From: Candidatus Norongarragalinales archaeon | GTDB taxonomy: Archaea > Micrarchaeota > Micrarchaeia > Norongarragalinales > Norongarragalinaceae | DNA length: 64,000 bases | Direction of reading: 5' to 3' | NCBI GenBank assembly: GCA_038884755.1 | Contig: JAWABJ010000001.1 | Span: forward strand, 608,001 to 672,000 | Shown here: positions 1 to 64,000 of the stretch, piece after piece | Layout: the number at the start of each line of letters is the position of its first letter | Position numbering within the stretch: position 1 is the stretch's first letter | Notes under the pieces: generated by a model | Told to the model about the DNA's origin: nothing | Database searches by the model: none | What the model saw: only the letters and a program-made list of their open reading frames with translations | Position numbers and translations under genes: made by a program

Positions 1-1
1 A

Positions 2-115
2 AGCCTAGTCGACGAAGCAAAAGGGATTGCCGCGCAGTTGAAAAGAATTGCCGACGACGATTTGGTGCAACTGCACCAAAAGCTCGTTTCGGCAGACCAA
101 AAGCTCTCCGCGTAA
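2..115 (+). CDS. 3' end of an unidentified CDS (partial)
   Basis: Open frame SLVDEAKGIAAQLKRIADDDLVQLHQKLVSADQKLSA ending in TAA at 113-115; truncated by window edge. Confidence 0.5.
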   Translation, partial: SLVDEAKGIAAQLKRIADDDLVQLHQKLVSADQKLSA

Positions 116-196
116 AGCACGCAAACAATAAGCATTTATTTCCGGTTCCGGCAAATTACGTTTTCCCTAAAAACTCTGTAAGGTGAAAGCACTCGC

Positions 197-625
197 ATGG
201 CTTTAGAAAGGACTTTCGTGATGTTCAAGCCCGACTGCATGAAGAACGGCGTTCTCGGCAAAGTAATCCAGCGGCTTTTAGACTCGGGGCTCAAGCTCGA
301 GGCAATGAAAATGGTTTGGCTGGACAATAATGCGTTGGATGCGCACTACGCCCACCACAAAGACAAGCCGTTCTTTCCCGCGTTCAAGAAATTCATGAAA
401 AGCGCGCCCGTAGTGATGAGCGTTTGGGCGGGGGACGGTGCTGTCGCGCGCGTACGCGACTTGTGCGGGCCTACGGATTCTAAGAAAGCGCCCAAAGGGA
501 GCATTCGCGGGGATTTCGGGAAAGACGTGCAGGAAAACGTCATCCACGCTTCCGACTCGATTGAAACTGCGAAAGCAGAAATCAAGCGCTTTTTCTCCCC
601 CAATGAAATTTTCGACCGGTCTTGA
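197..625 (+). CDS. ndk: nucleoside diphosphate kinase
   Basis: ERTFVMFKPD N-terminus, GSIRGDFG, NVIHASDS catalytic His; SD GGTGA upstream. Confidence 0.97.
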   Translation: MALERTFVMFKPDCMKNGVLGKVIQRLLDSGLKLEAMKMVWLDNNALDAHYAHHKDKPFFPAFKKFMKSAPVVMSVWAGDGAVARVRDLCGPTDSKKAPKGSIRGDFGKDVQENVIHASDSIETAKAEIKRFFSPNEIFDRS

Positions 626-628
626 AAA

Positions 629-1129
629 ATGATTCTATCCAAAAGCGAGATTCTAGAACTCATCCTAAAGGAAAAACTCGTGGAAGGCTATGTAGATTTG
701 AAGCACCAGCTTCAACCGGCAAGCTTCGACCTCACGGTCGCGCAGGTGTTTGCTCTGGAAAGCCCGGCGACGATAGACTTCGACAACTCCTCTCGCAAGG
801 TAAGCAAAACCAAGGAAATTCCGTGGGAAAACAATGAAATCACGCTCGCGCAAGGAGAGTACAAAATCCAGTACAACGAAACCGTGCGGTTGCCAGCTGA
901 TATCGCCGCGTTGACCGTAAACCGCTCTTCCTTGGGAAGAAGCGGGTGCATAGTGCAAAGCGGATGGTGGGACCCGGGATATCACGGCAAGGGAGGAAGC
1001 ATGCTTACCGTCGGAAAACAAGGTTTGCACGTAAAGAAAAACGCGAAAGTCGCGCAAATGGTTTTCATGCGCGTTTCAGGCGAAAACACGCATATCTACG
1101 AAGGCGCTTACCACAAGGAAAACATTTGA
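629..1129 (+). CDS. archaeal dUTPase / dCTP deaminase family protein
   Basis: QLQPASFDLT, NRSSLGR, WDPGYHG, AQMVF motifs; deaminase catalytic Glu (TLE) not evident, so dUTPase more likely. Confidence 0.85.
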   Translation: MILSKSEILELILKEKLVEGYVDLKHQLQPASFDLTVAQVFALESPATIDFDNSSRKVSKTKEIPWENNEITLAQGEYKIQYNETVRLPADIAALTVNRSSLGRSGCIVQSGWWDPGYHGKGGSMLTVGKQGLHVKKNAKVAQMVFMRVSGENTHIYEGAYHKENI

Positions 1130-1227
1130 ACCAAAAACGCAATGCTTTTTATTCGCAGAAAGCGATAATTGAAAAAGCAGGAAAACTAGGTTTTCCCTAA
1201 TTCTGCTTTTTGGGTTGGGTGTTAGCA

Positions 1228-2280
1228 ATGAAAACATACCGGAAGGCGTATAGCTTCGACGACATGCTCCTCGTGCCGAAATACTCGGAAGTATTGCCTT
1301 CGCAGGCGGACGTTTCAACGCAATTGACCAAAAAAATCAGGTTGAGCCTTCCGATTTTGACTGCCGCAATGGATACGGTGACGGAAAAGCAAATGGCAAT
1401 CGCAGTTGCCGAAGAAGGCGGGCTTGGCGTTATACACAAGAACCTTTCGATCGAAGAGCAGGCGAAGCACGTTGTAGCAGTAAAAGCGAGAAAGCTGTTG
1501 GTGGGCGCTGCAGTCGGAGTGAATGACGACAAGCGCATCGAAACGTTGCTTGACGCGAAATGCGATTTGATAGTGGTGGATTCGGCGCACGGCGACAGCA
1601 AAAACGTATTGGAAGCAATAAAGCGCGCAAAAGCAATGGGCGCGCAAGTCTGCGGGGGAAATGTTGTTACGAAAGAAGGAGCAAGGGCGCTGGTCAAGGC
1701 GGGCGCCGACTGCGTGAAAGTGGGAGTCGGACCAGGTTCTATTTGCACTACTAGAATCGTTACTGGAGTAGGATTTCCGCAATTGAGCGCTGTTTTCGAC
1801 ACTGTAGAGTGCGGCGTTCCAGTGATTTCCGACGGCGGGATAAAGTATTCAGGAGACTTGGCTAAAGCTCTCGCCGCAGGCGCAAGCGCAGTAATGGCAG
1901 GCGGGCTTTTCGCCGGGACAGACGAAGCGCCTGGCGAAACAATGGACATTGATGGAAAGAAATACAAGGCATATCGCGGAATGGGGTCGATAAGCGCCAT
2001 GAAAAAAGGCTCTTCCTCGCGCTACAACCAAGACGACCTAGAGCACGGAAAACTCATCGCGCAAGGAGTGGAAGGAATAGTCGAATACAAAGGTTCCGTG
2101 AAAAGGATTTTCATGCAACTTGCAGGAGGACTGCGCAGCGGAATGGGCTTCGTCGGCGCTAAAAACCTGAAGGAACTGCAGAAAAAAGCCGAATTCGTGG
2201 AAATCACTTGGGCTGGAGTCAAGGAAAGCCACCCGCACTCGCTCAAAGGCTTCAAGAAGGAAGAAAACTACAGGGGTTAA
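1228..2280 (+). CDS. guaB: IMP dehydrogenase, lacking CBS subdomain
   Basis: [27 protein letters not shown] catalytic Cys loop, YRGMGS; only ~350 aa. Confidence 0.93.
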
Positions 2281-2325
2281 GGCTATTTCAATCAAACCGG
2301 ACAAGAGGTATTAAGGTGTTTTAGA

Positions 2326-4089
2326 ATGCTTCGCCAACCCATTGTCACGGTAATGGGCCACGTCGACCACGGCAAGACGTCCCTATTGGATGCCATACGC
2401 CAGAGCAGCGTCGCCAAGCGCGAGCATGGTGGAATAACACAACATGTTGGCGCTAGCGAAGTGCCGCTTGAAGTCGTAAAAAACATTTGCGGGCCAATGC
2501 TCGAACGCATGAACACCGAATTCACGATTCCCGGCCTCTTGTTCATCGACACGCCCGGCCACGAGGCTTTTACGAATTTGAGAAGGCGCGGAGGCAGCGT
2601 GGCGGACATTGCTATTTTGGTTATAGACGTAACGAAAGGGATAGAAGCGCAGACCATCGAGGCAATAGAAATCCTGAAGGAATACAAAACCCCGTTTGTA
2701 ATTGCCTTGAACAAAATCGACGCGTTGAGCGGGTGGAATTTCAAAGGCGCAAGCGTTTCCGATTCGCTGCCGCTCCAAAGGCAGGACGTTCTCAACGCCT
2801 TGGACGAAAAGGCCTATGCGTTAATAGGGCGGCTGTACGAATTCGGCCTTCAAGCAGAGCGTTTCGACCGTATAAGCGATTTCACAAAGCAGGTGATTAT
2901 CATTCCCTGCAGCGCGAAAACGCGCGAGGGGCTGCCCGAGCTTTTGATGTTTGTCGCTGGCTTGGCGCAGCGCTTTCTCAAGCAACGGCTGGAATTGCAC
3001 GAAAGCATCGCGGGCAAGGGAAGCATTCTCGAAGTGCGCGAAGAAGAAGGGCTGGGAAAAACGCTTGACGTTATTTTGTACGACGGGAAAATCGCGCAGG
3101 GCGACGAAATCGTTTTCGCGACGGACGAAGGCCCGAAGGTTTCGAAAGTCAAGGCTTTGCTCGAGCCAAAACCGTTGGACGAAATGCGCGACCCGCGGCA
3201 AAAATTCGATTCGGTCGAAAGCGTTACCGCGGCGAGCGGAGTAAAAATAGCCTGCGAACACTCGGAAAAGGCCATCGCAGGCTCTAGCTTGGTGGTAGTT
3301 GGAAAAGAAGAGAACGAAGAACAGGCAATCGAATACATAAGCCAGGAACTGAGGGACTTGGTGGTGGAGAATGAAGGCGAAGGAGTGATTTTGCGGGCGG
3401 ATACGCTCGGAAGCCTCGAAGCGATAACGCGCCTGTTTTCAATGGAAAAAATCCCGGTGAAAAGCGCGAGCATCGGCAACGTGTTCAGAAAACAGGTGTT
3501 CCAAGCGGCGTCGGTGAGGGAGAAAGAAAAACTTTTGGGGGTTGTCTTTGCGTTCAACGTGGAAGTTGACGATTCTGCAAAGGCAGAAGCGGAAAACGAA
3601 AGCGTGAAAATATTCGAGGAGGAAATCATTTACAATTTGATTGAAGGTTATAAGCAGTGGCGCGATGCAGAGAAGGCGAAGGAAAAGAAAGAGGCGTTTT
3701 CTAAGGTTTGCTTTCCGGCTAAAATCTTGCTTTTACCCAACGCTTGTTTCAGAGTCTCCAACCCTGCAGTCTTCGGCGTGGAGGTTTTGGAAGGCAGAAT
3801 TCGCAAAAACCAGAGTTTCATCAATGTCCAAGGGCAGAGCGTCGGAACAATCCGTGCGATTCAGCATGAGAAGGAAGAAATCGAGGAAGCAAAGAAAGGA
3901 CAGCAGGTTGCAGTCTCGATGCCCGAGCCGTTCTACGGCAGGCAAATAAAACAAAGCGAAATTTTGTACGCCGATTGTTCGAAGGACGATATCAAAACAC
4001 TCGAAACTAAATACGCCTCGTCGCTGAGCGACGGGGAAAAGGAGTTGCTGAAGGAAATAAAACGCATGAAGGGCTACTCCGTGTTCTGA
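2326..4089 (+). CDS. infB: translation initiation factor aIF5B (IF-2)
   Basis: [37 protein letters not shown]; archaeal length. Confidence 0.97.
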
Positions 4090-4174
4090 AAAGTATTAAA
4101 AACCGAAAACTGGCAAATATAATTTCCTCTATAAAGTTCAGCGTATAATTTTTGCGCTTTAAAGGTGGTTACGG

Positions 4175-4597
4175 ATGAAGATAGTGTTCAGCGAAGGAAA
4201 GCAAAGCTTCCAGAAGGATTACGAAGGAAAAGCTTTAGTGGGAAAGAAAATCGGCGACGAGTTCGAAGGCGGAATCATAGGCCTTGACGGCTATAAGCTT
4301 AAGATTACGGGCGGAAGCGCGAAAGACGGCTCGCCCATGCATCCGGCAATCGCCGGGCAAAAAAGACTCAAAGCCGTTTTGGGCAGGGGAATAGGAACGA
4401 GGCACTTGCCCCGCGGAAAAAAACTCAAGAAAGGAGTTGCAGGAAACACCGTTTCCGAGAGCGTAACGCAAATCAACGCGAAAATAACCGCGAAAGGAAG
4501 CAAAACCCTCGCTGAATTAGGCTTTACTCCAAAACCAAAGGGCGAAAAGAAAGCCGAGGAAAAAGAAACAAAGCCGGCTGCTAAAAAGAAGAAGTAA
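4175..4597 (+). CDS. rps6e: 30S ribosomal protein eS6
   Basis: LVGKKIGDEFEG..IGLDGYKLKITGGS.KDG.PM, QINAKI; follows aIF5B as usual in archaea. Confidence 0.93.
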   Translation: MKIVFSEGKQSFQKDYEGKALVGKKIGDEFEGGIIGLDGYKLKITGGSAKDGSPMHPAIAGQKRLKAVLGRGIGTRHLPRGKKLKKGVAGNTVSESVTQINAKITAKGSKTLAELGFTPKPKGEKKAEEKETKPAAKKKK

Positions 4598-4600
4598 GGT

Positions 4601-5503
4601 TCAACGCAGTTCCGCAAGCACGTCCTTGTGCGCGTGCGAATTGATTACGACCCCGGCGCCTATTTCCACGCCTGCCCAAACGCTTTTCCTCGGGTAGAAT
4701 TCTATATGCAAGTGCCCGGTTTCGTGGAAAACGAAATTGTAAGATTCGCTTATCCCTGAAGTTTTCTTGATGCACTGTTGTATCGCCTGCAAAAGCAAAA
4801 CGCCTTCGTGCACGCTTAAATCCTTTAAACGCAAAACGTGTTTTTTCGGGACAATCCACAATTCGTAGCCAAACCTACCGAACTCTGGCGCGACCACGCG
4901 CGCGAAGGAATTCTCAAAAACCGCGTGCTGTTTCGAAGAAAAGTAGCAGTAAAAACATTTTCCGGTATTGCGACGGAAAGATTCGAAAAACCACTCTTCG
5001 TGAAAGAGCAACGGAGGCTTGAAGGGGAAAGAGAATATTTGTGCGTGCTCGTGGGGAATGCTCGCCCCTCCGGCAAGCCCGTGATTTTTGATGAGCAACA
5101 CGCTGTCCACGCCCGTTCTTTTTTTCAAAAGCTTTAGCCGAGAAACGTAAGTCTCGAAAACCAGGCGCAACTGCCGTTCGTCAAGGTTTTGAAACAGCTC
5201 TTCATGCGAAGGCGTCTCAACTATAACCTCGTGTTCCCCGAAAGCCGGACCGGGAATTTTGGTGAAACGCCCGTACGGCTTCAACGCCGGAAAGGCGTTT
5301 TCGAAAACCCGCGTTTGCCAGTGTTTTGCGTTAGGCAGAGCGAAACGCGTGGGCGGCGTCATTTTCTCGCTGCCCTTGCAGAAAGGGCACGGCGGCTTTT
5401 CTTTCGATTTCGCGAAAAGCCTAGGGCGTTTCGAGCGTTTTCCGGCCACTATTACGATTTGCCCTTTCGTCGGGTCGAACGTAATCTTGTTTTCGTCCGT
5501 CAT
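4601..5503 (-). CDS. galT: GalT-like hexose-1-phosphate nucleotidyltransferase (HIT superfamily)
   Basis: RSKRP, CPFC.G.E, N.FPAL, GEHEVIVETP.H, NHG..GGASIPHEHAQI (HxHxQ), C..C. Confidence 0.85.
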   Translation of the reverse strand: MTDENKITFDPTKGQIVIVAGKRSKRPRLFAKSKEKPPCPFCKGSEKMTPPTRFALPNAKHWQTRVFENAFPALKPYGRFTKIPGPAFGEHEVIVETPSHEELFQNLDERQLRLVFETYVSRLKLLKKRTGVDSVLLIKNHGLAGGASIPHEHAQIFSFPFKPPLLFHEEWFFESFRRNTGKCFYCYFSSKQHAVFENSFARVVAPEFGRFGYELWIVPKKHVLRLKDLSVHEGVLLLQAIQQCIKKTSGISESYNFVFHETGHLHIEFYPRKSVWAGVEIGAGVVINSHAHKDVLAELR

Positions 5504-5712
5504 TTCTTTTCACCGACGCTCAAGCTCGTTCCGAGAAGCGAAAAAAGCAAAGCCAATACTATCAAGTCGTAATAGCCCACGCTGCGCGAGGAAACGGTGG
5601 AAAGGAGTATGTCAAAGAGGAGTGTAGATGCGAAAATGAACGCGAAAAGCTTTTTGTTAAATTTCACCGCCAACGCAATCCCCGCTGAAAAAATCCGAAG
5701 TGGATTACGCAA
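5500..5712 (-). CDS. small membrane protein
   Basis: Two hydrophobic segments; overlaps galT start by 4 nt; start codon uncertain. Confidence 0.5.
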   Translation of the reverse strand: MRNPLRIFSAGIALAVKFNKKLFAFIFASTLLFDILLSTVSSRSVGYYDLIVLALLFSLLGTSLSVGEKK

Positions 5713-5731
5713 GGGCGGTTAAAAAACCATT

Positions 5732-7102
5732 TCAGCTGGCAAGAACTATGAGTTCGGCAAGGGAATTCAGGCGGACGGAAGCGCTTTTCTCAACCTGCTT
5801 TGTCGAAGGGTTTACGCACACGCTCAGTCCCGCGCTTTCGAACATTTCGACATCCTGTTTCGAATCCCCGACCGCTATGACTTCTTCGATCCGCGCCGAG
5901 TACTTGCGCATCAAGTATTTTACTGCCGCACCTTTGGAAAAGACGTTTTCCCTGGAATCGACACTGGAAAAGGGAATCTTGCATTTCCCCGTGAAGATGC
6001 CGTTTTTCTCTTCCAGCTGGGGCGAAATTATTTCGTCGAAAAAGCCTTGGGGAAAAACGGAATTCACCGCCCGCCTGAAAGAGTAGGAAACCACGGCAAG
6101 CTTATACCCCATGCGCTTCAAGTAAGTCAAAGTTTCGACTGCATAAGGGGTTTTTGGCATTTCAGACGCGGCTGCCGCAAGCTGGCGCGAAGTCTTGCCT
6201 TTCAGCAGCAAGGCGATGTTTTGCGTAAGCTGGCGTTCGGTAATGCTGCCCGAAAGGAACTTTCTCCGCTCCCGCTCGAGATTGCGCTCGAAACCAAGTT
6301 TTTTGGAAACGAAGGCAATGCTGCTTCCGGCAACGAGAGTCTTGTCGAAATCCAAGACTATGAGCTTGTGTTTGTTGGCGAAAAACCCAGCCCGTTGGAG
6401 TATGGTCTTGATGACGTGGCGCGAGGTCACTGCCAAGCTCGAAAGCGAACGGTGCTTGTGCTTCAACGAGCCTATGTTTACTTCAACGATTTTCTCCCCG
6501 CCCTGGAGTGCGTCTAGCACGAGCGCTATGTCCACGCCCCAATCGTCGGCAATGTCAAGCCTTTCAAGCAATTCGCGAGTGGCGCAAAACTGTCCGCTCA
6601 ACGGCTCGGAAAGGGAAAAGCCCGGAAACAAGTATCCCAACAGCGGTTTTGCCGCCAGTTCAGTAACCCGCCCTCCCTCGCCGCGCTTGAACGTAGCTTT
6701 TGCAAAAGCAGCTTGCCCCAACGCAACCGGCTCGATGAGAGGGAACAATTTCGATGGGGAGATGTTTTCCAGGTCTCCGTCGACGAAAAGCAGGACGTTG
6801 TTCTCAGCGCGTTTGATGCCCGTTTTTATCGCGTGCCCTTTGCCGAGGTTTTTCGCATGCTTTACTACCCGCGCACCGGCTTTTCTTGCCGCAGTGGCAG
6901 TTGCGTCTGTCGAACCGTCATCCACGACGATTATTTCGCTTACTGAGCGTGTTTTCTTCAAGGCTTCGATTACCGAAGCAATAGTCTTGGACTCATTGAA
7001 GGCGGGAATTATCGCGGATACTGGCGCGAGCTCCATATCGCCCCAAGCCTTGCCGAAAATCTTCAAAACGCTTTTCAACGGTTTGAATTCCTTAAAACGC
7101 AT
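5732..7102 (-). CDS. GT-A glycosyltransferase (glucosyl-3-phosphoglycerate synthase-like) fused to HAD/SerB-like phosphatase
   Basis: IIPAFNE, VVDDGSTD, GKG.A, FVDGD, GGRVTELAAKPLL, EPLSGQF, HKHR; C-terminal LDFDKTL, K, GDSKQD HAD motifs. Confidence 0.85.
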   Translation of the reverse strand: MRFKEFKPLKSVLKIFGKAWGDMELAPVSAIIPAFNESKTIASVIEALKKTRSVSEIIVVDDGSTDATATAARKAGARVVKHAKNLGKGHAIKTGIKRAENNVLLFVDGDLENISPSKLFPLIEPVALGQAAFAKATFKRGEGGRVTELAAKPLLGYLFPGFSLSEPLSGQFCATRELLERLDIADDWGVDIALVLDALQGGEKIVEVNIGSLKHKHRSLSSLAVTSRHVIKTILQRAGFFANKHKLIVLDFDKTLVAGSSIAFVSKKLGFERNLERERRKFLSGSITERQLTQNIALLLKGKTSRQLAAAASEMPKTPYAVETLTYLKRMGYKLAVVSYSFRRAVNSVFPQGFFDEIISPQLEEKNGIFTGKCKIPFSSVDSRENVFSKGAAVKYLMRKYSARIEEVIAVGDSKQDVEMFESAGLSVCVNPSTKQVEKSASVRLNSLAELIVLAS

Positions 7103-7156
7103 TAGGCAAACACCATGAATCCTCCCGGCTTTGCAAGTGAAAGCCAGCCGTAAAAA

Positions 7157-7882
7157 CTACCACTGCTCGAACTTTATTTTTTCCTGCGTCACGCCCAGGC
7201 TTTTGAGCACTTCGAAAGCGCCGTGCGTATAGCGCGGAGGCCCGCAAATGTAATAGCTTTGCGTTTCGGGATAAGGAACGTGGCGCGTGAGCATTTCCGC
7301 AGTCAAATAGCCTTCTTCCTTAGTTCCGTCCCAAGGCGCGCTTTCTTCCGGGCGCGTCAAGTCCAAAACGTACTTGAAGTCGGGATTGCGTTTTTCCAAA
7401 TCTTTGAAATACCCCAAAAACGGCGTTTCCTGCACGGTTCGGTTCGAGTGTATCAAAACCATTTTAGTAGGCAACTTCTTCTCATCTACGTATTTTATCA
7501 TGGAAAGCAAGGGTGCGATGCCCACTCCTCCCGCCAGGAAAACCACGCTTTCCGCTCGCTCGTCAAAAACGAAATTGCCGTAAGGCCCGAAAAAACCCAT
7601 TTTGTCGCCGGGCTTTATCGACTGGAGCTTGGTGGGAAAATTGGGCGTCATGCGGTATGTGATGGACACTTTGTCGGTCAAAAGCGGGGAAGAGGAAATG
7701 GAGTAAACCCTGCCTTCGCCGTAAGACCCGTCTTCCTTCAAAAGAAAATAAGTGCAGCACTGCCCGGGCTTGGGCTGAATGGGAGTGGAAAGCTGGAATT
7801 CGCTTGTTTTTACCGTCGCACACTCGTCGTAAGTCCGCAGGAGGGTTACAAGCTGCCTCTTCAATAATAAACACCTTTTCAA
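7157..7882 (-). CDS. FNR-type FAD/NAD(P)-binding oxidoreductase
   Basis: RVYSISS, GPYGNF, LAGGVGIAP, YICGPP, terminal FEQW; start uncertain. Confidence 0.9.
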   Translation of the reverse strand: MKRCLLLKRQLVTLLRTYDECATVKTSEFQLSTPIQPKPGQCCTYFLLKEDGSYGEGRVYSISSSPLLTDKVSITYRMTPNFPTKLQSIKPGDKMGFFGPYGNFVFDERAESVVFLAGGVGIAPLLSMIKYVDEKKLPTKMVLIHSNRTVQETPFLGYFKDLEKRNPDFKYVLDLTRPEESAPWDGTKEEGYLTAEMLTRHVPYPETQSYYICGPPRYTHGAFEVLKSLGVTQEKIKFEQW

Positions 7883-8005
7883 AAGCCAAAAAGCAATAGC
7901 TTGCTATGACTGGATTTTACCAAATAACTTTTGGAACGAAATCGTTTTTAATCCCGACGGGCAAATGTTTTTTTAAAAATCTATTCGAAAAGAGCGTGTT
8001 TTGTT

Positions 8006-8257
8006 TTGGCGAGATACAAGATAGTTTACGAGCGCGTAGGGTGCATCGGCGCTGCAGTGTGTGTTGCAGTAAACCCTGCACGGTGGGAGTTGGATGCGGA
8101 CAGCAAAGCCAACCTCATAGGCGGAATCAAGAACGGCGATTCTTTCGAACTTGAGCTTGACGAGGGTGAGATAGAACAAATGAAGCAGGCGGCTGAAGGC
8201 TGTCCCGTCAACGTCATTCACATTATCAACCTCGATACAGGCGAAAAGTTAATTTGA
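8006..8257 (+). CDS. ferredoxin
   Basis: CIGAAVCVAV..AAEGCPVNVI single-cluster motif with Ala replacing second Cys. Confidence 0.85.
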   Translation: MARYKIVYERVGCIGAAVCVAVNPARWELDADSKANLIGGIKNGDSFELELDEGEIEQMKQAAEGCPVNVIHIINLDTGEKLI

Positions 8258-8278
8258 AAACGGGGCGTGGAATTTTAC

Positions 8279-8896
8279 ATGCTTAAAACAATAAAGACGG
8301 GGCTGGTTGCGGTCGCGGTCGTTGCAATCGCGCTGCTCGCGTACCAAGCTTTCCTTTCGCCCAAAGCCGCATCTCCTTCGACCCGAGAATACCACGCGCA
8401 CGCGGATTTCGCCGTTTTCGTCAACGGACAAAAGCTTGATTTTGCGAAAGAAGAGTTCATGCACAAGGAAACGTGCGGCAAGCCAGGCGAGGAAGAGCCG
8501 CCCATAGACTTGAATACACCAGAGGGCATGGCCGAAGCCGCGCACTTGCACGACTTGAACGGAAACGTAGCGCATTTCCACCACGAGAACGCCACTCTCG
8601 CCATGTTCTTCAAAGGGCTGGATTTTGGCCTGACTGGAGAGTGTTTTGAAACTCGCGAGGCAAGATACTGCAACACAGACTTCAAAAAAATAAAGGTTTT
8701 TGCCAACGGAATGCAAATTGCGGACATCGAAAAATACGTTCCCAGCGATTTGGACAAGATTCTTGTTACTTACGGCGAGGAAAGCGCTTCGGAAATCCGC
8801 GCCGAGAACGAGCAGTTGACTAACCAGGCGTGTATTTATTCGGAAAAATGTCCTAAACCCGAGGGCTTCGTGATAACGCCCGAATCGTGCGCTTAG
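8279..8896 (+). CDS. membrane-anchored/secreted hypothetical protein with His and Cys clusters
   Basis: N-terminal TM; YHAHADF, AHLHD..AHFHH, several Cys. Confidence 0.7.
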   Translation: MLKTIKTGLVAVAVVAIALLAYQAFLSPKAASPSTREYHAHADFAVFVNGQKLDFAKEEFMHKETCGKPGEEEPPIDLNTPEGMAEAAHLHDLNGNVAHFHHENATLAMFFKGLDFGLTGECFETREARYCNTDFKKIKVFANGMQIADIEKYVPSDLDKILVTYGEESASEIRAENEQLTNQACIYSEKCPKPEGFVITPESCA

Positions 8897-8903
8897 CCGG
8901 GCG

Positions 8904-9934
8904 TCATTCTTTCGGAAACTTGGTTTTTCCCGTATTCACGATAAGCATTTTCTTGTTTTTCGGCAGTTTTTCCTTGAGCTGCAGCATTAGCGCCAGACCT
9001 GCTATGCCTGAAGGCTCGCAGCTTATGCCCTGCGCTTGCGCTAAATCCATAGCTTCGTCGAAGTGGTTCTCTTTAACTAAGTGAACGTTAGAAAGCGGAC
9101 CACAATAACCAGCATAGCGGTAGAGCCGAATCCATTGTTCGTCGTAGTGCATAAACGGCAAGTGTGGGGAGTAAAGTTTGTCCGCTTTCGAATTCGGGTT
9201 GTTCGTAGTTGCACCGAAGAAGTTGCATTTTGTCAGGGCGCTTAGTTTTCCTTCGAAGCGCGGATCGTGACTTTGGGCTGAAGAGATTTCGCGCTTGTTG
9301 ACGTTAAGGATATTTTCATAAAGGTTTCCGGAACCAAACGGAATGAAGCAATAGTCTGGAGAATTGTTGAGTATTTCGTAGCTCATCCAGTCGTAAAAGC
9401 GCGTGTCGGGGTCCAGCGCTTGCGCCGAGGTTACGTCGAAGCCGCCTTTGTTGTTGGTAAGCGAAAGGATTTCGTTCCAGGAAAATGCTTTCTTGCTCAA
9501 GTCAGTCTGGTATATTTCACACCCGATTTTTTTTAGTCCGGAAAGAATTTTGCCGTTTATGCGGATGTCCACCAAAACCTTGAGCCGCGGGAGGCCGTAC
9601 TTGCTCAACATGGTTTGGATTGCAGTTGCTGCCGAACCTGAAGAGATTATGGACATGTGGGGCAAAGGACCGCTTATTTGCCCACGTTTTTTCGCCAGGA
9701 GAAAATCCCTGTAAGTTACTATGATTTCCCAAGCCATGCGGTCTTTGTGCGTGCCCGTCGGGTTGACGCTCTCGTCTTTCAGCCAAACGTCGGAAAAATC
9801 CGAAACCTTGATTTTGAATGTGGGGGTGGCGGGAAATTTGGGGTTGTCTGTCGGGAATTCCGGCTTTCTAGGTCGTTTTCAGAAGTGGTCGGAATAGCGT
9901 CGAGGATTTTCTGTTCTTCGGAAGTCAAAACCAT
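8904..9934 (-). pseudogene. PLP-dependent enzyme (threonine synthase/fold type II), frameshifted near 5' end
   Basis: WLKDESVNPTGTHKDR PLP-Lys motif lies upstream of the ORF-track start (9737) in the same frame; ATG at 9934 is in another frame; SSGSAA, PFGSG, CEPSGIAG, NTG motifs downstream. Confidence 0.75.
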
Positions 9935-10003
9935 GAAATACCCTTTGAAAAAACAATCTTAAAATATGATGGCGTCGTATGCTTTTAGAGAGGTGGGGGA
10001 ACT

Positions 10004-10600
10004 TTGTTTGAATTGCCTAAGCTTGAATACTCGTATAACGCGTTAGAGCCGTACATAGACGAAATGACGATGACTATCCATCATACTAAACACCACCAGG
10101 CGTATATCGACAACGTGAACAAAGCAATCGCAGGAACGCCGTTCGACGGAAAGCCTGTTGAAGAGTTGCTGAAAAACTTGAACGCTATTCCTGAGAACAT
10201 TCGCAACGCGGTGCGCAACCACGGCGGAGGGCATTACAACCACTCGCTTTTCTGGAAGATGATGGGGCCTGGAAAAGGCGGGCAGCCTTCAGGAAATATG
10301 TCTGATGCGTTGAACGAACGGTTTGGTTCTTTTGACAAGTTCGTCGAGCAATTCACCGCAAGCGCACTGGGGCGTTTTGGAAGCGGATGGGCTTGGCTGG
10401 TTTCCAACAACGGCACTCTCGAAATAGTTTCGACTGCAAACCAGGACAATCCAGTCAGCGAAGGGAAAAAGCCTCTGCTTGGCGTGGACGTTTGGGAGCA
10501 CGCGTATTATTTGAAGTACCAGAACAAGCGCGCAGATTACGTGAAAGCATGGTGGAACGTGGTCGATTGGGATTACGCGCAAAGCCAGTTCGAAAAATAG
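10004..10600 (+). CDS. sod: Mn/Fe superoxide dismutase
   Basis: [43 protein letters not shown] with TTG start. Confidence 0.97.
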
Positions 10601-10625
10601 GAGAAAAAAAGTCCGGGAGCTTTTT

Positions 10626-11852
10626 TCAGCTGAATAGTATTTTCAGGTAGACTAACGGACTGGTCAGCTCTTTTCGCGCGGTCTCGTTCGCGAGCGTCTC
10701 TGCAATCATGTCTCTCGCGTGCTTGTTCGTCGCCGCTTTCTTTACGATGTAGTTCAACAGCCAGTAGTTTCCGTTGATGTTCCATGAGCCGCGTTTTTGC
10801 AGCTTGTAGCTCTTCTGCAATTCGTTGTCCAACTCTGCGCTCAAATCTTTCTCGTACTTAAATAAAGTAACTTCGGAAAAGTCGTTCTTCGAGAAAGCTT
10901 CGTGAATGGTGTTAGCGGCAATCTTGCCCGAAGTCATCGCGTTTCCAATTCCCTCTCCGGTGAAAGGATCAATCAAAGAAGCTGCATCTCCGATCAAAAC
11001 GAATCCGTTGCCGTGGTTTTTTCTTCTCTTGGAACCGAAAGGCAGGTTCCAAGCTTTTACTTCAGAAACCTGCTCTGCGTTCGCAAAGCGTTCTTTGAAC
11101 AGCGGGTTGGTTTTGATTTCGTTCAACATCCATTCCTTGAGGTTGATTTTCTTCTGCTTGAAGTCTTTAGTGAGAAGGCCGGCGCCGACGTTGGCCAAAC
11201 CATTGTCGAGCGGGAAAATCCAAAAGTAGCCTGGAACTATCGACTGCACGAAGTGCAATTCTATGTTTTTCGTCATTCCAGTCACGCCTTTGTAGTAAGC
11301 GCGCACTGCGACGCAGTGGTGGTTTTCGTCTATCTTGTCCAAGCCCAGCTTGTTGGCGACTATCGACGTGGCGCCGTCGGCGCCGACGACCACTTTAGCG
11401 CGAAACTCGCGCGGAGTCTTGTCTTTCATGCTTATGCCTTTCACTCCCACGACGAAATCTCCTTCCTTGACGACGTCTGTAACGGCAAATTCTTCCATTA
11501 CGGTGGCGAATTTCTTGCAATGCTGGAACAAGAGGTTGTCGTACACGAGGCGTCGGGCGCAATAGCCCACGTTTTCTTCAGTGCGGAACGGAATTTCTAC
11601 CACATAGCCTTCTGGCGAAGAAAACGTTACTCCGTATATTTTTTCGTTGTCTATAGCTTCCACGCCTTGAAGCAGTCCCATCTCGCGCAGCACGCCCATG
11701 CTTTTTCCGCTTATCGCGTCTCCGCAAGTCTTGTCGCGCGGGAATTTCGCCTTGTCCAAAAGCAAGACCTTGTGCGCCATTTGGCCCAAGAACGTGGCGC
11801 AAGTCGAGCCTGCAGGCCCGCCACCAACGATTATGACGTCGTAGTTTTCCAT
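10626..11852 (-). CDS. geranylgeranyl reductase family FAD oxidoreductase
   Basis: VGGGPAGS, FPRDKTCGD, GADGA.S, GYFWIFP, LIGDAASLIDPFTGEGI. Confidence 0.92.
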   Translation of the reverse strand: MENYDVIIVGGGPAGSTCATFLGQMAHKVLLLDKAKFPRDKTCGDAISGKSMGVLREMGLLQGVEAIDNEKIYGVTFSSPEGYVVEIPFRTEENVGYCARRLVYDNLLFQHCKKFATVMEEFAVTDVVKEGDFVVGVKGISMKDKTPREFRAKVVVGADGATSIVANKLGLDKIDENHHCVAVRAYYKGVTGMTKNIELHFVQSIVPGYFWIFPLDNGLANVGAGLLTKDFKQKKINLKEWMLNEIKTNPLFKERFANAEQVSEVKAWNLPFGSKRRKNHGNGFVLIGDAASLIDPFTGEGIGNAMTSGKIAANTIHEAFSKNDFSEVTLFKYEKDLSAELDNELQKSYKLQKRGSWNINGNYWLLNYIVKKAATNKHARDMIAETLANETARKELTSPLVYLKILFS

Positions 11853-12035
11853 TCTCTTCCAACCATTTTTTAGAATATCTTTAAACGCTTGCCTAGGGGG
11901 GTTAGCGCCGCCAAAGGCAAATAGACTTTACTGCTTTATTCTACAGGTTCGAACAAGAATAAAAAGGGTTTCGTTTGGACTTTCGGGCAAGGCATAAAAA
12001 CACCGTTTGGCTTAAAACAATTACGGGAAAGCGGA

Positions 12036-12236
12036 ATGGCTAAAGGCGAAATTCCTTTCGTGGACAAGGCAAAGTGCATAGGCAGCGGCATGTGCGCGAT
12101 TGTCGCGTCGAAAACATTCAAGGTCGTCGATGGAAAAAGCACGGTGATAGAACCGCAAGGCGATTCGGAGGAAAACATCCAGGCGGCTATAGACGGCTGC
12201 CCCGCCCAAGCGATCTTCTGGAAGAAAAAACAGTAA
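12036..12236 (+). CDS. ferredoxin
   Basis: CIGSGMC..AIDGCPAQAI. Confidence 0.88.
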   Translation: MAKGEIPFVDKAKCIGSGMCAIVASKTFKVVDGKSTVIEPQGDSEENIQAAIDGCPAQAIFWKKKQ

Positions 12237-12246
12237 AAAGCCGAAA

Positions 12247-12795
12247 TTAGCTTCTTGCGAAGTATTTGGCGTAGGCTACGCCCACGAGCAAGCCGCCCAA
12301 GTGTGCCGCGCTCGCTATTCCGCTTGCGGGGTTGAACGTGCCGAGGAATTCTATCAAAACCCAAAACACGGCAGCGTAACGCATGGGCATGGGCACGAAC
12401 ATCACGAAAACGGTCATGTTTGGCATCAATACGGCAAGCGCCCCGAGAATGCCGTAAATCGCACCGCTCGCGCCCAACGCCGGCAAGGACGGAATAACTC
12501 CCAAGGCGACGAACGCGTAGTAGGAAAAGCTTCCTATCACTCCCGCGGCCAGGAACAGTTCCAAAAACTTTCTCGAGCCTATGCGCGTTTCCAAGAAAGG
12601 CCCGAACATGAGCAGGGCGAAGCCGTTGAAGAACAAGTGCATAAGCCCGCCGTGGAGGAAAATGGAGGTGAAAAAGCCCCACGGCTGGGTTGAAACCGAG
12701 GCGGGGTTGAACCAAAACAATTCCGTAAAACCGGGAATCGCGAGCTGTAGCACGAAAACAGTTATTAGGAGAACGAGAAGGGTCGTTGAGTACAA
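12247..12795 (-). CDS. rhomboid intramembrane serine protease
   Basis: TSIFLHGG..HLFFN, GASGAIYG, AHLGG; start uncertain. Confidence 0.92.
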   Translation of the reverse strand: MYSTTLLVLLITVFVLQLAIPGFTELFWFNPASVSTQPWGFFTSIFLHGGLMHLFFNGFALLMFGPFLETRIGSRKFLELFLAAGVIGSFSYYAFVALGVIPSLPALGASGAIYGILGALAVLMPNMTVFVMFVPMPMRYAAVFWVLIEFLGTFNPASGIASAAHLGGLLVGVAYAKYFARS

Positions 12796-12859
12796 GGAAT
12801 AACACCTGGCGGCTAGGAAATATTAAGCGGGCCTCTTTTTATAATTAGAACTGGTTGGA

Positions 12860-13222
12860 ATGAAATTGCACTTGAAAAAATGTGTTCCATGCGAAGGCGG
12901 CATTACGCCCTTGCCTTTGCGCGAAGCTCGAAAAATGCTCGAAATCCTGCCCGCGGGCTGGAAGATAGCCGAAAACGGCGCAGGAATCCCCCAATTGAGA
13001 AAGACGTTCGTTTTCAAAAACTTCGCTAAAGCAATCGCATTCGTCAACCGCATCGCAGCAATAGCTGAAAGCCAAGGCCACCATCCGGACATAGTCGTTT
13101 TCGGTTGGAACAAGGTGCGCATAGAGCTTTACACGCACGCCATTCGCGGCTTGCATGAGAACGATTTCGTGATGGCCGCGCGAATAGACCATGTTTACAC
13201 GGTCAAAAACAAGGGTTTTTAA
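12860..13222 (+). CDS. pterin-4a-carbinolamine dehydratase
   Basis: CVPCEGG, F.F.NF, AESQGHHPDI, THAIRGLHENDFVMAARID. Confidence 0.92.
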   Translation: MKLHLKKCVPCEGGITPLPLREARKMLEILPAGWKIAENGAGIPQLRKTFVFKNFAKAIAFVNRIAAIAESQGHHPDIVVFGWNKVRIELYTHAIRGLHENDFVMAARIDHVYTVKNKGF

Positions 13223-13363
13223 GGCGAACGAAGTAAAGAACTTTAGAGAAACCTAGTTCTAGGCGAGAACAATTGAAAGAGGAAGTTTCAATAGCTTTTT
13301 CTGATAGATTTTCTGGCTACGAGCGGGTTTAATGCACTGTAGAAGTGCAGGGTGAACAGAAGT

Positions 13364-13552
13364 ATGGAAGACACAAGTGGAGGCCAAGGCGGCTTTAGAG
13401 GTGGCTACGGCGACAGGAAAATGTATAAGGCGACTTGCTCCGATTGCGGAGCCGAGTGCGAAGTTCCTTTTGAACCTTCGCCCGGAAGGCCTGTGTACTG
13501 CAGGAACTGCTACCAAAACCACAGGAAACCCCATCACGGCGGCAGAAGGTAA
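13364..13552 (+). CDS. CxxC-x17-CxxC domain zinc-finger protein
   Basis: RKMYKATCSDCGAECEVPFEP..GRPVYCRNCY; SD GGGTGA upstream of ATG 13364. Confidence 0.88.
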   Translation: MEDTSGGQGGFRGGYGDRKMYKATCSDCGAECEVPFEPSPGRPVYCRNCYQNHRKPHHGGRR

Positions 13553-13665
13553 AAACTTCTGAATTCCTGTAAAAGAAAAAAGGGCGTAAAAAACCCTTTT
13601 CTCCTTCTTATTCGTTTTTTCTGTCAACTTCGATTATTCAATGTAAAACCTAAAGTGGCTTGAAA

Positions 13666-13819
13666 ATGGTTTTGGAAAGCGAAGCCGCATGCCCAAAATG
13701 CTTTGAACGAAAACGGCTATACTATAATGATGTCTAAAGACAAGAGCGGAGCGTTTCACTGCAAGTACGGACACAAGTTCAAGGAAGACTCGAAAGGGTT
13801 TCTCAAGCCCTTAGCTTGA
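13666..13819 (+). pseudogene. small zinc-ribbon protein with 1-nt frameshift
   Basis: MVLESEAACPKC in one frame continues as LNENGYTIMMSKDKSGAFHCKYGHKFKEDSKGFLKPLA* in another; resembles the 40849-41004 protein. Confidence 0.6.
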
Positions 13820-13945
13820 CCCCAAATTTTTTGCTGGCCAGGAGGAGTCATAAATACCTCTAGAAAGCAGGAGTATTAATTTTTGTCTAAGCGGGCGGCT
13901 TAGTAAAGGAAAGAGGTTTCCAAGGAGAAAACCACGTTTTCTCCC

Positions 13946-14004
13946 GGATCAGACCGTCCGTCATTCATCATTCTGAGTCAGAAAGAATTCTAGGTCATCA
14001 TACA
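13946..14004 (-). ncRNA. C/D box guide sRNA
   Basis: C ATGATGA (14001-13995), D' CTGA (13981-13978), C' ATGATGA (13971-13965), D CTGA (13952-13949); 13- and 12-nt guides; TATA-like TTTAATAT ~25 nt upstream. Confidence 0.9.
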
Positions 14005-14058
14005 AAGGAAAATGCTTTAGCGGGATATTAAACGGTTGGGGCTGACGCTGGAACGTTG

Positions 14059-14092
14059 AAAAGAAAAAAGAAGAAAATAAAAAAAGAAAAAG
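14059..14092 (-). terminator. U-rich archaeal terminator after pilin gene
   Basis: Long T-rich tract on minus strand just after pilin stop. Confidence 0.55.
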
Positions 14093-14111
14093 AGAGCCTG
14101 AGGGTTTAAAC

Positions 14112-14558
14112 TCAGACTACCCTGACGAAACCGGTTTCGTTGTGCGCTAAGCCGGACAATTGAGAAATGTATCCGACGGTCACGGGAACCTGGTCTCCGA
14201 CTGCAAAGCTCGCTCCGCTAGTAACGCTGCAAGAGAATTTGCTGTTAGCAGCAACGCCGGTTGAAGGATTGCAAGTCGCTGCAACTCCGTCGATGGTAAC
14301 GCTGATGGAGTTCATGGTCGTTCCGGCCGCGTTTCCGAACACCACCTCGGCCGTAGTCGGGGCGGTGGTGGTGTAGTCAATCACGGTAAGCGTTGAAAAG
14401 CCTCCTGATTGCTTTCCTGCCGCGTACCTGTTCGGGTTGAATACGCCGAGATACCACAGTACTGCGGCGATGATTACAATCGCCAATACTGCCCAACCGT
14501 AAGTAACAAGATACTCGAGAGCAGCTTGTCCTTTCCTACTTTCTTTCATTACTTTCAT
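14112..14558 (-). CDS. archaeal type IV pilin (probable major pilin)
   Basis: Class III signal RKGQ/AALEYLVTYGWAVLAIVII; own TATA-like element and terminator. Confidence 0.88.
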   Translation of the reverse strand: MKVMKESRKGQAALEYLVTYGWAVLAIVIIAAVLWYLGVFNPNRYAAGKQSGGFSTLTVIDYTTTAPTTAEVVFGNAAGTTMNSISVTIDGVAATCNPSTGVAANSKFSCSVTSGASFAVGDQVPVTVGYISQLSGLAHNETGFVRVV

Positions 14559-14651
14559 CCAACAATCCCCTCTTTTCTTTTTTAAATAAAGGAATTGTAT
14601 GCATAACCGAACGGTATTTTTAAAGCTTATCGTAGGTCGGGATGGGGGGGT

Positions 14652-15683
14652 TTATTTTATGAAACCCGAAAACGCGCCTTCCAAGCCTATTGAGAAGAAG
14701 AAATACAGGCCTAAGGCTACGAGAACGAATATCGGCGCGTATTTCAGCCCGCGCACCGACTTGCCTTCGCGTATCAGTCCCAGGATGAGCGAGGCGAAAA
14801 ACGCCGATACTGCAATCGTTGTTATTGAGAAAAGCCGTATTTCGTTCGAGGTTATGCCGCCTTTCTTTTGTCCCGGGCTGCTTACGAAAGCGGAAAAAGG
14901 CCCTGCCTGCGGGGGGAGGGAAAAGTTCTGGCCTTCGCTGCCCTTCAGCTGCTTTTCAGCCAGCTTTTCGTTCAAGACCGCGTAGTAAGTGGAAACCGAA
15001 AACAGCAAGGGCGAAGCCACCACCGCAGCGAAAATGATGAAAATCGCGTATGTTGTCGTAGCAACGGCTATCTCCTTTTGGAGCAGCTGCGTGGAGCGTA
15101 TGTCGGAAGCCACTTGGTCGAGCAGGTGGGCCATTTCTCCTCCAAGAACGATGCCTTCGTTGATGAGTCGTATGGCACGCTCGACTAACTGCGAATTCAC
15201 GCGCTTCGACATTTCCTTGAGGGTTTCGTTGAGCGGCGCGCCTCCGAAAGACTTGGCGCTCATGCGCTGGATTTCGTCCTTGAAAGGACCGAATTCAGGG
15301 CGTGCCGAAGACCAGACGGCATTTTCCAAAGTCATTCCCGCGCGGATGTTGGCTGAAATCATTTGCAATGCAACAGGCAACACTTCCTCAATTTTTCTCG
15401 AGCGCGAGTCTACGCGCGAGTTGAGCCAGACGTAAAACAATGCCAGCGATAGCAGGAAAGCGACGGGCGCGGTTGTAATTTGTATCAACGCGTCGGGAAA
15501 GAAGGCGGGGGAAACGAAGAAAGCGAGGAGGGCTGCGCTTATGGAAGTGAACAGCGCGAAACCCAGGAAACTCCGCGCGTCAAGCTGCTCCAACCCGCCT
15601 TGCAGGAGAAGGTTGGAAGTCGCCTTGACCAAAGGACGCGGGAACAACGCCGAAAAGCGTCGGTATACTGAAAGCAAGATCAT
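14652..15683 (-). CDS. type II/IV secretion platform membrane protein (TadC/GspF-like)
   Basis: IEEVLPVALQMISANIRAGMTLENA..RPEFGPFKDEI, GGEMAHLLDQVA; several TMs; start moved to MILLSV. Confidence 0.88.
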   Translation of the reverse strand: MILLSVYRRFSALFPRPLVKATSNLLLQGGLEQLDARSFLGFALFTSISAALLAFFVSPAFFPDALIQITTAPVAFLLSLALFYVWLNSRVDSRSRKIEEVLPVALQMISANIRAGMTLENAVWSSARPEFGPFKDEIQRMSAKSFGGAPLNETLKEMSKRVNSQLVERAIRLINEGIVLGGEMAHLLDQVASDIRSTQLLQKEIAVATTTYAIFIIFAAVVASPLLFSVSTYYAVLNEKLAEKQLKGSEGQNFSLPPQAGPFSAFVSSPGQKKGGITSNEIRLFSITTIAVSAFFASLILGLIREGKSVRGLKYAPIFVLVALGLYFFFSIGLEGAFSGFIK

Positions 15684-15694
15684 GAATGCACCAC

Positions 15695-16564
15695 TTAAAT
15701 CAGCGGCCTCCGGCTCGAAACGAAGCTCATGAAGAAAACCTGGAATCCGACTACAAGCAGCAAAACAAGCGGCAGGATTATTGTTGGAATGTTGACGCTC
15801 AGGAAAGAGGAAATCACGATTATCATAGTTATGCCTAGACTGGGCAACACGACTGCGGCCATCATGTAAAACATGGTCCAAGGAGAAAGCTCCTGGCCGT
15901 AACGGTGAATTTCGTCGATTTTTTCCTTCGTCAATTCGCCAAGCAAAGACTCGAGCGAATCGCCAACATCGCTCCCGACTTTCAGCGCGTTTTGGATTTG
16001 CCAAAGCACTTTCCTGAATTGCGGCGAGGGCGTTTCCCGCGACGCTTCGCTCAAAGCATCGAGCTCGGAAACCCCGCTGTTGACTCTCGTGATTATTTTC
16101 CTGAATTGGACTGAAACTTCCCCGTATCCAGTCGAAACGCTAGTCATGGCGTTGAACAAAGGCACGCCCGAACGCAATTCTATCAGCAGCTGCCTTACCG
16201 CGGGAATGAGCTGGTTTTCCTGAAGGCGCCTTACGCGCATCATTATTATTTTCGGGTAGAAAATTACTGTGAAAAAACTGGCTGCGCCGACGAGGAGGAA
16301 AAACCCGATTGCGGGAAGCAGCAAGTCCAAGCCCGCGGCAAGCGAGATTGCCAAAACCGCAAGGATTACCGCAATCGCATTGGTCAAGCCAACGCTCAAG
16401 GCGACCGCGACGTAATCGCGCGGGATTTCTTCAATCTCGGCTTGGATCAGGTTTTCGTGAAGCTGGGGGAAAAAGCCGCTGAAAAAGCCGCCCACGTTCT
16501 TGAGCGAGTGCGCGAGCCCCAGCACCACGGGCCTGGGGAAGAACGAAAAAGGTATTTTCAGCAT
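15695..16564 (-). CDS. type II/IV secretion platform membrane protein (TadB/GspF-like)
   Basis: LIPAVRQLLIELRSGVPLFNAM..YGEVS..F, GSDVGDSL; TMs. Confidence 0.88.
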   Translation of the reverse strand: MLKIPFSFFPRPVVLGLAHSLKNVGGFFSGFFPQLHENLIQAEIEEIPRDYVAVALSVGLTNAIAVILAVLAISLAAGLDLLLPAIGFFLLVGAASFFTVIFYPKIIMMRVRRLQENQLIPAVRQLLIELRSGVPLFNAMTSVSTGYGEVSVQFRKIITRVNSGVSELDALSEASRETPSPQFRKVLWQIQNALKVGSDVGDSLESLLGELTKEKIDEIHRYGQELSPWTMFYMMAAVVLPSLGITMIIVISSFLSVNIPTIILPLVLLLVVGFQVFFMSFVSSRRPLI

Positions 16565-16596
16565 CGCGTGTTTCCACTCGCTTTTTTTCAAAAACT

Positions 16597-18117
16597 TCAA
16601 AGGCAGTTCGAAAGGTCCGGAATCAGTTCGCACAACTCCTTGCGAGAAGCGTTCTTGTCCGACATGTTCAAGACTTTTTCCGGATCGCGGTAGTACCTTG
16701 CCACGACCCGGCCTACGGCGTTCACGCTCCTCACTCCCTGTTTAATCATGTACTTCAAGAGCGTCTGCTTGTTCCTCAAATCGGCTTGAATTTCCTTGGA
16801 GCTGAAGCCCGTGTGCAAGGAAAGCTCGCCGAAAAGCCTCGAGCTGTCTCCGACTTTCAACAGCTTGTCTTCGCGCGGGTCCCACGAGTAAAGCACGTTG
16901 ACGTTGGCCTTGTTTTCTTCAGGCACCACTTCGGCAACTTCGAAAGTCCTCCTTACGCCAGTCCTCCTCTGTCGGTATTGCACTACCACCAAATGCAAAG
17001 CACCCAAAACTTCTTCGGGAATGGAAATCGGCGGGTTGGTCAGGCGGTGTTTTGCCTGCGAAGCGTTGTCCGCGTGCAGGGTGGCGTAAACGCTGTGCCC
17101 AGTATGCATCGCCTCGAACAGTACTTCGGCTTCCCTCTGCCTTCGGATTTCCCCTACGACTATTCGGTCGGGACGCATACGCAGGGAGTTCACCATCAAA
17201 TCGAGCATGTCCACCCCTCCCTTTCCTTCTGGGTTGGGCAAGCGCGTGAGCAAGGGCGTCCAGTGCAAAAAGTCTGGCAGCACGAGCTCGCGCGTGTCTT
17301 CTATGCTTACAATCCGCTGGTTGGGCGGCGAAAAGACGAGAATCGAATTCAAGAAAGAAGTTTTTCCCGACGCGGTTCCGCCTGCGATGAGAGTGTTCAT
17401 TTCATACTGCACTGCAAGCCAAATCAGCGCGGCCACTTCTGCGTCGAGAGTGTTGTTCTGCACGAAATCCACGATTGTCCACGGCTCGCCGCGGAACTGG
17501 CGTATGGTCATGCCGTTTCCTTTCGAGGAAATGGGGAACAGGGTGGCGTTCACCCTGCTTCCGCTCAAGAGAGTGGCGTCCATCAGGGGAGTCAGGTTAG
17601 TGATTTGCCTTCCCACCCTTCGGCCGATTATCGAGGCGTAGTTGTGGATTTGCTCTTCGGTGGGAATGACGAGGTTGGTTTTCAGCCAGCCGAACTGCTT
17701 GTGGTAGACGAAAACCGGCTCTTTGGAAGAGTTTATGACTATTTCCTCGAGGTTGCCGTCGGAAAGCACGAGCTCAAGCTCGCCCAGCCCCACCATATCC
17801 TGTATCAAGCGTCCGACGAGAATGTCCTCTTCTTCATTGCTGAGGCCCTTCAACTCTTGCTTGACCAAAGCCCGCGCTGCTTCGGCCAGCCTCTTCTTGA
17901 CCGATTCGGCCTCGCGCGGGTCGATCACTTCGGAAATTTTGATGTTGACCGCTTCGATGATTTTCCTCTTGAGAAAGTCGAGAATGACTTTCGTCGACTG
18001 CTTGACGCGCGTGTGGCGCAGTTCGTAGGTGTTTATGAAATCGTTTTCGCTGTCCAACACCACCACTTGGGCGGGAACGCCTTCGCTTTCCACGGAGTAA
18101 GATGCAAGTTCCTTCAT
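16597..18117 (-). CDS. pilus assembly ATPase (CpaF/TadA/FlaI family)
   Basis: GGTASGKTS, SIEDTREL, LRMRPDRIVVGEIR, AMHTGH..ATLHA. Confidence 0.95.
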   Translation of the reverse strand: MKELASYSVESEGVPAQVVVLDSENDFINTYELRHTRVKQSTKVILDFLKRKIIEAVNIKISEVIDPREAESVKKRLAEAARALVKQELKGLSNEEEDILVGRLIQDMVGLGELELVLSDGNLEEIVINSSKEPVFVYHKQFGWLKTNLVIPTEEQIHNYASIIGRRVGRQITNLTPLMDATLLSGSRVNATLFPISSKGNGMTIRQFRGEPWTIVDFVQNNTLDAEVAALIWLAVQYEMNTLIAGGTASGKTSFLNSILVFSPPNQRIVSIEDTRELVLPDFLHWTPLLTRLPNPEGKGGVDMLDLMVNSLRMRPDRIVVGEIRRQREAEVLFEAMHTGHSVYATLHADNASQAKHRLTNPPISIPEEVLGALHLVVVQYRQRRTGVRRTFEVAEVVPEENKANVNVLYSWDPREDKLLKVGDSSRLFGELSLHTGFSSKEIQADLRNKQTLLKYMIKQGVRSVNAVGRVVARYYRDPEKVLNMSDKNASRKELCELIPDLSNCL

Positions 18118-18124
18118 TTTTCAA

Positions 18125-19045
18125 TCAACGCCTTTCCTTCTTTTTTGCGCGCCGGCTCCGTTGTTTTGCTGTTGCGCGTTTTTTTACGCCTTTGCGCTTG
18201 CGCGCGGGCTTTTCCCTCTTTCGGGGGGTGTTGCGCGGCTTGCTTTCAGGCGTGGTTTTTTTCTCGGAAACGCGGGATTTGGAAATGCTAAAGTTCGGCA
18301 GCTGGATTTTTCCAAGCGAAGGAAGCGCGTTTTTCTGCTCGCGTTTTGGCGTGCCCTCGGGTTGCGGCTGGGGCTTCTTTTCTTCAGCCTTCGGCTTGGC
18401 CTGCGAAGCCTGTTTTTTGTTCGAAGTAAGGTTTTGGAACCACGCTATCAAAAACGCGAGAAAGTGCGCGAGGAACGCGAGCGCGTTTTTCTTTTCCCCG
18501 GCAAAACTTGTTTTCTCCAGCTCCAAAAGCTTTTCCTGGAATTTTGAAATCTTCTGTTCGAAAGAAACTTCCCCTAATTCTATTTTCTTGACGTTCTCCT
18601 GGAAAGTCTTAAGGCGCTCTTGCAGGAACGACAATTCCTTCCTTATCGCTTCGATGTCGCTTTTCTTCAAGTCTTTCCTTGCGCTTGCTGCCGAAAGCGC
18701 CTTTTCGGCCTTGGAAAGCCGTTCGATAAAATCCTTCTCGATGAACTCGGCGACGTTCTCCACGCTTTTTATGTCTTCCAAAACCTCTTCCTCTTTCGCG
18801 GCCTTCGGCTGGGCGAACGGAATCATGGTTTTCTGCTGCTCGGTTTTTTTCGGCATGAGAATAGAGCCGCCGAGGGTGTATTGTATTTCTATCAAGTCGC
18901 TTTCTTCCAGGATCATGGCGAGCTTTTCAACCTGCTCTTCGGTCAGCGACAACGCAAGGGCAGCTTCCTTCACGGTAACCTTGTTTCCAGCCTTGACTAA
19001 ATCGTAAAGCTTGTCTATGACCGTTTCAATGTCTTCCTTTACCAA
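18125..19045 (-). CDS. pilus-locus protein: N-terminal winged-helix-like region, coiled coil, TM and basic tail
   Basis: IETVIDKLYDLVK..VTVKEAALAL..VEKLAMILEESDLIEIQY; in the pilus operon. Confidence 0.7.
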   Translation of the reverse strand: MVKEDIETVIDKLYDLVKAGNKVTVKEAALALSLTEEQVEKLAMILEESDLIEIQYTLGGSILMPKKTEQQKTMIPFAQPKAAKEEEVLEDIKSVENVAEFIEKDFIERLSKAEKALSAASARKDLKKSDIEAIRKELSFLQERLKTFQENVKKIELGEVSFEQKISKFQEKLLELEKTSFAGEKKNALAFLAHFLAFLIAWFQNLTSNKKQASQAKPKAEEKKPQPQPEGTPKREQKNALPSLGKIQLPNFSISKSRVSEKKTTPESKPRNTPRKREKPARKRKGVKKRATAKQRSRRAKKKERR

Positions 19046-19121
19046 AGCGCTCCACCAGTTCGCAATCCATAACGCCGTCTCGTTTTAAACTATTTTTGCT
19101 TAAGCTGCAAGCGACGCTTTC

Positions 19122-20069
19122 TTAGCACCCGGGGGTTTGCGCTGTAACGCCGTAAAACGCCGCGTGAGCACAATCGAGCTTTAGCCAAGCGTGGGACGAG
19201 CCGGTCACCCTGTTCCCCTGGTCGGAAAGCGTAGTGTTGAAGTACAAGTGGTCGGCGTGGCTTTGGTTGCGGATGGGAAGGTCTTGCGCTATGAATTCGT
19301 TTAGGTTTACGATAGTTTCTATCCCGAATTGCGAGGCGGACAGGTTTCCTTCAAGCCTGTTGAAAAAATCAGGGGAGTCGGGGTTGGGCACGTACGCTTC
19401 CGAAGTTATCGCATTGTCCAACGCCGCAATCCCGAAAACGTCCGAAGAGTTTGCGTAAAACAGCCTCGAAACAATGCCTTGCGAGTTCAAAGCGTAAAGC
19501 GGGTCTTCGAAACTCTCGATGGAAACAACCGCAACGGCGGAATAAACGCGGGTAAAGTTGAACGAATCGGGATTAGCCAGCGGCTTGACGAAAACCGAAA
19601 CGTTGGCGGAAAACAATACTGCATAAGGGCCGTAGTTGGAAACCGAAACGTCGTTTGGGGTTATGGAAATCGTCGAGTTCAGCCCGTAATAAAGCGATAG
19701 GTTTTGCATTGAAGACGTCCAGTGGGAAAGGTAGTTGAAGCCCATGGCAGGGTAGGATGGCGCGCTGCCGTCCGCAGAACCGTTCACTACCAGGTTTTTG
19801 AGCGAAGCGCGCGAGTCTGCCAAAGGCGCGCCTTCCGAAACCACGGTGCTTATCGCAGAGAGCACCGCGCTTTTTCCGCTGGCGCCCAACGCCCTGGAAA
19901 AATCGGAGTCTATGGAATTTATGAAATTCACCGCCTCGCGGGAAACCACTTTGGAAACGCCGGCGGAATAAGATTGAGAGGAGTTTATGGAATAGAAAAC
20001 CACGAGAGCGATGAGTGGAGTCAAGATTATCAAGACTGCTATTGAGTAGAAAAACGCCTTCAACGCCAC
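19122..20069 (-). CDS. pilin-like protein (class III signal)
   Basis: KA/FFYSIAVLII hydrophobic N-terminus; EDPLY motif; Asn/Ser-rich. Confidence 0.75.
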   Translation of the reverse strand: MALKAFFYSIAVLIILTPLIALVVFYSINSSQSYSAGVSKVVSREAVNFINSIDSDFSRALGASGKSAVLSAISTVVSEGAPLADSRASLKNLVVNGSADGSAPSYPAMGFNYLSHWTSSMQNLSLYYGLNSTISITPNDVSVSNYGPYAVLFSANVSVFVKPLANPDSFNFTRVYSAVAVVSIESFEDPLYALNSQGIVSRLFYANSSDVFGIAALDNAITSEAYVPNPDSPDFFNRLEGNLSASQFGIETIVNLNEFIAQDLPIRNQSHADHLYFNTTLSDQGNRVTGSSHAWLKLDCAHAAFYGVTAQTPGC

Positions 20070-23000
20070 ACCACCACTGAAAAGTCCGTAGAATTCAATG
20101 CTGGCAACCCGCTGTTTGAAATCAGCGTGGAAACCACGTCTTCCGCGAGGGCGACGTCTATGGGGTTGGTTTGCATTCCGGGAGCGCCGCCGCTCGTGTT
20201 CAAGTCCAGCTGCAGGAGCAGGCGCAAGAACGCGTCTTCAATCGCGTTGTTGCCGTTCTGGTTTAACTGGCTGGTGTTGATTGCGGTTTCGTTAGCCGTC
20301 CCCCCGATTTGCACGTTGACCGAACCGTCGGGAAGGTTGTCTCCGTCCAAATCGTAGTGCACAGTAACGTTCCTGGCGAAGCAGTACGGGAAGAACGCGC
20401 CGTACCCCACAGAACCGTTCACCCACCCGGAATAACGGACGGAGTTGTTGGTAGAGCAAAGGGCGCTTTCGTTATACGGGGAGAAGGCCGTGCGCACGTC
20501 GATGGTGTTGACCGCACCTTGTTGTATGAAAACGGGGTTTATTTGCACGGGAAACGGGTCTCCCACTCCGAAGTATGAAGTGGAGTTGTAAGCGCTGAGG
20601 TTGAAGACGTTGTTCAAACCAAGCAAAGCGTTTGTGGTGGAAACGTTGCTCGTCCACCTGTCGGCGGAGTAAGAAGCGATGCGGAAGTCATATATGGAAA
20701 AGTTAACGGGCGTGTTGACTGGGCCTTGGCAGGTGGAGAGGTTTGCCGAGCGGCTTATTGAAATCGACTGGTATGGCGGGTAGTACTGCGGGTCGAAAAC
20801 GAAGTCCAAGTACGAATCTGGGTAGAGGGAAGCTTGCACGCCTCCGACTATGGTGACTGTTTGCGAAGTGTTGGACTGTTGTACTATGGCTTGCGCGAGG
20901 GAAGTGTAGAATTGCGCGAGTTCGCTTGCGTTAGAGCTTGCAAAGAAAGTGCCGTTGCCGCACTTCGCTATTTCGCTCAGCGTGGTGTTACCCAAGGCGC
21001 ACGTGGAAACGGGCCCGAAGCCCACCGCGTAATTCGTGGAATTCAAGTACTGCCTCAGCCTGCACGAGCTCCAATTCGCGTTTTGAGCGGCGTAGTTTCT
21101 GGAAAAGGCGGTGCCGCAAGAATCAGCATCGTTGCAATCCGCGGCCCTTGAAAGCGTTCCGGTGTAACGCGCATCCCGTGCCAGCGCCCACGCGCCCTCC
21201 GAATAGGCGTAAATCAGGCCGTTTGAAGTCGCGATTTTCCCGAGCGAATCGTTGTAGAAGGAAATGCCGTTGATTTGAGTTGAGGTGGGCGAAGCGAAAC
21301 TCGCGAACGAAGTGCCGTCCCACCTGTAAATAGCGCCTCCGCTTCCTGCCACGTAAACAGCGCTGGAGTTTATTACCGACAGCGCGCGCCAAGTCTGGCT
21401 GCCGGTATCCTGGTATTCCGCCCAATTGGCGCCGTTCCACCTGTAAATCTTTCCGGAACTCCCGACTGCAAAAGCCCACGACGAGTTCACGTGTTTCACG
21501 TCGTAAAACTGGTAGTTGCTTACCGACGTCAAAGTCCAGCTCGTTCCTCCGTTCCACTTCAGCAGCTGTCCGGTGCTGCCGGAATACCCTGCAATCAAAA
21601 CGTTGCTCGAGGCATCCCACGCCGAAACGCTCCTGTAAGTCTGGCTTCCCTGGTCGGTGTTCTGCACCCAAGACCCGCCATTAAGCTGGTATATCTTTCC
21701 GGAAGTGCCTACGGCAAAGCCGAAAGTGGAATTCAAAAGCGATATTCCGTAGAAATCGTGGGAGCCCGTGTCTTGCGTTTCACTCCACCCCGTCCCGTTC
21801 CAGCCGAAGAATTTCCCACTCAAACCCGCGGCAACAGCAAACGAGGAATTCAAAGGCGCGATGGAAAAAACGTCGTTTGAACCGCCGTACGAGTAGTCGG
21901 TCCAATTGGAGGCGTTGAACGGGTCGTAGTGGACGAACCCGCCCCAATCCCCGGGAAAGTATTCCAAGCCGCTGCTCTCGGCGTCGTCCAAAGCGCACCA
22001 CCCGGCGCCCCGGTAGTTTGCAACCCCGTCGCTCATCACTATCACGTGTTTCGTGCGGTTGTTGCCCACCGGGCTTTGCTGTGCAATCAATTCGAAAGCC
22101 TTGTTTATCGCACAGGCGATGCACGTGCCCCCGCCGGCTGGATAGGAATTTATGGTGTTGTTCAAATACACGGTGTCGTTCGTGAATTCGGTGTAGTTGC
22201 TTATTCCAGCGCTGAAGGAAACGAGCGCAACGCGGTTGCCTACGCCCTCGAAAATCTTTTGCACGAAATTCTGGTCCACGCACTTCGCCACGCTGATGCG
22301 CTTGGTGGAATCGTCGTAAAGCAGCGGGTCGTTGCAATTCCTCGCAGTCCCGCTCACCCCGTCCTGGTCCATCCTCCAGTCCATGCTTCCCGAAACGTCT
22401 GTTATGAGCACGACGTCAGCGTTCCCCACTCGGCCGGTAAGGTTCGCTTTGGTTCCCAAACGCAACGGCACTGTTTTCAAGCTAATCTCGCGGTAGTCGG
22501 GAAACGCGCCGGAAAAGTTCGAGTTGGGTATGGAAACGATGCGCGATTCGTTCGTGCCGTTGTCCTCGTAAACCGTCTTGTTGCCTATAGTAAGAAAAGT
22601 AGTGTAATTGTTCAGCAGGTGAAGCGAGCCCGTGATTTGCGTGATGTTGCCCGGAATGTAGAACGACGAGTAGTAGTTTATTACGCCATCGACTCCGTTG
22701 AAGTAATAGCGCGTGAAACCGCTTTGGGTTGGCGCGAGGTCGGTGGTGTTGTAGGTTATTTTCACGAAACCGCCCCCGAAATACTTGAGGGAAAGGTTTT
22801 CGCCGGTAAAGTTGAACTCGAAAACGTTGTCCGCGCCTGCGACGGCGGCGTTCAGGCACGCGGTCCCGGTTGAGAAAGTCCATTCGTTCACGTCGTACAA
22901 CCCACTGGTTTTGTTGAGCGTGCCGCAGTTGACGCCGTTCAAGCTCAAGGAAAAGTTGGTTCCTGCATTCGCTTCTATCGAAACGCGCGACACGTTCGCG

Positions 23001-23614
23001 CCAGCCGGAACGCCACGCACTACCGCGGTTATGTTGCCTTCGCCTTCGAAACCGCCGAAGTACGTTATGGCAGCCTCTTCCTTTCCTCGGATTTTTTGGA
23101 CGAAAGCGCGCGCGACGCAACCCACCGCAAGGCTCCGGTTGGAGGAAATTCCGGAAACGAAATTCCGGCTTACCGTAGCCACCGAATAATCGCCAGAGGG
23201 CGTGCGGTTGGAAATGGATTGGTTAGAGGCGTAAACGGCGTAGTTGCTTCCAGCAGGGAAAAATCGGGAGAGGAAAAAGTCGGTTATGTTCTGGGCGCGG
23301 GAAAGGTTTTGCGCGTCTCCCGACGCCCACAAGTCGGCTACAAGCTGCATGAGCGTTTCGTTCAACGATTCCACGCCGACCACGCCCGAATCGAAAAGCA
23401 GCGCGACCGGCGCTTCCCGCCTTGCGTCTCTAACCTGGACGAAGGAAAGCACGCTCACGGAATCGCTGGCCTTCAAGTGCAAATTTTCTTGCACCGCCTG
23501 CGGGACTATGCTGACGGAAGAAAACAAGAGCACTACTGCCGAGACTGAGACCAGCAGCAGGAACGCGACGCCCGCGTCCAGCGTGAAAACTATGCCCTTC
23601 CTCCATTCAACCAT
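20060..23614 (-). CDS. large pilin-like adhesin with vWA domain and inserted beta-propeller repeats
   Basis: RKG/IVFTLDA signal; MIDAS DVSGSM, TCIACAI, VMSDG; ~40-aa repeats G.SGKIYRWNG..W...DTGSQ; many N-x-S/T sequons. Confidence 0.85.
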   Translation of the reverse strand: MVEWRKGIVFTLDAGVAFLLLVSVSAVVLLFSSVSIVPQAVQENLHLKASDSVSVLSFVQVRDARREAPVALLFDSGVVGVESLNETLMQLVADLWASGDAQNLSRAQNITDFFLSRFFPAGSNYAVYASNQSISNRTPSGDYSVATVSRNFVSGISSNRSLAVGCVARAFVQKIRGKEEAAITYFGGFEGEGNITAVVRGVPAGANVSRVSIEANAGTNFSLSLNGVNCGTLNKTSGLYDVNEWTFSTGTACLNAAVAGADNVFEFNFTGENLSLKYFGGGFVKITYNTTDLAPTQSGFTRYYFNGVDGVINYYSSFYIPGNITQITGSLHLLNNYTTFLTIGNKTVYEDNGTNESRIVSIPNSNFSGAFPDYREISLKTVPLRLGTKANLTGRVGNADVVLITDVSGSMDWRMDQDGVSGTARNCNDPLLYDDSTKRISVAKCVDQNFVQKIFEGVGNRVALVSFSAGISNYTEFTNDTVYLNNTINSYPAGGGTCIACAINKAFELIAQQSPVGNNRTKHVIVMSDGVANYRGAGWCALDDAESSGLEYFPGDWGGFVHYDPFNASNWTDYSYGGSNDVFSIAPLNSSFAVAAGLSGKFFGWNGTGWSETQDTGSHDFYGISLLNSTFGFAVGTSGKIYQLNGGSWVQNTDQGSQTYRSVSAWDASSNVLIAGYSGSTGQLLKWNGGTSWTLTSVSNYQFYDVKHVNSSWAFAVGSSGKIYRWNGANWAEYQDTGSQTWRALSVINSSAVYVAGSGGAIYRWDGTSFASFASPTSTQINGISFYNDSLGKIATSNGLIYAYSEGAWALARDARYTGTLSRAADCNDADSCGTAFSRNYAAQNANWSSCRLRQYLNSTNYAVGFGPVSTCALGNTTLSEIAKCGNGTFFASSNASELAQFYTSLAQAIVQQSNTSQTVTIVGGVQASLYPDSYLDFVFDPQYYPPYQSISISRSANLSTCQGPVNTPVNFSIYDFRIASYSADRWTSNVSTTNALLGLNNVFNLSAYNSTSYFGVGDPFPVQINPVFIQQGAVNTIDVRTAFSPYNESALCSTNNSVRYSGWVNGSVGYGAFFPYCFARNVTVHYDLDGDNLPDGSVNVQIGGTANETAINTSQLNQNGNNAIEDAFLRLLLQLDLNTSGGAPGMQTNPIDVALAEDVVSTLISNSGLPALNSTDFSVVVWR

Positions 23615-24761
23615 TCCACAACACCAGGGTCGCGGCAACCGGAATCCTCCTGTCGCCTTCGATGAACGCAAAACGCGTTTGCGGAATCACGAAAGAAGCG
23701 TTGGCGTAAGGCGCGATTCCGTAATCCAGCTTCCATCCGATTATGTTGAAAACGTCCTTTCCCTGAACACCCGCAAAGTCCGCCTGAAAATCGCTTGCAA
23801 AATACACTTTCCCCAGTCTGTATTCCCAGCTTGCGACAACGGCTTCCGAAGCGTTGGTGGCGTTGGAAACGAAAATTTGCGGGGAAACGCCGTTGGGAGA
23901 GAACGCCACCCAACGTCCCGCGGAAGTGACGTTGGAGCCCACGCTGGTGTTATGCAGGAAAAACCCTTTCTCTTGCACCACGCCGTTAACCGCAGCGGCA
24001 GCCTTCCTGAAGAACATGCTGAGGTTTCCTATCAACAGTTCGCCTTCAGCATTGCCGGCAAGGTAAACCAACACGCCCCCTTCATCAAAAAATTTCTCGA
24101 GCAAAGTTTGGTTTACCAGTGCCAAAGCCATTTCCGGAGACTCGACCACGATTGAATTGTACGAACTCTGGTTTGCTAGCATGGAATTGAAAACGCCCGC
24201 CTTTTCCCCACCGTACTGGTTTCTCGACGAGCCCCAGTCCGGCTGCGCCAGTACGCCCTGCCCCCAGTAGTAATCCCACGTGACGTTCGCCTGGTTGATG
24301 GTTTCGAAAAAATCGCGCGAGTCGGAAGCGAAATAAGCGATTGGCTCTCTAGCTATGCCGCTCAACGCGGGCCGGGGGTCTGAAACGTTTTCGTAAAACG
24401 AAAGCCTGTAGTCGAAACGCTGCATTCCCGCCTTCGCCTTGAAAGCTAGGTAGTCTGAAGAAACGTCGAACAAGGCCAGGAGTTTTTTCAAGGAAATGCC
24501 TTTGTTTCCCTTCAAGCCCACGTTGGAAACGTTCGCAAGGGAAAGGCCGGCAGAATCTTCCCAATCCTCGGGGTAGCCGGGAGAAGAGACGAGGAAATCG
24601 GCAGCCAACGCCGAAGTTTCGAACGCCCTGCGCCTGTCCTCTTGCTGCGAGATGGAAGACTGCAGGCTGAGCCAGGTCGAGCCCAGCAGAGACAGTATCA
24701 AAACCAAAACCACTATGCTGAAAACGAAGTCCAGCGAAAAAATTTGTGCCTTGCGGTTCAA
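23607..24761 (-). CDS. minor pilin-like protein
   Basis: RKAQ/IFSLDFVFS class III signal; LVSSPGYPEDWE..VGL. Confidence 0.8.
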   Translation of the reverse strand: MNRKAQIFSLDFVFSIVVLVLILSLLGSTWLSLQSSISQQEDRRRAFETSALAADFLVSSPGYPEDWEDSAGLSLANVSNVGLKGNKGISLKKLLALFDVSSDYLAFKAKAGMQRFDYRLSFYENVSDPRPALSGIAREPIAYFASDSRDFFETINQANVTWDYYWGQGVLAQPDWGSSRNQYGGEKAGVFNSMLANQSSYNSIVVESPEMALALVNQTLLEKFFDEGGVLVYLAGNAEGELLIGNLSMFFRKAAAAVNGVVQEKGFFLHNTSVGSNVTSAGRWVAFSPNGVSPQIFVSNATNASEAVVASWEYRLGKVYFASDFQADFAGVQGKDVFNIIGWKLDYGIAPYANASFVIPQTRFAFIEGDRRIPVAATLVLWNG

Positions 24762-25144
24762 TTCAAAACCACCACTCCGTTTTCAAAACGCATGAAATTC
24801 GGGCCTTGGCTTACCGCGCCCGAAACGTTGGCGAGCAAAGGTGTCGAACACCCCCCGCCGCTCCAACTCACCCCCACCCGCCGCTCGTTGTTGTCGAATT
24901 CAATCGAGTAAGGAAATTGAGTGTAGACGAAAGGCATTACGAAAGAGCGCTCGTACCCTTCGCCCAGCGAAGCCGCGGTGTTAACTTCAGTCGCAAGAAA
25001 AACGCACAAGTCCGCCCCGCCCGAAGAGGTTTTCTGGGTGTTCAGCTGTTGGGAAATGACGAAGGACAACACTACCACGAGAACAAGCACGAGAGAAAGT
25101 ATTCCGACGAGGGAAAGCAATTCCACGGAAACTTGGTTGCGCAT
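24758..25144 (-). CDS. minor pilin
   Basis: RNQVSVELL class III-like signal and hydrophobic helix. Confidence 0.75.
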   Translation of the reverse strand: MRNQVSVELLSLVGILSLVLVLVVVLSFVISQQLNTQKTSSGGADLCVFLATEVNTAASLGEGYERSFVMPFVYTQFPYSIEFDNNERRVGVSWSGGGCSTPLLANVSGAVSQGPNFMRFENGVVVLN

Positions 25145-25153
25145 AAGCCCATC

Positions 25154-25603
25154 TCACCCGGAAATCAACACGCACGGAAACCCGTTGAAATCAACTGCCT
25201 CCACTTGAATGCGCCTCAAGCCCGGTTTTCCGACGAGGAAAGACAAGTCCCCGGAAACGTTGCCTGAAACCGGCGCGAACACTTGCGTGGTCTTCCCGTC
25301 CAACGCCGTCAAAACCAGCATTATTTCGCGGCTTGAGCAAGTCGCGTTGGAAGAAGGACTCGCCGAAAGAACTCCGTCTGGATTGTTCACTTCAACAAAC
25401 ATTTTCGCGGGCGTGCCTTGCACGAAAACCAAGTTCGCCGCGTCCGCCAGCCGCGTGACGACCTGCTTCCCAAAACCAACTTTCAAGTCCTGCTGCACGG
25501 CCGCGTTTGAAGAATTCACGTAAAGCCAGATGACGAAGAAAGCCGCCAGGCTCAATCCCACCATGGCCATGTACTCGACCGAAACTTGACCGCGCTTTTG
25601 CAT
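25154..25603 (-). CDS. minor pilin
   Basis: KRGQVSVEYM class III signal; LADAANLVFVQG. Confidence 0.8.
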   Translation of the reverse strand: MQKRGQVSVEYMAMVGLSLAAFFVIWLYVNSSNAAVQQDLKVGFGKQVVTRLADAANLVFVQGTPAKMFVEVNNPDGVLSASPSSNATCSSREIMLVLTALDGKTTQVFAPVSGNVSGDLSFLVGKPGLRRIQVEAVDFNGFPCVLISG

Positions 25604-25704
25604 ACTCAATTCATAAGACAAGGGAATTAAAAAACAGTTTTACCTTTTAATTTCTATAGCAAAAAACTTCAATCGGAAGCGCTGCAAAGCGCTTCCGGAG
25701 GAGA

Positions 25705-26871
25705 TTGGCGTTGGCAGTAAAACTCGAGATAATCGACGGCAAGGCGATAGCTTCGGACGCCGCATCCGTGGAATCCTTGAACAAAGGGTTTTTCGGAGAA
25801 GGCGTGGACGGAAAGAAAAACAAGCTACTGTTGAGTCCAGAGGAAGCGTTATACCTGTCGGACGTGCGCAACGCTGAAGTCATGCGCAATGAAAAGAAAA
25901 TCGATTTCAACCAGCTTGCGTTCGACCACCGCGACAAGCGCAAGTTTTTGGCTCGATATTTCTGCTATCGCGACTGGCGAGACAGGGGGCTAATCGCACG
26001 TAGCATAAGCGAAGCGCAAGACAATTACGGCCGCTCTCCGGTAGTAAAATACCCTTCGAAAGACTTTGCGCCGCACAAAATCAAGGGCAAGGGCTTGTTT
26101 TTCAACGACGACCTCATGACCACTCTCGACGAGGAAGAAGACAAGGTTTTATTCGAAAATTACTGGTTCGGGCAGTGGGGCACGTACAAGGCGAAAAAAC
26201 ACGGCAGACTCCTCAAGCTTGACGCTTACGAAACGCTGTTTTTGATGAAGCACGCTTCGCTGAAATGCAACATCCAGGAAAAACGCATGGTGCAGGAAGC
26301 ATTGGCGAGGCGCGCCGACTTTTTGTCGTTGTATAGCGTTTACGAAGACTTTCGCCTGCGCGGGTTTGTCGTGAAAACGGGATTCAAATTCGGAACTCAC
26401 TTCCGGCTGTATTTTCCCGGTGCGGCGCCTTCGTTAGAGCAGGGGGAATGGATGCACTCGAAACACGTGATTCACGTTTTTCCGCGCGAGGCGAAAATGC
26501 TCATAAGCGAGTGGAGCCGCGCTATAAGAGTAGCCCATGGAGTTAGAAAAACATTCATTCTTGCGATTCCAGGTGAAAAGCGCGTCGAGCGCGAAGAATT
26601 GGACTTCCTGCTTTACCATCGAAAAAAAGGAGGTTTGATTGAAAATCCTAAGGAAGACAAACCCAAATTTGTCATGATGGCTTTGAGCGAAGAAGAGGAA
26701 ATCGGAGGCGCAGAGCTGGCTCGCGCTATAGAACGCGCGAAAGAACTAGGCCTCGATTTGATTCTTGCGATTTGCGACCGAGAGACGAGCATAACGTATT
26801 ACAGGGTCAAGCGAATCGAGCTTCCAAAAAGCAAGTACGAATATTACGAGATAGAGTGGATTCAACCCTAA
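25705..26871 (+). CDS. endA: tRNA-splicing endonuclease, probably three-unit (epsilon2) type
   Basis: LSPEEALYL and YRDWRDRGL in unit 1; VYEDFRLRGFVVKTGFKFGTHFRLY, HSKHVI, RVAHGVRK catalytic Y/H/K; terminal EIEWIQP; 388 aa. Confidence 0.9.
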   Translation: MALAVKLEIIDGKAIASDAASVESLNKGFFGEGVDGKKNKLLLSPEEALYLSDVRNAEVMRNEKKIDFNQLAFDHRDKRKFLARYFCYRDWRDRGLIARSISEAQDNYGRSPVVKYPSKDFAPHKIKGKGLFFNDDLMTTLDEEEDKVLFENYWFGQWGTYKAKKHGRLLKLDAYETLFLMKHASLKCNIQEKRMVQEALARRADFLSLYSVYEDFRLRGFVVKTGFKFGTHFRLYFPGAAPSLEQGEWMHSKHVIHVFPREAKMLISEWSRAIRVAHGVRKTFILAIPGEKRVEREELDFLLYHRKKGGLIENPKEDKPKFVMMALSEEEEIGGAELARAIERAKELGLDLILAICDRETSITYYRVKRIELPKSKYEYYEIEWIQP

Positions 26872-26905
26872 AAAAAACGCTCACGAACAGAGCGGATGCG
26901 GTCAT

Positions 26906-28465
26906 ATGAGCGAAAAAGAAAAACACGACATGTTTTGGGCCGACCAAATAGCACGCGAGGCTAAAGCGTATAAAGGAAAGCACGTAGTGGGCGACGCAAA
27001 AACGCCTTCCGGGCGCATACACGTCGGCTCGCTGCGCGGGCTGGTTATCCACGATTTGATTCACAAGGCCGTTCTCGACAGCGGGCAGAAGAGCGAGTAC
27101 GTCTATCGTTTCGACGATTTCGACCCCATGGACGGGTTTCCGCCCGACCTGCCTGAATCGTATCGAAAGTATATGGGTGAGCCCTTATGTAATATTCCTT
27201 CTCCGGAAAAAGGGTTCGACTCCCTCGCTCAATATTATGCGTTGGAATTCAAGGAAGTTTTTGAGAAACTAGGGTGCAACCCCAAAATCGTTTGGGCTTC
27301 AGAGGCATACCACAGCGGGAAAATGAACGAGTTCGTGCGAATAGCTTTAGAAAATGCTGAGAAAATCCGCGAGATAAACGTTCGCATCAGCGGGGCAAAA
27401 AAACAGGAAGGCTGGCTGCCCATCAACGTGGTATGCGAAAAATGCGGGAAGATAGGGACTACGCACGTCACGGATTTCGACGGAAAAACAGTGCATTACG
27501 CTTGTGTTGGGGCGAAATACGCCGACGGGTGCAAGCAAGACGCTCGCATAAGCCCGTTCGACGGGAACGCAAAACTAACGTGGAAAGTGGAGTGGGCGGC
27601 GCAATTCAAGCTTTACGAAGTTACGATTGAAGGCGCAGGGAAAGACCATTATGCTTCGGGAGGGGCGCGCGACGTTTCCAACGAAATAACCGAAAAAGTT
27701 TTCAATTATCCCGCGCCCTACAATTTCCCGTACGAGTTCTTTTTGTTCGGGGGAAGGAAAATGTCTTCCTCGAAAGGCATAGGGTTGAGCGCAAAAAGCG
27801 TAAGCGATTCCCTTCCGCCGGAATTGCTTCGCTTCGTTTTCACGAAATACAAGCCCAAAACTGCGATTGAGTTCAACCCAGAAGGAGAAACCATTCCACG
27901 ATTGTACGACGATTGGGACAAGTTTTCGCGCGTGTATTTCGGGAAAGAGGAAAGCCGCGACCCGGACGTCCCCCGCATTTTCGCTTTGAGCCAACTGCAC
28001 GGAAAACCGAAAGAGCATTTCCATCCCCAGTTTTCTTTCGTCGCGTTTTTGGTGCAAGTTCCAGGCGTTGACGTTGCGAAAGCAATCGAAAAGCACAAAG
28101 GCGCGGAATTGACGAAGGAAGAAAGCGAAGAGCTGGCGGAAAGGGTTGCTTACGCCAAACTGTGGTTGGAAAAATTCGCTGACGAGAACGCGAAAATCTC
28201 TATCGCAAAGCACGCCGACTGGAACGGCGTTTCCGACAAGGCGAGGGAAGCGCTTGCGGAATACTCGAATTACTTGAATTTGGACGAGAGCGGGCAGTCC
28301 GAGAAAGTGAAGGAAATCTGCGCTGGGCACGGGATTTCGGTGCAAGAGTTTTACAAGGCGGCTTACAGGATTTTCATCTCGCGCGACAAAGGCCCAAAGT
28401 TGATTCCGTTTTTGAACGCGCTTGACAAGGAGTTCGTGGAGCATAGGCTGAAGGGAAAGGCATGA
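26906..28465 (+). CDS. lysS: class I lysyl-tRNA synthetase
   Basis: FWADQIA, TPSGRIHVGSLR, KLTWKVEWAA, EGAGKDH, KMSSSKG. Confidence 0.97.
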   Translation: MSEKEKHDMFWADQIAREAKAYKGKHVVGDAKTPSGRIHVGSLRGLVIHDLIHKAVLDSGQKSEYVYRFDDFDPMDGFPPDLPESYRKYMGEPLCNIPSPEKGFDSLAQYYALEFKEVFEKLGCNPKIVWASEAYHSGKMNEFVRIALENAEKIREINVRISGAKKQEGWLPINVVCEKCGKIGTTHVTDFDGKTVHYACVGAKYADGCKQDARISPFDGNAKLTWKVEWAAQFKLYEVTIEGAGKDHYASGGARDVSNEITEKVFNYPAPYNFPYEFFLFGGRKMSSSKGIGLSAKSVSDSLPPELLRFVFTKYKPKTAIEFNPEGETIPRLYDDWDKFSRVYFGKEESRDPDVPRIFALSQLHGKPKEHFHPQFSFVAFLVQVPGVDVAKAIEKHKGAELTKEESEELAERVAYAKLWLEKFADENAKISIAKHADWNGVSDKAREALAEYSNYLNLDESGQSEKVKEICAGHGISVQEFYKAAYRIFISRDKGPKLIPFLNALDKEFVEHRLKGKA

Positions 28466-28466
28466 G

Positions 28467-28718
28467 CTATTGCTTTTCCTCGACAGTAGCTACGAGGACG
28501 CAGTTTCTTTCGTCGTAGTAGTGCCCGACGACATCATGGTTTTCTCTCAAAAGCCTCAGGATTTCGCTCTTGCCGTGCGGCGTCACGGTTTGCGCTTGAA
28601 TGTGGTAAGACGCTGGCAGTTTAAACCCTTCGGGAGGCTTGAGATTGGCGTGAACCGGCGTTATGCTGAAACGGTGGTCGTCGCAGTGCTTGTACAGAAT
28701 CCGCGCGATTTCGTCCAT
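28467..28718 (-). CDS. hypothetical protein
   Basis: 83-aa ORF filling the gap between lysS and eif2g. Confidence 0.5.
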   Translation of the reverse strand: MDEIARILYKHCDDHRFSITPVHANLKPPEGFKLPASYHIQAQTVTPHGKSEILRLLRENHDVVGHYYDERNCVLVATVEEKQ

Positions 28719-28834
28719 GGGAATGATTTGCTTCGCAGGGGGATAATAAACTTACTTTTTGAAAAGTGTTTTTAACTCCCGCAAAGCAATTATTTTGTTC
28801 TCTTTTTTAGGGTTCAAAAAGAGTGGGTTTAGCA

Positions 28835-30052
28835 ATGGCGCAAGCGGAATTAAACATTGGAACGATAGGGCACGTGGACCACGGCAAAAGCACGCTAGTC
28901 CAGGCTTTGACTGGCAAGTTTCCGGACACGCACAGCGAAGAGCTGAAGCGCGGCATCACGATCAAGCTCGGCTATTCCGAAGCCGTTTTCTACAAATGCT
29001 CCTCTTGCCCCGAGCCGCAGTGCTATTCAGTAAAGCCGAAGTGCGAAAACTGCGGCAAGGAATCGAAAGCCTTGCGCAAAGTCTCGTTTTTGGATTCGCC
29101 CGGCCACGAAACGCTCATGGCTACCGTAATCGCCGCTTCGAGCATAATGGACGGCGCGTTGTTTTTGATTGCGGCGAACGAAGAGTGCCCCCAGCCGCAA
29201 ACCATAGAGCATTTGATGATTCTCGAGGCGGCTGAAATCAAGAACGTGGTGGTAGTTCAAAACAAGGTCGACTTGGTTTCAAAGGAAAAGGCTTTGGAGA
29301 ACTACAAGCAAATCAAGGAGTTTTTGAAGGGAAGCACGTTGCAAGACGCGCCCGTAGTGCCGCTCGTGGCGAACGTCGGCGGTAATCTCGACGCATTGAT
29401 TCAAACCATCGAAGAAACCATTCCCACCCCCGAACGCGCGGGGGAAGGAAAGCAGGGTAAAATGCTCATAGCACGCAGTTTCGACGTCAACAAACCCGGA
29501 AAAGAAATCTCGAAGCTCACTGGCGGAGTGGTGGGCGGAAGCATAACCGAAGGGGTTTTGCGCGTCGGCGACGAAGTAACGATTTTGCCCGGAGCACTGC
29601 GCGTGAAAAAAGAAAAAGAAACTTACCAGCCGTTGACCACGAAAATCGTTTCCTTGTTTGCTGAAAACGAAAAGCTTGAGGAGGCGAGGCCCGGCGGGCT
29701 TATTGCGGTTGGAACGCAGTTGGACCCTGCGCTCACACACTCGGACTCTCTAGTAGGAAACGTTTTGGGAAATAAAGAAACTCTGCCCAAAGTCTATTCC
29801 GAGTTCAAGATGGAAATAACGCAAATGAAGAGAATGCTCCAGAAGTTCACCGAATCGTTCAAGCCCAGCGAGCCTCTGGTCTTGGGAGCGGGAACTGCAA
29901 CGACGGTCGGATTCGTGGCCGAGCAAAAGAAAAACGTCGTGAAAATCTCCTTGAAAAAGCCAATCTGCCTCGACAAGAGCTCGCGCATTGCGGTCATGCG
30001 CAGGGCCGAAAACCGCTGGCGGTTGTACGGAACCGCAAAACTATTGGAGTAA
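28835..30052 (+). CDS. eif2g: translation initiation factor aIF2 gamma
   Basis: QAELNIGTIGHVDHGKST, RGITIKLGY, Zn knuckle, DSPGHE, QPQTIEH, NKVD, RSFDVNKPG. Confidence 0.97.
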   Translation: MAQAELNIGTIGHVDHGKSTLVQALTGKFPDTHSEELKRGITIKLGYSEAVFYKCSSCPEPQCYSVKPKCENCGKESKALRKVSFLDSPGHETLMATVIAASSIMDGALFLIAANEECPQPQTIEHLMILEAAEIKNVVVVQNKVDLVSKEKALENYKQIKEFLKGSTLQDAPVVPLVANVGGNLDALIQTIEETIPTPERAGEGKQGKMLIARSFDVNKPGKEISKLTGGVVGGSITEGVLRVGDEVTILPGALRVKKEKETYQPLTTKIVSLFAENEKLEEARPGGLIAVGTQLDPALTHSDSLVGNVLGNKETLPKVYSEFKMEITQMKRMLQKFTESFKPSEPLVLGAGTATTVGFVAEQKKNVVKISLKKPICLDKSSRIAVMRRAENRWRLYGTAKLLE

Positions 30053-30064
30053 AAGGTGTGCTGG

Positions 30065-30703
30065 ATGCGCGTGGTGCTTTTGGGGCCCCCGGGAAGCGGG
30101 AAAGGAACGCTTGGCGTGATGTTCGCGCAAGCCAAGAACATTCCACACTTGAGCACAGGCGACATGCTCAGAAAGGAAGTTGCGGAAGAAACAAAATTGG
30201 GAAGAGAAATCGGGCCGATAATAAACTCGGGAACTCTCATTCCAGACCAAATGATGATTGAAGTAATAAGGCATAGGCTCGGGCGAGGCGATTGCGCGAA
30301 AGGCTTCGTGCTCGACGGTTTTCCTCGCACTACCGCGCAGGCAATCGCTTTGGACGCCATGCTTTCCGAAATGCGCATGGAACTCGACGCAGTGCTCTTG
30401 CTGACAGCCTCGAAAAAAGAAATAGTGCGCAGGCTTTCAGGGCGTAGGGTGTGCAGCCAGTGCGGCAAGATTTACACTGCGGAATATGCGAAAAACGCGT
30501 GCGAAAAGTGCGGCGGGAGGCTCGGCATTCGCGAGGACGACAAGCCCGAAGTGATAGAAAAGCGTTTGGGAATTTACGAAAGGCAGACTGCGCCTCTCGT
30601 CGACTACTACCGGGAGAAAGACCTGATTCTGGAAATAAACGGCGAGCAAAGCCCGCAAAAGGTTTTGAGCGACGTGCTCGCGGTTTTGAAAGAAAGCGAT
30701 TAA
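30065..30703 (+). CDS. adk: adenylate kinase (bacterial type, Zn lid)
   Basis: LLGPPGSGKGT, HLSTGDMLR, LDGFPRT, CSQC..CEKCGG, REDD. Confidence 0.95.
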   Translation: MRVVLLGPPGSGKGTLGVMFAQAKNIPHLSTGDMLRKEVAEETKLGREIGPIINSGTLIPDQMMIEVIRHRLGRGDCAKGFVLDGFPRTTAQAIALDAMLSEMRMELDAVLLLTASKKEIVRRLSGRRVCSQCGKIYTAEYAKNACEKCGGRLGIREDDKPEVIEKRLGIYERQTAPLVDYYREKDLILEINGEQSPQKVLSDVLAVLKESD

Positions 30704-30742
30704 AACGGCGGGACAAAAGAATTATAGCATCGCGGAAACAAT

Positions 30743-30816
30743 GGGCTCGTAGCTCAGCTTGGCAGAGCGGCTGGCTTTTAACCAGCATGTCGTGGGTTCG
30801 AATCCCACCGAGCCCG
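30743..30816 (+). tRNA. tRNA-Lys(UUU), no intron
   Basis: GGGCTCG/CGAGCCC acceptor stem, CTGG-CT TTT AA-CCAG anticodon arm, GTTCGAATC. Confidence 0.95.
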
Positions 30817-30821
30817 CTAAA

Positions 30822-30842
30822 AGGAGAAACTACGTTTCTCCT
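30822..30842. repeat. GGAGAAAC-Nn-GTTTCTCC hairpin (copies at 13924-13944 and 49007-49030)
   Basis: AGGAGAAAC-TAC-GTTTCTCCT immediately after tRNA-Lys. Confidence 0.7.
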
Positions 30843-30874
30843 CTTTACTCCGCTTCCTTTGAGGGCGTGTGAAA

Positions 30875-31222
30875 ATGAAGGTTCTCATGGACACAAACGT
30901 TCTGCTTGCGTTTCTAGACAACAAGACCGATTTCGCCGGCCTCATCAAGGAAACGTACTTGTACGCAGAGCTTTACGTGCTCAAGCAAAGCATGGACGAA
31001 ATCAAGGCAAAGCGCAAGGCGGCGTTCAGGCACATAGAAGAATACGTGAAAAACAACGGCTTTCGCGTCGTTGGCGGGAGCGGAAAGGCGGATGGCTTGA
31101 TCGAATCGTGGGCGAAGGCGAACAATGGGGTGGTTGCAACGCGCGATTTCGCCTTGAAAAAAAGGTTAAAAAGGGCGGGAATCCAAGTTATTTCGCTGAA
31201 AAACAACAAGCTAGGGCTCTAG
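30875..31222 (+). CDS. PIN domain protein (Fcf1/Utp24-like)
   Basis: VLMDTNVL, ADGLI, VATRDFALKKR; conserved position between eif2g and rpoE1. Confidence 0.88.
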   Translation: MKVLMDTNVLLAFLDNKTDFAGLIKETYLYAELYVLKQSMDEIKAKRKAAFRHIEEYVKNNGFRVVGGSGKADGLIESWAKANNGVVATRDFALKKRLKRAGIQVISLKNNKLGL

Positions 31223-31272
31223 CTTGCCGAGCCGATTTGTTTTTTCCTTAATGCTTTCTAGGGGTGTGTTTC

Positions 31273-31836
31273 GTGTACAAACTCGTCACTATCGAACAAA
31301 CAGTCCGCATTCCGCCAAACCTGTTCGGGTTGAAGATGAAGGACGCGGCCTTGTCCATGCTGCGCGAACAGCTGGAAAGGACGGTCGACAAGGAATTGGG
31401 CATAGTGGTGAGCGTCGACAACGCGCGCATAAAAAGCTCGGGGAAAGTCTTACAGGGAGATGGCGCCGCGTATGTTGACGTCGACTTTGACGCGCTGGTT
31501 TACGAGCCGCAAATCAACGAAGTCGTTGACGGCGAGGTGACCGAAATCGTCGAGTTCGGCGCGTTCGTGCGCATAGGGCCGGTCGACGGGCTGATTCACG
31601 TTTCGCAAATCGCGAACGACTTTTTCAGCTTCGACAAGAAAACCGGGAACCTGGTCGGAAGGGAGACCAAGAAGAACGTCAAGAAGGGGGACAAGCTGCG
31701 AGCGAAAATCGCGACGGTAAGCTTGAAGGACACGATTGCGGCGAGCAAAATCGCCTTGACCAGCAGGCCCGAAGGCCTGTCGGAAAAAAAGAAGGAAAGG
31801 GCCGGTAAAGAAAGGAAAGAAAGGAAGAGAGGATAA
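31273..31836 (+). CDS. rpoE1: RNA polymerase subunit E' (Rpo7)
   Basis: VRIPPNLFG, GDGAAY, EVVDGEV, FGAFVRIGPVDGLIHVSQI. Confidence 0.96.
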   Translation: MYKLVTIEQTVRIPPNLFGLKMKDAALSMLREQLERTVDKELGIVVSVDNARIKSSGKVLQGDGAAYVDVDFDALVYEPQINEVVDGEVTEIVEFGAFVRIGPVDGLIHVSQIANDFFSFDKKTGNLVGRETKKNVKKGDKLRAKIATVSLKDTIAASKIALTSRPEGLSEKKKERAGKERKERKRG

Positions 31837-31839
31837 GGG

Positions 31840-32022
31840 ATGGAAAAAGCTTGCAGGAAATGCAGACGCATAGTCCAGGGCGACGTTTGCCCCGCGGACC
31901 AGTCCACCGATTTGACGAAAACGTTCGAAGGCTACATAGTGATTCTCGGGCCGGAGCAATCCGAAGTGGCCAAAGCAGTGAACGCCACCACTCCCGGAAA
32001 ATACGCCTTGAAAATAAAGTGA
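31840..32022 (+). CDS. spt4: transcription elongation factor Spt4 (RpoE'')
   Basis: KACRKCRRIV..CP, SEVAK, PGKYALKIK. Confidence 0.93.
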   Translation: MEKACRKCRRIVQGDVCPADQSTDLTKTFEGYIVILGPEQSEVAKAVNATTPGKYALKIK

Positions 32023-32321
32023 TGCAAAAAATGAAGGTTGTTGAAGAAAAGGAAAACAAGCTTTTCGAAAGGAAGGAAATAACGGTCGAAATCGACACTC
32101 CGGCGGGAACCCCGTCCAGGAAACAGGTTTTGGAAGAGTTGAAGAAGAAATTCCAAGGCGAGGTAGTCGTGGAAAAAATCGAGCAGAAGTTCGGGTCGAA
32201 AAACGTCACCGTCAAAGCCAGGGTTTACGCTTCCGCCGAGAAGGCGGCTTCGTTCGAGCCAGAATGGAGAATGCAAAGGGGCTTGGCAGCGCCTAAAGCC
32301 CAAGCTGAAGCAAAAGCATAA
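32022..32321 (+). CDS. rps24e: 30S ribosomal protein eS24
   Basis: EEKENKLFERKEI, GTPSRKQV, IEQKFG, ARVY. Confidence 0.9.
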   Translation: MQKMKVVEEKENKLFERKEITVEIDTPAGTPSRKQVLEELKKKFQGEVVVEKIEQKFGSKNVTVKARVYASAEKAASFEPEWRMQRGLAAPKAQAEAKA

Positions 32322-32330
32322 GGTGTTTTT

Positions 32331-32474
32331 ATGGCTGAAAAAGCAAAGAAGGAAAAAAAGTTCAAGCCCTACAAGGCCGGACGCTCTTGCCCCAAGTGCG
32401 GGGCCGGCGTGAAGCTCGCCGAGCACAAAAACCGCCTTTCGTGCGGAAAGTGCGGCTACATGGAAAAGCAGTAA
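32331..32474 (+). CDS. rps27ae: 30S ribosomal protein S27ae (eS31)
   Basis: Below ORF-track cutoff: [53 protein letters not shown]. Confidence 0.93.
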
Positions 32475-32517
32475 ACCAACATTTAAACGCCCTAATCGCG
32501 TGAATGCTATTCAGACC

Positions 32518-33060
32518 ATGAACGGAATACTCGAAGTGAATTTGAAAGCCATAGCCTTCAGCCTAGCAATTCTCGCGGCGCCGTTCTTTCTCCTGAAGCT
32601 CGAAGGAAAGAAAAACTTCAGGAAAGAACTTTTGCTGGGAAAGCTGAACTGGGCTAAAACACTCTTTCAAGGCTTGAAGCTCTTCGCCGTAACGTTCTTC
32701 ATCCTCGTCCTCCAGGGCATCATCCTGAACCTGCTCGGGCTTTTGGACAACGAGATTGTCGTTGAAATCATAACCGCCCAGGAACCCCTCGCGCTACTCA
32801 TGGCAGTAACAATAGGACCCATAGGAGAAGAACTGCTTTTTCGGGGGTACCTGCTCAAGCGCATGGGCGTGGTATTGCAAGCCGTCCTCTTCGCCCTGTT
32901 CCACTACGGCTACGCCAGCATCTCTGAAATCCTCGCGGCGCTGGCTGTAGGCGTGCTCCTGGGGCTTTACGTAAAGAAAAACAAGGACATCTACTCGGCC
33001 ATAGCTGCACACTCGTTCTACAACATTTTTTCAATAACGCTCGTTTTGTTTTACGTTTGA
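32518..33060 (+). CDS. CPBP (CAAX protease/Abi) intramembrane metalloprotease
   Basis: PIGEELLFRG, FALFH, AHSFYN. Confidence 0.9.
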   Translation: MNGILEVNLKAIAFSLAILAAPFFLLKLEGKKNFRKELLLGKLNWAKTLFQGLKLFAVTFFILVLQGIILNLLGLLDNEIVVEIITAQEPLALLMAVTIGPIGEELLFRGYLLKRMGVVLQAVLFALFHYGYASISEILAALAVGVLLGLYVKKNKDIYSAIAAHSFYNIFSITLVLFYV

Positions 33061-33081
33061 GAGCAAGGGGGAGGAGGGAGA

Positions 33082-34089
33082 GTGGGAAAGGCGTGCACGG
33101 TTTTGGGGATTGAAAGCACGGCGCACACGCTGGGCGCGGGAATCGCCGAAGCAGGCGAACGCATTTCAATCAAAGCCAACGCCGTTTCTAAAGTCCCGCA
33201 CACGAAAAAGGGCTTCGTGCCCAGGCTGCTTGCGGAACACCACGCGCGCGTTTTCAAGAAGACGGTGCAAAATGCGTTGAAGCAGTCGCGCTGCAAGCTT
33301 CCTGAGCTTGACGGGATAGCGTTTTCTCAAGGGCCGGGCATCGGGCACGCCTTGAGGGTGGGTTTCGTGGGCGCCAGAACCCTTTCCGAGCTGCTTTCAG
33401 TCCCCCTGCTTCCCGTGCACCACGGCATCGCCCACATCGAAGTGGGAAAGTGGGAGTGCGGGTTGCGCGACCCGCTTGTGCTTTACGTTTCCGGCGGAAA
33501 CACGCAAATACTTGTTTTGGACCCCGGCGAAAAACGCTATCGCGTGCTCGGCGAGACGCTGGACGTGGGCGTGGGGAATTTCCTGGACGTTTTCGCGCGC
33601 GAGTTCGGGCTGAACAACGCCGTCGAAGTAATGCACCACGCTTCGCAAGGGCAGAAGTTTTTGGAAATGCCTTACACCATCAAAGGGATGAACGTGAGCT
33701 TCACGGGACTGCTTACGCACTGCGCCCGCAATTTCAAGCCTCGCGTGGAGAAAGGGGAAGTGCGCTTGCAAGACGTTTGCTTTTCCGTGCAGGAAACCGT
33801 TTTCGCAATCCTCACCGAAGCGACCGAACGCGCTTTGCTCCACTCGCAAAAAAACGAGGTTTTGGTTTGCGGGGGAGTGGCGTGCAATACGCGTTTGAAA
33901 GAAATGCTTTCGGCAATGGCGAAGGAAAACAAGGCGAAGTTTGGCTCCACGCGCGACGAGTACAACCGAGACAACGGCGCGATGATCGCGCTCGTGGGCG
34001 CGAAAATGCTTTCCGCCAGCTTCATTCCGGGCGAAAACGAGATAAGCCAGCGCATGCGCCCGGAAGCGCAGGAAATAACTTGGGCTTGA
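33082..34089 (+). CDS. kae1: KEOPS subunit Kae1 (t6A transferase)
   Basis: LGIESTAHT, FSQGPGIG, HHGIAHIE, LYVSGGNTQI, GETLD, GGVACN, DNGAMIA. Confidence 0.96.
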   Translation: MGKACTVLGIESTAHTLGAGIAEAGERISIKANAVSKVPHTKKGFVPRLLAEHHARVFKKTVQNALKQSRCKLPELDGIAFSQGPGIGHALRVGFVGARTLSELLSVPLLPVHHGIAHIEVGKWECGLRDPLVLYVSGGNTQILVLDPGEKRYRVLGETLDVGVGNFLDVFAREFGLNNAVEVMHHASQGQKFLEMPYTIKGMNVSFTGLLTHCARNFKPRVEKGEVRLQDVCFSVQETVFAILTEATERALLHSQKNEVLVCGGVACNTRLKEMLSAMAKENKAKFGSTRDEYNRDNGAMIALVGAKMLSASFIPGENEISQRMRPEAQEITWA

Positions 34090-34150
34090 ATGCCGTAATG
34101 TAAAGTATTAAATTCCTTTCAAAAGAAATTTGTTTCAAAGGTGGGCAATC

Positions 34151-34798
34151 ATGCAGACTAAAATCATGAAGTTAGAGCACGATATGGAAAAAATGGCGAA
34201 AGTCATAGACCAGTGCGTTTCCGTAATCCAAAAAGGCGGGACGCTGACTTTCCCCACGGAAACGAGCTACGGCATAGGCTGCGACGCGACCAACGAAAAG
34301 GCGGTCAAAAGGATTTACGAAGCCAAGGAGAGGGAGGCGTACAAGCCATTCCCGATAGTGATAAGCGACTTGCGCATGGCCGAAGAGTACTTCGTTTTGA
34401 ACGACAGCGCCAGGAAACTCATCAAAGCGTTCATGCCCGGGCCTTTGAGCCTGGTTTTGGACAAGAAAGGCAGCAAAATGCCCGACGAGTTCTGGCCCAA
34501 GGAAATCGGCGTCGCGTTCCGAATTCCCGGAAAGGATTTCGTGCGAATAATGGCGCAGGAGGCAGGGGTTCCGCTTGTCGCAACGTCAGCCAACCTCTCG
34601 GGCAGGACGCCAATATACCGTTTTGAAGACATCAAGCAAACGTTCAACGGCAAAGTGGAGTTGATGGTTGACGGAGGAAACCTCCCCCCAATCCGCCCCT
34701 CGACCATAATCGACTTGCGCGACAAGCAACCCATCGTGGTCAGAGAAGGACCCTTGAACATCCAAGACATCCTCCGCGAGCTTTCCAAAGAACAGTAG
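34151..34798 (+). CDS. sua5: threonylcarbamoyl-AMP synthase (YrdC/Sua5)
   Basis: FPTETSYGIG, IYEAKER..KP, PGPLSL, ATSANLSG, PSTIID; no C-terminal SUA5 domain. Confidence 0.93.
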   Translation: MQTKIMKLEHDMEKMAKVIDQCVSVIQKGGTLTFPTETSYGIGCDATNEKAVKRIYEAKEREAYKPFPIVISDLRMAEEYFVLNDSARKLIKAFMPGPLSLVLDKKGSKMPDEFWPKEIGVAFRIPGKDFVRIMAQEAGVPLVATSANLSGRTPIYRFEDIKQTFNGKVELMVDGGNLPPIRPSTIIDLRDKQPIVVREGPLNIQDILRELSKEQ

Positions 34799-34809
34799 GA
34801 AAAAACAGC

Positions 34810-35394
34810 ATGAGAGGCAAAATCATTGGCAAGGGAGCGGAAGCAGTGCTATTCCTGGCCAAGCTCAAAGGCAAACGGGTTGTAGTCAAAAAACGCCTGG
34901 AAAAAAAATACCGCCACTCTGTTTTGGACCACAAGCTGAGAAAAAACCGCACGCGCAGGGAAGAACGCGTTTTGCAAAGGCTCAACGAAAAAGGCGTGAG
35001 CGCTCCGCGTTTTATAGACGCGAAAGACGCGCAAGTGGTTTTCTCGTTCGAAAAAGGCGTTCTTGCCAAGAATGCAACCTTGTCCAGCGCGGTTTTGAAA
35101 GAAATCGGAAGGCAGCTTGCGTCCGTGCACGAGGCGGGAATAGCGCACGGCGATTTCACCACAAGCAACATCCTCGTAGACGGCGCGCGAGTGAAAATAA
35201 TCGATTTCGGGCTTTCGGTTTTCTCGCAAAGCGTGGAAGACTACGCGACGGACTTGGTGTTATTCGAGAAAACAGTTTCTACGCGCGAATTCTCCATTTT
35301 CCTGAAGGCTTACGCTAAAGCAAAGAAAAACTCCCGAGCCGTGGTGGCGCGGTTCGCAGAAATAAAGCAACGCGGCAGGTACGTCGAACGCTAG
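34810..35394 (+). CDS. bud32: KEOPS kinase Bud32
   Basis: GKGAEA, KKYRH..LD..LR..RTRRE, HGDFTTSNI, IDFGL, RGRY. Confidence 0.95.
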   Translation: MRGKIIGKGAEAVLFLAKLKGKRVVVKKRLEKKYRHSVLDHKLRKNRTRREERVLQRLNEKGVSAPRFIDAKDAQVVFSFEKGVLAKNATLSSAVLKEIGRQLASVHEAGIAHGDFTTSNILVDGARVKIIDFGLSVFSQSVEDYATDLVLFEKTVSTREFSIFLKAYAKAKKNSRAVVARFAEIKQRGRYVER

Positions 35395-35396
35395 GC

Positions 35397-35510
35397 TTAA
35401 AGTTCTCCAATCCTGCGCTTTTGCTTTCTCTTCAAGCGTTTTCTTCTCTTCTTAATCCACTTCCATCTCATGTGCCCTTTCTTTTTCCACTTGCGCGGTC
35501 TTGCACCCAT
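35397..35510 (-). CDS. rpl41e: archaeal ribosomal protein eL41 (eS32)
   Basis: [37 protein letters not shown], 37 aa, matches the archaeal eL41 pattern. Confidence 0.88.
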
Positions 35511-35662
35511 AGTATAGAACCTCGTAATTAACGTTAAAAATACAAGAATTATTTGCCCCGATTGCCTTTTATTTGTATTCAAATGCCCAAATACGCTTTC
35601 CTGACTTGCGGCAGCATTTTCGAACTTCACGGTCTCATATACAGGTCTAGAAAGAAGTGTGG

Positions 35663-37690
35663 CTAAGGACGCACGAGTTTCCTTACTTCCGCACGGTCCA
35701 TTCTCTTCAACTGTTCTGCGCTTTTGACGCCCTTGTCGAAAAGCTTTCTCGCGCGCACGCGCCCTATCCCGCGAATCCTGCACAAATCAAGCAATTCTTC
35801 CTTGACCCCGTGCTTTATCCTGCGCGAGAGTATTTTCGCGTTTTTGTATGCAGTGGTTTGGTTCAACAAAAACGCTATTTCCTGCATGCAATAGCAAAGC
35901 CACTCGGAATTAAGCGCGCGAGAGTGCAACGCGCCTGGCGGCAAGTCGAACTTCTCCATAACGTCCGCTTCGCTCGCCTCGTTAATCCAAGCGTTCAACA
36001 CCTTGGCAGTCTTGAATTTTTCGACTGCCTCGAAATCGCTTTCCAGCATTACTATTTCCTTGTCGTCCAGCAAGCCGTACAACTCTTCCCACAATTCGTT
36101 CTCCTCGTTTTGCTTTACGCTCAACAGCGGGCGGGATTCCGTCGCATTTTGCAGCGCCATCAAGTAATCGAAAGGATTGGTTTTCGCTTTCTTGGTGAAT
36201 TCCACGAAAGCATACGCACTGGCAGGGTCGATGTAAAGCTCCGACACCCTTTTCCCGAGCGGCGTTGCCAAAAGCAACCCGCCTTTCTCCCTCAAGAAAT
36301 CCATGTCCTTCAAATCCGCGACTATTTTCTCTATAATGCCGTACAGTTCTTCCATGTTCACGTATTGGAACGCGAAGAAAGTCTTTTCGAAAAACGAATA
36401 AAGCGTTTTGAAATCTCGGCAGTAGTCCGACGCTATCAACGCAAGCACGTGGCTGCGCAGCACGGGCTCGCTGGAAAGCTTGGAATGAATTTTTTCGAGC
36501 GGGCCGAAAACGTATTTTTCCTTAACTTTGTTCCGCTCGGCGGAAGAACAGCAGAATATTCCCACTCCTTTCGAATCGTAGTTGGGGCGCCCGGCTCGCC
36601 CGACCATTTGGGCGCATTCCAACGCGGGAATGAATTCGGCGAAAGCGCCGTTGAAACGCTTGAGGTCTTTCACGATAACCCATGACGCCGGATAGTCGAT
36701 GCCTATCGCGAGGGTGGTCGTGCATACTATCGCTTTCACGCACCGGTCTTTCTTGAAGCCGGTTTCAATGAGCTTGCGTTGGCCGGACGGAAGCCCAGCG
36801 TGGTGGAATGCTACTCCGTGTTTCAAGCATTCGGCAAGCGCTTCGCATTGCGAAGTGGGCGTGCCTAACGCTTTCAGGGTTTTTTCCGAAAGCCATTCGC
36901 ACTCTTCCTTTTCTGCCCCGTCAAGAAACTTTGAAGCCAAAGGAATCAATTCCCTTGCAAACGATTCGGCATTACGGCGCGAAGAAACGAAAACCAACAC
37001 TTGCGCGTCTTTCTTTTCCTTCAGCGCGCTTTCAATCAAGCCCTTTATCCCGTCGAGCTTTTCCTTGGCGCGTCCGTCCGAAATTTCGAGTTTTTCCCCG
37101 TCGAAAACGCCCAAGTGCAACGGCGTGGGGCGGTAGTCGCTTTGAATCAATTTCGCTTCAAGCCAATCCGCAATTTCCAAAGCGTTGGGAATGGTCGCGG
37201 AAAGGCAAAGGATTTTGCAGTTTTTTCCCAGCAGCTTTGCAAGGACTATTTCGAGCGTAGCTCCGCGCGAGTCGTCGCCCATCAAATGCACTTCGTCCGC
37301 TATCACGAGCCCGACGCTCTCGATCCACTTTGGGTTATGGCGCAAAAGCGAATCCATCTTTTCGCTTGTCACTACGATAACGTCGAAAGAATGCAGTTGC
37401 TCCGAAGAGGAATCCAAATCGCCAGTCGCAATTCCAACGCTCAAACCGTGGGGCGAAAGCTTTTCCACAAACTCGTCGTGCTTTTCGCTCGCCAGCGCTC
37501 GCAACGGGACGATGTACAACGCCTTTGTTTTAGTGCGTTTGTAGTTGTCGAGGATTTTCATTAACGCCAAAAGAGTTTTCCCGCTTGCAGTCGGGGCCGA
37601 AACGACCGCGCGCTCGCTGGAAAGCAGTCCATCGGCTAACGCTTTTGCCTGCAAAGGATTCAACTGCGAATAGCCTAACTGCGAGTGCAT
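35663..37690 (-). CDS. hel308: Ski2-like helicase Hel308/Hjm
   Basis: [52 protein letters not shown]. Confidence 0.95.
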
Positions 37691-37776
37691 TGGAAAGAAA
37701 TCGCTGAAGCCTAGCTTAAAAACCTAATCAGAGTGCCTTTCCAGTGGTTATCCAAATTTTTAATGTGCTTCAACTT

Positions 37777-38073
37777 CTAGAAAGTGCAGGTTCTAAGGTA
37801 GCCGTTTGGCGTTTTATAGATAAAACCTTCAGTAAACAAGAGCTCTACAAAAAGCCCGAGTTGTTTCTTGCGTATCTGAGGGAAATGTTTTTTTAATTGC
37901 TTTGCGGTTAGCCCACCGCTTTCATGCAACTGAATCCAGACGGCTAAAGGTTCCAAACCTTTAGGTACTCTCCAAGGCGGCAAAGAATCTGCTAAACGTG
38001 TTTTTGAAGAAATCATGTTGTCACGGTGAAACCAAAAATCTAAAGAGTGGTTGCGAGAGGACAATGCCAACAT
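37777..38073 (-). CDS. hypothetical protein, possible winged-helix fragment
   Basis: AT-rich ORF; LTAKQLKKHFP..VELLFTEGFIYKTPNGY; start uncertain. Confidence 0.45.
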   Translation of the reverse strand: MLALSSRNHSLDFWFHRDNMISSKTRLADSLPPWRVPKGLEPLAVWIQLHESGGLTAKQLKKHFPQIRKKQLGLFVELLFTEGFIYKTPNGYLRTCTF

Positions 38074-38370
38074 AAAAAGGCGATAACGCCTGGGAGTTTG
38101 CCTGCCCTCGCACCACAGTCTCTCTCCCTTACGGGAGAACTTTTCTGCCTTCGCTATTGCTCACGCAACACGCATTAAAAAACCTTTCGCTAAAAAGAGC
38201 TTAAGCTGCCTTGTTTCGTTTAGAAAAGGCGTAAAAAGGGCTTAGAATATGAAAAAGAGGAAGCTAAAGGTTCGTTTTCCCCAAGCCTCTTGTCTGTTTC
38301 TACACGAATTGTTTTCTTTTATACAACCTTTTAAGCGTATGCTACTACCCCGCGGGAACTAAGCCAAAGC

Positions 38371-38437
38371 AAATCAGATGACTCTATTTTCATCACAACT
38401 CGCTTTCGCGATCAGAAGTACCTCTAGTCATCATTCG
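38371..38437 (-). ncRNA. C/D box guide sRNA
   Basis: C ATGATGA (38434-38428), D' CTGA (38415-38412), GAAA tetraloop hairpin, C' GTGATGA (38396-38390), D CTGA (38377-38374); two 12-nt guides. Confidence 0.9.
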
Positions 38438-38470
38438 AATACAATTCTACTGGAGGATGTTAATAAGAAA

Positions 38471-38543
38471 TAGCCCCGGGCGGATTCGAACCGCCGTCCA
38501 CGGATTCAGAGTCCGTTATCCTGGGCCGCTAGACTACGGGGCT
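38471..38543 (-). tRNA. tRNA-Gln(CUG), no intron
   Basis: AGCCCCG/CGGGGCT acceptor stem, ACGGA-CT CTG AA-TCCGT, GTTCGAATC. Confidence 0.95.
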
Positions 38544-38595
38544 GCAACTGGAAATCGAAAAAAAACATATGCCCGCGGGGTTTGAAAATGCTTTG

Positions 38596-39315
38596 CTATT
38601 CAAACAAAAGTATGATTATCCAAATCGAGACTACGCCGAAAAGGAAGGAAGCGAATTCTATCACGGATTTGTTCAACGCAGTTTCTTTCTTCAACTCGGG
38701 AATCAGGTCGGTGCAGGCAATGTAAATCAGCCCTCCTGCCGATAGGGGAAGCAGGACTGACGAAAGGTTGGGCACAACAGATGAAAAGTAAAACACGACC
38801 AAAGCACCCACGACTGCAGCAAAGGCTGAAAGCAGGTTGAAAAGCAACGCCTTTTTTTGCGTCATGCCCCCGTAAAGCAGTATGGTGTAATCTCCGAACT
38901 CTTGCGGAATTTCATGCGCTGCCACCGCGATTGTCGTAGTAAAGCCAAGCATTGAGTCTTGAATGAAGGCTGCGGCTATTATCGTCCCGTCGAGGAAATT
39001 GTGGATGGCGTCGCCGATGAGGTTGAGCGTTGTGAAAGGGTGACGGTGGGTTTTGGAATGATGGTGGTGCCAGAACAAGATTTTTTCCAGGACGAAAAAC
39101 AGGACTACTCCGAGCAAGGCGTATTCAAGCGTGCCGCCCGCCTCCAGGGACTCTGGAAGTAAGTCAAGAAAAACAACTGCGAGCATTGTTCCTGCAGCAA
39201 AGCTCACAAACAAGCCCAAGTTCTTTTCCGCAGTCTTGCTGACAACGAAAACTATTCCAACCAAAGAAAGCACGCTGACGAGCAAAGTCGCAGCGATAAT
39301 TTCAAGCAAAACCAA
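38596..39315 (-). CDS. ZIP family metal transporter
   Basis: SFAAGTML, DLLPES, WHHHH, GDAIHNFLDG, AHEIPQEFGD, DLIPEL. Confidence 0.95.
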   Translation of the reverse strand: MVLLEIIAATLLVSVLSLVGIVFVVSKTAEKNLGLFVSFAAGTMLAVVFLDLLPESLEAGGTLEYALLGVVLFFVLEKILFWHHHHSKTHRHPFTTLNLIGDAIHNFLDGTIIAAAFIQDSMLGFTTTIAVAAHEIPQEFGDYTILLYGGMTQKKALLFNLLSAFAAVVGALVVFYFSSVVPNLSSVLLPLSAGGLIYIACTDLIPELKKETALNKSVIEFASFLFGVVSIWIIILLFE

Positions 39316-39390
39316 AGCGTCCTACACCTTAAACTGCCAGTAATTAGAAGGCTAGACTGAAAATTAAAGAGTTTCGTTGTTTAAAAAAAA

Positions 39391-39687
39391 TCAGCAGCGG
39401 TAATACCCGTAGTAGTCGTAGTAGCAGTTGTACTGGTATGGATAGTACGTGCCGTACGCAACGGGGTAGTAATAGTCGTAGTAACGCCCGCAGTTGTAGC
39501 CGTAACAACCGTAGTAATAGCCGTACGGATAGTAGAAATAGCCGTACGAATACTGGTAGGGGTAGCCGTAGTTGTAATTGTTGTAGTAATAGTTGTTGTA
39601 CTCGTAATAGTAATTGTGTGAAGCGCTTGCTAACGGGGCAAGGGAAAACGCCACCATCAAGCCCATTAGAACGCTCTTCAACTCCAT
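39391..39687 (-). CDS. secreted Tyr-rich low-complexity protein
   Basis: Signal peptide MELKSVLMGLMVAFSLAPLASA followed by ~75 aa of which roughly half are Tyr; SD GGGGGCG. Confidence 0.75.
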   Translation of the reverse strand: MELKSVLMGLMVAFSLAPLASASHNYYYEYNNYYYNNYNYGYPYQYSYGYFYYPYGYYYGCYGYNCGRYYDYYYPVAYGTYYPYQYNCYYDYYGYYRC

Positions 39688-39749
39688 CCTGCACGCCCCC
39701 TTTTCAATAAAACCCTGTCGCGCTTTCGCTTTAAAGCTTTTGCCGTTTT

Positions 39750-40250
39750 TTAAAGCCTCTTGAACAGCCCGTATTCTTTCGCCCAACAGCCGAAAACTAG
39801 TCCCGAGTCTACGAACCACAATGCCGGATGCACCACGTCTATCGCCTGCGGGCCGTACTCCGCGCCCACGGCTATAGTGAAAGCTACGCGGAGCAGGTTG
39901 AAGGTGAAAAAGAAGGCGAAGTAGCCGAGCATGCGCAAGTGTGGAATGCGGGTTTTAGTGGCGTAAAGCAGCGCGAAAAACAGGGCCATCATTACCAAGC
40001 CGCTGCAGTCCACGACTATTTCGAAAGCAGCATTTTCCACCACCAAGCTCGCTCCGTCTCTCAGCACGCCGTAGCCGGCGCTTGAAAGGAGGGACTCTTG
40101 CAGTTGGGCTACGAGCAGATTGACTGGCCTGGGCTCGGCAAGCTTGAGGAGTGCGAAAATCAACGAGAAAACGGTGGTGAAATAAAACAAAAAGTGCTTT
40201 TCTTTTTCCGACAGGGAGAAAAAAGGGCGTTTGGTTTTCCGTACGTCCAT
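39750..40250 (-). CDS. archaeosortase/exosortase family protein
   Basis: FEIVVDCSGL (Cys), FNLLRV (Arg), DVVHP (His) in TM context. Confidence 0.85.
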   Translation of the reverse strand: MDVRKTKRPFFSLSEKEKHFLFYFTTVFSLIFALLKLAEPRPVNLLVAQLQESLLSSAGYGVLRDGASLVVENAAFEIVVDCSGLVMMALFFALLYATKTRIPHLRMLGYFAFFFTFNLLRVAFTIAVGAEYGPQAIDVVHPALWFVDSGLVFGCWAKEYGLFKRL

Positions 40251-40253
40251 AAC

Positions 40254-40781
40254 TTACCACGGCACTTTCTTCAACTGCATCTTGTGCGCAAGCCAATTGA
40301 AAAACAAGTGCAGGAAATAAGTCAAGACCAAAAGCCAAAGCACGTCCCACCCGTTCAACAGCTTGAAGACTACGGGTTGGGAGTATGCTATAAAAAGCAG
40401 GGCGACGACCAAAAACAACAACTGGTCGAGGAGAAAGTACTGCGATCCGGGTGCAAGACCCAAACGGCGTTTCACGAAACTGCCGAGCAAGTCTCCAGCC
40501 ATTGCTCCGGCAGAGGCGAAAAAGGCCAGGATAATCTTGTCTTCAACCGAAAACCACGGCATGAAAGGAAAGAGTAATGCCACGATCGCGCCGGCCAGCG
40601 TTCCCGCGACTATCCCGGAAACAAGACCGCGAACGGTTTTGGAATCGCCGAAAACGCGTTTTCCGTCGAAAAACTTCATTCCAAAATCAACTGTCGCACC
40701 GCCGCCGAAAACCACTGGCGCGCCGTTGGAAATGAAGGCTGGAAAGACCAAAAGCAAAAGTTCCACGAAATCCACGTTCAA
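40254..40781 (-). CDS. carS: CDP-archaeol synthase
   Basis: PAFISNGAPV, D.G..FFDGKRVFGDSKTVRG, GDLLGSFVKRRLG, LDQ, KKVPW. Confidence 0.93.
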   Translation of the reverse strand: MNVDFVELLLLVFPAFISNGAPVVFGGGATVDFGMKFFDGKRVFGDSKTVRGLVSGIVAGTLAGAIVALLFPFMPWFSVEDKIILAFFASAGAMAGDLLGSFVKRRLGLAPGSQYFLLDQLLFLVVALLFIAYSQPVVFKLLNGWDVLWLLVLTYFLHLFFNWLAHKMQLKKVPW

Positions 40782-40848
40782 AACCCCACGCGGGTGAAAG
40801 AATTTGTTTTAAGCAATGCTTTTAACCGTTCGTTTGAAAAAAATATTA

Positions 40849-41004
40849 ATGACAGTCCAAGGTGACGACATAGTAAAATCGTGCAGGAACTGCTGGAACC
40901 AGCATTCTTTCGGCATCAGGCTTTCCGAAAGCAGGGGAATTCTGCACTGCCCCATCTGCCACCAAAAGTACGTGGTGGAAAAAGGGTTTTTGAAGACGGT
41001 TTGA
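40849..41004 (+). CDS. small zinc-ribbon protein
   Basis: CRNC-x18-CPIC..KGFLK. Confidence 0.7.
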   Translation: MTVQGDDIVKSCRNCWNQHSFGIRLSESRGILHCPICHQKYVVEKGFLKTV

Positions 41005-41017
41005 AAGGGATTGCAAA

Positions 41018-41551
41018 ATGGGTTGGCTCGTTTCCAAAAAAGACTTCGAGGTCGAAGACGAGCGCAAGCTCGAGCCGCTTTTCAAGGAAGCGGTGGAATA
41101 CGGCGCCGTTTTGAGCGTGCTGCACTTCGACGCCCACGCCAAGGAATCCAACGCGGTGAAAGACTCTCTGGTGGATTTCCTCTCGCGCCTGACCAAGGAA
41201 GAGGGAGTGTTGTACTGCAAGGGGGAAATCGAGGAAACGGTAGGAAGCGAGCAGGAAGGCTTTTCATCCACCGCCGAAGTCAAGATTCTCACGGACTCTT
41301 TCCCAACGCTCCTCCGCATTTCCATGCGCTACGGGCCGGTGGCGTTGGAAATCCTCGAGCCTCGGGAAATCAAGATGAACGTTCCCGAAATGCAGGATCT
41401 ATTGTTGAGCGCAAGCGAAATCTCCAAGCAATACGCGTCTTACGTAGTCGAAAAAATTTGGGGGAAGGAAGAGCTGGAGAAATACCGCGAGCGCGTGATG
41501 AGGCAGTTGGAAGAAGGAAGGAAGCTTCGCGAAAAGGCTGAAAAGGAATAG
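41018..41551 (+). CDS. conserved-looking hypothetical protein
   Basis: FSSTAEVKI..LLRISMRYGPVALEILEP; clean 177-aa ORF. Confidence 0.7.
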   Translation: MGWLVSKKDFEVEDERKLEPLFKEAVEYGAVLSVLHFDAHAKESNAVKDSLVDFLSRLTKEEGVLYCKGEIEETVGSEQEGFSSTAEVKILTDSFPTLLRISMRYGPVALEILEPREIKMNVPEMQDLLLSASEISKQYASYVVEKIWGKEELEKYRERVMRQLEEGRKLREKAEKE

Positions 41552-41562
41552 AATACGTTTTT

Positions 41563-43149
41563 CTATTGCTTGAACAATTCTTCAGCCACGACCCCGTAAG
41601 CCGGACGCGTCACCGCAATGCCCAAAATCACTCCGAGCATGGTTGCAACAGCAAAGCCCGTCACTTCGACTATTCCGCTGGAAAACAGGGGGAACATCGA
41701 AGCTATGGATATCCCCGCGGTGGTGAAAACAATGAAGAAAGCGCGGGAGAGCTTTTCCTTAGCCCCGACTTCGGCCTCGTTTTCCCTTCGCTTTCTCGAA
41801 AACTCGTCGGTAATCACGATTTGGTTGTCCACTCCCGTTCCTATTATCGCGATTACTCCAGCCATCGCGCTGAGGTCGAGCGTGCCGAAAGTGCCGAGTA
41901 TCGCGAGAAGCAAAACCAATTCTATTATGCTTGTCGCGACTATGGGCAGTATGAGTAAAAGCTTGCGGTAGCGTAGGGTGAGAAAGAGAGAAACGGCGAA
42001 TACGGCGAAGAACAACGCAAACATACTGTAAAACAAGAATTGCCTACCCAGCGAGGGGGAAACGTCGTAATAGCTTCCCACTATGGTCGTTACTGGCAGC
42101 CTGCCGCCGGAAAGGATGCTTTTCAACTCCCTCAATTCCACGAGCGCGTTCTGCTGCTGTTCTTCAGGCGTAGCGCCCGAAGACATTCCGGTAATGGAAT
42201 ATTGCGTTATCGCATTTTGGCCCAGCGGTTCCACCTGCAACGTGGGCGCGGAGCGGAGGCCTATCGCCTTCCAAGAAAATACGCTGGAGCCGAACTGGGC
42301 TTCGAAAGACTGCGGAACGAAGTCCGCGTCTGGCTTTACCACTATTTTCTTTTCTGACTCAGGGTTTTCAGAAAACCCGCTTTCCTCCAAAACGCGTTTT
42401 ACTCGCGGGTTCCCTTCCAAAAGCCCTTTCCCTACGACCACGCGCGTCTTGCCCTGCAGCGAAGAGTTGGAAACGTCTTCAGCGAAAACAAGCGTTATGT
42501 CGTCGCCTTGCTTGCGCAAAACGTCTTCAAGCGAATCTTGCGGAATTCCCGCGATCGCGCTCTTGTTCAGCAAAAGAACCGCGTTTTCAGGCCGGTCGAG
42601 AAACATCAAAACCGGAAAACCCCTTTTACCCTTGGCAGCCTGCGCGAAAAACAACTCCCCCTCTCCGGTAATCGCGAAAGTCAAGCCCCACTGCGCGCCT
42701 CCTGCAGTGTTGGTTATTGTCTCGCCCCCGCTTCCGCCAATCGCGTTCGCTATCACGTGCTCGCCGCTTAAAGCCTGCCTTCCGTCGATAATCGCCTCGA
42801 ACTTCCCTTGCTCGCGCAAAATCCGTTCTATGTTTTCGATTACTTTCGAGTCTGCGCGCGGTATTTCCACGATTATTTCCTTATCGCCTAACGGCCTTAC
42901 TATCGCCTGGCTTAACCCAAACGCATTGATGCGCGTTTTGATAGTGTCCACCATCGACTGCATGGTTTCAGAGTCCACGCTCCGCTCTAGGGAAATGGGC
43001 ACGCGCACGCCGCCGACGAATTCTATGCCCATGTGCGCGTCGAACGTCGCGGGGTTAAAGTCTTTCAAAAACAGCAGGCCTAACGCTATTACGAACGCAA
43101 GCAAGACCACTTGAACCCTGCGCCTTTGCAAAAGCTCTTTCCAACCCAT
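41563..43149 (-). CDS. secD: protein-export membrane protein SecD
   Basis: MGIEFVGG, RINAFGL, L.SGGRLP, SPSLG, GTGVDNQIVITDE, TRPAY. Confidence 0.92.
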   Translation of the reverse strand: MGWKELLQRRRVQVVLLAFVIALGLLFLKDFNPATFDAHMGIEFVGGVRVPISLERSVDSETMQSMVDTIKTRINAFGLSQAIVRPLGDKEIIVEIPRADSKVIENIERILREQGKFEAIIDGRQALSGEHVIANAIGGSGGETITNTAGGAQWGLTFAITGEGELFFAQAAKGKRGFPVLMFLDRPENAVLLLNKSAIAGIPQDSLEDVLRKQGDDITLVFAEDVSNSSLQGKTRVVVGKGLLEGNPRVKRVLEESGFSENPESEKKIVVKPDADFVPQSFEAQFGSSVFSWKAIGLRSAPTLQVEPLGQNAITQYSITGMSSGATPEEQQQNALVELRELKSILSGGRLPVTTIVGSYYDVSPSLGRQFLFYSMFALFFAVFAVSLFLTLRYRKLLLILPIVATSIIELVLLLAILGTFGTLDLSAMAGVIAIIGTGVDNQIVITDEFSRKRRENEAEVGAKEKLSRAFFIVFTTAGISIASMFPLFSSGIVEVTGFAVATMLGVILGIAVTRPAYGVVAEELFKQ

Positions 43150-43151
43150 TT

Positions 43152-44249
43152 TTACACGCTCTTTTCCTTGCGCTCGACGCTCCACAATATCAAAGGCGCG
43201 TTGCCCATCCAAGTCGCGATGGAGTCGACCAGCGCACCTATCACGGCGACTGCGCCGACCTGGTAGTAGAACGGAATTTGCAGCAACAGCGACAAAGCAA
43301 GCAGGGTCCCGAACGCGATGAGCACGGACGCGTTCATAGTCAAGCCGGTTTTCATCGCGTCAAAAGCCCTTTGCGCAGCCGTCCCTTCCTTGCGTTTTAC
43401 CACGCGCGCGGTAAGCATCACATCCGTGTCAAGCGAAAATCCGATTAGCATGAGCAAGGCAGCGACGCTCGCGAGAGTCAAAGGAATTCCCACTAAACCC
43501 ATTACCCCGGCGGTTATGACTATGTCTGCAACCGCCCCGAAAATCACCGCGAAACTGGACGCCCACGCGCGGAATATTAGGAAGATTATGACTGCCGAGA
43601 GAATGAAAGAATACAAAACGACTTCGCGGGTTTTAGTGACGAAAAACTTGCTTAGCGAAGAGCCGACTTCCTTGAACGAAGCGTTTTCGACGGAAACCAC
43701 GCTTGCCAGGGCTTGCGAAACTTCGTGCCTGTAAGAGCTTCGCGCGTTCAAAAACGCCTGTTGCGCCTGCTCTACCGCTTTTCGCGCATCAGGCTCGCCC
43801 AACTGCCTTTCGGAAAACAGCGAGTTCAACTCCCGGGCTTTTGCTAAAACCTGCCGCCCTTTTTCCGCAGCAAGAGGTGAATTCGCTATTTCCAATTGCA
43901 CGAGCTCGTTGTTCAAGGAATTCATTTCCGACAAGAGCGTTTCGCCTTTCGCTAGGTTCTCGTCGGAAGGAATTTCTATTTCCACCCCGCTTCCGGCGGG
44001 CGAGGAGAAACTGCGTATGCTTGCAGAGCCGAATTGCGCCAAAGCACCCTGAATTTCAACTATTTTTTTTGGCGAAACCTCGCCGTCAGTAAAAACGGTT
44101 ATGAGCAACCCTCCTCTCAAGTCAATGCCTTGCGGTATTTGCGGAATGTAGAACAAAGCCGCAACGATTAGCACTAAGGGGAACACGAAATACAATTTGT
44201 AGTGCTTGTTTTCGTAAGGGTTGGAAATATGCATTTTGAGTAAGCCCAC
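43152..44249 (-). CDS. secF: protein-export membrane protein SecF
   Basis: GIDLRGG, VGSSLS, IFR, VAALLMLIGFSLDTDVMLT. Confidence 0.92.
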   Translation of the reverse strand: MGLLKMHISNPYENKHYKLYFVFPLVLIVAALFYIPQIPQGIDLRGGLLITVFTDGEVSPKKIVEIQGALAQFGSASIRSFSSPAGSGVEIEIPSDENLAKGETLLSEMNSLNNELVQLEIANSPLAAEKGRQVLAKARELNSLFSERQLGEPDARKAVEQAQQAFLNARSSYRHEVSQALASVVSVENASFKEVGSSLSKFFVTKTREVVLYSFILSAVIIFLIFRAWASSFAVIFGAVADIVITAGVMGLVGIPLTLASVAALLMLIGFSLDTDVMLTARVVKRKEGTAAQRAFDAMKTGLTMNASVLIAFGTLLALSLLLQIPFYYQVGAVAVIGALVDSIATWMGNAPLILWSVERKEKSV

Positions 44250-44369
44250 CGTTTAGCGCCCTATCAGTGATGATTAAAAGCCGCTTAGAAAAACTAGGCG
44301 CGAGAGGCTTAAAAACTCTTTTGAAAAGCAAAGGGTTTTTCTTGATTGGCATGGAAGATTATTGTTCAA

Positions 44370-44539
44370 GCAGGGGTAGCGAAGCCTGGTCAAGAACCTT
44401 TTTGCTCTCGCAAAAAGCTTCACCAAAAACGCGACAGGTTCAGGGCCTGTTCTCTCAGGAGTTCGAGGGTTCAAATTGAGCAAAGCGCTGGCTTTGCAAC
44501 GTTTCACTCGCTTTGCTCGTGAAACTCCCTCCCCCTGCA
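44370..44539 (+). tRNA. tRNA-Leu(CAG) with two non-canonical introns (D-loop 44393-44427; T-loop 59/60, 44476-44525)
   Basis: Removing both inserts gives a cloverleaf with long variable arm; BHB helices TGGT/ACCA and TTCA/TGAA with 3-nt bulges. Confidence 0.9.
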
Positions 44540-44603
44540 CTTAGACCTGCGGAAAGCATGGAGTATAAAATCAGCCCCGCTACTATATCCTATAGAAGAG
44601 GTA

Positions 44604-45050
44604 ATGGGCTATATGGCAAGCAACACCAAAAAGAGCATGCAGAAGTCCAAGGGATTCTCGGACTTTGAGCGTGAAGCGATGAAAGAGCGCGCCCAAGAGC
44701 TGATGGCGGGCAAGGCCGACGGGGAAAGCGCCATGCTCACGAAGATCGCCGAGATGCCGGAACCGGATCGCACGATGGCCAAGCGGCTCCATGCTATCGT
44801 CAAAGCCAGCGCGCCAGCCCTCTCACCCAAAACCTGGTATGGAATGCCCGCTTACGCCAACAAAGACGGCAAGGTCGTCTGCTTCTTCCAAAGCGCAAAG
44901 AAGTTCAAAACGAGGTATGCTGCACTGGGTTTTAGCGACGCGGCAAATCTTGACGAAGGCGCCATGTGGCCGACCACCTTCGCGCTGAAGAAATTGACTG
45001 CCGCAGAAGAGGCAAAAATCGCCGCGCTCGTGAAGAAAGCAGTAAGCTGA
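44604..45050 (+). CDS. DUF1801 (YdhG-like) domain protein
   Basis: [53 protein letters not shown]. Confidence 0.85.
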
Positions 45051-45121
45051 CAAAGTTTACCACGGGGCTCCGTGCAGATGGCTGCAGCGTTGCCCGGCTG
45101 GATCCCTTAAGCGTTCAGAGC

Positions 45122-45574
45122 TCAAATCCAACCAGCCTTTTTGTAGGCTCTAATCCCTTCCTTGAGCAAAACTCCCAAGTCCTCCAGCACCTGCGCGTCA
45201 AGCGAAGAAACGTTGAAGCAAGACTTTCCCTTCAAAAACTTTCTCGTCAACGGACTTTTCGTCTTGCTCAACAGCGCAGGGTGAGAGTATACAGGCATGG
45301 AGTAAAAGCCCACGAAAGTCTTTTGCAGTATTATTCCTGCAACGTAGGTCTTCTTCGGCTTTCTCACGGGTATAGAAACTTCCTTCCTACCGTAAAGGTG
45401 CAAACCGGGCGTTCCTCCCTTAGCTCGCGAACCTACAATCGTAGGACGAAGCTCCAAACCATTGGAGTTGTCTTTCAAAAGTTTTGCTAGAGACTTGAAA
45501 ACAACATTCAAGTTTTCCAAGTTCTTCCAACCTGTTTGGAGAAAACAAAAAAAGCTAGAGGCTCTTCTTCTCAA
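45122..45574 (-). CDS. DUF1801-like hypothetical protein
   Basis: VGFYSMPVY, LKGKSCFNV, YKKAGWI; start uncertain. Confidence 0.6.
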   Translation of the reverse strand: MRRRASSFFCFLQTGWKNLENLNVVFKSLAKLLKDNSNGLELRPTIVGSRAKGGTPGLHLYGRKEVSIPVRKPKKTYVAGIILQKTFVGFYSMPVYSHPALLSKTKSPLTRKFLKGKSCFNVSSLDAQVLEDLGVLLKEGIRAYKKAGWI

Positions 45575-45986
45575 CTTTAGACTCGAATTGCTCGTCGTTC
45601 AATTGCCCGTTCACCCAAGCTTCGACGTCAGCGTTCGCCACAGTCCACATTGTCGTAGCGTTCCCACCGGAATATTGCACTGCGATTATTTTCTGCGAGC
45701 CTTGAGAGCTTGCAGAAGCAGCGCCTATCACGAACTTTTGCATGACGCCGGAATCAAAGCCTTCAGGCAATTCATACGCAACATACGCTTGCGCTTCGCT
45801 CACGTCGACAAAAGGCTCCTGAATACCGCCCCCCAACAACGTCGCATATAATTCAGTATTCCGAAGAGCCTGCTCTTCTTCAGGGTCGCTGTATTCGGCA
45901 ACACCCTGCTGTGCGAAGAGGAGAAAATAAGCGGCGCCCGCGAGAGCGAGAACGACGACGATTGCGATTATTGCAAGCTTATTCAT
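45555..45986 (-). CDS. membrane-anchored hypothetical protein
   Basis: N-terminal TM, acidic soluble domain. Confidence 0.7.
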   Translation of the reverse strand: MNKLAIIAIVVVLALAGAAYFLLFAQQGVAEYSDPEEEQALRNTELYATLLGGGIQEPFVDVSEAQAYVAYELPEGFDSGVMQKFVIGAASASSQGSQKIIAVQYSGGNATTMWTVANADVEAWVNGQLNDEQFESKVEKKSL

Positions 45987-45989
45987 TTT

Positions 45990-46772
45990 TTATCTCCTGT
46001 TTCCCCATCGGTTTCTTGAATCCAGAGGGCCCAAGTCTATGGTGCGCGTGTTCATCAAATGCCGGGCGGTGTTCGAATGAGCGCCTATCCCCATCATGTA
46101 AGCGAATTGCGCGGGCCCGTGAAGGTTGGGATTGAGCAGCGCAATGTCGGCAGGCCCTATCAAGCCCGGATTCAAACGCAGAATGTCGTTCGGGCCGATC
46201 AAGCCGGGGTTTATCTTGAAAATGTTCCACGGGCCTACGGCGTTAGGGCTTCTGCTGACAGTGTCGTAAATCAAGCCCGGGCTGCGAGCGAGATAACCGG
46301 GCGGTCGCGCGAAGTAAATGCCGAAATTACGGGCATCGTTCGAGTAAAACTCGTGGCGCGGAGAAGTATACCAAGTTCGTGCGGGACACGAAGCTTGCGC
46401 GCGGATTGCAGCTTGGATTGCAGCGTGTTTTGAAGCGTCAATCGCGTATATCGTAATCGCATTCTTGGACAAAAGGCATTTCAAATGTGAAGCCTTGTCT
46501 TCAGCGTTCGATAGCGAGCGCATTGCGTTATCCGTAGTCGTGATAGTGAAATCCGGTTCCCCCCCGCTGGCGCGCGAAAACTCGGCGCCATTCCAAGAGT
46601 AGAAGTCGTTTTGGCTTCCCACGCGGATTTGAACCAACGCCTTCGAGCCGAGCAACTGCCTCATTTCGGGAGTGCCGGCCGCTTGGTTGACGAGAGTCTG
46701 CAGTTCTTCCGCGCTCGCGGCGTAAGTAGAGGCGAATAATAATAGTAACGCTATTGCTCCCCACGCCTTCAT
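45990..46772 (-). CDS. secreted protein with SCP2-like N-domain and NPGLIGP repeats
   Basis: Signal peptide; PDFTITT motif; three NP(G/N)L(I/H)GP repeats at 13-aa period. Confidence 0.65.
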   Translation of the reverse strand: MKAWGAIALLLLFASTYAASAEELQTLVNQAAGTPEMRQLLGSKALVQIRVGSQNDFYSWNGAEFSRASGGEPDFTITTTDNAMRSLSNAEDKASHLKCLLSKNAITIYAIDASKHAAIQAAIRAQASCPARTWYTSPRHEFYSNDARNFGIYFARPPGYLARSPGLIYDTVSRSPNAVGPWNIFKINPGLIGPNDILRLNPGLIGPADIALLNPNLHGPAQFAYMMGIGAHSNTARHLMNTRTIDLGPLDSRNRWGNRR

Positions 46773-46846
46773 AGTAAAAACCAACTCAAAGGTTGTTTAA
46801 AAAACGTTGCTTACGCTTTTTTCTCCCTGCAATCGTGTCAAGGAAG

Positions 46847-48145
46847 TCAAGGCGTCAGCCTGTTCCTGTCGCGCGGGAACAAAGCGCACTCGCGAATATT
46901 ACTGCGATTAGCAAGCTTCATGCAAAAACGCTCGGCGCCGATGCTCCAGCCTGCGTGCGGAACCGCGCCGTATCGAAACGCGTTGACATACCACTCGAAA
47001 TCCGCCGGCTTGAGGTTTCGGGCTTTCAACTGCGCTACAAGCGTGTCGGGATCATGTATTCTCTGCGCGCCGCTCGCTATTTCCAATCCTTTGAAAACCA
47101 AATCGTAAGATTTGCATACTTTCGGGTTTTCTTCCAAAGGCATTGCGTAGAACGCGCGGGAAAGCGTGGGCCACCGGATTGTGAAAAACGCGTCAGCTCC
47201 GAGAATCTTCGGAAGCTGGGAATCGGCTTCTTTAGGAATGTCTTGGCCCCAGTCCACTTTGAACCCTTTCTTGTCGAGTTTTTCCAAAACCTCGTCGTAA
47301 GTGAAGCGCGGAACTTCCTTCGGAATTTCGTACTCCGCGTCCAAAAGCTTCAATTGCGCGGCGCAGTTTTTCTTGACGCTCTTCAAAACGTGCAAAAAGA
47401 ATTCTTCCAAGTAATCGAGCGCCTTGAAATCGTCTATGAAAGCGCATTCGATATCCATCTGAGTGCTTTCGTTCAAATGCACGGTCGTATTGTGCTTTTC
47501 AGCTCTGAAAACGGGAACAGTCATGAACACTCGCGTCATTCCGCCCAACACGGCCAGTTGTTTGTAAAGCTGCGGGCTTTGAGCCAGGAAAGCTTTCTTT
47601 TCAAAATATTTAACCTCAAAAACGTCCGTCCCGCCTTCACTCGCGCTTTCCAAAAGCGTCGGGGGGTTTATTTCCTGGAAGCCCAGTTCAATAGCTTTTT
47701 CGCGGAACGCCTTTTGCAATTCCGCGCGGATTTTGAAAGTAGCCTGGGTTTCCAAACGCCTCAAGTCCACGGAACGGTTGTCCAAACGCACGTCAATGTC
47801 TGCAGGAACTTTGCCCGTCAATTCGAACGGGACTTGTTTTACAACTTTCCCCAGGATTTCGATTTTCGAAGGCGAGATTTCGCACCCGAAGGCGGAAACG
47901 CCCGGGTTTTTCTTTACCGTGCCTTCGACGAAAACGCTTGTTTCCTTCACCAGAGTTTCGGCTGCCTTGGCGAGTTCGGGTTGTTCGATTTTTTTTATCG
48001 TCACCTGCGCCAAGCCGCCTTTCTCGCGAAGCACCAGGAACAAGAGTTTTCCCACGTCGCGCTTTTCGTGCACCCAACCCGCAACTCGCACGCGCTTTCC
48101 GTCGAGCTCGGGGGTTATTTGGGACAAGGAGTGAGTCAATTCCAT
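46847..48145 (-). CDS. aspS: archaeal-type aspartyl-tRNA synthetase (probably non-discriminating)
   Basis: GWVHEKRD, RLDNR.VDLR, LAQSPQLYKQ, FRAEKH, SGAQRIH, GAVPHAG, FPRD. Confidence 0.95.
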   Translation of the reverse strand: MELTHSLSQITPELDGKRVRVAGWVHEKRDVGKLLFLVLREKGGLAQVTIKKIEQPELAKAAETLVKETSVFVEGTVKKNPGVSAFGCEISPSKIEILGKVVKQVPFELTGKVPADIDVRLDNRSVDLRRLETQATFKIRAELQKAFREKAIELGFQEINPPTLLESASEGGTDVFEVKYFEKKAFLAQSPQLYKQLAVLGGMTRVFMTVPVFRAEKHNTTVHLNESTQMDIECAFIDDFKALDYLEEFFLHVLKSVKKNCAAQLKLLDAEYEIPKEVPRFTYDEVLEKLDKKGFKVDWGQDIPKEADSQLPKILGADAFFTIRWPTLSRAFYAMPLEENPKVCKSYDLVFKGLEIASGAQRIHDPDTLVAQLKARNLKPADFEWYVNAFRYGAVPHAGWSIGAERFCMKLANRSNIRECALFPRDRNRLTP

Positions 48146-48199
48146 GCGAAATCCACCAAATTACTTATAAGCGAGGTTGTTTTTTAAATTGAGAACGTA

Positions 48200-48331
48200 T
48201 GGGGGATCTGAGATTCGAAGTCCGGAGCTTTTCTTTCTTTTCCAAGGTTTTCTTTCTTTCGCAAAGAAAGAAAAGCTTCTCAGGTCGCCAGCTCCCAAAG
48301 CTGGCAGGATACCAGGCTACCCCAATCCCCC
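48200..48331 (-). tRNA. tRNA-Pro(UGG) with 59-nt intron at 53/54 (48278-48220)
   Basis: GGGGGAT/ATCCCCC acceptor stem, CCAGC-TT TGG GA-GCTGG; T arm CTGAG|TTCGAAT CTCAG split by hairpin insert. Confidence 0.9.
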
Positions 48332-48448
48332 GTGATTACAAAATTGCGGGCTGGAGGGAAATAAAACAAGCGGTTTCGCATACGTATTTATTCGCAAAAC
48401 CTTTTTTCCTTTAAAACGGTTTTTTGGAAAGAGGGGAAAAGACGCGGG

Positions 48449-48781
48449 ATGATAGGCGAATCGAGGCAGCCCAGGATAGTTTCCATAGGCAGGCAGCAGA
48501 AAAGCTTGATGGACTACCGCGAAGCTGGTGAGTACGTGCCCTACCGCAGGCAGACGCCGGCGTTTTACGCCGAGGCGAAACAGCTTTTCACCGACAACGA
48601 AATAATACTGCTCGCAATTTGGCTCGTTGTCTCTCCTTCCGCGGCGTTGGCGTACTTGATTTGGATAAAATACGAGCACTTGAGGCTTTTGGCACTGCTG
48701 CTGTTTGCGGTCGGAATAATCCACGCAGCCTACCAGTGGCAAGGCTTTTACGGGTTCGTTAGGAACCTCGCCGGTTTTTGA
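48449..48781 (+). CDS. hypothetical membrane protein
   Basis: Two C-terminal TMs; lies between tRNA-Pro and tRNA-Arg. Confidence 0.6.
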   Translation: MIGESRQPRIVSIGRQQKSLMDYREAGEYVPYRRQTPAFYAEAKQLFTDNEIILLAIWLVVSPSAALAYLIWIKYEHLRLLALLLFAVGIIHAAYQWQGFYGFVRNLAGF

Positions 48782-48828
48782 AACGCGAGCGTGGGGTTTA
48801 AAGAATTCGCGACACAATTCTTTACGGT

Positions 48829-49159
48829 GGGCCTATAGCTCAGCCTGGACAGAGCAACTGCCTTCTAAGTCAGGCTTTTCTTTTCACAAAAGAAAAGCCC
48901 GACGCGGTAAAAGAAAACTCGGTTTTTCTTTGGCGCGGCGCCAACCGCACCTTTCTTTTCGTGAAAAAGAAAGGGGCAAGGCAGCAGGAGGTCGGGGGTC
49001 CGAAAGGAGGAGAAACCAAGGTTTCTCCTCTCTACGCCTCTTCCTTTCGAGGAAAGAGAAAGGCGCGTTGCGCAAGAAAAAATAGTTTTTCTTTGGCGGC
49101 GCCCTCGCCTTTCTTTTTTCTAAAAAGAAAGGCAAGGCACGGAAATCCCCCTAGGCCCG
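48829..49159 (+). tRNA. tRNA-Arg(UCU) with two long introns (~115 nt, 48868-48982; 141 nt at 59/60, 49005-49145)
   Basis: GGGCCTA/TAGGCCC acceptor stem, D arm GCTC/GAGC, CTGC-CT TCT A|A-GCAG, GGGGG TCCGAA|T CCCCC; BHB core TCCG/CGGA. Confidence 0.85.
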
Positions 49160-49214
49160 CTTTTTTGCTGAAGAAAACGCAAGAGTTTTTATCGTTAGGC
49201 TGGTTAAGTATGCG

Positions 49215-49961
49215 ATGATAAAACTCAACGTTTTCCCCTTGGATTTGGAGTACGACGATTCCGAAAAAAAACTTTACTTCGAGGGAGTCGAACTTTCGCC
49301 GAACGTGCGCACTCTCGGCGAAATGTCGAGCGTGGTTTTAGACAAGGTTTTTTTCGAGAAAGCCGACAAGAAACGCATTCAGTACTACATGTTCAGGGAG
49401 ATTGCGAAGAAAGGCGACGTCGAGCTTTTCAAAACCCCGCCTTTGGAATTGTCTTACGACATTACGGTGATTCCCACGCTCGATTTGGGGAGGGAGTTCA
49501 ACAAAACCCTGGGGCATTACCACCCGAAAAGCCCGTTTGGAGCGCGTTATGCCGAGATTTACGAAGTGCTCGAGGGTGAAGGGCATTACTTGCTGCAACG
49601 CCTTGATGAAAAAACGGGAAACGTTGACGACGTCATGCTTGTGATAGCGAAGAAAGGCGACAAAGTGGTAGTGCCGAACGGCTATGGGCACATTTCCATA
49701 AACCCCAGTTCGAAAACACTGGTTTCCGCAAACATCACGGGCGTTTTCAAGAGCGAGTACGACCCTTACAGGCTCAAGGGCGGAGGGGCTTATTACGAAT
49801 TGATAGACGATTCGCTTTCTCCCAACGAAAACTACGCGAACCTTCCGCTCATTAAAACGGTCGACGCCATGGACTTGCCTTTGAACCAGCAGTTCGACGG
49901 CGACAACATTTACGCGCAGTTCGTCGAAAACCCGACGAAGTTCGACTTCCTGAAAAAGTGA
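49215..49961 (+). CDS. cupin-type glucose-6-phosphate isomerase family protein
   Basis: YYMFR, YDITVIP, EFNKTLGHYH, EIYEVLEGEG, VPNGYGHISIN. Confidence 0.9.
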   Translation: MIKLNVFPLDLEYDDSEKKLYFEGVELSPNVRTLGEMSSVVLDKVFFEKADKKRIQYYMFREIAKKGDVELFKTPPLELSYDITVIPTLDLGREFNKTLGHYHPKSPFGARYAEIYEVLEGEGHYLLQRLDEKTGNVDDVMLVIAKKGDKVVVPNGYGHISINPSSKTLVSANITGVFKSEYDPYRLKGGGAYYELIDDSLSPNENYANLPLIKTVDAMDLPLNQQFDGDNIYAQFVENPTKFDFLKK

Positions 49962-49974
49962 TTGCCCGGCACAA

Positions 49975-51936
49975 TCATCTTCGCGCGAGGATGAGGAAAA
50001 CAAGCAGCAAACCCAAAATCGAAAGGCCCATTGCCGCGTAATCGTACCACGGTTTTTCAAAACGCAGCACGACTTTCTCTCCCCGCTCGACCCCTTCCAC
50101 CGCGACAAGCCCTCCTGCGGCTTCAAGCACGCGCAATTCTTTTCCGTTAGAGTAAGCTTTCCAAAGCGGGTAGTGCATTACCGAAACGAAAGCGAAGCCG
50201 CTTTCGGGCGCGGTGAAAACGAGTTCCCTCGCGCGTTCGTCAAACTCTGTTTCGAAAGCGACTCCTTCCTCAGAAGACGCCAAGCGCAACGCCTCGCTCG
50301 CGTTTTTTTCGTCGACAGAGTAATCCGAGCTTGCAGGTTTGGTTTTAGGAAGGGTGAAAACCTTGGAAAGCGGCTCGAACGAATGGCTGGAAACAAGCTC
50401 CCTCTCGAAAAACTCTTCCGCATCGTCCAAGTCAAGCAAAACGCCTTGGGAAACGAAGCCGCCGACGCCAGGCGCTTCGTAAGTGATGACGTTGTTGCGC
50501 TGCTGCACGAGCACGAAGCGCACGTCTAGCAAGACCAGCTTGTTTTCGAACGAAACGGTGCCGTTGGAAAAGCCCAACCCGCTCACGAACGCTGAATACT
50601 CGGGATTGAGCCGCTCTGGGGGGTCGTAAAGCGTGGTGGAATTGCCGGAAAGCGAGACGAGCAGAACGTCGTCCTGCAAGTTCTGTCCTACAGTCAAAAA
50701 CCGCCCTCCCCCGCCCCTGTAATCCAAAACCGAGTAGTAGTAGGAAATTACTGGAGCTACGGGAAAAGAGTATGACGGCGCGGGAATCGCCAGGGGGTTC
50801 AAATCCAATGCTATTGCCATCGTTACGAGCGCAATTGCAAACCAGCGGGGCAAATCGACGTTCGAAAACCGCGCTTCTATCGCGCGCGACGCGAAGCCGG
50901 CTGCCAGTGCGGCGAAAAAACTCAGGAAAAAAGCGGGTCTGGACAGCGTTTGGTTCAACGGCGACAGCGCTTGCGGGAAAAGCGTGTCGAGCAAAAAGAA
51001 AGCCAACAACGCTAAAATGGCGTGAGAGTGGGGCGTTTTTTCCTTAAGCGCGCGGTAAAAGAAAACTGCGCAAAGCGCGGCCACGCTGAAGCCCAAGTAA
51101 AGCGAGTGCACGGTTTCCAGAGAAAACTCGCGCTGGAACAAGCTAACCGCAATATCCACGGGATTCACATTGCCCGCGCCGGAAGGCAGGTAGCGCGCCA
51201 AGTGCGTTTCCCGGAATTCGAACAAAAACGGCAGGAGAAAGAAGGACGAGGCGAGGATTGCGATTGCAATAGCCAAAGCCAATCGCTTTAAACCTTCGGC
51301 CGCCGCAAAACCGGAGCGCGTCAAGAAAACCCACGCGAAAGAAATGAAAATGAAATACGCGGCCGAAAGCGGGTGGGTGGAAAGGGCAACGGCAAAGAGG
51401 ATTGAAAGCGCGGCCAACGCCTTTCTTTCAAATTTTTGCGAAAGGCTTTCGGCGCATAACAGAATCCAAGGAAGGAGGGCGTAAGCGAAAACGCGCGTCA
51501 ACGAGCCCCACAATCTAGCTTCCACTGCCAACGGAAAGCTAAGCAACGCCGCCAAGGCCGCAACGAACGCAAAACGACCTTGCAAACCAAGCTTTTTCGC
51601 GAGGAAAAAAACTCCCGAGGCGAGGAGGAAGTATGAAACGAAAACTAGGAACGAAAGAGAATTCCAGACTCCCATCACAACCGCGAACGCACCGCTCAGG
51701 AAGTAAAAAAAAGGCGGGTAGGTGCGCGAGAAAACGCTGTTGGTGAAAAAATCGAAGGAAAAATCGAAATTCCCGCTTTCAAACTGGTGTTGGGCAAACC
51801 AAGTGCCGTAAGCGTGAAAGCCTATGTCGGTCCCCAAATTCGCTGGAATGCTTTGCTCGCCCTTCCAAGCGCTCGTGGCAAAAAGGCACGCTATCGAAAG
51901 CAAGAGTAGAAAAAACGCGCTTTCGTTCCATTCCAC
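49975..51936 (-). CDS. polytopic membrane glycosyltransferase-like protein (GT-C / YfhO-like)
   Basis: D..FH, YPPFFY, many TMs, C-terminal HYPLWKAYSNGKEL..V.LRFEKPW plus TM. Confidence 0.75.
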   Translation of the reverse strand: MEWNESAFFLLLLSIACLFATSAWKGEQSIPANLGTDIGFHAYGTWFAQHQFESGNFDFSFDFFTNSVFSRTYPPFFYFLSGAFAVVMGVWNSLSFLVFVSYFLLASGVFFLAKKLGLQGRFAFVAALAALLSFPLAVEARLWGSLTRVFAYALLPWILLCAESLSQKFERKALAALSILFAVALSTHPLSAAYFIFISFAWVFLTRSGFAAAEGLKRLALAIAIAILASSFFLLPFLFEFRETHLARYLPSGAGNVNPVDIAVSLFQREFSLETVHSLYLGFSVAALCAVFFYRALKEKTPHSHAILALLAFFLLDTLFPQALSPLNQTLSRPAFFLSFFAALAAGFASRAIEARFSNVDLPRWFAIALVTMAIALDLNPLAIPAPSYSFPVAPVISYYYSVLDYRGGGGRFLTVGQNLQDDVLLVSLSGNSTTLYDPPERLNPEYSAFVSGLGFSNGTVSFENKLVLLDVRFVLVQQRNNVITYEAPGVGGFVSQGVLLDLDDAEEFFERELVSSHSFEPLSKVFTLPKTKPASSDYSVDEKNASEALRLASSEEGVAFETEFDERARELVFTAPESGFAFVSVMHYPLWKAYSNGKELRVLEAAGGLVAVEGVERGEKVVLRFEKPWYDYAAMGLSILGLLLVFLILARR

Positions 51937-51950
51937 CGCAAAAGCCCTTT

Positions 51951-53600
51951 TTACATGTCCATGCCGGGACCGCCCGCTCCGCCCCCGCCAGGAGGCATTG
52001 CAGGCGCCTTGCCCTTGGAAGCGATTATGTCGTCAATGCGCAAAATCATTTCAGCGGCTTCGCTCGCAGACTGCATCGCCTGTTTCTTCACGCGAACCGG
52101 CTCTATGATTCCCAAATCACCCAAATCGTGGACGCGCGCCTTGTAAACGTCTATTCCCAAGCCGGAGTTTTTCTTCTCGTGCTTGCTGCGCAAGTCCACG
52201 ATAGTGTCAATGGGGTCCAGACCACAAGACTCGGCCAAAGCACGTGGAATCACTTCCAGCGCTTCGGCGAAAGCGTGAATGGCCAGCTGCTCCCTTCCAC
52301 CGACTTCAACCGCGTATTTGCGAAGGCGCATCGCCAACTCCATTTCAGTGCTGCCCCCGCCAGTCACGTACTTGCCATCCTCAACCGCAGACTTGACAGA
52401 GCCTATGGCGTCAACCAACGCCCGTTCAGCCTCGTCGACAACATGCTGCGTGCCCCCGCGAACCAAAAGCGTAACGCTTTTCGGGTCCTTGCACTTTTCT
52501 ACGAAAACCATTTGCTCGCCCGCGACCTTGCGCTCTTCAACCAGCCCGGCGTGGCCCAAATCCTTGGTCCCGAGGTCGTCGAGAGTGGTTACAATGCGGG
52601 CGCCAGTAGCGCGAACGAGCTTTTCCATGTCGCTCTTTTTCACGCGCCTTGCGGAAAGTATTCCTTTCTTGGCGAGATAGTGCTGCGCAACGTCATCAAT
52701 GCCCTTCTGGCACATGAGCACGTTCGCTCCGGAAGCCGCGATCTTGTCCACCATTGCCCTGAGCATTTTCTCTTCCTGCTCCAAAAACGCGGTCATCTGC
52801 TCCGGCGAGGTTATGGAAATCCGCGCGTCAGTCTCAGTCTTTTCTATCTCCAACGCCGCGTCGAGCAAAGCGATTTTAGCGTTCTCGATTTTTTTGGGCA
52901 TTCCCGGGTGCACCACTTCCTTGTCGATGAGCACTCCGTTTATGAGGTTGGTCTGCATTACGTCCCCGCCCTGCTTTTTCTCTAGCTTAATGTAATCCTT
53001 GTCCACAGTAATCTTGCCGGCGCTTTCAACTGCAACTTGCGTTACCGCGTCTACAACCATTTTCGCGAGAAAATTGCGGGCTTCGCCAGCTGAAACCGTT
53101 TTGCTCCCCATGGAAACAGCCGCGATTTTCTCGAGCGTAGCCTTGTCTTTCAAGCCCACGGTTTGCGAAACGGAATGCAATTCGTCAATCGCCTTTGCAG
53201 AAGCCATTTTGTAGCCCGCGATTATGGTCGAAGCGTGAATCGACTGGTCGAGCAAGTCTAACGCATTCTTCAAAAGCTCTCCCGAAAGCACGACAGCAGT
53301 AGTCGTCCCGTCGCCCACTTCCTCGTCCTGGGTTTTCGCGATTTCGACCATCATTTTTGCAGCAGGATGCTCCACGTTCATTTCCTGCAAAATCGTGGCG
53401 CCATCGTTCGTTATCACTATGTCGCCCATGTCTGAAACCATCATCTTATCCATTCCCCGCGGGCCTAGAGTCGTTTTGACTGCCGAAGCCACGGCATACG
53501 CCACGGCAATATTCGTCCTTTGCGCATCCCTTCCCAATAGCCTTGAAGAGCCTTCCGGCAACACCAAAACGTTTTGTCCGTTAATTTGTCCTTGAGTCAT
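51951..53600 (-). CDS. ths: thermosome (group II chaperonin) subunit
   Basis: [37 protein letters not shown], Gly/Met tail. Confidence 0.97.
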
Positions 53601-53729
53601 ACCACATCCACCTCTCTTGAAAAAGCATTGATACGATTAGAAACCGCAACTACGCTGTAGCAAAAAGCGATTGCCTGAGAATTGACCTTCCATATTTATA
53701 CGCGCAAAGTGTCTTTTAAAAATTTCGGT

Positions 53730-55445
53730 TCAGGTCCTTTTGCTCCTCGCTTCGATGACCTTCCGCTTGCCCTCGATTTCCTTGTCATCTATTTTCTTGA
53801 ACAGGATTTCTGGCTCCCCCAGCGTGTGCCCGCTCTTCAAACCCAATTCCAAGGCATCATCCCACTCCACGCCTTCGAACCTCACGTTCAACTGCGAAAA
53901 AATCCGCCTGGAGGTGAACGGCACGAACGGCTCGAGGATTATCGCGATGCTACGCAGCGCGTTCGCAGTGAGAAAAACGCAGGTTTTCGCTTTTTCGGGA
54001 TCAGTTTTGATAGCATGCCACGGCGCGGAGTCGTTGAAGTACTTGTTTGCCTCGCGGGCGAGGCCTACGGCGCAATGCAACGCTTCCTGAAGCTTGTACG
54101 CCAAAAGCAGTTCACGCGTTTTCTTTACGCTATCCGCAATGGTTTTCTTGAACGCCTTGTCGCCCTCGTCAAGCTTTTTCGAAACGGGGATTTTCGAGCC
54201 GTAGTTGTTTTTCGCGAAAACTAGGCAGCGTTGAAGCAAGTTACCCAGCGTGTCGGCCAAATCGCCGTTGACGCGTGTTTGAAACTCGCTCCAGAAAAAG
54301 TTGGTGTCGCTGTGCTCTGGCAGGATGGATAGGAGATAATAACGCCAGTAATCCGCTGGAAACCAGTCCAGCGCCTCGTCCGTAAAAATGCCCCACTTGC
54401 GAGACGTAGAGAATTTTTCGCCTTCGTAATTCAAGAATTCGACACTCTTTACCTGGTAAGGGAGTACGGCGTATTCCGACGCGAAAAGCACCGCCGGCCA
54501 CGTCACCGTGTGAAACGCAATATTGTCTTTCCCAAGAAAATGGATTATTTTCGATTGCGGACCACGCCAGTACTCCTCCCACCTTGCGCTTTCCCCTTTC
54601 TCGTCGAAAAGCTGTTTTGTAATCGAGATATAGCCTATGGGCGCGTCGAACCAAACGTAGAAAACCTTGTCTTCGTACCCTTTCAGCGGCACGCGCACTC
54701 CCCACTGCAAATCGCGCGTTATGCAACGCTCCCGCAAGCCTTCGCGAATCCACTGCAGCGCGAAGTTTCTCGCGTTGGAAGGCCACTGCTTTTGCTTTTC
54801 AATCCACTTGCGCAGTGGCTCGCTGACTTTCGGAAGGTCGAGAAACAAGTGCCTGCTCTCGCGGAAGTCGATGTTGTTTTTTCCGCAAATAACGCACGAT
54901 GGGTTCAAAAGCTCTATCGGGTCGAGGACCTTGCCGCATTTTTCGCACTGGTCGCCCTTGGCGTAAGGGTAAGCGCAATGCGGGCACTTGCCGGCCACGT
55001 ACCTATCCGGTAAAAACCGCTTGTCGGTCAGGCAAAACGGAAGCTTCAGGGTTTTTTCCGCAATCAACCCCTTCGCATGCAAGCGCTTGAACACTTCCTG
55101 TGTGGTCTCGTGGTTTTGTTTTGCGCTGGTACGCCCGAAGTAATCAAAACGCAATCCCCACTTTTCGTATATGCCGCGCTGGATTTCGTAGTACTTGTTG
55201 ACGTAATCGCGAATGGGCGTTTTCTCTTCGAGAGCTGCGACTTCGCAGGCGGTCCCGTGCTCGTCCGTCCCGCATACGAAAATCACGTCTTCGCCCTGCA
55301 AGCGTAAAAAACGCGCGTAAACGTCGGCGGGAAGCATGCTTCCCAGTAGGTTGCCCAAATGCTTTACCCCGTTGACGTAAGGCAACGCGCTCGTGACAAC
55401 TATCTTTTCCTTTGCTTTCGCCTTTCCCTTCAAGAAGCAAACCAC
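53730..55445 (-). CDS. metG: methionyl-tRNA synthetase
   Basis: TSALPYVNGVKHLGN, GTDEHG, Zn knuckles, YVWFDAPIGY, KFSTSR. Confidence 0.97.
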   Translation of the reverse strand: MVCFLKGKAKAKEKIVVTSALPYVNGVKHLGNLLGSMLPADVYARFLRLQGEDVIFVCGTDEHGTACEVAALEEKTPIRDYVNKYYEIQRGIYEKWGLRFDYFGRTSAKQNHETTQEVFKRLHAKGLIAEKTLKLPFCLTDKRFLPDRYVAGKCPHCAYPYAKGDQCEKCGKVLDPIELLNPSCVICGKNNIDFRESRHLFLDLPKVSEPLRKWIEKQKQWPSNARNFALQWIREGLRERCITRDLQWGVRVPLKGYEDKVFYVWFDAPIGYISITKQLFDEKGESARWEEYWRGPQSKIIHFLGKDNIAFHTVTWPAVLFASEYAVLPYQVKSVEFLNYEGEKFSTSRKWGIFTDEALDWFPADYWRYYLLSILPEHSDTNFFWSEFQTRVNGDLADTLGNLLQRCLVFAKNNYGSKIPVSKKLDEGDKAFKKTIADSVKKTRELLLAYKLQEALHCAVGLAREANKYFNDSAPWHAIKTDPEKAKTCVFLTANALRSIAIILEPFVPFTSRRIFSQLNVRFEGVEWDDALELGLKSGHTLGEPEILFKKIDDKEIEGKRKVIEARSKRT

Positions 55446-55628
55446 CGCTTATCGGCAAACGCAAAAAAATATGGAAAAACAAGGTTAAAAATGAGCGTCG
55501 GGATTGCGCGCAAGCGCTTCACAAAAAGGGGGGGGGAAGGCTTATGCAGAAATGCAGGAAATCTTTTGCTTCCAGCAAGGCTAAGAATGCATTTCTGCAG
55601 CTATAGAAGCCGGATGCCGGCTTCTATA

Positions 55629-55778
55629 TTATGCAGCCTTCTTCAAATCCTTGATTCTCTCTGCGACGCCCTTCGCCTCTTTTTCAAGAGACTCTTGGTA
55701 GTCCTCGAGCATCTCGATTTTCTCTTCCTTCGTCAGGAAGCCGCGCATGCCGTAGCACCCGCAGTCGTATCCACCCAT
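55629..55778 (-). CDS. DUF5320-like small coiled-coil protein
   Basis: Below ORF cutoff: MGGYDCGCYGMRGFLTKEEKIEMLEDYQESLEKEAKGVAERIKDLKKAA*; SD GGAGGTG. Confidence 0.8.
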   Translation of the reverse strand: MGGYDCGCYGMRGFLTKEEKIEMLEDYQESLEKEAKGVAERIKDLKKAA

Positions 55779-55800
55779 TTTGCACACCTCCCTATTTTGT

Positions 55801-55856
55801 TATCGGACATACGATATACAGCAAAACGCATATTTAAATATATCGGTCGTCCAATA
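55801..55856. promoter_or_regulatory. two TATCG-N6-C(G/A)ATA operator-like boxes flanking a TATA box
   Basis: Boxes at 55801-55816 and 55841-55856; TTTAAATA at 55833-55840; between divergent PadR and DUF5320-like genes. Confidence 0.65.
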
Positions 55857-55861
55857 CGTTT

Positions 55862-56164
55862 ATGGGAAAAACCGATGCTTGCTGTGACATGCGGGGGATG
55901 CTGTCGTTCTTGTTGCTGTTCTTGATTTCGAAAAAGCCCATGCACGGGAAGGAAATAGCTGACGAGCTGGAGCGCAGGAAGGGAGAAAGGCCGAGCCCTG
56001 GAACCATTTACCCCGCACTGAAGGCTTTGAAGCAATCGGGGTTCGTGAAGGAGAAGAAATCGGGCAAGACGATTACGTATACCATTACCGACAGCGGGAA
56101 GCGGGCGTTGAAGGTTTCGAGGGATAGGTTTTGCAGGACGTTCGTAGAAGTTTTCGAGGCATGA
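55862..56164 (+). CDS. PadR family transcriptional regulator
   Basis: LISKKPMHGKEI, PSPGTIYPALK.L, YTITDSGK. Confidence 0.93.
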   Translation: MGKTDACCDMRGMLSFLLLFLISKKPMHGKEIADELERRKGERPSPGTIYPALKALKQSGFVKEKKSGKTITYTITDSGKRALKVSRDRFCRTFVEVFEA

Positions 56165-56170
56165 GGTATC

Positions 56171-56440
56171 ATGAGCGAAGCAACCGAATTAAGAAAGGAA
56201 ATAGGAAAGCTCAAGGAGAGGAACACCAAAGTAGAGGCGGACAAGGCTTGGGAAACGAGCTGGGCGAGAAAACTCTTGATTTTCGTGCTTACGTATTTGG
56301 CTATGGTCGTTTATTTTCAAGCAACGGGACTTCCGAATCCGCTCGTCAATTCCTTTGTGCCAGCATTGGCTTTCGTCATTTCCACCCTAAGCCTGCCTTT
56401 CTTCAAGAAACACTGGACTGAAAGAATTTACAGAAAGTAA
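56171..56440 (+). CDS. small membrane protein
   Basis: ERNTKVEADKAWETSWARK plus two TMs. Confidence 0.75.
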   Translation: MSEATELRKEIGKLKERNTKVEADKAWETSWARKLLIFVLTYLAMVVYFQATGLPNPLVNSFVPALAFVISTLSLPFFKKHWTERIYRK

Positions 56441-56442
56441 AA

Positions 56443-56583
56443 TGCTCCGCCCGGGATTCGAACCCGGGTTGCTGGCTGTCCATACGGCCTTTCTTTTTTC
56501 GTCGAGGTTTTTTCTTTCCGCGAAAGAAAAAAAAAAGGTCGTTTGAAAGGCCAGCGTCCTGGACCGGACTAGACGAGCGGAGC
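56443..56583 (-). tRNA. tRNA-Glu(UUC) with 66-nt intron at 37/38 (56543-56478)
   Basis: GCTCCGC/GCGGAGC acceptor stem, CTGGC-CT TTC A|A-GCCAG, GTTCGAATC. Confidence 0.92.
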
Positions 56584-56626
56584 TCTTCTAGCATTAGGGA
56601 ATAGAAAGAATTTGCTCGCGCGGGTT

Positions 56627-57289
56627 TTAAATGATTTTTCTTTCGCGAAGTTTCGAGAAGACGAGCATGGAAACCTCTTCCTTGCCTTTTAGCCTCCCGT
56701 TTTCCATGCATTTTATGACGAGCCAGTGTTTTTCCTTCGCCAAACGCAGGTAGTTGTCGTAGACGGCGTTCGCGTAAAAAGCGTCTTTCTCGTGAATGTC
56801 TTTCTTGACCCCGCGAATCTTGTTCTTCCTTTTTTCAATCAGCCTTCCGCTTTGGACCGGCGGAACGTCGAGAAATATTACTATATCGGCTTTAGGCAAC
56901 CCTTGCTCCACGCGTTCTATCCACTCGAGCATTCTTCTTCTTCGTTCTGCAGTAAGCCCCGCCGTCTGGTAAGCTAGGTTGGCTTGCGTATACCGGTCTA
57001 AAACGACGATGAAGCCTTTCCGCAAGTAATCTTCAATTTCGCCTTTGCGTGAATACCGGTCCAAAGCGTAAAGCAGCGAGGCAAAGTGCTTTGAAACTTT
57101 CCCTCGCCCCCCAAATTTTCCCTTCAAGTAAAGCGCGATTAGCTTTCCCACGGGAGTGGCGTAAGAAGGAAAGTCCATCAAAACCGCTTTCTTTCCCGAG
57201 CGCTTGAGGTTTTTCACCAAAAGCTCTGCTTGCGTTTTCTTGCCCGAAGCGTCAATGCCTTCGAAAACGATTAAAGCCACTGAACCCAC
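56627..57289 (-). CDS. tmk: thymidylate kinase
   Basis: IVFEGIDASGKKTQ, FPSY, LLYALDR, LDRY..ANLAYQ, DIHE. Confidence 0.95.
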   Translation of the reverse strand: MGSVALIVFEGIDASGKKTQAELLVKNLKRSGKKAVLMDFPSYATPVGKLIALYLKGKFGGRGKVSKHFASLLYALDRYSRKGEIEDYLRKGFIVVLDRYTQANLAYQTAGLTAERRRRMLEWIERVEQGLPKADIVIFLDVPPVQSGRLIEKRKNKIRGVKKDIHEKDAFYANAVYDNYLRLAKEKHWLVIKCMENGRLKGKEEVSMLVFSKLRERKII

Positions 57290-57299
57290 CGTTGGAAAA

Positions 57300-57854
57300 C
57301 TATCTTATGAAATTGCGCAGCACTGATGCCGCGAAGGGAATAAGGATGTTGTCGTCTACCTTCAAGTCCACGCTTTCGACTACTGCCAGCAAAAGCGAGT
57401 ATATAACGGCGTTTTGCAGGCCCAAAAAAAACATTGACGAAGCGACGCCCGCTAGGATGAAAGCGCCAAGTCCGTCCCAGGTCTTATTCTTGTTGAACGG
57501 AAGCGGGCGCGTGCCTGAAACGCCGACGAGCGTGGCGAAACCGTCTCCGAAAGCTAGAATTGCAAGGATTCCCATCGCGAAGTTGAAGTCAACCGCGGAA
57601 AACAGGAACAGGGCGCCTGCCACGTACGTGAGTCCGCCGCGCGCGGGAATGCGCTCGCGCCTGTCGAAGGTTTCCAGCATGAAGTCTATGAACTTGTTCC
57701 TCCACCCTTCGATTTTAAGCTGCACGAACATCAAGCCCAAAAGCAGGATTATTCCCAAAAGCAGTATGGTCAAGTCGCGGCCTGCAAAGTTGGCTATGAA
57801 CAAAAGCATGGTTCCGAAGAGCATGTGCAAAATCTGTCGTCCCAGTTCCACCAT
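57300..57854 (-). CDS. dolichol/phytol kinase-like (CTP-dependent polyprenol kinase)
   Basis: ELGRQILH, FGDGFATLVG, NKNKTWDG, DDNILIP. Confidence 0.85.
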   Translation of the reverse strand: MVELGRQILHMLFGTMLLFIANFAGRDLTILLLGIILLLGLMFVQLKIEGWRNKFIDFMLETFDRRERIPARGGLTYVAGALFLFSAVDFNFAMGILAILAFGDGFATLVGVSGTRPLPFNKNKTWDGLGAFILAGVASSMFFLGLQNAVIYSLLLAVVESVDLKVDDNILIPFAASVLRNFIR

Positions 57855-57867
57855 TCGCAACACCGTT

Positions 57868-58380
57868 TCAGGCTACTTTCTTGTTCAACAGGTTTTCGTC
57901 CAGCATCTCGTCCAAGTCGAACTTCGCATCGCCGCCGTAAAACTTTTGCCAAATTTCGAAAACTGCAAGGTAAACCATTACAGCCAGAGCCACGCCTCCC
58001 GCAATCTGGTCGAGCGAGTGGACGCCGAGCCAAACCCTTGACAGCGATATTATTACGGACAAGAAAAACAACGGGAGGAATAGGGACGTTCCTATCGCGC
58101 CCATGGCTAGGGCGGTTGTTGCTACGGCGTGCGTGGAGGGGAAGCCTTCGGAAGAAGGGCAGGGAATCTGACCGTTGCCCGCGATTTCACAAGGGCGTGG
58201 TTGGTCGAAAAAAGCTTTCAGGCCCACGCCCAGCGCCAAAGCCAAGACCAGCGAAATGACGAAAACCTTCTGGTTTTTGGCGAAAAAAAACACTAGAAGG
58301 AAGGCGACTGCAGCGTAGGCAAGGAAACCCCAAGTGCTGTGGAAGAAAAGCCCTATGGAATTGAAAACGGAGGTTAACAT
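57868..58380 (-). CDS. PAP2 family lipid phosphatase
   Basis: LK..FDQPRP, FPSTHA, SRVWLGVHSLDQI.GG. Confidence 0.9.
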   Translation of the reverse strand: MLTSVFNSIGLFFHSTWGFLAYAAVAFLLVFFFAKNQKVFVISLVLALALGVGLKAFFDQPRPCEIAGNGQIPCPSSEGFPSTHAVATTALAMGAIGTSLFLPLFFLSVIISLSRVWLGVHSLDQIAGGVALAVMVYLAVFEIWQKFYGGDAKFDLDEMLDENLLNKKVA

Positions 58381-58460
58381 GAGAAATCTCGAAAGGACTT
58401 AAGAAAACAAGGCTTTTTAGTCTTGCGAAAGCAAAAAAGTTTTGAAGAAAATACCTATAC

Positions 58461-58550
58461 GCCGGAGTAGCTCAGTTGGTTAGAGCGCTAGACTCATAAG
58501 CGCAACGCTGTGAAACCTAGAGGTCGGGTGTTCAATTCTCCCCTCCGGCA
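58461..58550 (+). tRNA. tRNA-Met(CAU), elongator type, 16-nt intron at 37/38 (58499-58514)
   Basis: GCCGGAG/CTCCGGC acceptor stem, CT CAT A|A loop, relaxed BHB; mismatches A31.C39 and one T-stem U.U. Confidence 0.88.
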
Positions 58551-58551
58551 T

Positions 58552-59316
58552 TCAACGCTTTTTCGCCACAGGCTTCATCAAAAGAAAATGCCTGTTTCCT
58601 TCAGAGTGGATGTAAATCCCGCGAAAGCCTTTCCAGTCCACGAACTTGTAGGCGGTTTCAAGCGGGTGCCCCTGCTCTTCGACCAACTCCAAAAGATAGT
58701 GCCTGCGCTGTTCGTTTAAATCGTGCAGTTGAGTTTTGACCGCGCTCAAGGTTTTGGTCTTATCCAAAGTAACCCGGTCCAAGCCCGCCAGTTTCGAAAC
58801 GTCCATCTCTTTCTGGGGAAAATTCAGCCGCCCGCGAATGTAAAAACGGTGTTCGCCGGGACCGTACCTGTTCGCAACCCAGTCTGCAACCCTGAACCCC
58901 TCGTGGTTTACGTTGACTACCAAAGACGGGATGTTGTGGGGGCTCATGGTGCTTTGCTTCGTTCGATTGCCGAGCATTTCCTTGATGCGGGCATGCATCA
59001 TCGTCGCTATCCCCAAACCGCGGTAGTCCCTGTGAACGCCGTTGAACAAAGTCAAAAACGAGTTTCCCTCGCCTTTCAACGCTATGTAAAAGCCGACAGG
59101 CGTTTTATCGTAAAAAGAAACCAAAACAATGCCCGGCCGTCCCAACTTAGGGTCGACTATCTGGAGCAACGCATCCTTACCCAGGTAAGGGTGTTTTTTT
59201 CTCTTGCCGCTCCTGCTCACGCTGGCGTGCAATTGAAGTTCTTCAAGCTGTTCCGCCAGCCTGTGCTCGTCAGGATGCAGTTCGCGAACCAAAATGTTTT
59301 CAGCGGGTTTTCTCAT
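58552..59316 (-). CDS. GNAT family acetyltransferase
   Basis: GVHRDYRGLGIAT acetyl-CoA motif, P.NIPSL, GF, YGPGEHRF. Confidence 0.75.
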   Translation of the reverse strand: MRKPAENILVRELHPDEHRLAEQLEELQLHASVSRSGKRKKHPYLGKDALLQIVDPKLGRPGIVLVSFYDKTPVGFYIALKGEGNSFLTLFNGVHRDYRGLGIATMMHARIKEMLGNRTKQSTMSPHNIPSLVVNVNHEGFRVADWVANRYGPGEHRFYIRGRLNFPQKEMDVSKLAGLDRVTLDKTKTLSAVKTQLHDLNEQRRHYLLELVEEQGHPLETAYKFVDWKGFRGIYIHSEGNRHFLLMKPVAKKR

Positions 59317-59327
59317 TCACACACCGT

Positions 59328-59825
59328 TCAAGCGTGAAACGCTTCCACAAAATAGTCGCGCCCGTCCTTGCGCACGAAAATGTCGTGCATGGGAAGCGAA
59401 CGCTGGTTTGACACGACGAACTCCTTCAGCATGAGTGAATCCGATGGAATCATTTTCTCTGGAAGCTTGTCCAAATCGAACCACTCGACTTCCCCTTCTA
59501 TCGAACGCGTCAATTGCAGTTGCTTCGGCTTCAGCTGCACTACAAAAAGCAGGAAATGCTGTTTTTCCTTTGCATTGTCCTGTGGCGTTATTATTTCCGA
59601 AGAAATGCCGCGCAGCGCCACGAACTCGCAATCCAAACCCGTTTCTTCGCGGGCTTCGCGCACCGCCGCTTCCTTAAGCGTTTCCCCGAAGTTTATCTTC
59701 CCGCCAGGAAAACCCCACTGGTCTTTGTAAAGCCGCTTTTCGTGCTTCAGCAGGAGAATCTTGTTTTCAAACAAAATCGCGTCAAGCACAACACCCAACG
59801 GCTTTTGCTCTTCCGCCCCGTTCAT
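59328..59825 (-). CDS. Nudix hydrolase
   Basis: [25 protein letters not shown]udix box. Confidence 0.93.
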
Positions 59826-62467
59826 GAGAATTTTCCCCTCGCAAACGCCTTGTCCCCGCCGCCCTTGGCGCCCTTCGCCTTAAGCAGTTCAACCGCATTC
59901 TCCCCGCTTTGCGCGCCCGACGCCGCCGCAATAAACCCCTCCTTGTTCCAAACTACCACGCTCGCGCGGGGGTTTAATTCTATCGTTTTCAACGCTATCT
60001 TCTCCAAAAGCCTCTGGGGCGCATTCAACTCCTGCGAAGTTTTATCTTTCAAAGAAAACTCGCGTGCGTAATTCTCCGCGTTCTTCTCCCACAAATCCTC
60101 GATTTCCTTCTTTTGCGCTTTCCACTCCTCAAAAAACCTTTGCACAGTCGAAGGCAACTCGTCCAAATGCACGCTCAAAACATCTGCAGCATCTTGCAAA
60201 TACGCTTCGTGCTCGCTAACGTAAGCCAAAGCCCGGTCTCCGGCCTTGTAGCGTATTCTCAACACCCCGTCCTGAACTTGTTCTATGGCGGTTATTTTGA
60301 TGAAACCTATATCCTTAGTATTTTCACAATGCGTCCCCCCGCAAGCTTGAACGTCCCAACCTACGATTTCGACAATACGCACTTCGTCCGAAGGCGGCCC
60401 GCCTCCCTGGTAAATGCCAAAACCGTACTTTCGCTCAGCCTCTCCCCGCGGCTGGAAAGAACACTTGATTGGAAGGCCTTTGCGCACGACTTCGTTAGCC
60501 AAACGCTCTATCTCTCTCCTTTCCTCGCCAGTGATTTTCTTGTAATGCGTAATGTTAACGTGCCCTTCATCCTCGTCTTTTCTCGAGCCGGCTTGCCAAA
60601 CGTGCTTTCCCAAAACGTTTTGAGCCGCGCGAAGCACGACGTGCGTTGCAGAATGGTGCTTTCGAATGTCCTCGCGGCGTTTTTCGTCGAGCTTCAGAGA
60701 AACTCCCTTGCCTTTCGCGAAAGGTGAGTGTTTTTCCAAACAGTGGACAACAACGCCATCTTCCTTTTGTACATCACGAACAAAAACCCCGTCGATCCAC
60801 CCGTGGTCTCCGCACTGCCCTCCGCCTTCGGGATAGAAAATAGTCTGGTCCAAAACGATTTTGTCTTCCTTCGAACCCATTACTTTCGCGTCCAAGGCGT
60901 AAGCGAAGGGCTTGTCGTAATAAACCAATTTCGTTGGCTTGAGCCCGTCGAACTCTTTCTTTTTCGCTTGCGCCTGCTTTTCCAAAACGTGCTTTTCAGC
61001 AAGCTTCTTGTAAAAGTCGGTTGGAGCGGAAAGCTGCACGCCTTGCTGTTTCGAAACGCTTTCCACCAATTCAGGCGTAATCCCGTGGCTCTCGTACAAA
61101 ACCATCATTTTGTCGGAAGTCAAAGGCTCTTTGCGCGAAATTATTTCGCGAACCTTGTTCGAAGCGTTTTTCAGCGATTCTTCGTACTTCTGCTTTTCAA
61201 CGTCTATTATTTCCTGCAGTGCAGGCAACCGTTCTTCAAACTCGGGCCACAATTGCTTGAGTTCGCGCGCGTGGAGTTTCATCAAGTCCATCAAGCTCAA
61301 ATTCAAGTTGTGGTCTTTCACGAACGAAAAGCAACGGCGGAACAACAAGCGAAGGTTATAGCCGCCTCCCGTGTTTGAGGGTATCGCACCGTCGCTCAAC
61401 GCCATTAAAAGCGTACGCGAGTGGTCTGCCAAAGCGTAAATAGCTTGCATGGGCGCGATTTGCTTTTCCATCTCTTCGAGCGAAAGCCCGAGCATTGACG
61501 CTATCTTCTGCTTTTCCTCGCGCATATTACGAACGCTTTCAACGTCCAATCCTGCCGAGAGCGACGCGTATTTGCGCAAAAGCGCATCGTCAAAACGCAG
61601 TCCGGAGTGTTTTTTCGCGTACGCTATCACGGACGGAAAAACCGCATCGTACGCGGTCAATTCGCCCGTGTAATACCACAACAACCTTTCAAAACCCCAG
61701 CCCACGTCTACCACGCGCATTGGAAGTTCTTTCGTCCCTTCCTTCGCGTCCCAGTAGTACTGCATGAAAACGCTATTCACTAGTTCGCTGCCATTCGCAA
61801 AGCTTTCGATGCACGGGCCGAACGCGCTGAAGTCTGGCATTGACCAAACGTCTTCGGCGTAAGTCAAATCGTTCTTGGGGACTTTCAAAACCTTAGTCAA
61901 AAAGTCGTAATTTAGCCGAATGCAATCGTCGAGCCAGTACGCTTTCTTGTCTTTCGGGTGGTTGAACGACTTTTGCCCGGCCATCATGAAGCCGGAAAAA
62001 TGACGGCCCGTAACCCCGACGTTCGCAATGTCCACAAACCTCATGCAAGGCTGCGGCACGACCAAGGGATTCGCGGGGTATTCGAAAACTACTTTTCCGC
62101 CTTCCAACCTTTGAAAATCCACTACGTCAGCAATGACGAAAAACAAGTCGTCTCTCCACTTTGCGAGCAAAGGATAGCGTGGAATTACCTCGTGGTTGTT
62201 TTTCTTCCAGAAGTCGGCGAATTTCTTCCAAAACGCGGCGTAGCTCTCGCGCAAAGGCGTTTTCTTGAAGAAAGAGTATTCCTCGTGAGAACTGTCTCCG
62301 CACGAGTCGCTTCCGCCCGCAGTCCAATAGTTTTTGCCGCACTTTACGCACGTTTTCCTCACAAAACCCTGCTCGTCGAACAATTTCGTTTTATAATATT
62401 TCGTAGGGTTTTTGGAAAACTCGTCTTTCAAGCGTTCTTTCGACACTCCAGGCAAGTAAAGAGGCAT
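59822..62467 (-). CDS. alaS: alanyl-tRNA synthetase (archaeal type)
   Basis: [58 protein letters not shown]; true start MPLYLPG. Confidence 0.96.
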
Positions 62468-62510
62468 AATCGCTTTTACTCGCTCAAAGTTTAAAAGAGT
62501 GAAGAGGAAC

Positions 62511-62830
62511 GGGGGTGTCGGGTCGTAGTCCGCTTTTTGTTGCTCGCGACATCCGTCTAAGCGTCCGGCAAACGGGACTTGCACCCCTTATAGCCCAGCT
62601 CGTTTCACCCGACTTCCGCGCAACGTCACATTACGGTCATACTGCGCGCGGTTCGGTATCGTTTCTATTCCAGGCTCGCGCCCAAAACGCGGGCACTTGC
62701 GTGCCTCCGTCCTTTGCTTTCTTTGATTGAACTTTCTTTCTCAAAGAAAGTTCAGGAGGGTGAGCGGAACTTCCTCAGCTGCCTCCCCTTATGCAGGAAA
62801 GGCTACCGACAGTCGCGCACCCAACACCCT
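62511..62830 (-). ncRNA. rnpB: RNase P RNA
   Basis: Terminal P1 GGGTGTTGGG/CCCGACACCC, GAGGAAGTTCCGC / AACAAAAAGCGGACTA P4 pseudoknot, AGAAAC and TGAAAC, GGTGCAAG. Confidence 0.93.
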
Positions 62831-62973
62831 TAAAGTAAGTATGCCCGAAGGGGCTTAAAAACGTAGTTGAAGTGAATAAAACGGCATTGGAAAGAAAGCT
62901 TGCAGAAACGAGAAAAAGAAAAAAAAAAGAAAATAAAAAGGAAAAAAGATTTTTTTTGAAATCCTCAACGAAT

Positions 62974-63000
62974 TTATCTGCGTCTGCGTCTCTTTGCCAT
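62974..63000 (-). CDS. putative micro-peptide MAKRRRRR
   Basis: ATG GCA AAG AGA CGC AGA CGC AGA TAA; GGGTGA SD ~10 nt upstream; long U tract downstream. Confidence 0.45.
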   Translation of the reverse strand: MAKRRRRR

Positions 63001-63082
63001 TTGTCGTATTCACCCGCTGAATTTCAAAAATTTTAATTCATCATCCGAATTCGATATATAAACATTTGCAAAAGTGATTTGA

Positions 63083-63787
63083 ATGGAAAAAAATTCGGAA
63101 AAACTGTCTGAAGCGTTTTATTCTGCTGAAGCAATGCTCGGAAAAAACTATTTCGTGCACGCTTCGTTCGAAAAATACGCCGGGCTCAAAGCCAAAGTCG
63201 AGTTCAAGGACGGAAAAATAATCGCGAAAGCGAGCGACGGTTTCGAAAACGCAGAGCGCGACGTGCTCGTAGGGTTGGCGCTGGTCCTTTTGGGCGGAAT
63301 GTTTCGAAAACGCATAGACAACGCTTACACGAAAGCTTACAAAGAGTTTTCCACGCGCGAGTCGTCAAGCGAATACCACGACACGCTGCGCAAGCTGCGG
63401 GGGCACAAGAGAAATTTGGATCCGAAAGGAAAATATTACAATCTAACCCCCATTCGCGACACTTTGTTCATGCTTTACCCGCACGTTCTCGGGCAAACGC
63501 CCCAACCCGCCATAGGGTGGAGCGAAAAAAAGAGCAAACGCATTTTGGGTTTTCACGACGGCGCTTTCAACGCCATCACGATCAACAGAATTCTCGACTC
63601 CGAACGCGTTCCGTTGTTCGTAGTGCAGTACGTCGTGTTTCACGAATTGCTGCACTGCAAGCACAAAGTGCTTTTCCAAAGGGGCGAGAGCATGCGGCGC
63701 ACCGTACATCCGAAGGCGTTCAAGGACGACGAGAAAATGTTTTCATTGGCTGAGAAAGCAGAAGAGTGGGTTCAACGGAACCTATAA
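63083..63787 (+). CDS. SprT/YgjP-like zinc metalloprotease
   Basis: I.WS..ILG, ITINRILD..VPLFVVQYVVFHELLH, H...F. Confidence 0.85.
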   Translation: MEKNSEKLSEAFYSAEAMLGKNYFVHASFEKYAGLKAKVEFKDGKIIAKASDGFENAERDVLVGLALVLLGGMFRKRIDNAYTKAYKEFSTRESSSEYHDTLRKLRGHKRNLDPKGKYYNLTPIRDTLFMLYPHVLGQTPQPAIGWSEKKSKRILGFHDGAFNAITINRILDSERVPLFVVQYVVFHELLHCKHKVLFQRGESMRRTVHPKAFKDDEKMFSLAEKAEEWVQRNL

Positions 63788-63842
63788 CAAAAATCAACCA
63801 AACCAATAAATAGCAGCTATATCAATTGATATACGATGCGTT

Positions 63843-64000
63843 ATGGAGAGTGAAGTGATTTTCAAAAGCAAAGTCTTGCGTTTCCCTACGCTGGATACGG
63901 TCTTGATGATTGAAAAAGCGGCCAAGAAGTCGTACGGCGAGAAAACCTTAACCCAGCTTTGGAAGTCTCTTCCGAAAAAAGTGATGTGGCAAACCTTCAA
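63843..64000 (+). CDS. hypothetical protein, possible winged-helix DNA-binding protein (partial)
   Basis: MESEVIFKSKVLRFPTLDTVLMIEKAAKKSYGEKTLTQLWKSLPKKVMWQTF..., open to window edge. Confidence 0.7.
   Translation, partial: MESEVIFKSKVLRFPTLDTVLMIEKAAKKSYGEKTLTQLWKSLPKKVMWQTF

Follow-up and report, generated by a model that had tools for sequence, protein, structure and literature searches.

A short repeat with a predicted intrastrand triplex fold in stable-RNA genes of a Micrarchaeota archaeon, likely a mobile element and a likely source of BHB introns

The stable-RNA genes of a Candidatus Norongarragalinales archaeon (source genome G000) carry module A, a directional repeat of ~45 bases in which a pyrimidine tract, a loop, a purine tract, a spacer and a mirror purine tract follow one another. 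By a modest balance of probability, we regard this repeat as a non-autonomous mobile element of stable-RNA genes, predicted to form an intrastrand DNA triplex and likely to create bulge-helix-bulge (BHB) introns. The AT-rich hairpins named in the original prediction were all found at their places in the window, the stretch of 64,000 nucleotides of this genome that was analysed: TTCTTT-N3-8-AAAGAA has seven matches at six sites (Pro intron, two overlapping; Arg intron 1, twice; Arg intron 2; Glu intron; RNase P), compared with 0.21 ± 0.46 in shuffled sequence. An excess over shuffled expectation, on which the prediction had been staked beforehand, is also seen genome-wide, with 41 copies of module A in G000 and none in 30 shuffles. 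The hairpins are thus present, but they are not the full unit: the third, mirror tract had been missed, and in the predicted folds of the Pro and Glu pre-tRNAs the distal tract is the partner of the U-tract, unlike in the hairpin first proposed.

The A-run lengths of the two purine tracts covary as mirror images in 156 of 190 archaeal copies, compared with 61 ± 6 after shuffling; as the genomes bearing the copies are related, these are not independent observations. With one copy per spacer the match is 92 of 117 (38 when shuffled), and both tracts change together in 14 of the 20 spacer families having length variants. A direct repeat as the third tract was ruled out, since its match of 55 among the 190 copies is no better than the shuffled value of 58. 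Pyrimidine tract, purine tract and mirror purine tract lie 5' to 3' on one strand, in the order of a class II intrastrand triplex, and the mirror covariation is the layout of such a structure, the fold itself being predicted. Judging from sequence, a three-way mirror covariation would need selection on the fold. Stems and first loops fit the ITxF definition (stem 6-15 nt, loops 1-6 nt), while the second loops measure 3-14 nt and are at most 6 nt long in 50 of 190 copies.

Class II intrastrand triplex repeats are represented by BoxC, PIT and TM-ECO, which in the passages of PMC4666352 available to us share with module A the pyrimidine-purine-mirror purine order, short, dispersed extragenic units, inverted doublets, copy numbers varying between relatives and the lack of a known enzyme. 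Unlike them, module A is A/T-rich with one central C/G, has tracts of variable length and a spacer of 3-16 nt, is concentrated in stable-RNA genes and forms intron ends; intron formation is not among the properties given for BoxC, PIT and TM-ECO in those passages. Membership in BoxC/TM-ECO was rejected because the G/C-rich consensus in PMC4666352 is not matched, so that the likeness is one of working only. The same passages report no stable triplex in vivo for a related E. coli motif. We see module A as a new, A/T-rich kind within the triplex repeats and as a likely generator of introns, by a mechanism we infer. In the open-licence literature no description of module A in archaeal introns was found; archaeal A/T motifs may be listed in the supplements of PMC4666352, outside that scope.

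The 41 copies in G000 are distributed over stable-RNA genes (29), their 60-nt flanks (8), other intergenic DNA (3) and a CDS (1). The predicted enrichment in tRNA introns and ncRNA flanks was thus borne out, with 37 of 41 copies in or within 60 nt of a stable-RNA gene. The accompanying idea, that the element accumulates merely because splicing makes it harmless, is not supported: unspliced flanks carry 8 copies in 5.5 kb, whereas the remaining 83.7 kb of intergenic DNA has 3 (a ~40-fold difference in density), and together with a copy in RNase P RNA lacking a BHB motif this indicates that more than tolerance through splicing is at work. The hairpin foot always faces an exon or a tRNA end, and 32 of the 37 copies are in sense orientation, the 5 antisense ones closing an intron or preceding a tRNA (our own count). 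Module A also occurs in rRNA, in RNase P RNA and beside tRNA ends; at least 114 of the 190 archaeal copies lie near a tRNA half, in addition to rRNA matches (a lower bound, as the HMMs used are small and insensitive), and SRP RNA was looked for without being found. Its occurrence is patchy, with 41 of 61 relatives and 35 of 151 genomes of the phylum carrying it.

Table 1. Positions within the window of module A and module B copies, their host genes and the splicing endonuclease gene.
Feature	Position	Strand	Remarks
C/D box sRNA	13949..14001	-	C, D', C', D boxes; sub-threshold Rfam match
Module B variant, directly 3' of C/D sRNA	13905..13944	-	
tRNA splicing endonuclease (EndA), three-unit epsilon2 type	25705..26871	+	full-length match to 4fz2, E 2e-125
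tRNA-Lys(TTT), without intron	30743..30817	+	
Module B adjoining tRNA-Lys 3' end	30822..30860	+	
tRNA-Leu(CAG) gene, hidden, two introns	44370..44539	+	spliced form scores 119
Leu(CAG) D-loop intron, 35 nt	44393..44427	+	consists solely of T-tract variant of module A
Leu(CAG) T-loop intron, 50 nt	44476..44525	+	different hairpin family
tRNA-Pro(TGG) gene	48199..48331	-	spliced form scores 124 in ARAGORN
tRNA-Pro intron, 59 nt at 53/54	48220..48278	-	central helix 3/4 pairs; outer helix predicted, U-tract with distal A-tract
Module A in Pro intron, sense	48229..48278	-	hairpin 48244-48278, mirror tract 48229-48241
tRNA-Arg(TCT) gene, two introns	48829..49159	+	
tRNA-Arg intron 1, 115 nt at 37/38	48868..48982	+	two module A copies head to head
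Module A opening Arg intron 1, sense	48870..48917	+	
Module A closing Arg intron 1, inverted, long spacer	48923..48976	-	sequence
tRNA-Arg intron 2, T-loop, 141 nt at 59/60	49005..49145	+	missing in 4/4 congeners
Module B opening Arg intron 2	49007..49047	+	
Module A closing Arg intron 2, inverted	49086..49133	-	
tRNA-Glu(TTC) gene	56443..56583	-	
tRNA-Glu intron, 66 nt at 37/38	56478..56543	-	essentially one module A (56488-56542) plus tail
RNase P RNA gene	62514..62828	-	RF00373, 104.8 bits
Module A in RNase P RNA, sense	62716..62753	-	loop of variable helix; without BHB; missing in G003 and G004

Introns were delimited with a rule-based script, since automatic alignment-based calls proved unreliable. 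Seventeen of the 30 introns so delimited are led by the module, whose U-tract begins 3-8 nt downstream of the 5' splice site. The BHB was defined by a 4-bp central helix with 3-nt junction bulges; this helix has at least three of four pairs in 28 of the 30 (perfect in 16, two of four pairs in the other two). In the window this helix has three of four pairs in Arg intron 1 and in the Glu intron; in the Leu(CAG) D-loop intron it is supplied by the module variant's own spacer. All five window genes that were spliced in silico give normal tRNAs, and by predicted junctions and restored tRNAs the module introns qualify as putative BHB introns. Most have one module, and composite inserts bear inverted modules at both ends; no target duplication was found at intron junctions. 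The rRNA operon of G027 contains 12 module-led inserts of 40-110 nt, each with a tail matched to its own site, and at boundaries set by exon alignment the central helix is perfect in 9 of the 12. An EndA of the epsilon2 type is encoded in the window, and such enzymes cleave relaxed motifs (PMC3239211, in the parts available). Ca. Micrarchaeum acidiphilum ARMAN-2 likewise combines an epsilon2 EndA with introns at 59/60, multiple introns and relaxed BHB motifs; the available passages of PMC3239211 on its disrupted tRNAs describe no repeat origin. Short non-coding BHB introns are also known from archaeal 16S rRNA as small hairpin introns, which the sections of PMC4496867 seen call too different between loci to compare, whereas here one module leads the inserts at many loci. 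By eye, in an alignment of 19 RNase P RNA genes, no BHB motif was found at the boundaries of the insert, which is therefore probably not spliced; we read the variable hairpin bearing it as a putative P8.

The prediction of a small dispersed repeat from which introns are built agrees with the comparison of orthologous tRNAs: introns are not identical across relatives but are gained and lost between close ones, their presence, position and make-up varying among congeners. By our own reading, Arg(TCT) has introns in 14 of 20 genomes (a T-loop intron in 3), Pro(TGG) in 9 of 21 at three positions, and Glu(TTC) in 12 of 16. The Glu intron is near-identical in G015, a member of another genus, and absent from two congeners, a pattern that retention or allele exchange would explain no less well than transposition. 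The module closing Arg intron 2 is near-identical to the 3' part of the same gene's anticodon intron in G002, and the Leu(CAG) T-loop intron resembles a tRNA-Glu T-loop intron in G006. Transposition of tRNA introns has been described in Thermoproteales (Fujishima et al., 2010, as relayed in PMC4090602 and bioRxiv 10.64898/2026.10.13.758758), where, in the portions available, related BHB-constrained intron sequences are likewise found at different positions and tRNA genes. Unlike there, the shared part is here a sub-intron module with a conserved predicted fold, which also occurs unspliced (flanks, RNase P, intergenic DNA), in rRNA and in bacteria.

In relatives, 21 of 155 tRNA 3' ends (none in a reversed-query control) and 6 of 97 5' ends occur in duplicate around module-built inserts, at loci selected because they contain the motif or a tRNA; none was found in G000. 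The 3' duplications begin at position 51-59 and end at 73-79; they extend into the trailer and contain no CCA. Duplications are variable (12-25 bp), the inserts measure 61-234 bp and lack an integrase, and many isotypes are affected, each with its own end. The duplicated ends are likely the footprint of DNA insertion, and they could instead be healed introns, the right junctions of the 3' duplicates resembling T-loop intron ends. A templated tail, seen by eye in two or three of the 5' cases, was not established, and the pattern is missing from the G000 flank copies. Integrative elements targeted to tRNA genes, with attL/attR, have been proposed as intron vectors and also duplicate the tRNA 3' end from near the T-loop (PMC8371274; PMC3293823, both as far as available). 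Unlike these, our inserts are ~60-240 bp long, lack an integrase, affect many isotypes and include 5'-end duplications.

No mobilising enzyme linked to module A was found among five families searched (Y1, RT, DUF559, GIY-YIG, tyrosine integrase) in genomes that are incomplete. Y1 genes (7 of 41 module-bearing vs 9 of 20 module-free relatives), DUF559 genes (11 of 41 vs 8 of 20) and tyrosine integrase genes (20 of 41 vs 10 of 20) are no commoner where the module is present; none of five GIY-YIG genes and not the single RT gene were linked to it. Of 28 integrase loci, 4 contain modules, each time in a tRNA-like setting. Two G000 integrases are located downstream of tRNA-Leu genes, and no matching tRNA-end copy was found near them.

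In the mechanism we favour, an enzyme supplied in trans would recognise the folded single strand of module A and join the module's foot to DNA that becomes accessible where structured genes are heavily transcribed. The insert might then survive in three ways: its tail would pair with four exon bases and the foot, whereupon the broad-specificity epsilon2 EndA would excise it; a short tRNA end would be duplicated and the gene restored; or the insertion would fall where a loop or flank can accommodate it, as in RNase P and trailers. Recombination would later likely reshuffle modules between tRNA genes, giving mosaic introns. A wider version, which we hold only tentatively, is that triplex-ended single-strand mini-elements served by such an enzyme exist in both domains, acting in Micrarchaeota on stable-RNA genes as an intron generator that enters new places in tRNA and rRNA genes, the same reaction yielding duplicated tRNA ends as its other outcome. 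It is unlikely, though conceivable, that no dedicated enzyme is needed and that the triplex-prone tract stalls or breaks replication, is spread when repair proceeds by template switching and gene conversion among tRNA and rRNA genes, and leaves end duplications where introns are healed by slippage. The mosaic introns, with halves common to different positions and genomes, speak for this, as do three Ala genes with a common 3' flank, a tandem expansion in Leu(TAA), the T-loop-like right junctions, the unsuccessful enzyme searches and the local instability tied to such motifs in the accessible part of PMC4666352. Yet conversion would lack homology at RNase P, at the intergenic sites and at a dozen mutually unrelated sites of a single rRNA operon, and the strict foot-to-exon orientation and the selection that mirror covariation would need also argue against it.

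The fixed orientation to transcription and the conserved fold would also suit a host function, in which a protein-binding site, 3'-end or replication/transcription signal is selected in stable-RNA genes and colonises pre-existing introns; of 9 copies sampled in one bacterial genome, moreover, 7 are found 6-17 nt downstream of a sense stop codon. We find this improbable given the patchy distribution, gain and loss at single genes, and the module itself forming the intron 5' end and outer helix; moreover, the sense layout corresponds to a purine-motif triplex, which according to the passages of PMC4666352 seen does not form in RNA. That last point also weakens a quite improbable RNA route, in which excised circles would be reverse-spliced by EndA and ligase into abundant RNAs through four-base pairing and then reverse-transcribed: stable-RNA targets, sense bias, ready-made BHB motifs and the lack of target duplication at introns would be accounted for, but G000 has no RT, antisense copies occur at 5' flanks, duplications reach the genomic trailer without CCA, tails differ at every site, and sense-orientation RNA cannot adopt the conserved fold. 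REP mosaics have head-to-head doublets, and module A is likewise dispersed and short, with such doublets and a mismatched stem foot. A REP/MITE-like palindrome of the kind first predicted, moved by RAYT/TnpA(Y1), landing at any site and persisting only where splicing removes it, is nevertheless very improbable: G000 has no Y1 gene, no module lies at the gene ends of 39 Y1 loci (30 archaeal, 9 bacterial), and ordinary intergenic DNA is nearly empty of modules, which contradicts passive tolerance. REP/BIME/REPIN units and MITEs share with module A short dispersed units, inverted doublets and, in bacteria, positions after stop codons (PMC4666352, passages available), while module A differs in its three-part fold and in lacking a Y1 partner and a fixed target duplication. 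A MITE with fixed target-site duplication and cognate transposase was rejected, neither being found.

Module A bears on the origin of archaeal tRNA introns; an Asgard archaea preprint (2026) tested copying, mobile elements and reverse transcription and obtained no general intron route (10.64898/2026.10.13.758758). A defined unit that stands at the start of most introns, is also present elsewhere without being spliced and leaves likely duplication intermediates makes intron gain testable, and the orphan intrastrand-triplex repeats gain a covariation argument for the fold and a biological consequence. Such introns also interrupt conserved rRNA sites and cause ARAGORN and Rfam to miss tRNA genes (three in the window), among them the tRNA-Leu(CAG) gene, which the original prediction had missed as well.

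In bacteria the same motif occurs in an estimated ~10,000 stretches, with up to 146 matches per genome, often as head-to-head pairs ~400 bp apart. Loop-tail pairing is seen in these copies (3.65 vs 1.67) and was not found in the archaeal ones (1.13 vs 1.06). Twenty bacterial motif loci gave sub-threshold Rfam matches alone, chiefly to a Burkholderia sRNA adjoining the motif; phage records yielded nothing beyond tRNA exon matches, and 17 motif matches in viral contigs had no recurring neighbour, judged by ORF position.

The original prediction had placed a second module, here module B, in one family with the hairpins of module A; the two share no sequence and are separate families. Its three places were recovered: GGAGAAAC..GTTTCTCC has two exact matches in the window, one just 3' of tRNA-Lys and one within Arg intron 2, against an expectation of 0.00, and the third copy, after the C/D sRNA, has one extra A/T pair. 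Module B runs from a purine arm through a loop and a pyrimidine arm to a third pyrimidine tract, and is thus a second family with a hairpin-then-third-strand layout like that of module A.

The AT-rich hairpins of the original prediction lie where they had been placed, with seven matches at six sites in the window against 0.21 expected by chance, and the second repeat described there, module B, recurs in two exact matches and a third variant copy after a C/D sRNA. A single family of simple hairpins is not supported. In module A, a directional repeat of about 45 bases, the order is foot, TTTCTTT-type tract, loop, AAAGAAA-type tract, spacer and second AAAGAAA-type tract, and module B is reversed (purine arm, pyrimidine arm, third pyrimidine tract; six to eight possible triples by eye) and makes up a separate family. 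Spliced in silico, the Pro, Arg, Glu, Met and Leu(CAG) genes of the window yield normal tRNAs in all five cases; ARAGORN and Rfam made no calls for the Pro, Arg and Leu(CAG) genes, and ARAGORN run without its intron mode wrongly names tRNA-Met(CAT) as Glu(CTC). The D-loop intron of tRNA-Leu(CAG) consists solely of a module A variant, whose own spacer provides the central helix. The tRNA-Pro adjacent to aspS (window 48199-48331) reads TGG in the window and CGG in four congeners (G001-G004), a difference that suggests exchange between Pro genes.

Individual features of the window, with position and strand
Feature	Position	Strand	Remarks
tRNA splicing endonuclease	25705-26871		full-length match to the three-unit epsilon2 enzyme of ARMAN-2
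C/D sRNA candidate	38374-38434	-	directly downstream of tRNA-Gln(CTG); no module behind
tRNA-Leu(CAG), hidden	44370-44539	+	35-nt D-loop intron and 50-nt T-loop intron; absent from ARAGORN/Rfam calls
tRNA-Met(CAT)	58461-58550	+	16-nt intron, no module

In the genome holding the window (G000, with the window at C1:608001-672000; 927 kb, 93% complete), a strict scan of contigs C1-C3 with crude gene calls, omitting C4-C9 (56 kb), gave 41 module A copies, a count that leaves out Leu(CAG), initiator Met and T-only variants; shuffled sequence gave none. The six contigs C4-C9 are small, lack credible tRNA genes and differ in G+C, and they may be foreign to the genome. Stable-RNA genes hold 29 of the copies, their flanks of up to 60 nt eight (in 5.5 kb) and other intergenic DNA three (in 83.7 kb); the single copy inside a protein gene appears chance-like. 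Flanks are thus about 40 times richer in module A than other spacers, and as neither needs splicing, the earlier idea that the element survives merely by being spliced out is not borne out. By our own count, 32 of the 37 copies in stable-RNA genes or their flanks are in sense orientation, and the five antisense ones stand at the end of an intron or ahead of a tRNA; the foot thus always points toward the exon. Counted likewise, module A opens about 23 of 40 tRNA introns and module B four. Among 30 introns delimited by script, 17 are module-led, with the U-tract beginning 3-8 nt past the splice site, and 28 form at least three of four central-helix pairs (best register taken for T-loop introns). 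Three copies sit as mini-introns in 16S and 23S rRNA, and module B stands behind two of four C/D sRNA candidates.

The two purine tracts of module A mirror each other. Of 190 distinct copies, drawn from G000 and from relatives' loci picked for motif, tRNA or RNase P, 156 have A-runs of equal length behind the G of the first tract and ahead of the G of the second (shuffle 61 ± 6, maximum 79); with one copy per spacer, 92 of 117 do, versus 38. Comparing the same tracts as a direct repeat gave no excess (55 versus 58 in the shuffle), and this candidate was rejected. Length variation occurs in 20 spacer families, and in 14 of these the two tracts change jointly. By the definitions of PMC4666352, the layout is that of a class II intrastrand triplex, and of a class IV one when read from the opposite strand; judged by its sequence, module A would fold as a triplex. 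According to the same paper, RNA does not form purine-motif triplexes, so copies in the usual sense orientation suggest a fold at the DNA level; the paper also reports no stable triplex in vivo for the E. coli motif.

In RNA, the near-symmetry of the tracts would allow the U-tract to pair with the distal tract and thereby draw the intron ends close to each other. This is the predicted fold of the Pro and Glu introns; among the 17 module-led introns it is predicted for six, and ten keep the local hairpin. Epsilon2 EndA, the tRNA splicing endonuclease, cuts both strict and relaxed bulge-helix-bulge (BHB) motifs according to PMC3239211. In an alignment of 19 RNase P RNA genes, the window's module A copy replaces the loop of a variable helix; no BHB was found at the insert by eye in this alignment, and the copy is probably carried rather than spliced. 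It is missing from G003 and G004; a similar hairpin occurs in G023, and different ones occur in G002 and G014.

The pattern is present in 41 of 61 relatives, in 24 of 25 genomes within the family and in 35 of 151 across the phylum. The motif also occurs in five named Micrarchaeota records, by our reading within tRNA genes in four; together with the epsilon2 endonuclease, this suggests that G000 belongs to Micrarchaeota. Intron counts from our own reading of sequence comparisons point to turnover. Introns interrupt Arg(TCT) in 14 of 20 genomes, and three have a T-loop intron; that of the window is missing in all four congeners, and in its 3' half it matches the corresponding half of the anticodon intron of G002. 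Nine of 21 genomes have introns in Pro(TGG), at 37/38, 53/54 or in the T-loop. For Glu(TTC) the figure is 12 of 16, and five genomes of the genus show four make-ups, two of them having no intron. G015 belongs to another genus, yet its Glu intron closely resembles that of the window, which speaks against simple recent gain. In the relative G027, one rRNA operon carries 12 module-led inserts, 40-110 nt long, of which one lies in the spacer tRNA and one is only weakly module-like. Nine have a perfect central helix at the boundaries set by exon alignment; no target duplication was found, and each tail is matched to its own site. The operon (L261, G027:C63:4300-11250) also holds longer inserts, one resembling a C/D sRNA.

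At pre-selected loci, which give counts and not rates, 21 of 155 tRNA 3' ends in relatives recur downstream: after 61-234 bp stands a second copy of the tRNA's own end (position 51-59 to 73-79). A reversed-query control gave none. Under a loose pattern, 17 of the 21 inserts contain hairpin modules, forward ones often at the left and inverted ones often at the right. Because the duplicated end extends into genomic trailer and lacks CCA, it is DNA-derived. The mirror case (13-25 nt of tRNA start, module, intact gene) occurs at 6 of 97 5' ends in relatives; in G000 no end duplications were found. The duplications may mark insertion events or be introns that have healed, and on either reading they connect the flank copies with the D-loop and T-loop introns.

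A stricter pattern, run on 1/64 of the genome collection, matched 122 stretches (about 10,000 estimated for the full collection), 111 of them bacterial. In 100 distinct bacterial copies the loop pairs with the tail (3.65 versus 1.67 pairs), which fits an antiparallel third strand. Five sampled bacterial genomes hold 3-146 matches each, those of Paraburkholderia being mostly head-to-head pairs about 400 bp apart. Genome G062, with 146 matches, contains MITE-like units of about 450 bp with inverted module A at both ends (L332, L342, L351, L357), mostly between convergent genes.

Among the five enzyme families tested, no mobilising enzyme was linked to module A. Genes for Y1 (TnpA/RAYT-type transposase) occur in 7 of 41 module-bearing versus 9 of 20 module-free genomes, for DUF559 in 11 versus 8 and for integrase in 20 versus 10; module A was found at none of 23 DUF559 loci, and no link at five GIY-YIG loci or one RT locus. 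One DUF559 gene (L408, G022:C25:14371-16856) is enclosed by G/C-rich BoxC-type repeats in inverted orientation; its contig is A/T-rich and may not belong to the G022 bin. In G000, tyrosine integrase genes stand directly behind tRNA-Leu(CAA) and Leu(TAA) (C1:432206 and 568215), the latter being a 1032-aa ORF with genes behind it that look like a restriction-modification set.

We lean toward the reading that module A is a non-autonomous, triplex-folding DNA element that would insert at stable-RNA genes through its foot; an inserted copy would persist in the form of a BHB intron or an end duplication, or where a loop or flank tolerates it. In this reading the enzyme, the fold and the direction of events are inferred. 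Spread by enzyme-free repair and conversion is unlikely, a host function more doubtful still, and an RNA route, against which the DNA-derived 3' ends speak, decidedly improbable. A RAYT enzyme with passive tolerance of the module is scarcely credible, as Y1 was not found in G000 and flanks are module-rich though splicing is not needed there. The preferred element would work like BoxC-type repeats and, as cited in PMC4090602 and 10.64898/2026.10.13.758758, like intron transposition in Thermoproteales, while being a member of neither. The literature compared also covered tRNA-targeted integrative elements (PMC8371274, PMC3293823) and archaeal 16S rRNA introns (PMC4496867); searches of open-licence main texts turned up no description of module A in archaeal introns.

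An Rfam search of the whole G000 genome returned no archaeal SRP RNA; a structured non-coding stretch at C1:116450-116700 contains modules A and B. The gene at C1:13053-13218 (-), called Lys by ARAGORN, reads by eye as tRNA-Ile; its anticodon is TAT, and of its two introns one interrupts the D-arm. The rRNA locus L391 (G000:C1:679300-688300) also holds long introns, two in 16S of about 659 and 216 nt and one in 23S of about 725 nt, some of which may be group I or homing-endonuclease introns. Additional hairpin families common to tRNA introns and flanks occur at C1:142771 and 424988 and C2:66428 and 90700, in the Asp and Val T-loop introns and in the Arg(GCG) intron and Val(TAC) leader.
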